A stretch of 32,000 nucleotides of DNA from Cyclobacteriaceae bacterium (GCA_044228465.1 JBGAUU010000016.1:1-32000); one strand, 5' to 3'; positions 1 to 32,000 are shown, counted from the first letter of the stretch. Numbers and translations: made by a program. Notes: generated from the letters alone by a model not told the origin.

Positions 1-41
1 AGTAAAGTTATTATTAGTTCAATTGTCAATAATTTGGCTGA

Positions 42-1373
42 ATGACACAAAATGTAAAATCGCCAGACGAAGGTTTGAAGCGCGCCATAGGTCCTACCGC
101 ATTGGCAGCCAATGTTATCAACCTTACAATCGGAGCCGGCATCTTTGTTCTTCCCGCCAAAGTATACGAAAGCCTGGGGGCAGCAAGTATTTTAGCCTAC
201 CTGATTTGTGGCGTGCTCATATTTCTGGTGATGCTATGTTTTGCAGAAGTGGGTAGCCGTGTAACCCGAACGGGTGGTGCTTACGCGTATGTAGAAAGTG
301 CTTATGGCCCATTTTTCGGATTCATTACCAGCAATCTATATTGGTTTGGTTTTGGATTGATAAGTGATGCTGCAATTATCAACGCTATGGCCGAGATGTT
401 ATCTACCGTTTATGCGCCTTTTCATCATCCTGTTGTGAAAGGATTATTTTTTACTATTAGCTTTCTGCTTTTAGGATACATTAATGTGCGAGGGGTAAAA
501 TATGGTTCGCAACTAGTTGAGTTCATAACATTTGCCAAATTACTCCCACTGGTTTTGCTGATTCTTGTAGGCTGGACTACGGTTGAAACTAACAATCTGA
601 ATGTAAGCGGTTGGCCGGGATGGACTAATCTTGGTGAGGCATCCCTAATTTTATTTTTTGCTTATGGCGGTGCCGAAGCTTCTCTTACTGTAAGCGGTGA
701 AATAAAAAATCCGGGTAGAACAGTTCCTATTGGTATTTTATGGGGAATTTTCATTGTTGTCATTATCTATGCCACTATTCATTTAATCACACAAGGAATA
801 CTTGGATCAAATCTGTTGGAGTATAAAGACGCTCCCCTATCACAAGCTGCCAGTTTAATTTTTGGACCGGCCGGTGTTATTTTGATTTTAGTTTGTGCTG
901 CCATTTCTATTTGGGGTGCTATTAGTGGGGATATACTCACCATGCCTCGATTTCTTTTTGCAGCTTCGCAAGACAAACTTTTTCCCTCTTTTCTTTCCAA
1001 GATACATCCTCGCTATGCCACGCCTTATTGGTCGATAATTATATATGCAGGACTAGGTTTACTGTTCTCACTTTTAGGTGGATTTAAACAACTCGCCCTT
1101 CTATCTAGCGCTGCCATTTTAATAACTTATCTGGCAGTAATATTATCTGCAATTAAACTTCGCATCGATGGCCTTAAAAGTAACGGGTTTGTAATTCCCG
1201 GAGGATTAACAATTCACTTCATCGCATTATCTACCATCATTTGGTTTCTTACGCATTTGTCAGCTAATGAACTCTGGTCTATTGCCGGGGCCCTTACATT
1301 CTTCTCGGTAGTGTATTATTTTCGCAAAAAATATTTGATTCAATCAGAAATCAGCGCTACGCAGTCTGAATAA
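42..1373 (+). CDS. APC-superfamily amino acid permease
   Basis: 443-aa ORF with ATG at 42. It is hydrophobic along its whole length (about 12 TM segments). The N-terminal GAGIFVLPA motif is typical of amino acid/polyamine/organocation transporters. Confidence 0.85.
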   Translation: MTQNVKSPDEGLKRAIGPTALAANVINLTIGAGIFVLPAKVYESLGAASILAYLICGVLIFLVMLCFAEVGSRVTRTGGAYAYVESAYGPFFGFITSNLYWFGFGLISDAAIINAMAEMLSTVYAPFHHPVVKGLFFTISFLLLGYINVRGVKYGSQLVEFITFAKLLPLVLLILVGWTTVETNNLNVSGWPGWTNLGEASLILFFAYGGAEASLTVSGEIKNPGRTVPIGILWGIFIVVIIYATIHLITQGILGSNLLEYKDAPLSQAASLIFGPAGVILILVCAAISIWGAISGDILTMPRFLFAASQDKLFPSFLSKIHPRYATPYWSIIIYAGLGLLFSLLGGFKQLALLSSAAILITYLAVILSAIKLRIDGLKSNGFVIPGGLTIHFIALSTIIWFLTHLSANELWSIAGALTFFSVVYYFRKKYLIQSEISATQSE

Positions 1374-1391
1374 AACCAATACACCCAAAAA

Positions 1392-1399
1392 TAGTTTTG
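1392..1399 (+). promoter_or_regulatory. Candidate Bacteroidetes -7 promoter box (TAGTTTTG, matching TAnnTTTG)
   Basis: Exact match to the TAnnTTTG consensus, about 31 nt upstream of the ATG at 1430. I saw no convincing -33 element. Confidence 0.3.
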
Positions 1400-1429
1400 G
1401 CTTTGAAAAATCAACCGTATAATTACGCT

Positions 1430-3076
1430 ATGGTGAAGAGTTTTATTTATACGATTTGCTTTTTGGAGGCTTCTATTGTTTGTGCACAACATTCCCCTAC
1501 AACAGCCTTTGAGCATAAAAAATTGGATAGCATTGTTTATCTCAACGAACGATCAAAAACTTTTCTTTACGACTCCACTACGCTCTCCATCCAATCTGCA
1601 AGCCAAGCCATTCGCTTAGCGCGGTCCATTCGGAATTTAAAATGGGAAGCCATTTCAATGGTAAGTTTGGCTGAAGGCTATTTAATTAACGACTTGTACG
1701 ATAAAGCGCTGGAATACAATCTGCAAGCATTAGAAATATTACAGAAAATAGAAGCTCGTGAAGATGTTTCAATTCCACTTACCTCTCTCGGCTGGTTGTA
1801 TTACGATATTGGCGATGCCGAAAATTCATTGAAATATCATCGGATGGCTTATGACGTGATCAAAATGGGTACTGACACATTTAAAATTTCCACAGCAATC
1901 AATGCCATTGGCCTTGACTATTCGCTCAAGAAGGAATACAACAATGCATTGCCTTATTTTAAAAAAGCACTCGAGTTAGGAATGGCTATCGATAATGATT
2001 TACGCATCAGCGCCAGCTTGAATAATCTGGCCGATGCCCAAATTGAACTTGGCGATTATGATGCCGCTGATAGTGCACTTCAAATTGCTCTAAGACATTT
2101 ATCCAAAATCAAAGATGTGCTGAGGACTGCCGAAACCATTTCCAATCTCGGAAATTTATATACGCATTTGGGCAAATACCGTGAAGCCCTCTCCTATTTA
2201 GATCAATCGAGTCAGTTACTGGATCATTCAAAGTCTAACGCCAAAAAGGAAATTCAATTAAACAATGCATTTCTTTACGCACAACTATTTGAAAAAACTG
2301 GCGATTATCGCAAGGCTTTTGAAAATCTAAAATTGCATCACGAAATGTATGAACAAATTCTGTCGGATGTTAAAAAGAAACGCATTGCGCAAAAAAAGGC
2401 AGAGATCGAAATTCAGCAGAAAGAGAAATTAATTGAATCACTTGAGAAAGATCGGGAGTTGCGCATCACGCAACGAAATGCAACCGCTATCGCCATAATT
2501 TTATTCTCTATTGTTGGATTTGCGTTTTATAGTCGCGAGCGCAAGTTGCGCATTAAAGAAGCCGAATTATCAAAGATTCACGAGGCCCTTATCTTATCTG
2601 ACCTAGAAAAAATTGAAGTAGAAAAGCAGCTACTGAACAACAAACTAGAGTATAAAAATACTGAAATCACCAACTTTGCACTTCACATTTCACAGCGCAA
2701 CGAATGGATGAATCAGTTTGTGAGCGACTTGCAACAAATCCGCAAAAAACCAAAAACAGAAGCTAATACGGAAATTGATAAGCTCATCAGGCGATTTAGC
2801 AACAACGAACAGATTAGTAAGGATACAGAACATTTTCATATTAATATTGAAACGGAGTACAAAGACTTTCTCTACAACCTGCAAAAGCGCTTTCCTGATC
2901 TGACCGAAAACGAAAAACGATTGTGTGCGCAGGTAAGGCTCAATCTGTCAATAAAAGACATCGCCTCCATCAATAACATTTCTGTCAAATCGGTAGAAAT
3001 GGCCAGATACAGGCTGCGCAAAAAATTTGGATTGAACCATGAGGACAACCTGACTGAGTTCTTGAAAAATTTCTGA
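1430..3076 (+). CDS. Membrane-spanning TPR-repeat sensor with C-terminal LuxR/FixJ-type HTH (one-component regulator)
   Basis: I prefer the ATG at 1430 (MVKSFIYTICFLEASIVCAQ, signal-like) over the TTG at 1397. TPR-like repeats cover roughly aa 60-330, followed by a coiled-coil and a TM helix (ATAIAIILFSIVGFAFY). The C-terminus TENEKRLCAQVRLNLSIKDIASINNISVKSVEMARYRLRKKFG looks like a LuxR-type HTH. Confidence 0.75.
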   Translation: MVKSFIYTICFLEASIVCAQHSPTTAFEHKKLDSIVYLNERSKTFLYDSTTLSIQSASQAIRLARSIRNLKWEAISMVSLAEGYLINDLYDKALEYNLQALEILQKIEAREDVSIPLTSLGWLYYDIGDAENSLKYHRMAYDVIKMGTDTFKISTAINAIGLDYSLKKEYNNALPYFKKALELGMAIDNDLRISASLNNLADAQIELGDYDAADSALQIALRHLSKIKDVLRTAETISNLGNLYTHLGKYREALSYLDQSSQLLDHSKSNAKKEIQLNNAFLYAQLFEKTGDYRKAFENLKLHHEMYEQILSDVKKKRIAQKKAEIEIQQKEKLIESLEKDRELRITQRNATAIAIILFSIVGFAFYSRERKLRIKEAELSKIHEALILSDLEKIEVEKQLLNNKLEYKNTEITNFALHISQRNEWMNQFVSDLQQIRKKPKTEANTEIDKLIRRFSNNEQISKDTEHFHINIETEYKDFLYNLQKRFPDLTENEKRLCAQVRLNLSIKDIASINNISVKSVEMARYRLRKKFGLNHEDNLTEFLKNF

Positions 3077-3152
3077 TCTACCCTTATCAAAAGACTATCC
3101 TAAAAGTGCCTTGACACTTCAAAAACCTCTTTTTTTAACCTATTCAATCGGT

Positions 3153-3171
3153 TGTAGAGGCAATGTAGAGG
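3153..3171 (+). promoter_or_regulatory. Direct repeat TGTAGAGG-N3-TGTAGAGG (11-bp period), a candidate operator upstream of susC
   Basis: TGTAGAGG occurs at 3153-3160 and again at 3164-3171. Both copies lie in the 170-nt gap between the LuxR-type regulator and the SusC start. Confidence 0.3.
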
Positions 3172-3246
3172 TCTAAAATTTTCAATTCCTATTACTCAAA
3201 AACACCTTTGCGAGTGTCGGAAATTTTAAACCCAACCAAATTTTCT

Positions 3247-6200
3247 ATGAAAAAACTACTACTAATGAATGGGCGAAGGCTTCTACTTTGTTGCCTTATG
3301 GCTGCATGTAGTCTGGCTGCATGGGCACAAAGCCCAACTGTAAAAGGCAAGGTAACCGATTCGCAAACCAATGAAGGATTGCCGGGCGTTAACGTGTTGA
3401 TAAAAGGAACCACCAACGGTACTACAACCGATGCTGACGGAAATTATTCCATCACACTTAGCGGAGGAAATGTTATCTCATTTTCATTCATCGGCTATAA
3501 ATCGGTGGATGTTAATGCGGAAAATCAAACTACCATTGATGTAAAACTTCAATCTGACATTACATCGCTGGAGGAAGTGGTGGTGGTAGGTTATGGCACA
3601 CAAAAGAAAAGTGATGTAACCGGAGCAATTTCTTCTACCAAAGGCGAAGAGCTTAGAAAATTTGCAACCAACTCTCCTGCCGATGCATTACAGGGGCAAG
3701 TAGCCGGAGTAATGATTCGCAGAAATAGCGGCAGTGCCACAGCAGGTGTTGATATTACCATACGTGGTATGCGAGGATGGGGAAATAACTTTCCTCTGGT
3801 GATCATTGATGGAATTCAGGGTAACATAAACAATGTGAACCCAGAAGACATTCAATCTATTGAAGTGCTGAAAGATGCAGCTGCTGCTTCTATTTATGGC
3901 TCAACGGCTGCCAATGGAGTAATTCTGATTACAACTAAAAAAGCAAAGGCAGGAGAAATAAAGATTGATTTCACTGCCTATGCTGGTGCCGATCAAATTT
4001 CTAAAAAACTTCAATTCATGGACAAGGATCAGTGGCTTAAAATGGCTCGGGCAGTAGCCCCTACTAATGCCAGTAACCCCACCCCCAATTTTTTAGCACC
4101 TAATCAATCCTATGCAAATACCAATTGGTTTGACGAAACCTACAAAGGGGATGGTGCCTTTCAAAATTATAACATCGCTTTAAGCGGAGCTACCGACCAT
4201 TTAACCTATTTGATTTCCGGTGGTATGACCAATCGTAATTCAGTGATTCTCACTGAAGGCAGAGAGCGAAAAAATGCGCGACTGAAGCTTGGTGTTAAAC
4301 AAGGTATTTTTTCTGCCGATGCAAACATTTCATACCAAATTACAAATGACAAATATTTTCAGGGAAATCTGTTTAATGTGTATGAGGCAGCGCCTATTGT
4401 TCCTCTTTATGATCCAACAACTACCTCAGGATTTGGATATCGAAAAGCTAATTGGAGTGATTTGCCGGATGTGGTCAATCCTATTGGAGCTAACAAATAC
4501 ACCAAGTCAACATTTAGAAACGATTACATCACTACCAATTTGCAAACATCACTTGAGCCCATGAAGGGTCTTAAGTTGACTGGCCGTGTGGGTATTGAGC
4601 AATATTTCGATTATAGCTTTTACCATCAGCGCCCGTTCCGCGGCCAGTACAAAGATTCTGTGCGCTTCCATACGGTAAGCGAAACGTATGCTAAAACGGT
4701 TACATCAGTGTATGAGGGATTTGCTACTTATCAGAAGCAAGTCGATAGACACAATTTTGATGCAATGATCGGAGCAGCACTTCAAAACTATACCTATAGC
4801 ACTACCTATGCAGCAGTAGAAGGTCGCGACAATGGCACACCACCAAAACCTGTCGGGTTTATTGACCCGAATTTTGAAACACTGAATGCCGGCAATGGAG
4901 GTATTTACAGTGCCAGCGGCTATAACATTGAATCCAATCGCATCTCCTACTTCGGTAGAATAAACTACAACTACGACAATAAATATTTTGCACAAGTTTC
5001 TATAAGACGCGATGCTTCCTCTCGCTTTGGACCCGCCAAGCGCGTAGGAGTATTTCCTTCCGTGGCGTTGGGTTGGACGATTACTGAAGAAAGTTTCTTT
5101 CAAGTGCCAGTTATCTCCAGTTTAAAATTGCGCGCCAGCTATGGTGAATTAGGAAGCGAAAGCAATTTGGGGACATACGATTGGCAAGTGAACACACAAG
5201 GTGCGGGTGCTTATCCGTTCGGAACCACCGAGGCACAACGTGCTGCTACCACTTTCAGGAAGTTGGAAAATGTTAATTTGGGATGGGAAACTTCCATAAC
5301 GACCAACGTAGGCTTGGATTTCGGTTTGGTTAAAAACAGAGTGACTGGTTCTGTTAATTACTATTCTCGCACTACTCAAGATTTAATTATTGATCCAAGC
5401 CTTCCTCCATCTACTGGTGGTGACGCTCCAAAATCTAATTTGGGTGATGTTAAAAATACAGGATTTGAAATTGAAACAAACTACAAAACCAATTTGGGCC
5501 CTGTAGCATTTACAGTAGGCGCCACTTATTCATATAATACAAATATTGTCACGCGCACCAACATTCCTACTTTTGAATTGCTAGGCGATGGCACTATTCC
5601 GAACCGAGACAACGGGCCCGCCAACCGCACCAGACTAAATTATCCGGTGGGAGGATTTTTCCTTTATCAAGCAGAAGGCATATTTAAAACGAATGCTGAA
5701 TTGGCCGGCTACCCGCATCAGGCAGCACCCGCTGTCGATCCTGCAAATGCTGCGCAGGTAGGCGATGTAAAATTCAAAGATGTAAATAAGGATGGCGTAT
5801 TAGACAATTCAGATCTGGTATATGCCGGAAGCGGAATTCCATCGAATCTTTATGGTTTGAATCTGGGCGCACAATACAAAGGATTTGATGTGAGCGTAAC
5901 ACTCTATGCAGCCACCGGATTTAAAATATACAACGCTGTTCGCCAAGCTTACTCGACATTATCGGGTTATAGCAATCAATTGGCATCAGCAAGCAACTTC
6001 TATACCGCTACAAATACGGCAACGGATATACCGCGTGCTGTGTGGAGTGACCCCAACAGAAATACAACTCGCAACTCAATACGTTTTCTTGAAGATGGAG
6101 ATTATCTAAGAGTGCGCAACATTCAGATTGGTTACACCCTTCCAAAAGAGCTTGTGAAAAAAGTAGGACTTAACCAATTTAGAGTTTACGTCAGTGGGCA

Positions 6201-6330
6201 GAACCTGTTTACAGTTACATCTTATACTGGTGTAGATCCGGAAGTTGGTGGAACACGAAATGCAGGAACTGATTTTTCCAGAACTCCCTATGTGAAGACA
6301 TTCTTAGCAGGTGTACAAATGTCATTTTAA
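3247..6330 (+). CDS. susC: SusC/RagA-family TonB-dependent outer-membrane transporter
   Basis: The ATG at 3247 gives the signal peptide MKKLLLMNGRRLLLCCLMAACSLAAWAQ. This is followed by a carboxypeptidase-regulatory-like domain (KGKVTDSQTNEGLPGVNVLIKGTTNGTTTDADGNYS) and a plug region (VVVVGYGTQKKSDVTGAISS). The beta-barrel ends in a terminal F, and the gene sits immediately upstream of susD. Confidence 0.9.
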   Translation: MKKLLLMNGRRLLLCCLMAACSLAAWAQSPTVKGKVTDSQTNEGLPGVNVLIKGTTNGTTTDADGNYSITLSGGNVISFSFIGYKSVDVNAENQTTIDVKLQSDITSLEEVVVVGYGTQKKSDVTGAISSTKGEELRKFATNSPADALQGQVAGVMIRRNSGSATAGVDITIRGMRGWGNNFPLVIIDGIQGNINNVNPEDIQSIEVLKDAAAASIYGSTAANGVILITTKKAKAGEIKIDFTAYAGADQISKKLQFMDKDQWLKMARAVAPTNASNPTPNFLAPNQSYANTNWFDETYKGDGAFQNYNIALSGATDHLTYLISGGMTNRNSVILTEGRERKNARLKLGVKQGIFSADANISYQITNDKYFQGNLFNVYEAAPIVPLYDPTTTSGFGYRKANWSDLPDVVNPIGANKYTKSTFRNDYITTNLQTSLEPMKGLKLTGRVGIEQYFDYSFYHQRPFRGQYKDSVRFHTVSETYAKTVTSVYEGFATYQKQVDRHNFDAMIGAALQNYTYSTTYAAVEGRDNGTPPKPVGFIDPNFETLNAGNGGIYSASGYNIESNRISYFGRINYNYDNKYFAQVSIRRDASSRFGPAKRVGVFPSVALGWTITEESFFQVPVISSLKLRASYGELGSESNLGTYDWQVNTQGAGAYPFGTTEAQRAATTFRKLENVNLGWETSITTNVGLDFGLVKNRVTGSVNYYSRTTQDLIIDPSLPPSTGGDAPKSNLGDVKNTGFEIETNYKTNLGPVAFTVGATYSYNTNIVTRTNIPTFELLGDGTIPNRDNGPANRTRLNYPVGGFFLYQAEGIFKTNAELAGYPHQAAPAVDPANAAQVGDVKFKDVNKDGVLDNSDLVYAGSGIPSNLYGLNLGAQYKGFDVSVTLYAATGFKIYNAVRQAYSTLSGYSNQLASASNFYTATNTATDIPRAVWSDPNRNTTRNSIRFLEDGDYLRVRNIQIGYTLPKELVKKVGLNQFRVYVSGQNLFTVTSYTGVDPEVGGTRNAGTDFSRTPYVKTFLAGVQMSF

Positions 6331-6348
6331 CTATTCAGAAGCAACACT

Positions 6349-7869
6349 ATGAAAAAAACAATAACATATATATGCATTGCTGTTATAGCAGTGGCATGTA
6401 ATGAAGATGCCTTACTCAACCAAAATCCAAAAGATCAAGCAACCTCGGCACAGTTTTGGAAAAACGAAGCCGATGCTCAAACTGCACTGATTCATCCTTA
6501 CAGCAAATTGCGTATTGGCGACCGCTGGGAGCACGTGGAAGCCGGATGGACAGTGGAAAACTTCCGTGACGATTTTACACAACCTGGCGCGGACGCGTCT
6601 AACTATCCTGATTGGACGGATGTATCGAGCTTAACGGTAAAATCAAATAATAGTCAGATTTGGGTTTACTGGGCAAGCAACTATGAAGGTATTTATGGAA
6701 GCAACCTAGTAATGGAGAATGTAAGCAAGATGACTACAGCACAAATAAGTGATGATGCTAAGAAAAAGATCATTGCACAAGCAAGATTTCTTCGCGCCTA
6801 TTTTCATCTGCGCTTAATTAAAGTTTGGGATCGAATTATTTTGCGCGACAAAACACCGAAAGATGCTACTACAGCCAGCACTCCCCTTTCCGATAGAGTT
6901 ACCGTTTTGACATTCCTCGAAAATGAATTCAAGCAAGCAGCCATCGATTTACCAACTACATGGCCAAACGAAGATTTTGCCCGTATTACTAAAGGTGCAG
7001 CATTAGGCTTTTGGGGAACTACTCTCTTATACCAAAAGAAATATGCGGAAGCTGCAACGGCACTTAAACAGGTAATCGATTTAGGAGTTTACCAATTGGA
7101 TACAAATTTCTTGTCGTTGTTTGATGGTACCAATGAGAATAACAAAGAAGTTATCCTTCAGGTAAAATTTACCAATGCTACCTTAAACGGTGCCACTTTC
7201 CGCTATATGTCAATTGGTGGTTTGCAGGCCACTGAAATTGGTGGATGGGAAAGTTGGATACCAACACAAAAATTATTGAATGAAGTAAAGCAAGAAGGTA
7301 AAACATCAACCGTAGCCGGTAAATACGATGCGCGCGCTTATGCTACTTTATTTTTTAACGATGCAACTGTAGACGTATTTGGTCAGACCTACGCCAGTGT
7401 ATTTGGTGCCGGATCAAATAAAATATCTTTTAGAAAATTCCTGTATTCAGGGGGAACAAATGGAGCGCAATTCGGACTATCATCATACATCGATCAACCG
7501 ATATTGCGCTATGCTGATATTTTATTGATGCGAGCGGAGGCCTTGAATGAAACGGGTGATGCGGCAGGAGCCCTCGCTTTGATAAATGAAGTTCGCGATA
7601 AACATGGAAAGATGCCACCCCTTGCAACCAACTTATCTAAAGCACAAACTTTTGCGGCACTCGTACACGAGCGCGCCATGGAGTTTGCGATGGAAGGTAG
7701 TAGATATTACGATCTCGTGCGTTGGGGTGATGCAATGCTGGAAACAGAAATAAAAAACAGTGGCAAAGCAGGTGTTAGTTCGTTCACTGCCGCCAACAAA
7801 TTCATTCTGATACCACAAAATGAAGTCGAGACAAACCCGAATCTGGGGCCTTTGGTAAACGGAAGATAA
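6349..7869 (+). CDS. susD: SusD/RagB-family outer-membrane lipoprotein
   Basis: Lipoprotein signal MKKTITYICIAVIAVAC. Contains the typical SusD segment ILRYADILLMRAEALNETGD. It starts 18 nt after susC. Confidence 0.9.
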   Translation: MKKTITYICIAVIAVACNEDALLNQNPKDQATSAQFWKNEADAQTALIHPYSKLRIGDRWEHVEAGWTVENFRDDFTQPGADASNYPDWTDVSSLTVKSNNSQIWVYWASNYEGIYGSNLVMENVSKMTTAQISDDAKKKIIAQARFLRAYFHLRLIKVWDRIILRDKTPKDATTASTPLSDRVTVLTFLENEFKQAAIDLPTTWPNEDFARITKGAALGFWGTTLLYQKKYAEAATALKQVIDLGVYQLDTNFLSLFDGTNENNKEVILQVKFTNATLNGATFRYMSIGGLQATEIGGWESWIPTQKLLNEVKQEGKTSTVAGKYDARAYATLFFNDATVDVFGQTYASVFGAGSNKISFRKFLYSGGTNGAQFGLSSYIDQPILRYADILLMRAEALNETGDAAGALALINEVRDKHGKMPPLATNLSKAQTFAALVHERAMEFAMEGSRYYDLVRWGDAMLETEIKNSGKAGVSSFTAANKFILIPQNEVETNPNLGPLVNGR

Positions 7870-7884
7870 TAATTAAAAAAGCAT

Positions 7885-7920
7885 AGAAGGGGGCACACTG
7901 TTTGTGCCCTTCTTCTATCA
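7885..7920 (+). terminator. Hairpin with T-rich tail after susD
   Basis: agaagggggcac / gtgcccttct pair (about 10 bp with a 2-nt bulge) around a 7-nt loop, followed by tcttctatcattt. Confidence 0.45.
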
Positions 7921-7960
7921 TTTATACCCACATTCGCTCACTGATCTAAATAAATTTAGA

Positions 7961-10486
7961 ATGTTGCGATTATTTTTTACCCTGATGGTGTTAGGAACTT
8001 GTGCATGTCGCAACAGCTTCGCGCAAGCTATTACTCCATGTCGTGTGGGCAAACCGGAGGAGAATACAGCCACAAAGCAGTTAGAAGAATTTACCAAACA
8101 ATTTGCCGATAGTATTGGCAGAATGCAAAGTCAAACCAATGCAAGAAGCGCTGGTATTAAGTACACGATACCTGTTGTATTTCATGTATTTGGTACTGAC
8201 TTTGAAGGAAAAAGAGTAACACCCGAAATTATTCGCAATTCACTTAACCAAGTGAATGATGATTTTAATGGAAGAAATGATGATTATTCAGCTATTGACC
8301 CTCTCTTTGATCCTATCAAGAGCACAATGGACATCGAATTTAAGTTAGCACAAATAGACCCTTCCGGTAAACCGACTACCGGTATGATTTTTTACCCGAA
8401 TACACAAGGCGTAAAAGGCTTCGGGGAGAAAACTGCGCACGATGCAGAAATTCAAAAATATGCGTGGGATAATTATAAGTATTGCAATGTATACATCATG
8501 CTAAAACTATACGATACTGATGATACAAGTCAATCAGGAGTAGCATGGTACCCTACCTCATTTGAGATGTCATCTAATTTATTTCGAATTGTGTACAACG
8601 GGAAATTTTTAACGGGTAACACAGATAAAGAATTTTCATCCACACTCTCTCACGAATTTGGGCATTATCTCAACCTCTTTCACACATTTGAAGGTTTGTG
8701 CACGGCTAAGAATGATGAAGTAGATGATACTCCGGCTGAAAATGAAATGGAAGCATCGGCTTGTCGTGGAATAAAAAATTGTTTTGGCAACTTTATCAAT
8801 GGGGAAAACTACATGGGATACACGGGTTCTAAAAACCGTTGCTACAAAATGTTTACCAAAGGACAAGTGATCAGGATGCTTGCAGCGCTCCAATACCCTA
8901 CCCGAAAGCAGCTGTGGCAAGCAGCCAATTTGGTTGCTACTGGCGTTGCGGGTTCAAGGGTAAATTTTGTGAGTCTAGAATTCAATGAGCATGTTCTTAA
9001 TGATGGAACAATCGATGAGCCTATTGATTTATTGGCCAGCGAGAGCGTTACATTCTCCACAGTTAGTCAATTTTTAGAGCCCAGTGTAGATTTCATCGTC
9101 AACAATTTGCCGGCTGGATTAACAGCGCGCATACAAATTATAAACTCACAGCAAGCAAAATTTTATCTTGCCGGAATAGCCACATCACACCGTCAATCCA
9201 ATTCGATTACAAACTTATCCATTGAATTCAAACCATCCGCATTTGCAACCGGATTCTCAGGTCTTTCCAATCCCATCATTACCGATATAAAGGTCAATTG
9301 GATCGATCCATATACAGCAATTTCCTGTGTACCTTCTGTTAGCGATAATAACTTTATCCGCATCACTCGGTTTCGATTAAATACAACGGATAAATCATCG
9401 CTGCAAGAGCGCTACTCAAACAATACAGTAAGCATAACCAGTTTGGCACAAGGCTGCAGTTACCCGCTTACTATCAATGTAAATACGGCCGGTGCGCCAT
9501 TGGAATATCAAATAATAAAGGTTTGGGTAGATTGGAATGGAAACTATGTTTTAACAGAAGATGAAATTGTCATCAGTAAAGTATTTGAATCTAACCCGTT
9601 TAAAAAAGAGAAAGAATTTACTTTTACTCTACGTGTACCCTTTTATGCTTTTGCCGGTAAAAAGAGTATTCGAATTTTGGCACAAAGTAAAGGTTCAACT
9701 GAAAATTGGTTGCCTTGTGGTGATTTTTCAAAAGGCGAAATAGAAGATTACTACGCCAATGTTGTTGAGTATTGTGTCCCCAATAAAACATCAGAACAAG
9801 GGGCATTTATCTCAAATGTCAGCTTACAAGACATCAACAATTCAACACAAGCAGGCAGTTACACGAATTATCTAGATGATAACCTTGTAGCTACGGTGGC
9901 GCAAGGAACCAAGAGCACATTATCAGCTACCATCTCAAAAGGCAACGCTGCATGGAATGATAATCAGCGAGTTCAAGCATGGATAGATTGGAATCTCGAT
10001 GGAGTTTTTTCTGATTCGGAGTTAATAGTGACAAAAAATTTTGCTTTCACTGAGGCCGCAGGCCAAACTACTTATTTAGTCAATGAAGTCCTCACCATTC
10101 CGGCAAACGTTGTTATTGGTTCAACTACTTTTCTGAGAATTATTAATCAAAGCATTGCCACAACTGCAACCAACTCAGCTTGCTCTGCCATTGCCGATGG
10201 CGAAATTGAAGATTATGGCATTAAAGTGGACGCTCCAATTACAGAAGTAGAAGCTACTATTGAAACAATCAATGTTTATCCTAATCCGTCAGTTGATGGT
10301 GAGTACCACACAAGTCAACCTGTTATCATACTTTCTATCATTCATCAAAGCGGTGTGGAATTAGAAAAAACGAGTTTAATTGAAACTAGATCAATCAATC
10401 TAACAGGGCAGCCTCCCGGTGTTTACCTTGTAAAGGCTGCTAACCAAAACCATTCAATAACTTTTAAAATTATAAAACAAGAATAG
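7961..10486 (+). CDS. Secreted zinc metalloprotease, MEROPS M43 (cytophagalysin/pappalysin type), with two GEVED-like domains and a T9SS C-terminal sorting domain
   Basis: The ATG at 7961 gives the signal peptide MLRLFFTLMVLGTCA. Zinc site HEFGHYLNLFHTF (HExxHxxxxxH). GEIEDY motifs occur twice in repeated roughly 150-aa modules. The C-terminus (INVYPNPSVDGEY...GVYLVKAANQNHSITFKIIKQE) resembles a Por secretion tail. Confidence 0.8.
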   Translation: MLRLFFTLMVLGTCACRNSFAQAITPCRVGKPEENTATKQLEEFTKQFADSIGRMQSQTNARSAGIKYTIPVVFHVFGTDFEGKRVTPEIIRNSLNQVNDDFNGRNDDYSAIDPLFDPIKSTMDIEFKLAQIDPSGKPTTGMIFYPNTQGVKGFGEKTAHDAEIQKYAWDNYKYCNVYIMLKLYDTDDTSQSGVAWYPTSFEMSSNLFRIVYNGKFLTGNTDKEFSSTLSHEFGHYLNLFHTFEGLCTAKNDEVDDTPAENEMEASACRGIKNCFGNFINGENYMGYTGSKNRCYKMFTKGQVIRMLAALQYPTRKQLWQAANLVATGVAGSRVNFVSLEFNEHVLNDGTIDEPIDLLASESVTFSTVSQFLEPSVDFIVNNLPAGLTARIQIINSQQAKFYLAGIATSHRQSNSITNLSIEFKPSAFATGFSGLSNPIITDIKVNWIDPYTAISCVPSVSDNNFIRITRFRLNTTDKSSLQERYSNNTVSITSLAQGCSYPLTINVNTAGAPLEYQIIKVWVDWNGNYVLTEDEIVISKVFESNPFKKEKEFTFTLRVPFYAFAGKKSIRILAQSKGSTENWLPCGDFSKGEIEDYYANVVEYCVPNKTSEQGAFISNVSLQDINNSTQAGSYTNYLDDNLVATVAQGTKSTLSATISKGNAAWNDNQRVQAWIDWNLDGVFSDSELIVTKNFAFTEAAGQTTYLVNEVLTIPANVVIGSTTFLRIINQSIATTATNSACSAIADGEIEDYGIKVDAPITEVEATIETINVYPNPSVDGEYHTSQPVIILSIIHQSGVELEKTSLIETRSINLTGQPPGVYLVKAANQNHSITFKIIKQE

Positions 10487-10549
10487 CAGAAATTAAGAAG
10501 AACAATGGGCGGTGGAAATAGAATTTAGGGTTAAGGCTCATTACTTACG

Positions 10550-10580
10550 AATCACCCTCTCCACTAAGGGTGATTTTTCT
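10550..10580 (+). terminator. Rho-independent terminator after the M43 protease gene
   Basis: Perfect 8-bp stem aatcaccc/gggtgatt with a 10-nt loop, followed by tttct. Confidence 0.65.
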
Positions 10581-10605
10581 TAGATTGCCATGATTAAAAC
10601 GTACT

Positions 10606-13600
10606 ATGCAAAGCGACTCAACCCTAAACATGACCTTCAGTAGAATAGAACTGATTGATTTTCTTTTAAGGAATTATGGTATCCATGCCACGCTGGAAGA
10701 GTTACCTGGTGAATTAGACTTAAACTTTTTAGTTACAACCACAAGTTCACGAAAATTCATTCTGAAAATTGCCAACGAGAGTGAGATTCTGGAAAACCTG
10801 CAGCTTCAAAATGCAGTAATTCGGCATTTATCTCAACACCAAAATGATCTTTCTATCTCAAAGTTAATTAAAGCAGTAAATGGCAAAGAGATTTTGACTA
10901 TAACAAAAAAAAACGGGAAGAAAAGATACGTGCGATTGCTCTCGTGGGTAGAAGGACGAACATTGGCTAGCGTAAGTCCGCACTCTCCCCTTCTACTAGA
11001 AAGGCTTGGTGAAATGTGTGGCAAACTATGTGCAGCGCTATCTAATTTTGATCATGCGGCTGCTCACCGTTTTATGAAGTGGGATCCCACGCAAGCTGCA
11101 TGGACAAAGGAACATCTAACAAAATTTACTGACGAACGAAGAGAGTTGATTGACTATTTCTATACACTTTTTGAAACCGTAGCTGTTCCGGCATTTCCGC
11201 TTCTACGCATGAGTGTTAATTACAACGATGCGAATGACTACAATGTGTTGGTAAACCACGATGTTCACGATCCACGTGTGCCGGGTGTTATTGATTTTGG
11301 TGATGTAGTTTATACACATACAGTCAACGAACTTGCCATTGTAATATCATATGCTATTATGGGCAAAGCGAACCCACTGGAAGCGGCTTGTCATATAGTG
11401 CGTGGTTTTCATAATGTCTTTCCCCTGACTGATAAGGAATTGGAGGTTTTATTCACGTTGGTATGCACGCGCTTACTCATTAGCGTTACATGCGCAGAGT
11501 TAAACCGGCTCAACCATCCGGAAAATGAATACCTACAAATCAGCGATCGGGCGGCATGGCAAACTTTGAAGAAATTGAAAAGCATTTCTCCATCTCTTGC
11601 TTACTGCATGTTCCGGAATACCAGCGGACTTGAGCCTAATCCAAAGGCAACCTTATTCAATTCATGGGCAAGCGGCCACTATAAAGCAACGCATTTCCCC
11701 ATATCTAATAGCGCCAAAGTAATTTGGCTTGACCTAAGTGTAGGTAGTTTAGATTTAGGTACTACGGACACCATTTCGAGTCCAACAAAACTAGACGAAC
11801 GTATTTCATCATTAATTCAGCAAAGCGGTGCCTCTTTAGCTTTCGGAAAATATGCCGAAGCTCGGGCCATTTATGCTACACCCGCATATAAAGTGGTTAC
11901 CAATGATGGGTGTTCATGGCGAACCATACACCTTGGATTAGACTTTTTCGCCAACGCAGGAACTATTGTCTGTGCTGCATTGGATGGTGTAGTTCACAGT
12001 GTTGCAAACAATACAAATGATCGGGATTATGGCCCTACTATTATTCTAAAACATGTCGCATCTGAATCGCTTACTTTTTACACGTTGTATGGTCATCTTA
12101 ACCAAGAATGCCTAAGTGACTTGCACGTAGGCAAGAAAATAAAAGGAGGTCAACCAATTGCCAAACTAGGTTATCGGCATGAAAATGGGAATTGGACACC
12201 ACACCTACACTTTCAGGTAATGCTGGATACACTGGGAAATCATGGCGACTTTCCTGGGGTTTGCATCCCTGAAGATGCCACCGTTTGGAAAAGCATCTGT
12301 CCTGATCCGTGGATTTTATTTACAGGAAAATGTAGCCCTGAAGAAAAGAAATTAACACGCGATGAGATCGTCAGCTTTCGCAAGCAACATGTTGGTAAAA
12401 ATCTCAGCATCTCCTATAAACAACCCATTAAAATGGTGCGGGGTGCAGGAGCATTTTTAATAGATGATGTAGGCAGAAGATATTTAGATACTGTAAACAA
12501 CGTAGCGCACGTTGGCCATGAACATCCACGAGTAGTAGCTGTTGGGCAACGACAAATGGCAGTGCTCAATACTAACACACGCTACTTGCACGAAAATCTG
12601 GTGAAGTTTGTTGACGAATTACTCGCCACCATGCCGCCTGAACTAAACGTAGCTTTTGTAGTCAATTCTGGAAGCGAAGCCAATGAATTGGCGCTGCGCA
12701 TTGCAAAGACATATACCAATCAGAAAGACATGATCGTGTCGCAGGTTGGTTACCATGGAAACACCAATGGCTGCATCGATATCAGTTCCTATAAGTTTGA
12801 TGGCAAAGGCGGAAAAGGCAAACCCGATCATGTGCATGTAATACCAATACCTGACGTGTATCGAGGACTCTATCGTGCAGGCGTAGCTGACGCAGGTAGC
12901 AAATATGCTGCGCATGTCAAACAATCCATCGAAGCTTTGCAAAATCAAAACAAGAAGCCGGCTGCTTTCATCTTTGAATCTGTAATAAGCTGCGGAGGTC
13001 AGGTAGAATTACCTAATAATTTTCTGAAAGAAGCATATGCCTATATCCGTGCAGCCGGAGGCGTGTGTGTGGCAGATGAAGTACAAACCGGATGTGGTCG
13101 TGCAGGAGATCACTTCTGGGCGTTTCAGCAACACGAGGTAGTGCCGGATATTGTTACAATCGGCAAACCAATTGGAAATGGGCATCCATTGGGGGTTGTG
13201 GTGACCACCCAAGCGCTAGCCGATGCTTTTAAAAATGGCATGGAGTACTTCAATACATTTGGTGGTAACCCGGTGTCTTGTGCAATTGGGTTGGAAGTGC
13301 TACGTGTAATAAAAGACGAGAAGTTACAACAGAATGCGAAAGTGGTAGGTAACTATTTGAAAAATGGGTTGAATACATTAATGAATGAATTTGAAATTAT
13401 CGGTGATGTGCGGGGCCCCGGACTTTTTATCGGATTTGAATTGGTAAAAAATCGCGACAGCAAAGAACCGGCTACAGCGCAGGCCAATTACTTCGCCAAC
13501 CGCATGCGCGACAAAGGAATATTGATGAGCACGGATGGTCCGTTTGATAATGTGCTGAAGATTAAACCACCCGTTATTTTCTCTCAGGCCAACGCAGACT

Positions 13601-13656
13601 TTCTTTTGGAGAACATTCAAGAGGTATTGCGCGAAGATGTTATGAAGATAAGTTAA
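10606..13656 (+). CDS. Tri-domain fusion: hydroxylysine-kinase-like (APH-fold) phosphotransferase + peptidase M23 domain + class-III PLP enzyme of the AGXT2L (phospho-lyase) type
   Basis: There is no signal peptide. The N-terminal roughly 335 aa carry kinase motifs NDANDYN (DxxxxN) and IDFGD, and resemble human HYKK as I recall it ([27 protein letters not shown]). The middle region has the M23 zinc motifs HLGLD (11929-11943) and HLH (12202-12210). The C-terminal roughly 430 aa have the PLP-lysine motif [16 protein letters not shown] (K at 13165-13167), close to the ETNPPL/PHYKPL motif DIVTMGKPMGNGHP. Confidence 0.8.
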
Positions 13657-13687
13657 CACTAGCTCACAATGTGCAACCACTTTGATC

Positions 13688-13813
13688 ACAGCACGAGTGT
13701 GGAAAGCGTGCTCAGCCAGGGATAGTAGCGGAAAGCCCGCAGTGATGCGCCTCGCAGCACGAGGACTTGAAGCGAATAGCCCGTTGCCACTGCGCTTCGC
13801 GTGGCAGGCTGCA
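13688..13813. other. GC-rich cluster of short hairpins and an imperfect internal repeat in an intergenic region (possible ncRNA or REP-like element)
   Basis: About 60 percent GC by hand count, against AT-rich flanks. The 9-mer cagcacgag occurs at 13689 and 13755. Stems seen: agcacg/cgtgct, gcgg/ccgc, cctcg/cgagg and ttgccac/gtggcag. No convincing ORF is present. Confidence 0.3.
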
Positions 13814-13868
13814 AAAAAAGTATTCAATTGTTTGAGGGCTTTAAAGCACCTTTGACATCTAACTTTAA

Positions 13869-15818
<1,950 letters not shown>

Positions 15819-17855
15819 ATGATACAGTACTCTTTTTGGCTGCATGTTCATAGCTTACATGTCAGCACCAGGCTATCCGCTGCAAGCCCACTCTCCCCTT
15901 ACACCATATTACCAGCTTGCGGTTTTGGGGGACGTTCCGTTTCTTTTCCTTACCGAATTAACAACTCCAGAGCAGAGGTTGATGTTTCAGTAGAATATGG
16001 CGGAGTTAAGCAGATCTTATTATTCATTTTTCTTTTCATTCAGATTAGCGCTCAATCCTTCGCACAAGATACCATACGGCTGAGCACATTTGGCTTGAAG
16101 CCAAATAGCCGAGTCAACGCAGTGTCATTCATAAACAAAGCGCTGGCGCTGACAAAAAGCAAAAGCACCGTATTGCTCTTTGAAAAGGGTCGCTACGATT
16201 TTTGGCCTGATGAAGCCACCCGTAAAAATTATTATGAATCGAACACTACCATTGTCAATCCGCGTGTGTGCGGCATTTTCATTTTCAAACAGCATAACCT
16301 CACACTCGATGGCGCGGGTGCAGATTTTATATTTCATAGTAAAATGCAGCCCGTAACCATTGATAGTAGCGAAAATATTACGATCAAAAACTTTTCGGTT
16401 GATTGGGAAATACCATTTGGTGCCGAAGCTGAAATTACTGACGTAACCGAAACTTATTTTGACTTAGTCATTAATGAGCAACATCACCCCTATGAGATCG
16501 AAAACAATAAACTCTATTTCATAGGTGAAGGCTGGAAAGAAATGTGGGGCGGTGTGAAGTGGAACGACCCAATTGAATTTGAACGCGAAACTTTCATGGT
16601 GACACCGGAAACTGATGACTACCTGCTGGGTGACGACTGGGAGCAAAAGTACACAGCCCAAGAAATCTCAAACGGCGTAGTTAGAATATTTTATGCAAAC
16701 AATAAACGACTGAAGAAAGGTAATTACCTCAACCTGCGTATAGGCGCAAGAGATCATGCCGGAGTCTTTATGGCTGATAGCAAGAATATTCAATTGCAAA
16801 ACATCAACATGCACAGTAATTCAGGTATGAACTTTTTGGCTCAATTCACCGAAAATATTTCTTATAAAAATGTGAACTGCATTCCTAGTCGCAAAAGAAA
16901 GGTAGTTGCCGGCCATGATGACGGTTTGCATCATACCAACTGCAAGGGGATGATTTTAGTAGATGGCTGTTCTTTTAGAGGCATTATGGACGATGCCTTT
17001 AACGCACATAACACCTATGTGCTAGTGAAAGAAAAACTAAGCACGAATAAATTGCTCTGTCAATTTAGACATCATCAAAGTTTGGGATTCGTGTGGGGGC
17101 GCATAGGCGAGCAAGTAAGTTTTATAAAAACACAATCGATGAACTCGGTTGGTAGTGCCACCATCAAATCATATAAAATTCTAAAACCGGAGCTTTTTGA
17201 AATTGAGTTTGACTCTCCCATCCCACCCGCTATTACTGGTGACGATGCACTCGAAAACATCACATGGAATCCTTCGGTAGAAATTAAGAATTGCCAGTTT
17301 GGACAACATCGAGCACGAGCTATTTTAGCATCCACCCCTGAAAAGGTATGGATACACAATAATGTTTTCGAAAGTAGCGGTGCCGCCATCTGCATTCCGG
17401 GAGACGCAAACCATTGGTATGAAGGCGGAGCAGCTAAGGAGGTAATTATCAGCCACAACAAATTCATTAACTGCAACACTTCTGCCTATCAGTTTAGTGA
17501 AGCCATTATCTGCATACAACCGGGCATTCCAGCTTTTAATGCAACCCTTCCCCGGTTTCATAAAAACATACGCATAACCAACAACGAGTTTGAAGTCTTT
17601 GATGCAGCGGTTATCTACGCCTTTAGTGTGGAAGGATTGGTTATCAATAGCAACACAATCAAACGGACCACTCAATTTACCCCGCGGAATTCAAATACCC
17701 CAATGTTTAAAATAGACGCATGTAAGAAGGTTGAGATTATAGAAAACAACTTTGATCTCAAATTACTCAACACAAAAATTCAGCTTATCCGTATGCATTT
17801 AGCCGATTTGAAATTCGATAAGAACCAAAATGCAAAGGTGATAAACAATAAATAA
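15819..17855 (+). CDS. Right-handed parallel beta-helix glycoside hydrolase, GH110-like (alpha-1,3-galactosidase family) candidate; start uncertain
   Basis: Long ORF with repeated beta-helix-like segments (NITIKNFSVDW, NIQLQNINMHSNSG, VEIKNCQF, IISHNKFINC, IRITNNEFEV, LVINSNTI). The N-terminal RYDFWPD...YYESNTT region matches my recollection of GH110. The only canonical start is the ATG at 15819, abutting the upstream TAA. A signal-peptide-like KQILLFIFLFIQISAQSFAQ begins only at codon 64. Confidence 0.6.
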   Translation: MIQYSFWLHVHSLHVSTRLSAASPLSPYTILPACGFGGRSVSFPYRINNSRAEVDVSVEYGGVKQILLFIFLFIQISAQSFAQDTIRLSTFGLKPNSRVNAVSFINKALALTKSKSTVLLFEKGRYDFWPDEATRKNYYESNTTIVNPRVCGIFIFKQHNLTLDGAGADFIFHSKMQPVTIDSSENITIKNFSVDWEIPFGAEAEITDVTETYFDLVINEQHHPYEIENNKLYFIGEGWKEMWGGVKWNDPIEFERETFMVTPETDDYLLGDDWEQKYTAQEISNGVVRIFYANNKRLKKGNYLNLRIGARDHAGVFMADSKNIQLQNINMHSNSGMNFLAQFTENISYKNVNCIPSRKRKVVAGHDDGLHHTNCKGMILVDGCSFRGIMDDAFNAHNTYVLVKEKLSTNKLLCQFRHHQSLGFVWGRIGEQVSFIKTQSMNSVGSATIKSYKILKPELFEIEFDSPIPPAITGDDALENITWNPSVEIKNCQFGQHRARAILASTPEKVWIHNNVFESSGAAICIPGDANHWYEGGAAKEVIISHNKFINCNTSAYQFSEAIICIQPGIPAFNATLPRFHKNIRITNNEFEVFDAAVIYAFSVEGLVINSNTIKRTTQFTPRNSNTPMFKIDACKKVEIIENNFDLKLLNTKIQLIRMHLADLKFDKNQNAKVINNK

Positions 17856-17860
17856 ATTAG

Positions 17861-21058
<3,198 letters not shown>

Positions 21059-21333
21059 TACATTTAGCTTAATATGACTTTTGAACTTGATGTAAAAATT
21101 CCTTGGCATAACAGTATTACTTCTAAAAGTAGATATCTAATCAAAAAGAACCGGTTTGGAGTATTTGGAGAAAATACATCTTAAAGTAATCACCACATTT
21201 AATTCGTAGGGGGCTAGAACCTTCGAAATTATAGTGGGAACAAGGGTTTACTCAGTTTATACTATATTCGCATCGAAGTATTTTATTCAATGACTACATC
21301 AGTTTACAATTAGAAGAGTACCTGTTCTTGATT

Positions 21334-23205
21334 TTACTTCCCCCTCTCCTCCAACTCCAGCCATCTTAACGTGCTCTCTTCAATTTTCAATGAGAGTGTT
21401 TCAATCTCTTTGGACCAATCGTTGAGTTGCTTGTGGTCGGTACTGCCGGCATTTAAGAGGTTGATCACTTCGGCTTTCTTGGCTTCGAGGCGTTCAATCT
21501 CGGAAGGTAATTTTTCCAGTTCGGCCTTCTCGGTCAGGTTCAATTTCTTACGCTCTTTGGGTGACTCCACAACCGCCTCTTGCTTCTTCGGGGCAGCCGG
21601 GGCAGCTTTCTCCATCTCTTCTTTCTCTTCGATCCACGTGCGGTAGTCGGAATAGTTGCCGTTGAACGGACGAATTACACCCTCGCCTTCGAATATGAAA
21701 AGTTGATCGACCAGGTGATCCATGAAATAACGATCATGCGATACAAGCAACAAACAGCCTGTAAACTTCTCCAAGAATTCTTCCAACACGTTGAGTGTGT
21801 CGATGTCAAAATCGTTGGTCGGCTCATCTAAGATAAGGAAGTTGGGATTGGTAACGAGTACCTTGAGTAATTGCAGGCGCTTCTTCTCGCCACCGCTCAA
21901 TTTCTCAACAATGTTGTATTGCTTTTCGGGACTGAATAAAAATGTCTCTAAGAACTTGGATGCAGAAATCTGTGAGCCATCCGCCATGGTGATGAACTCG
22001 GCTATCTCCTTCACTTCTTCAATCACACGATTGGAGAGTTTGAGGGTTTCTACCTCCTGCGTAAAGTAGCCGATCTTGGTAGTGACACCGGGAATGATCT
22101 CACCACTGTCGGGTGGTGTTTTGCCGGTAAGCAAATCGAGAAAAGTGGATTTGCCAATTCCGTTTTTACCGACAATTCCAATGCGGTCTTTCTTCTTAAA
22201 TATATAGTTGAAATCGTCCACCATCTTGCGATCGCCATACTGCTTGCGGATATGGTGAAGTTCCATAATCTTCCCTCCTTGCCGTGCTTCTTGAATATCT
22301 AACTCGAGGCGGTCTTTCTTAATATTCTGGGTGGCCTTCTCCTGCAATTCGTAGAATGCTTCGATGCGGTATTTTGCTTTAGTGCCCCGGGCGCGTGGCT
22401 GCTTGCGCATCCACTCCAGTTCCTTTTTCATGAGGTTCTTGGCCTTCGTCACCTCCGTTTTCAGCATCTCTTCGCGCTCCGACTTCTTCTCCAAAAAATA
22501 AGCATAGTTGCCCTGATAGCGATAAAGTTTACCGCGGTCAAGCTCTAATATCACCTTTGAAACGTTGTCCAGAAAGTAGCGATCGTGGGTCACCATCAAC
22601 AGCGTTACGTTCTGTCCCGCTAGGTAGGATTCCAACCATTCGATAGCTTCGAGATCTAAGTGATTGGTAGGCTCATCCATGATGATGAGGTCGGGCTCTG
22701 TTAAAAGTAATTGCGCCAAAAAAATGCGCTTGCGCTGACCACCGGAGAGTTCTTCAAACTTTTGATCGAGGTCGATGATGCCGAGCTTACCGGTGATTTC
22801 CTGAACCTTTGCATCATAGTCCCACGCATTGAATTCTTCCATCCACTCCAGCGCGTGCTGCATGCGCTCGGGGGAAACAGAAGGATCGTGAAGACACTCT
22901 TCGTATTCGCGCACTACCTTGGCGATCTTGTTTTTATCGTCAAACAAAATCTCCTTGACGGTGAGCGCTCCTTCTACGTTGGGTTGCTGTGTGAGGTAGC
23001 CGAGTTTAATTCCATCGCGGGTAGAAACGACACCGCTATCGGGTTTGATTTGTCCGGTTAAGATTTTGATGAGAGTGGTTTTGCCGGTGCCGTTTTCGCC
23101 AACAATTGCCACCTTTTCTCCCTGGCTAATGCCAACGGTAATGTCTTTAAAAAGCCAACGATCGTTATACGATTTGGAGAGCGATTCTGCGGAAAGATAA
23201 TTCAC
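21334..23205 (-). CDS. ABC-F family ATPase (Uup-like, two ABC domains plus C-terminal coiled coil)
   Basis: Walker A motifs GENGTGKTT and GKNGIGKST. Signature motifs LSGGQRKR and LSGGEKKR. Walker B motifs IIMDEPTNHLD and LILDEPTNDFD. There are no TM domains, and the C-terminal tail is charged and coiled-coil-like. Confidence 0.9.
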   Translation of the reverse strand: MNYLSAESLSKSYNDRWLFKDITVGISQGEKVAIVGENGTGKTTLIKILTGQIKPDSGVVSTRDGIKLGYLTQQPNVEGALTVKEILFDDKNKIAKVVREYEECLHDPSVSPERMQHALEWMEEFNAWDYDAKVQEITGKLGIIDLDQKFEELSGGQRKRIFLAQLLLTEPDLIIMDEPTNHLDLEAIEWLESYLAGQNVTLLMVTHDRYFLDNVSKVILELDRGKLYRYQGNYAYFLEKKSEREEMLKTEVTKAKNLMKKELEWMRKQPRARGTKAKYRIEAFYELQEKATQNIKKDRLELDIQEARQGGKIMELHHIRKQYGDRKMVDDFNYIFKKKDRIGIVGKNGIGKSTFLDLLTGKTPPDSGEIIPGVTTKIGYFTQEVETLKLSNRVIEEVKEIAEFITMADGSQISASKFLETFLFSPEKQYNIVEKLSGGEKKRLQLLKVLVTNPNFLILDEPTNDFDIDTLNVLEEFLEKFTGCLLLVSHDRYFMDHLVDQLFIFEGEGVIRPFNGNYSDYRTWIEEKEEMEKAAPAAPKKQEAVVESPKERKKLNLTEKAELEKLPSEIERLEAKKAEVINLLNAGSTDHKQLNDWSKEIETLSLKIEESTLRWLELEERGK

Positions 23206-23486
23206 TTAAAAAATTTAAGTGCGCAAGTTAGCACAAGCAAACTTCACAGCCGCGCAGACTTCGAAAATATCGTTAGATTGTCGTTCGACTTAGGCCATCT
23301 GATATTGCTTTTTGTAAAAGCAAAACAAGCAAATGCCTAGTTGAAATAATGTAACGGAAGCGATGGTAAAAAATAGCATCATAGCACGCATCGGGTTTTA
23401 ATGTTAAACCAAACTTAAACTAAATAGATCAAATATCCTACTATTCAGTTAGTTATGAATTTCAATTTCAAGCTATTTTACTGACA

Positions 23487-24005
23487 ATGAATTTATTAGA
23501 ATCATTAAAAAAATCGCCTTCACCGGCACAATACAAGCAAATGATTGTCTACATCGGTGATGGCAAGCAGCGGTTTTCTGAATTGATTTTGATCTATTTA
23601 AATGGCCCCGAACGCATTACTCAACGGGCCGCTACCCTGCTCGTTCACTTTGCGAAGAAACAACCGGAGCTAGTTATAGGACAACTAGGCATCATTCTAA
23701 AACAACTCAACCAACCTCACGCCAGTGTCGCAATCAAACGCAATACGGTTCGCTTTCTGCAAGACATCAAAATTCCTAAGCGATGGCAGGGTAAAGTAGC
23801 GGACATTTGCTTTACGTTTCTTACCAACCATGATGAGCCCATTGCAGTGAAGGCTTTTTCCATGACGGTGTTGGGGAACATTGCCGTTGAAAACATAGAA
23901 CTGAAAAACGAGTTGATTCCCATCATCGAAGATCAGATGCCTTTTGGAAGTGCCGGCTTTCGAAATCGCGGGGCCAAGGTTTTGAAACAATTGGCCGCAC
24001 AATGA
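23487..24005 (+). CDS. Hypothetical protein, all-helical, possibly HEAT/ARM-like repeat
   Basis: 172-aa ORF with ATG start and helical-repeat-like composition. I recognise no motif with confidence. Confidence 0.5.
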   Translation: MNLLESLKKSPSPAQYKQMIVYIGDGKQRFSELILIYLNGPERITQRAATLLVHFAKKQPELVIGQLGIILKQLNQPHASVAIKRNTVRFLQDIKIPKRWQGKVADICFTFLTNHDEPIAVKAFSMTVLGNIAVENIELKNELIPIIEDQMPFGSAGFRNRGAKVLKQLAAQ

Positions 24006-24055
24006 TGTGATTATAATTTGGGTTTAAAAGCTAATTTGCACCCCGAAATTTCAGC

Positions 24056-24877
24056 ATGTCAGATCAGGCTTCTCCTCTTATTGTTTGCAAAAGCTGCGGT
24101 AATTCGTTTCACGGAAACTACTGCAATGAATGTGGCGAAAAGGTATTGAAGCCGGCCGATCGCTCATTCAAAACCTTCTTAAGCAACATTTTAATCGCCA
24201 TCACTTTTGCGGACAGCAAAATGATCAAAACATTATGGCTGGTGTTGAGTAAACCGGGCTTTGTTTCGAAGGAGTTTGCCGAAGGTCGCAGGGTTAATTA
24301 CCTCAAACCGATCTCGTTGTTTTTTGTACTGAACCTGATCTACTTTTTCTTTCCACTCATCCAGTTATTCAACGCAACCTTAACGACACAACTGGGATCT
24401 CCATTGGGCATTCTTTTCAAAAACGTAGTCGCTCACAAAATAGTAGACATGGGCCTCGACCTCAACTCGTTTAAATTGATTTACAATCAGAAAACCGTTG
24501 GGTTTGCCAAATTGATGGTGATGGTTTTTGTGGTGATCGCCTCTCTCCCACTCAACATTCTTTATTGGAAGCGGAATCGGTTCTTTACAGACCACGTGGG
24601 CTACATGGTAGAGCTGGCTTGTTTCAATTTGTTTGTCAACGCCATCACGCTTTCCATCCTCGCCTTTTTTGGATTGGGAAAATATCTTAATGAAGAAGTT
24701 CTCACATTCATTTTCATCTCCACGAACTTGTACTTTCTATTTCGCTCCGGAAACATTTTCTACCAGGAAAAGAGTTGGAGACTGGTGTTGAAGTCGATGC
24801 TGATGATTGCGTTCCTTAAGATCGCTCTCGAAGTGTATCGGGCTATTCTTTTCTTCGTGACCATCTGGTCGATGTAG
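24056..24877 (+). CDS. DUF3667-like membrane protein with N-terminal zinc ribbon
   Basis: N-terminal CKSCGNSFHGNYCNECGEK (CxxC...CxxC) is followed by several TM helices. This architecture is typical of Bacteroidetes DUF3667. Confidence 0.7.
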   Translation: MSDQASPLIVCKSCGNSFHGNYCNECGEKVLKPADRSFKTFLSNILIAITFADSKMIKTLWLVLSKPGFVSKEFAEGRRVNYLKPISLFFVLNLIYFFFPLIQLFNATLTTQLGSPLGILFKNVVAHKIVDMGLDLNSFKLIYNQKTVGFAKLMVMVFVVIASLPLNILYWKRNRFFTDHVGYMVELACFNLFVNAITLSILAFFGLGKYLNEEVLTFIFISTNLYFLFRSGNIFYQEKSWRLVLKSMLMIAFLKIALEVYRAILFFVTIWSM

Positions 24878-24977
24878 CAAATTTAGTTACGTTAAGCTCT
24901 ATCGACCTCCTCTCTTGTGGAGTTGATTGAGGTGAGGTGTAAAAAATAGCTTAACGTTCTAGTATCTGGTCGATGTA
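24863..24977. repeat. Perfect 14-bp direct repeats (ATCTGGTCGATGTA) flanking an 87-bp hairpin-forming segment
   Basis: Copies lie at 24863-24876 (includes the last codons and part of the stop of the DUF3667 gene) and 24964-24977 (abuts the stop of the minus-strand TPR gene). Between them are an outer stem tagttacgttaagct/agcttaacgttcta (24884-24898 / 24948-24961) and an inner stem acctcctctc/gaggtgaggt (24905-24914 / 24929-24938). Confidence 0.6.
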
Positions 24978-24978
24978 A

Positions 24979-25572
24979 TCACTGCCCTTCCGACAAGCTT
25001 TCAATCAACTCGTCCGCAGACTTTTGTTCAGCTATTGGTACGAGCTTTTTATAATGAAACAAGGCTTCCACAGCTTCTTTCTTTTCGCCATTCATAGCTA
25101 ATGTCAATGCCAGATTAAAATAACTGTTGGGAAACTGTGGCTCAATGGTAATGGAAAGTTCGTAATGCAATTTGGCCAGCATCCAATTACCTACTTCGGC
25201 ATAGAGGTTGGCGAGATTGTAGTGGGCTTCGTAATGACGAGGATCTTCTTTTAAACTTTTGGTAAAATAGTCGATGGCACTGGTTGTATTTTTGTGCTGC
25301 GATTCGAGGATACCTAGATTGCAATAGGCATCGGCCACACTATCGCCCGCCTCAATGGCCTTCAAATACAATTCTCTGGCAGCAGCATCCTGCTGCTCAT
25401 CCATCATCAGCGCTTCTTCAAATGCTGAAAGCTTATTGAGACTAACTACCTTGGCTCCGGTGAAAAGATTGAGCTGGCCATTTTTGTCCAGCAGGCCCGG
25501 ACGCTTTTTAGCTACCGGTTTGTATCCGAATTTTTCGGGCCCTTGCCCAGGAAATGCAATTACTTTTCCCAT
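24979..25572 (-). CDS. TPR-repeat protein
   Basis: I prefer the ATG at 25572 (MGKVIAFPGQG) over the TTG at 25608. TPR-like units are visible (ADAYCNLGILE, AIDYFTKSLKEDPRHYEAHYNLANLYAEVGNWMLAKLHYELSITIEP, NSYFNLALTL). Confidence 0.7.
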   Translation of the reverse strand: MGKVIAFPGQGPEKFGYKPVAKKRPGLLDKNGQLNLFTGAKVVSLNKLSAFEEALMMDEQQDAAARELYLKAIEAGDSVADAYCNLGILESQHKNTTSAIDYFTKSLKEDPRHYEAHYNLANLYAEVGNWMLAKLHYELSITIEPQFPNSYFNLALTLAMNGEKKEAVEALFHYKKLVPIAEQKSADELIESLSEGQ

Positions 25573-25620
25573 GTGGTGCAAAGGTACTGCATCTTGGGTA
25601 AGCCGCAAACAGGGTTGAAA

Positions 25621-27159
25621 TCAGTTCTTTACAATCAGAAACTCGACCCTGCGGTTGAGCTTGCGTGCTTCTTCGGAATCGTTGGTCGCGATCGGCTTGG
25701 TGCCGCCAAAACCCTTACCACGGATACGTCTGGATGCCACGCCTTTCGAAACGAGATAGGCCTTGATACGATCAACACGTTCTTTGGAAAGTGCCAGATT
25801 CTTCTTGGCATCTCCCCGATTATCGGTGTGGCCTTCGAGTTCGATCTCTACCTTGGGATTGGCTTTCATGAAGTCCACCACCGCATCTAATTCCGGATAT
25901 GATTCCTCCAGCAACGAAGTGGTGCCCATGTTGAACAAAATGCTTTTCAGGCTGACGAGCGTTCCCACTTCAATCGGCTGCAACTGAAAATTCAACTCCA
26001 GTTTTTTGAGCTGCAAAGTGCGGATGTCCAGCTTCTCAATGCGATTGACAAAGCCCCTACTCTCCAACTCGATGGTGAAGACTTTGCCTGATGGAATGGT
26101 AGCTTGATACAAACCATTCGGTGCCGACTGCACCAAGATAGTGGTGTCTGCTTTGAAGCGGATCGATGCGGAAATGCCCGCCTTTGTCTTAGAGTTGGTC
26201 ACCTTGCCGGTGATAATAACTTGATTCAAAAGTTCAACTTCGGGTATCTTTTCGACCATTCGAATGAGTGTATCAACCTTCGGTAGTAGCTCGGTTGTTT
26301 CCAACACTTTTCGGATATCCCCATAACCGTTGCTGTCGCGTGTTGAAGTATAAAGAATGCCTGAGTTGGTAATCCGGTAATACAACTCTCTTGATTCGGA
26401 ATTGGTTTGTTCACCGAGATTCACGGGCACCGACCAATTGGTCCAGGTGTCATCCAATCGATCAGATTTATAAATATCAAAACTGCCCAATCCTTGGTGT
26501 CCATTGGAGGCAAAATACAACGTGCGACCATCCACAGAAAGAGATGGTGTGAACTCTTGCAGTGGCGTGTTGATGACTTTACCCAGATTGATCGGTTCTT
26601 GAAAGCGCCCATCCTGAATCAGCGAAACATAAATATCTTCCGCACCACGTGTATTGTAACTTTCGGCTGAAAACACAAACGCATTTTCAGATAAGAAGCC
26701 ACTCCACTCTTCACTCTGATTTTTGAAATAAGGGATGGAGCGGTTTTGTGGAAACGACCATCCATTGGATTCTCGTTCTGCTACTGCAATTCCCTGTGTG
26801 GTGATGTTGCCCTCTTTCGCATAATGGCCGAGCAAAATCATTTGATTTCCATCGACACTAAATCCGGCTACGGCATTGTAGTTGGCGTTGTTAATTTTAT
26901 TTCCTCCATGGATGGGGGCTTGCCACTTGCCATCAATCTTCAACGACACCCAAATATCGCCCGGATCTTTTTTGCCGCCTACATTCTGCGGATGTTTGCC
27001 GATGGTGAGGTACAATACTCTCCCATCCGGACTGATTACCGGATTTTGTTCATCGTAAGGAGAGTTGACTAAACTAAACTCCGGATAAGATTGTGAAAAA
27101 CCCTTCGTGCAAAACAAAGTGATAGCACCTATCAATATCCATTTAATCATCTGCGGCAT
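25621..27159 (-). CDS. OmpA-family protein with TolB-like beta-propeller repeats and C-terminal OmpA peptidoglycan-binding domain
   Basis: Signal peptide MPQMIKWILIGAITLFCTKGFSQ. Repeated PD40/WD40-like segments are present (SPDGRVLYLT, FSVDGNQMIL, LSVDGRTLYFAS). The C-terminal OmpA motifs are LEGHTDNRGD...NLALSKERV...NRRVEF. Confidence 0.85.
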   Translation of the reverse strand: MPQMIKWILIGAITLFCTKGFSQSYPEFSLVNSPYDEQNPVISPDGRVLYLTIGKHPQNVGGKKDPGDIWVSLKIDGKWQAPIHGGNKINNANYNAVAGFSVDGNQMILLGHYAKEGNITTQGIAVAERESNGWSFPQNRSIPYFKNQSEEWSGFLSENAFVFSAESYNTRGAEDIYVSLIQDGRFQEPINLGKVINTPLQEFTPSLSVDGRTLYFASNGHQGLGSFDIYKSDRLDDTWTNWSVPVNLGEQTNSESRELYYRITNSGILYTSTRDSNGYGDIRKVLETTELLPKVDTLIRMVEKIPEVELLNQVIITGKVTNSKTKAGISASIRFKADTTILVQSAPNGLYQATIPSGKVFTIELESRGFVNRIEKLDIRTLQLKKLELNFQLQPIEVGTLVSLKSILFNMGTTSLLEESYPELDAVVDFMKANPKVEIELEGHTDNRGDAKKNLALSKERVDRIKAYLVSKGVASRRIRGKGFGGTKPIATNDSEEARKLNRRVEFLIVKN

Positions 27160-27169
27160 TTACAATTAA

Positions 27170-27751
27170 CTATTTACTCACCCATTTATTATCCTTGATC
27201 GAAAAGCGCCACGGAAGCAACGCATCTTCTCCGGCATAATCGATTCCAATTCGTGCATCGGCTTTGATTTTAGAGGGAGCTACTTTCTTTCCTTCTTCAA
27301 TCCACACTTGATGGCCCAACAAATCTACCCCATTCCAACTCTTCGTGATGCCCAGTGCTTTTGTCAGCTTGCCCGGACCGCTCGTGATTCGTTTGATTGA
27401 ATTGACTTTCATACGTTCCATCATCAGGTCCATTCCGAGCTCCGGCTCGAGTGCGCGGATCAACACCGCATCGGCTTTACCGGATTGATTGGTGACCACA
27501 TTGAACAGATGATGCATGCCATAACAAAGATACACATAACTGATGCCGCCCTTTTCAAACATCATTTTATTGCGTTCGGTCTGCCCTTTGTAGGCGTGGC
27601 AACCTCTTTCTTTGTACGAGTAGGCTTCCGTTTCCACAATGATGCCGCTCGTTAACATCTCATTAACATTGGTAACCAATATTTTACCAATCAAATCTTT
27701 GGCCACTTGCACCACATTCGACCGCTGGTAAAAGGATTGTGGAAGCTTCAT
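27170..27751 (-). CDS. mpg: DNA-3-methyladenine glycosylase (AAG/Mpg family)
   Basis: I prefer the ATG at 27751 (MKLPQSFYQR) over the TTG at 27787. Contains IVETEAY and the GGISYVYLCYGMHHLFNVV core typical of the AAG/Mpg family. Confidence 0.85.
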   Translation of the reverse strand: MKLPQSFYQRSNVVQVAKDLIGKILVTNVNEMLTSGIIVETEAYSYKERGCHAYKGQTERNKMMFEKGGISYVYLCYGMHHLFNVVTNQSGKADAVLIRALEPELGMDLMMERMKVNSIKRITSGPGKLTKALGITKSWNGVDLLGHQVWIEEGKKVAPSKIKADARIGIDYAGEDALLPWRFSIKDNKWVSK

Positions 27752-27803
27752 CGTTGGTAATTGAATTATCTTAAATTTGCGGCTCAATTATAAACAAACA
27801 ATT

Positions 27804-28658
27804 ATGAAAAACATCCTTTTAATTTTACTGAGTGCCATGTGTTTGGTAGCGCAGGCACAGGTTCAAACTCCACAGCCCAGCACGGCTTCAACCGTTACCA
27901 ATGTAGTGGGTCTTACAGAAGTAAAAATTGAATATTCTCGTCCAAAGGCAAAAGGCCGCAAAATTTTCGGTGCCACTCCTGATTTCTTAACTCCTTACGG
28001 AAAGTTGTGGCGCACTGCTGCGAACAACGGTTCGAAAATTACCTTCAGCGATGATGTGAAATTTGGTGGCGTAGATGTTCCTAAAGGAACTTATTTGTTG
28101 TTGAGCATTCCCGGAGTTGCTGAGTGGACTGTCATTCTTTACAAAGATGTAGCGATGGGCGGAAATACCGAAGCCTATGACGCTAAAAACGATCAGGCTC
28201 GTGTAATCGTGAAGGCTGAGAAACTAACTGAAAAAGTAGAAACTTTTACGTTGGAAATTGCTGACTTTGCTGAAAACAACAAATCGGCTAATCTTCAAAT
28301 CATGTGGGAAAACACTTCAGTGAAAGTGCCGATCACAGTTGACTTTGATGCAAAAGTAATGAAGTCAATTGAGGCCAACACCAAAGTAAGTCCCAACAAC
28401 TATTTCCAGGCTGCTGTATATTATTTGGAGAATGGCAAAGACCTGAATCAAGCATTGAAATTTGTGAACAGCGCGTTGGAAAGCAACCCAACTGCATTCT
28501 GGATGTTGTATCAAAAAGCGAGAATCCAAAAAGGCTTGAATGACAAGGCCGGTGCTTTGGCTACTTCTAAAGTTTCTTTGGAAGAATCCATCAAAGCAAA
28601 AAATGCAGATTACCAAAAGATGAACGAAGAGCTTCAGTCTGATGGTGAGAACTGTTGA
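27804..28658 (+). CDS. DUF2911-family periplasmic protein with C-terminal TPR-like helical region
   Basis: The ATG at 27804 gives the signal peptide MKNILLILLSAMCLVAQA. The segment VGLTEVKIEYSRPKAKGRKIFG...YGKLWRTAANNGSKITFSDDV...GTYLL matches the DUF2911 pattern as I recall it. Confidence 0.75.
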   Translation: MKNILLILLSAMCLVAQAQVQTPQPSTASTVTNVVGLTEVKIEYSRPKAKGRKIFGATPDFLTPYGKLWRTAANNGSKITFSDDVKFGGVDVPKGTYLLLSIPGVAEWTVILYKDVAMGGNTEAYDAKNDQARVIVKAEKLTEKVETFTLEIADFAENNKSANLQIMWENTSVKVPITVDFDAKVMKSIEANTKVSPNNYFQAAVYYLENGKDLNQALKFVNSALESNPTAFWMLYQKARIQKGLNDKAGALATSKVSLEESIKAKNADYQKMNEELQSDGENC

Positions 28659-30325
28659 ATGAGCAAAGCAACGACCACCACAATCACACAGCCGATGATG
28701 TTGTAAAACAGAAATGCAATCTGGTCGTAGAAGTAGAAATAGCAGCACAACACAAGCGACTCAGCTATCAATGCCGCAATAAACACCGCGTTGCTTTTCA
28801 CATGCTTCAAGTAAAAAGCAACGAGGAAGATCCCGAGGATGGTTCCATAAAATAATGAACCCACAATGTTAACAAACTGAATCAAGTTTTCGGCAAAGTT
28901 GGCGAGGGCGGCAAATGCCATGGCAATCAATGCCCACAACACTGTAAAGTAGCGCGAGGCCTTTAGATAGTGATCATCCGAGGCATTGGCACAAATCGAA
29001 CGCTTGTAAATATCAACGGTAGTGGTGCTGGCCAGCGCACTCAACTCCGATGCCATGGACGACATGGCGGCAGAGAACATCACAGCCAGCAACAAGCCAA
29101 TGATTCCGTGTGGCAGGTAGCTGAGCACAAAGTTCAGAAAAATATAATCGCGGTCTTGTGTTTTTGCGGCAGGCACCGCTTCCGCGATAGTAGCCTTCAC
29201 CGCTTTCCGCAATTGATCCTCTTCTGTTTTAAGTGCGGTGTACTTCTGTTTGGATGATTCTTTTAAAACCTGGTTATCCGACTGAATACCTTCGACTAAT
29301 TGATCAACGGCCTTCCTTTTCTCGGCATAGATCGTGTTGTATTTCACCTCGAGTAAACGAATAGAATCGGCCTGCGCTGTTTCCATCGCCTGCTTCTTCA
29401 GCGTTGCATTGTGAAAAATCGGGGGCTGTATGAACAAGTAGAAAACGAATACCAACACGCCAATGAACAAAATCAAAAACTGCATCGGGATTTTCAGCAA
29501 GCCGTTCATGATCAATCCCATTCTGCTTTCACGAATGGACTTGCCCCCGAGGTAGCGGCCCACTTGAGATTGGTCTGTTCCAAAATACGATAGGAACAAA
29601 AAAGTAGAAGCAATCAAACCCGACCAGATATTGAAGCGGTCGCTCCAACTAAAGTCGGTGGTGATGATATTGAGTTTACCGAGCTCACCGGCAATCTGAA
29701 TGGTATTACCAAATGACACGTGATCAGGAATCAAACGATACGCAATAATTCCCGCCAGGATCATTCCACCCATGATCACCGTCATCTGCTGGCGTTGCGT
29801 TAAGCTCACGGCTTTGGTGCCACCGGACACCGTATAGATGATGACCAGTGCGCCAATCAGCAACGTGGTAAATAAAATGTTCCATTCTAAAATGGTTGAC
29901 AGAACCAATGCCGGTGCGAACAGCGTAATACCTGCGGAGAGTCCACGTAAGATGAGAAACAAAATGGCAGCGAGTGTACGCGTCTTCAGATCAAATCGAT
30001 TTTCTAAATATTCGTAGGCGGTGTACACCTTTAAGCGATAATATATGGGCACCATGGTGACCGAGATGATGATCATCGCCAGCGGCAATCCGAAATAGAA
30101 TTGAATAAAGCGCATGCCATCTTCAATCGCCTGACCGGGGGTTGATAGGAATGTAACCGCACTTGCCTGAGTTGCCATGATGGAAATGCCGATCATCCAC
30201 CACTTCATGGAGCTGTCGCCCTTCAGGTATCCTTCCATACTTTGGGCACCACGGGTTTTCCAACTTCCGTAGGCAACGATAAAAAAGATGGTACCAAATA
30301 GTACCAACCAATCGAGTAGATGCAT
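28634..30325 (-). CDS. Sodium:solute symporter (SSF) family transporter with an inserted charged cytoplasmic segment
   Basis: 563 aa with about 13 TM segments and the SSF-like motif IYTVSGGTKAVSLTQ. A roughly 90-aa charged helical insert (KKQAMETAQADSIRLLEVKY...KTQDRDY) lies between TM blocks. Confidence 0.85.
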   Translation of the reverse strand: MHLLDWLVLFGTIFFIVAYGSWKTRGAQSMEGYLKGDSSMKWWMIGISIMATQASAVTFLSTPGQAIEDGMRFIQFYFGLPLAMIIISVTMVPIYYRLKVYTAYEYLENRFDLKTRTLAAILFLILRGLSAGITLFAPALVLSTILEWNILFTTLLIGALVIIYTVSGGTKAVSLTQRQQMTVIMGGMILAGIIAYRLIPDHVSFGNTIQIAGELGKLNIITTDFSWSDRFNIWSGLIASTFLFLSYFGTDQSQVGRYLGGKSIRESRMGLIMNGLLKIPMQFLILFIGVLVFVFYLFIQPPIFHNATLKKQAMETAQADSIRLLEVKYNTIYAEKRKAVDQLVEGIQSDNQVLKESSKQKYTALKTEEDQLRKAVKATIAEAVPAAKTQDRDYIFLNFVLSYLPHGIIGLLLAVMFSAAMSSMASELSALASTTTVDIYKRSICANASDDHYLKASRYFTVLWALIAMAFAALANFAENLIQFVNIVGSLFYGTILGIFLVAFYLKHVKSNAVFIAALIAESLVLCCYFYFYDQIAFLFYNIIGCVIVVVVALLIQQFSPSD

Positions 30326-30326
30326 A

Positions 30327-30440
30327 TTAGCTGAAAGATCGGGTGAGAATAAAAAAAAGAATTACTTGTACGATCATCACACCCAACACCAGCGCGTACC
30401 AGCTATTCCACGATTCAAAGACGGGAGGTTTTTCTTGCAT
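30327..30440 (-). CDS. Unannotated 37-aa single-TM small protein, translationally coupled to the symporter
   Basis: My manual translation gives MQEKPPVFESWNSWYALVLGVMIVQVILFFILTRSFS. Its TAA stop (30327-30329) is separated by 1 nt from the symporter ATG (30325). It is too short to appear in the ORF track. Confidence 0.35.
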   Translation of the reverse strand: MQEKPPVFESWNSWYALVLGVMIVQVILFFILTRSFS

Positions 30441-30460
30441 AAAAATGTAATTCAATTCAT

Positions 30461-30480
30461 CCACGGGCTGAAGCCCGTGG
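30461..30480. terminator. Perfect GC-rich hairpin ccacgggc-tgaa-gcccgtgg
   Basis: 8-bp stem with a 4-nt loop, lying between the end of the upstream minus-strand gene remnant (stop at 30508) and the small ORF/symporter unit. A T-run follows on the plus strand, but only a weak one on the minus strand. Confidence 0.5.
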
Positions 30481-30507
30481 CAATTTTTCGCTTCTTTAGA
30501 TTATCAA

Positions 30508-30980
30508 TTACCGCTTCTTCACCTTCGTCTTTTCCAATTTCTTGGGCTTGCCCAACGAAACCAAATTCGCAAACAATTTATACGCTCCCGAAACGCCTTC
30601 CGGCAGTTCCCTGAAAAACGACAACCCCGTATACACATAATATCCTTCGCCATACTTGGCTACCAACAGGCTTCCATTTCTGGCAGGCTCACCGGCATCG
30701 TTCATCGATAACAATGCTTCGTAATTGGCATCCCATGTTAGATCGGTCTTTACTTAAAATTAAGGATTTCAAAACATCTCTCTCCTGCACCCCCTTCAAA
30801 ATCGGCTGACGTTATTTTGTTCGGGAAGTTGAGCTTGCCGAGGATGCTCGCAAACAATTTTAAAATTCGCACTTCGCTGTTTTCTTCGGTCACGCGTATA
30901 CACGCGAATCCTTCACCATATTTGGCAACCAATAAGCTTCCATTCTTGGCAGGTTCACCGGCATCATTCATCGACAACAA
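30508..30980 (-). pseudogene. Orphaned, frame-disrupted C-terminal fragments of the upstream LmbE/PIG-L-associated gene
   Basis: Two ORFs (30750-30980 and 30508-30714) both begin MLSMNDAGEPA(K/R)NGSLLVAKYGEG. The second continues with the conserved-looking end YYVYTGLSFFRELPEGVSGAYKLFANL. They are separated from the main ORF by stops and frameshifts. Confidence 0.6.
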
Positions 30981-31082
30981 TGCTTCGTAATTGGCATCCC
31001 CAGAAACGAAATCGGCTGACGATTTTGTTCGGGAAGTTGAGCGCGGGATGCTCGGGTTTTGTCGCTGTTTTCTTCGGTCACG
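30628..31082 (-). repeat. Diverged tandem duplication of a roughly 267-nt coding unit (unit A 30628-30894, truncated unit A-prime 30895-31082)
   Basis: Both units start with cgtgaccgaagaaaacagcga (RVTEENS) and end with gtgtatacg (VYT). The junction reads gtgtatacg|cgtgacc at about 30894/30895. A 95-nt core is close to 88 percent identical by hand alignment. A-prime lacks about 79 nt in several indels. Confidence 0.8.
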
Positions 31083-32000
31083 CGATCGCGCGAAAGCGCC
31101 AAGGGAAATGGAGCAAACTGATCTTTGTCGATCTCGTAGTCAAAATTGGTATTGTATTGCGTCACCAGCGTGCCGCCAGTTTTTACATAATTCAAAAGCG
31201 TAGGCATAAAATAACGGATCCGGTCATTGGTATTGATCGCGCGTACGCCCAGCACTACGGCATCAACTTTTTGCAGATTGGCTTCAGTCACTTCTTCGTT
31301 CTTCATCTCCCACACTTCATAGCCCATATTGCGTAAGGCAGTAGGCACATCATCACCAGCTCCTTTGATGTAGCCGATCACTGCACCTTCTTTCTTTAAA
31401 TTGATACGCACGATTTCTTCCTCGGCCTTGGGCTGCAATGTCTGCACGGGAATATGATCGTATTGAATGGTTTGTACACTCACATCGTATGATTTGCCTC
31501 CTACTTCGGCCACAGCCCGTACGGTAGATTTGATCTCTTCTTTGCCCGGTGTAACGACAAACGTCACTTGCTTCTCTTCATTTCTTTTCTTTAACTCAAA
31601 TGGAATCGCAGCAGGCTCAGATTTCCAACCTTGCGGCAATTTAAGTTTTACGGTGCCGTTAATTCCATCTACGGTGGATTTCAACAAGACGGCGATCGAC
31701 TGTGGTTGTTCATCTTTAAATAAATAAACCGATTTGCTCAGGTTGGTAAACACCGGAGGAACAATTTCAAAGGGACGTGATAATTCTCCCTTTACTGGAT
31801 CGGTCCATTTATAAATCAACGGCACAGGTATTGTTAACTTCTCGCCATTCACCAGAAAGGTAAATTGAAAAGTGACGGACGGATCATTCTCCGGCTTGCC
31901 TACAAAACTTGAATTTGGGATGGTAAACAATCCCAACGAGTGTGGTTTATTGAGCCAATACGGTCCCGAGAAATCCACTTGTTCTGTCAGCTTGCGTTTT
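30968..32000 (-). CDS. Large LmbE/PIG-L-family-associated protein, C-terminal portion (5-prime end lies beyond the window), prematurely terminated
   Basis: The reading frame stays open to position 32000 (KRKLTEQVDFSGPYW). The segment ...VIGYIKGAGDDVPTALRNMGYEV...AVVLGVRAINT...GGTLVTQYNT resembles the ThuA/class-I-amidotransferase-like C-terminal domain seen in roughly 830-aa Bacteroidetes PIG-L family deacetylases, from my recollection. After RVTEENS the frame departs from the conserved sequence and stops at 30968. Confidence 0.55.
   Translation of the reverse strand, partial: KRKLTEQVDFSGPYWLNKPHSLGLFTIPNSSFVGKPENDPSVTFQFTFLVNGEKLTIPVPLIYKWTDPVKGELSRPFEIVPPVFTNLSKSVYLFKDEQPQSIAVLLKSTVDGINGTVKLKLPQGWKSEPAAIPFELKKRNEEKQVTFVVTPGKEEIKSTVRAVAEVGGKSYDVSVQTIQYDHIPVQTLQPKAEEEIVRINLKKEGAVIGYIKGAGDDVPTALRNMGYEVWEMKNEEVTEANLQKVDAVVLGVRAINTNDRIRYFMPTLLNYVKTGGTLVTQYNTNFDYEIDKDQFAPFPLALSRDRVTEENSDKTRASRAQLPEQNRQPISFLGMPITKHCCR

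What the first reader, a model, noticed from the sequence alone, without database searches (positions are those of the whole stretch)
10606..13656. Single polypeptide joining a hydroxylysine-kinase-like domain to an AGXT2L-type PLP phospho-lyase-like domain
The N-terminal APH-fold domain retains the catalytic DxxxxN (NDANDYN) and the metal-binding IDFGD. It shares several blocks with human HYKK as I remember that sequence. The C-terminal class-III PLP domain has the lysine motif [16 protein letters not shown], which is nearly the motif of ETNPPL/PHYKPL rather than of typical GABA or ornithine transaminases. Fusing the kinase to the enzyme that consumes its phosphorylated product would channel a two-step deamination of an amino alcohol. 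To my recollection, bacterial fusions or adjacency of this kind helped identify the mammalian enzymes. I am not aware that the bacterial proteins, their substrate or their physiological role have been characterised. The substrate could be hydroxylysine or ethanolamine, and this cannot be decided by eye.
Basis: partly seen in the sequence, partly recalled or inferred. Interest (0 to 1): 0.75.

Follow-up and report, generated by a model that had tools for sequence, protein, structure and literature searches.

The report
Fused hydroxylysine-type kinase and phospho-lyase enzyme
This bacterial gene fuses a hydroxylysine-kinase-like domain, a peptidase-like domain and a phospho-lyase-like domain; the fusion type is already known, but its recurring neighbours suggest it lets bacteria consume the sugar-decorated hydroxylysine of collagen.

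Summary
ORF 10606-13656 (+) encodes a 1016-aa cytoplasmic protein with three domains, not two: an APH-fold kinase, a Peptidase_M23 domain and a class-III PLP domain. The kinase is a full-length homologue of animal hydroxylysine kinase (29% identity, E 3e-40). The PLP domain matches the two solved phospho-lyases far better than any transaminase (E 1e-137 and 1e-97 versus 1e-56 or weaker).

The architecture is not new. It passes NCBIfam NF004799, occurs in hundreds of bacterial species, and (from memory) guided the 2012 discovery of the mammalian enzymes.

Lyase sequence cannot decide the substrate. It is 50% identical to ETNPPL and 48% to PHYKPL, and lies outside both.

Genomic context can. In an unbiased survey of 80 genomes, the families most often next to the fusion are a GH2 beta-galactosidase and a YgjK-type GH63 alpha-glucosidase. 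They often form a tight GH63-fusion-GH2 operon with SusC/SusD. Hydroxyproline-catabolism, prolyl-peptidase and galactose genes are often nearby. Collagen hydroxylysine carries Glc-alpha1,2-Gal-beta.

I therefore favour hydroxylysine as the substrate, within a collagen glycopeptide salvage locus. This is inferred, not shown. The M23 role is unresolved: its zinc site is invariant in this clade but lost in some distant relatives.

The parts
10606..13656 (+). Whole ORF: 1016-aa tri-domain protein (kinase, M23, PLP phospho-lyase). No signal peptide, so cytoplasmic.
   Evidence: (NF004799 at 1226 bits, cut-off 1128)
10606..11640 (+). HYKK-like APH-fold kinase domain (aa 1-345). Catalytic loop D208..N213 at nt 11215-11253; metal-binding IDFGD at nt 11287-11307.
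   Evidence: 29% identity to Papio HYKK over 343 aa, E 3e-40; D208/N213/D230 invariant in 225 fusions
11641..11895 (+). Conserved linker or pre-M23 segment (aa 346-430), modelled with high confidence as part of the compact protein.
   Evidence: invariant W354, D376, G385, G414, E418, R420, Y423; pLDDT about 90
11896..12285 (+). Peptidase_M23 domain (aa 431-560) with an intact zinc and catalytic set: H442/D446 (nt 11923-11949), H497 (nt 12082-12102), H533/H535 (nt 12196-12219).
   Evidence: (intact in 79/79 genome loci and 117/118 close homologues; degenerate in 7 of 28 distant representatives)
12358..13653 (+). Class-III PLP domain of the ETNPPL/PHYKPL phospho-lyase clade (aa 585-1016). PLP-lysine K854 lies in [16 protein letters not shown] (nt 13147-13194); D824 at nt 13063-13089.
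13875..15818 (+). GH63 YgjK-type alpha-glucosidase with a signal peptide. Proposed to remove the alpha-1,2-glucose from Glc-Gal-hydroxylysine.
   Evidence: E 3e-90 to E. coli YgjK, including 3w7w; 3W7W is YgjK bound to Glc-alpha-1,2-Gal; recurrent neighbour of the fusion
17864..21058 (+). GH2 LacZ-type beta-galactosidase with a signal peptide. Proposed to remove the beta-galactose from hydroxylysine O5.
   Evidence: (NF052611 at 1065 bits, cut-off 999); the most frequent neighbour of the fusion
15819..17855 (+). GH110 alpha-1,3-galactosidase homologue packed between GH63 and GH2. Present only in this window's version of the locus; role unclear.
   Evidence: E 9e-101 to 9i4f; no counterpart in the 80 loci
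3208..7869 (+). SusC-like TonB-dependent transporter (3208-6330) and SusD-like lipoprotein (6349-7869), the outer-membrane import pair of the locus.
   Evidence: the same families are next to the fusion in 9 other loci and in L084
1397..3076 (+). TPR protein with a C-terminal LuxR-like helix-turn-helix, a putative locus regulator. A homologue lies next to SusC in the Gelidibacter locus L038.
   Evidence: (cluster c56)
7904..10486 (+). Secreted M43 (ulilysin/mirolysin-type) metalloprotease with GEVED domains and a weak (sub-threshold) match to a type IX secretion tail. Candidate extracellular protease of the locus, but not conserved in related loci.
   Evidence: no homologue in the 80 loci
42..1373 (+). 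APC-family amino-acid permease, a candidate inner-membrane importer for the amino acid. Weakly supported.
   Evidence: homologues in only 2 of 80 loci

Best explanation
The gene encodes a cytoplasmic three-domain enzyme that degrades a vicinal amino alcohol in two steps. The most likely substrate is 5-hydroxy-L-lysine.

Proposed mechanism:
1. The HYKK-like kinase domain phosphorylates the 5-hydroxyl using a nucleoside triphosphate.
2. The PLP domain forms an aldimine with the terminal amine and eliminates phosphate and ammonia. The product is 2-aminoadipate semialdehyde, which enters lysine catabolism.

Proposed role in this organism and many other Bacteroidota. The enzyme is the final step of a collagen glycopeptide salvage locus:
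1. Secreted proteases cut collagen.
2. SusC/SusD import the glycopeptides.
3. A periplasmic YgjK-type GH63 removes the alpha-1,2-glucose.
4. A GH2 beta-galactosidase removes the galactose from Glc-Gal-hydroxylysine, which frees the hydroxyl the kinase needs.
5. The amino acid is imported and destroyed by the fusion.

The M23 domain is at least a structural bridge between the two catalytic domains. In this clade it probably also binds zinc and may trim hydroxylysine-containing peptides.

Shown: domain identities, conserved catalytic residues, and the conserved neighbourhood. Inferred: the substrate, the reaction products, any channelling, and every role of M23.
For: Domains: Pfam and NCBIfam matches. 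The kinase is a full-length homologue of source-named HYKK (E 3e-40). No choline/ethanolamine-kinase Pfam match was reported.

Lyase: the PDB ranking puts ETNPPL at 1e-137 and the bacterial phospho-lyase 5g4i at 1e-97, with the best non-lyase at 1e-56. Foldseek TM is 0.93 to 6tor. The tree places it sister to animal ETNPPL plus PHYKPL.

Conservation: kinase D208/N213/D230 and lyase D824/K854 are invariant in 225 full-length fusions.

Context:
- Unbiased clustering of all ORFs in 80 species-level loci ranks GH2 (14), GH63 (12) and SusC/SusD (10 each) as the top co-located families.
- GH63-fusion-GH2 occurs as a tight same-strand unit in Chitinophagales and many Flavobacteriaceae. It also occurs in a fusion only about 39% identical, with gaps of 2 and 13 bp.
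- Gene order differs between lineages but the association persists.
- Further collagen-related genes lie in these loci: a Pyr2C/Pip2C reductase (379 bits, cut-off 322), a proline-racemase-family protein with the Cys/Thr pair typical of trans-3-hydroxyproline dehydratase, an M24 Xaa-Pro dipeptidase-like protein and an S28/S37 peptidase. A DAO + Pro_racemase + Aldedh + DHDPS set is present in L084.
- Galactose genes are also present: galactokinase (314 bits, cut-off 227), an aldose epimerase and an SSF symporter.

Chemistry: collagen hydroxylysine carries Glc-alpha1,2-Gal-beta (PMC8626586; PMC11442529). [quoted passage not shown] The window GH63 matches YgjK at E 3e-90.

Topology: GH63, GH2 and M43 carry export signals and the fusion does not.

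Structure: the AF2 model is compact and confident (pLDDT 87, pTM 0.87).
Against: - No biochemical data exist for any bacterial member that I could find.
- Only 14 of 47 loci with at least 4 kb on both flanks carry GH2 or GH63 (18 of 47 if the hydroxyproline genes are counted). Elsewhere the gene stands alone among unrelated neighbours.
- The lyase domain is marginally closer to ETNPPL (50%) than to PHYKPL (48%). Paralogue-discriminating positions split 5/5/2.
- The nearest bacterial solved relative, 5g4i, is described as a phospho-lyase; from memory it acts on phosphoethanolamine.
- This window's locus also holds a GH110 alpha-1,3-galactosidase homologue, which the Glc-Gal-Hyl model does not need. 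Its M43 protease and permease are not conserved in related loci.
- No aminoadipate-semialdehyde dehydrogenase was seen next to the fusion.
- The M23 zinc ligands are lost in 7 of 28 distant tri-domain representatives, including one inside a GH63-fusion-GH2 operon. Peptidase activity therefore cannot be essential to the pathway.
Confidence: 0.6

Rival explanations
1. It is a general amino-alcohol catabolic enzyme that acts on ethanolamine or 1-amino-2-propanol. The kinase makes the O-phosphate, and the lyase releases acetaldehyde or propionaldehyde, ammonia and phosphate. The glycosidase neighbours in some genomes are incidental.
For: - The lyase domain is slightly closer to ETNPPL than to PHYKPL (50% versus 48%).
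- The closest bacterial solved structure, 5g4i, is a phospho-lyase; from memory it acts on phosphoethanolamine.
- In most loci the gene has no collagen-related neighbours.
- The microcompartment aminopropanol kinase 6EF6 is among the fold matches of the kinase domain, though the model was weak.
- From memory, kinase plus phospho-lyase routes for ethanolamine and aminopropanol were described enzymologically in Pseudomonas and Erwinia in the 1970s.
Against: - The kinase is a full-length HYKK homologue (E 3e-40). It has no Pfam choline/ethanolamine-kinase match.
- The only recurrent neighbours across orders are GH63, GH2, SusC/SusD and hydroxyproline genes. An ethanolamine role does not explain these.
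- 6EF6 is only a remote fold match (TM about 0.5, 16% identity) and was not found by sequence.
Confidence: 0.22
2. The C-terminal domain is a genuine omega-transaminase, and the kinase and peptidase domains serve another purpose, such as regulation or an unrelated step.
For: Pfam and NCBIfam place it in Aminotran_3, with many transaminase families matching at E 1e-55 to 1e-76. Public annotation calls it an aminotransferase.
Against: - All those NCBIfam matches fall far below their cut-offs.
- The two solved phospho-lyases outscore every transaminase by more than 40 orders of magnitude.
- The tree places it with ETNPPL and PHYKPL.
- Fusion to a kinase that would make the phosphorylated substrate argues for elimination chemistry.
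Confidence: 0.05
3. The protein acts on hydroxylysine but has nothing to do with collagen. The GH63/GH2 neighbours target another Glc-Gal glycoconjugate, or a general galactoside, and the hydroxylysine comes from another source.
For: - This window's locus has an extra GH110 alpha-galactosidase homologue.
- E. coli also links GH2 (ebgA) with GH63 (ygjK) without any kinase or lyase.
- Many host organisms live in soil or water.
Against: - Hydroxyproline-catabolism and prolyl-peptidase genes co-occur in the same loci.
- Glc-alpha1,2-Gal-beta-hydroxylysine is the known glycan that joins all three activities.
Confidence: 0.1

Closest known systems
Animal hydroxylysine kinase (HYKK/AGPHD1) plus 5-phosphohydroxy-L-lysine phospho-lyase (PHYKPL/AGXT2L2)
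   Same: The same two protein families and presumably the same two-step chemistry. The kinase domain is 29% identical to HYKK over its full length. The lyase domain is 46-51% identical to 22 PHYKPL orthologues. The pathway is outlined in PMC5200902.
   Different: In animals these are two separate proteins with no M23 domain. Here they form one polypeptide. The bacterial lyase branches outside the animal ETNPPL/PHYKPL duplication, so it is not an orthologue of PHYKPL specifically.
Ethanolamine-phosphate phospho-lyase (human ETNPPL, PDB 6tor) and the bacterial phospho-lyase A1RDF1 (PDB 5g4i)
   Same: These are the best solved-structure matches: E 1e-137 and 1e-97, with Foldseek TM 0.93 and 0.91. 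The PLP-lysine motif is the same.
   Different: They are stand-alone enzymes. Their substrate is phosphoethanolamine (the molecule name for 6tor; from memory for 5g4i). The window protein's context points instead to hydroxylysine.
NCBIfam NF004799 (PRK06148) and NF004800 (PRK06149): bacterial tri-domain 'aminotransferase' proteins, the bi- and tri-functional bacterial homologues noted by Veiga-da-Cunha et al. 2012 (from memory)
   Same: The window protein is a member: 1226 bits against a cut-off of 1128, aligned end to end.
   Different: The family is named 'hypothetical protein' or 'aminotransferase', with no assigned substrate or pathway. The link to GH63, GH2 and SusC/SusD appeared in none of the papers I could search.
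Animal protein-glucosylgalactosylhydroxylysine glucosidase (PGGHG, GH65) and E. coli YgjK (GH63)
   Same: The proposed first step is the same reaction as PGGHG, removal of alpha-1,2-glucose from Glc-Gal-Hyl. The window GH63 is a YgjK homologue (E 3e-90), and YgjK binds Glc-alpha-1,2-Gal.
   Different: The glycoside hydrolase family differs from PGGHG (GH63, not GH65). YgjK's natural substrate is not established. Activity of these Bacteroidota enzymes on Glc-Gal-Hyl is untested.
Aminopropanol kinase plus class-III 'aminotransferase' phospho-lyase of the Rhodococcus/Mycobacterium microcompartment (RMM; PDB 6EF6)
   Same: A bacterial pairing of an APH-fold amino-alcohol kinase with a class-III PLP enzyme (PMC4207490). 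6EF6 is among the fold matches.
   Different: The genes are separate and lie in a microcompartment locus. The relation is remote: not detectable by sequence, TM about 0.5. There is no M23 domain and no glycosidases.
Peptidase M23 (LytM, lysostaphin) and degenerate LytM domains (EnvC)
   Same: The middle domain passes the Pfam threshold and keeps HxxxD, the catalytic His and HxH. Distant relatives carry degenerate versions, as EnvC does.
   Different: Classical M23 enzymes are exported cell-wall hydrolases. This domain is embedded in a cytoplasmic metabolic enzyme with no signal peptide.

Membership tests
HYKK-type APH-fold small-molecule kinase | Pfam APH (PF01636) match above the gathering score | tested here: met
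   74.2 bits against a cut-off of 23.2, residues 34-252
HYKK-type APH-fold small-molecule kinase | Catalytic loop D-x-x-x-x-N and the metal-binding Asp of the DFG-like motif | tested here: met
   D208, N213 and D230 are present, invariant in 225 fusions and shared with 19 HYKK orthologues
HYKK-type APH-fold small-molecule kinase | End-to-end homology with characterised animal hydroxylysine kinase | tested here: met
   29% identity over 343 aa, E 3e-40, to Papio HYKK. The HYKK identity of the comparison set was confirmed by source names, including HYKK_HUMAN.
HYKK-type APH-fold small-molecule kinase | Nucleotide-dependent phosphorylation of 5-hydroxy-L-lysine | not testable with these tools
   Needs an enzyme assay
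Class-III PLP phospho-lyases (ETNPPL/PHYKPL clade) | Aminotran_3 fold with the PLP-binding lysine and the pyridine-N aspartate | tested here: met
   266 bits. K854 and D824 are invariant in 225 fusions.
Class-III PLP phospho-lyases (ETNPPL/PHYKPL clade) | Closer to known phospho-lyases than to any transaminase, decarboxylase or racemase | tested here: met
   E 1e-137 (6tor) and 1e-97 (5g4i), against 1e-56 for the next best. Foldseek gives the same order. The NJ tree agrees.
Class-III PLP phospho-lyases (ETNPPL/PHYKPL clade) | Assignment to the PHYKPL or the ETNPPL specificity group | tested here: inconclusive
   50% versus 48% identity. It branches outside the animal duplication. Discriminating positions split 5 PHYKPL-like, 5 ETNPPL-like and 2 neither.
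Class-III PLP phospho-lyases (ETNPPL/PHYKPL clade) | 1,2-elimination of phosphate and ammonia without an amino acceptor | not testable with these tools
   Needs an enzyme assay
Peptidase family M23 | Pfam match above threshold with the HxxxD and HxH zinc ligands and the catalytic His | tested here: met
   61.5 bits against a cut-off of 28.7. H442, D446, H497, H533 and H535 are present and intact in 79/79 genome loci.
Peptidase family M23 | Exported enzyme acting on the cell wall | tested here: not met
   No signal peptide. The domain is embedded between cytoplasmic catalytic domains. It therefore has an M23 fold but is not a classical M23 cell-wall hydrolase.
Peptidase family M23 | Peptide-bond hydrolysis | not testable with these tools
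   Needs an assay. Loss of the zinc ligands in 7 of 28 distant tri-domain relatives shows activity is not universal in the family.
NCBIfam NF004799 (PRK06148) tri-domain family | Full-length score above the curated cut-off | tested here: met
   1226.5 bits against 1128, residues 10-1010 of 1016
Bacteroidota SusC/SusD-type utilisation locus | Adjacent SusC-like and SusD-like genes with glycoside hydrolases and a regulator on the same strand | tested here: met
   The window holds SusC, SusD, GH63, GH110, GH2 and a TPR-HTH protein on the + strand. Related loci have ECF sigma/FecR plus SusC/SusD beside GH63-fusion-GH2.
Bacteroidota SusC/SusD-type utilisation locus | Substrate-specific induction and requirement for growth on the substrate | not testable with these tools
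   Needs transcriptomics and genetics

The most novel reading that the evidence does not exclude
GH63-fusion-GH2, with SusC/SusD, hydroxyproline-catabolism genes and galactose genes, is a previously undescribed bacterial pathway. It would strip and catabolise the glucosyl-galactosyl-hydroxylysine of collagen. Animals largely excrete this structure (my recollection, not checked here). This reading would give YgjK-type GH63 enzymes a physiological substrate, as bacterial analogues of animal PGGHG. It would also assign a role to the widespread, uncharacterised bacterial HYKK-PHYKPL fusions. The M23 domain would be a scaffold that in most lineages also trims hydroxylysine peptides.
Probability: 0.5. 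Interest if true: 0.8.

Novelty: new member of a known kind. Interest (0 to 1): 0.6.

Why it matters
The fused protein is a member of a known but biochemically uncharacterised bacterial family, so the finding as stated is not new. What matters is the conserved neighbourhood.

- It gives these fusions a concrete, testable substrate and physiological role: salvage of glycosylated hydroxylysine from collagen by environmental and fish-associated Bacteroidota such as Tenacibaculum, Flagellimonas and Gelidibacter.
- It suggests a natural substrate class (Glc-alpha1,2-Gal-beta-R) for bacterial GH63 YgjK-type enzymes.
- It provides a natural test of whether fusion serves substrate channelling, because separate, bi-domain and tri-domain forms all exist.
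- If confirmed, it adds a missing step to how microbes recycle collagen, including its modified residues that resist ordinary proteolysis.

Tried and rejected
1. Reading Veiga-da-Cunha et al. 2012 (PMC3293546): not held. Its content is cited from memory only.
2. Ten literature searches: none of the hits I examined characterises the bacterial fusions or describes a bacterial Glc-Gal-Hyl utilisation locus. The library is limited, so absence is weak evidence.
3. Deciding the substrate from the lyase sequence: overall identity, a tree and paralogue-discriminating positions were all inconclusive. Only one ETNPPL sequence was available.
5. A kinase-only AF2 model built on HYKK orthologues was poor (pLDDT 59). 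Its PDB matches show only a generic APH fold.
6. The sequence search of the kinase domain against PDB found nothing.
7. The promoter and terminator scan gave counts equal to shuffled sequence. It is not suited to Bacteroidota promoters.
8. A batch Pfam scan of 80 same-strand neighbours found no further recurrent partner beyond the Pro_racemase and OCD families. In particular there was no aminoadipate-semialdehyde dehydrogenase.
9. The contexts of six other divergent members (P0213, P0185, P0149, P0168, P0200, P0161) were uninformative.
10. I considered that the E. coli YgjI permease might be an orthologue of the window permease. Rejected: only a 61-residue weak match.
11. I considered the M43 protease a conserved part of the system. 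Rejected: no homologue in the 80 loci.
Full report
**1. The observation**

Pfam finds three domains, each well above its gathering score:
- APH, residues 34-252.
- Peptidase_M23, residues 441-540.
- Aminotran_3, residues 607-1008.

The quoted motifs are all present: NDANDYN (D208...N213), IDFGD (229-233) and [16 protein letters not shown] (848-863, with K854 as the PLP lysine). The protein has three, and the middle one is not a degenerate linker.

**2. The kinase domain**

A sequence search of residues 1-380 against PDB found nothing, so I needed real HYKK sequences.

I used my remembered human HYKK sequence only as a probe. It proved 100% identical to a database protein whose 90% cluster contains HYKK_HUMAN. 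It also retrieved more than 100 source-named 'hydroxylysine kinase' orthologues.

Against Papio HYKK, the window domain aligns over 343 residues at 29% identity, E 3e-40.

The family is large: 1081 cluster representatives at E 1e-30 or better. It occurs as stand-alone kinases, as direct kinase-lyase fusions without M23 (for example P0213, 788 aa) and as tri-domain proteins.

No Pfam choline/ethanolamine-kinase match was reported. A kinase-only AF2 model was poor (pLDDT 59). Its PDB matches are generic APH-fold small-molecule kinases, including the microcompartment aminopropanol kinase 6EF6, at TM about 0.5-0.6.

**3. The PLP domain**

- The best solved relatives are human ETNPPL (6tor, E 1e-137) and the bacterial phospho-lyase A1RDF1 (5g4i, 1e-97). 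The next, dialkylglycine decarboxylase, is at 1e-56, and every transaminase is weaker.
- Foldseek with the full-length model gives the same order, with TM 0.93 to 6tor.
- All NCBIfam transaminase models score far below their cut-offs.
- I retrieved real PHYKPL orthologues the same way as HYKK. I took human ETNPPL residues 8-433 from the PDB alignment.
- The window domain is 50% identical to ETNPPL and 46-51% to 22 PHYKPLs. The two animal paralogues are 68% identical to each other.
- In a neighbour-joining tree, the bacterial fusion domains form the sister clade of animal ETNPPL plus PHYKPL, with 5g4i outside.
- Twelve positions that separate PHYKPL from human ETNPPL split 5/5/2 in the bacterial sequences.

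So the domain belongs to the phospho-lyase clade.

**4. The M23 domain**

It aligns with genuine M23 peptidases (best E 2.7e-07). It keeps H442/D446 (HxxxD), H497 and H533/H535 (HxH).

Across 225 full-length fusions:
- The kinase and lyase catalytic residues are invariant in all of them.
- The M23 set is intact in 79/79 genome loci and 117/118 close homologues.
- Among 28 distant tri-domain representatives, 17 are intact, 4 lack only H497 and 7 have lost the zinc ligands.
- One of the degenerate proteins (P0158) sits in the same GH63-fusion-GH2 operon.

The domain is therefore always kept as a fold, and the AF2 model is compact (pTM 0.87). Its catalytic competence, however, is lineage-specific. 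Because bi-domain fusions and separate animal enzymes exist, M23 is an accessory. I could not determine what it does.

**5. How common, and is it known?**

The protein passes NCBIfam NF004799 (PRK06148, 'hypothetical protein') end to end. More than 2000 database proteins match. At least 590 of 600 pattern matches in species-representative genomes encode relatives.

The 80 best loci are full-length fusions from Cytophagales, Saprospiraceae, Chitinophagales and Flavobacteriaceae, and also from Blastocatellia, Chloroflexia and a Fischerbacteria genome.

From memory, Veiga-da-Cunha et al. (J Biol Chem 2012) used exactly such bi- and tri-functional bacterial proteins as the clue to HYKK, PHYKPL and ETNPPL. 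I could not read that paper. The architecture is not novel.

**6. Context in the window**

Nine genes lie on the + strand:
- An amino-acid permease.
- A TPR protein with a LuxR-like helix-turn-helix.
- SusC.
- SusD.
- An M43 ulilysin-type protease with a weak (sub-threshold) match to a type IX secretion tail.
- The fusion.
- A GH63 YgjK homologue (E 3e-90).
- A GH110 alpha-1,3-galactosidase homologue.
- A GH2 LacZ-type beta-galactosidase (above the NCBIfam cut-off).

GH63, GH2 and M43 have export signals and the fusion has none. A terminator-like hairpin follows the M43 gene. GH63, GH110 and GH2 are packed with gaps of 0 and 8 bp.

**7. Context elsewhere**

I called ORFs in all 80 loci and clustered them without prior labels. 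The families present in the most loci, after the fusion itself, were (counts include the window):

| Family | Loci |
|---|---|
| GH2 | 14 |
| GH63 | 12 |
| SusC | 10 |
| SusD | 10 |
| OCD/mu-crystallin-family reductase | 8 |
| Proline-racemase-family protein | 7 |

Details of the arrangements:
- In Chitinophagales (L018) and six Flavobacteriaceae genomes the arrangement is GH63-fusion-GH2 on one strand. It lies next to a divergent ECF-sigma/FecR/SusC/SusD unit.
- In L050, L069 and L080 (the last a Tenacibaculum MAG) the same core is joined by several further genes:
  - the reductase, which passes NF004793 as a Pyr2C/Pip2C reductase;
  - the racemase-family protein, whose active-site pair reads MCGH...DRSPTGSG. 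This Cys/Thr pair is typical of trans-3-hydroxy-L-proline dehydratase, which is also its best NCBIfam match;
  - an M24 Xaa-Pro dipeptidase-like protein;
  - an S28/S37 peptidase;
  - galactokinase;
  - an aldose epimerase;
  - a sodium:solute symporter.
- A fusion only about 39% identical (P0158) has GH63-fusion-GH2 with gaps of 2 and 13 bp. It also has the same sigma/anti-sigma/SusC/SusD unit and, next to it, DAO, Pro_racemase, Aldedh and DHDPS genes. From my own knowledge, that is the standard trans-4-hydroxyproline catabolic set.
- Gene order varies: fusion-GH63-GH110-GH2 here, fusion-GH63 in L042, and GH63-GH2-fusion-GH2 in L050. The association still persists.
- It is not universal. Of 47 loci with at least 4 kb on both sides, 14 have GH2 or GH63, and 18 have at least one of the four marker families.
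- A batch Pfam scan of 80 other same-strand neighbours found no further recurrent partner. Six other divergent members have unrelated neighbours.

**8. Interpretation**

Collagen hydroxylysine is O-glycosylated at the 5-hydroxyl with Glc-alpha1,2-Gal-beta (PMC8626586; PMC11442529). Animals remove the glucose with the GH65 enzyme PGGHG. [quoted passage not shown]

An alpha-glucosidase of that family, a beta-galactosidase and a hydroxylysine-type kinase/phospho-lyase are the three activities needed, in that order, to degrade Glc-Gal-Hyl. The sugars must come off before the kinase can reach the hydroxyl. Hydroxyproline genes and proline-specific peptidases in the same loci point to collagen as the source.

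I therefore favour hydroxylysine over ethanolamine, at about 0.6 against 0.2. The product would be 2-aminoadipate semialdehyde, as in the animal pathway (PMC5200902).

None of this is shown biochemically. The weak points are:
- The minority of loci with this context.
- The extra GH110 in this window.
- The non-conserved M43 protease and permease.
- The absence of a neighbouring semialdehyde dehydrogenase.

**9. Novelty and score**

The finding as written, a kinase/phospho-lyase fusion, is a new member of a known and already exploited kind.

I found no prior description of the conserved operon with GH63 and GH2 in the literature I could search. That library is incomplete. The operon turns an open question, what the bacterial fusions and the bacterial GH63 enzymes are for, into a set of simple assays.

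On that basis I score interest at 0.6. The locus-level hypothesis gets probability about 0.5 and would merit about 0.8 if true.

Noticed in passing
L081 (E. coli K-12 NC_000913.3, 3221466-3231239): ebgR-ebgA-ebgC-ygjI-ygjJ-ygjK lie on one strand: the 'evolved' GH2 beta-galactosidase (its natural substrate is, from memory, unknown), an APC-type transporter and the GH63 YgjK. This is a second, independent GH2 plus GH63 linkage. It suggests both may act on Glc-alpha1,2-Gal-beta-R compounds. No kinase or lyase is present there. The window permease is not specifically related to YgjI, and the window GH2 is only 29% identical to EbgA.
   Followed up: partly
window 15819-17855 (+): A GH110 alpha-1,3-galactosidase homologue (E 9e-101 to PDB 9i4f) is packed between GH63 and GH2, with gaps of 0 and 8 bp. 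It has no counterpart in the 80 related loci and is not explained by the Glc-Gal-Hyl model.
   Followed up: partly
window 7904-10486 (+): A secreted M43 metalloprotease of the ulilysin/mirolysin type, with two GEVED domains and a weak (sub-threshold) match to a type IX secretion tail. From memory, ulilysin-type enzymes cut on the N-terminal side of Lys/Arg, which would leave (hydroxy)lysine at peptide N-termini. It is not conserved next to the fusion elsewhere.
   Followed up: partly
window 10549-10581 (+): A 10-bp stem hairpin (-13.5 kcal/mol) followed by a T-run lies in the 119-bp gap after the M43 gene. It looks like a terminator, so the fusion gene probably has its own promoter. The consensus scan did not list it.
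   Followed up: partly
window 13657-13874, and the antisense ORF 13378..13827 (-): The 218-bp gap between the fusion and GH63 is unusually G+C-rich, with several inverted repeats. A 149-aa antisense ORF overlaps the end of the fusion gene and is probably spurious. The function of the spacer is unknown.
   Followed up: no
P0158, P0161, P0185, P0188, P0199, P0200, P0219 (distant tri-domain relatives); L084 8001-10985: In these lineages the middle domain is retained but the M23 zinc and catalytic histidines are replaced (for example HLHFQ becomes QVQLF). This parallels degenerate LytM domains such as EnvC. P0158 still sits in a GH63-fusion-GH2 operon.
   Followed up: yes
L084 14630-18985 (-): DAO-type oxidoreductase, proline-racemase-family, aldehyde dehydrogenase and DHDPS-family genes lie directly downstream of GH63-fusion-GH2. 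From my own knowledge this is the gene set of trans-4-hydroxyproline catabolism.
   Followed up: partly
window 28634-30325 (-): A sodium:solute symporter that clusters with the symporters lying directly after GH2 and before galactokinase in L050 and L080. Here it is 7.5 kb away on the opposite strand. It may be the galactose importer of the system.
   Followed up: no
L039 and L043 (labelled Blastocatellia and 'Heliobacteriaceae' MAGs), directly upstream of the fusion: An OCD/mu-crystallin-family reductase lies immediately upstream of the fusion on the same strand. It is preceded by a Ser/Thr protein kinase with TPR repeats, and no glycosidases are present. The reductase might act on the cyclic imine form of the lyase product, but this is speculation.
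   Followed up: no
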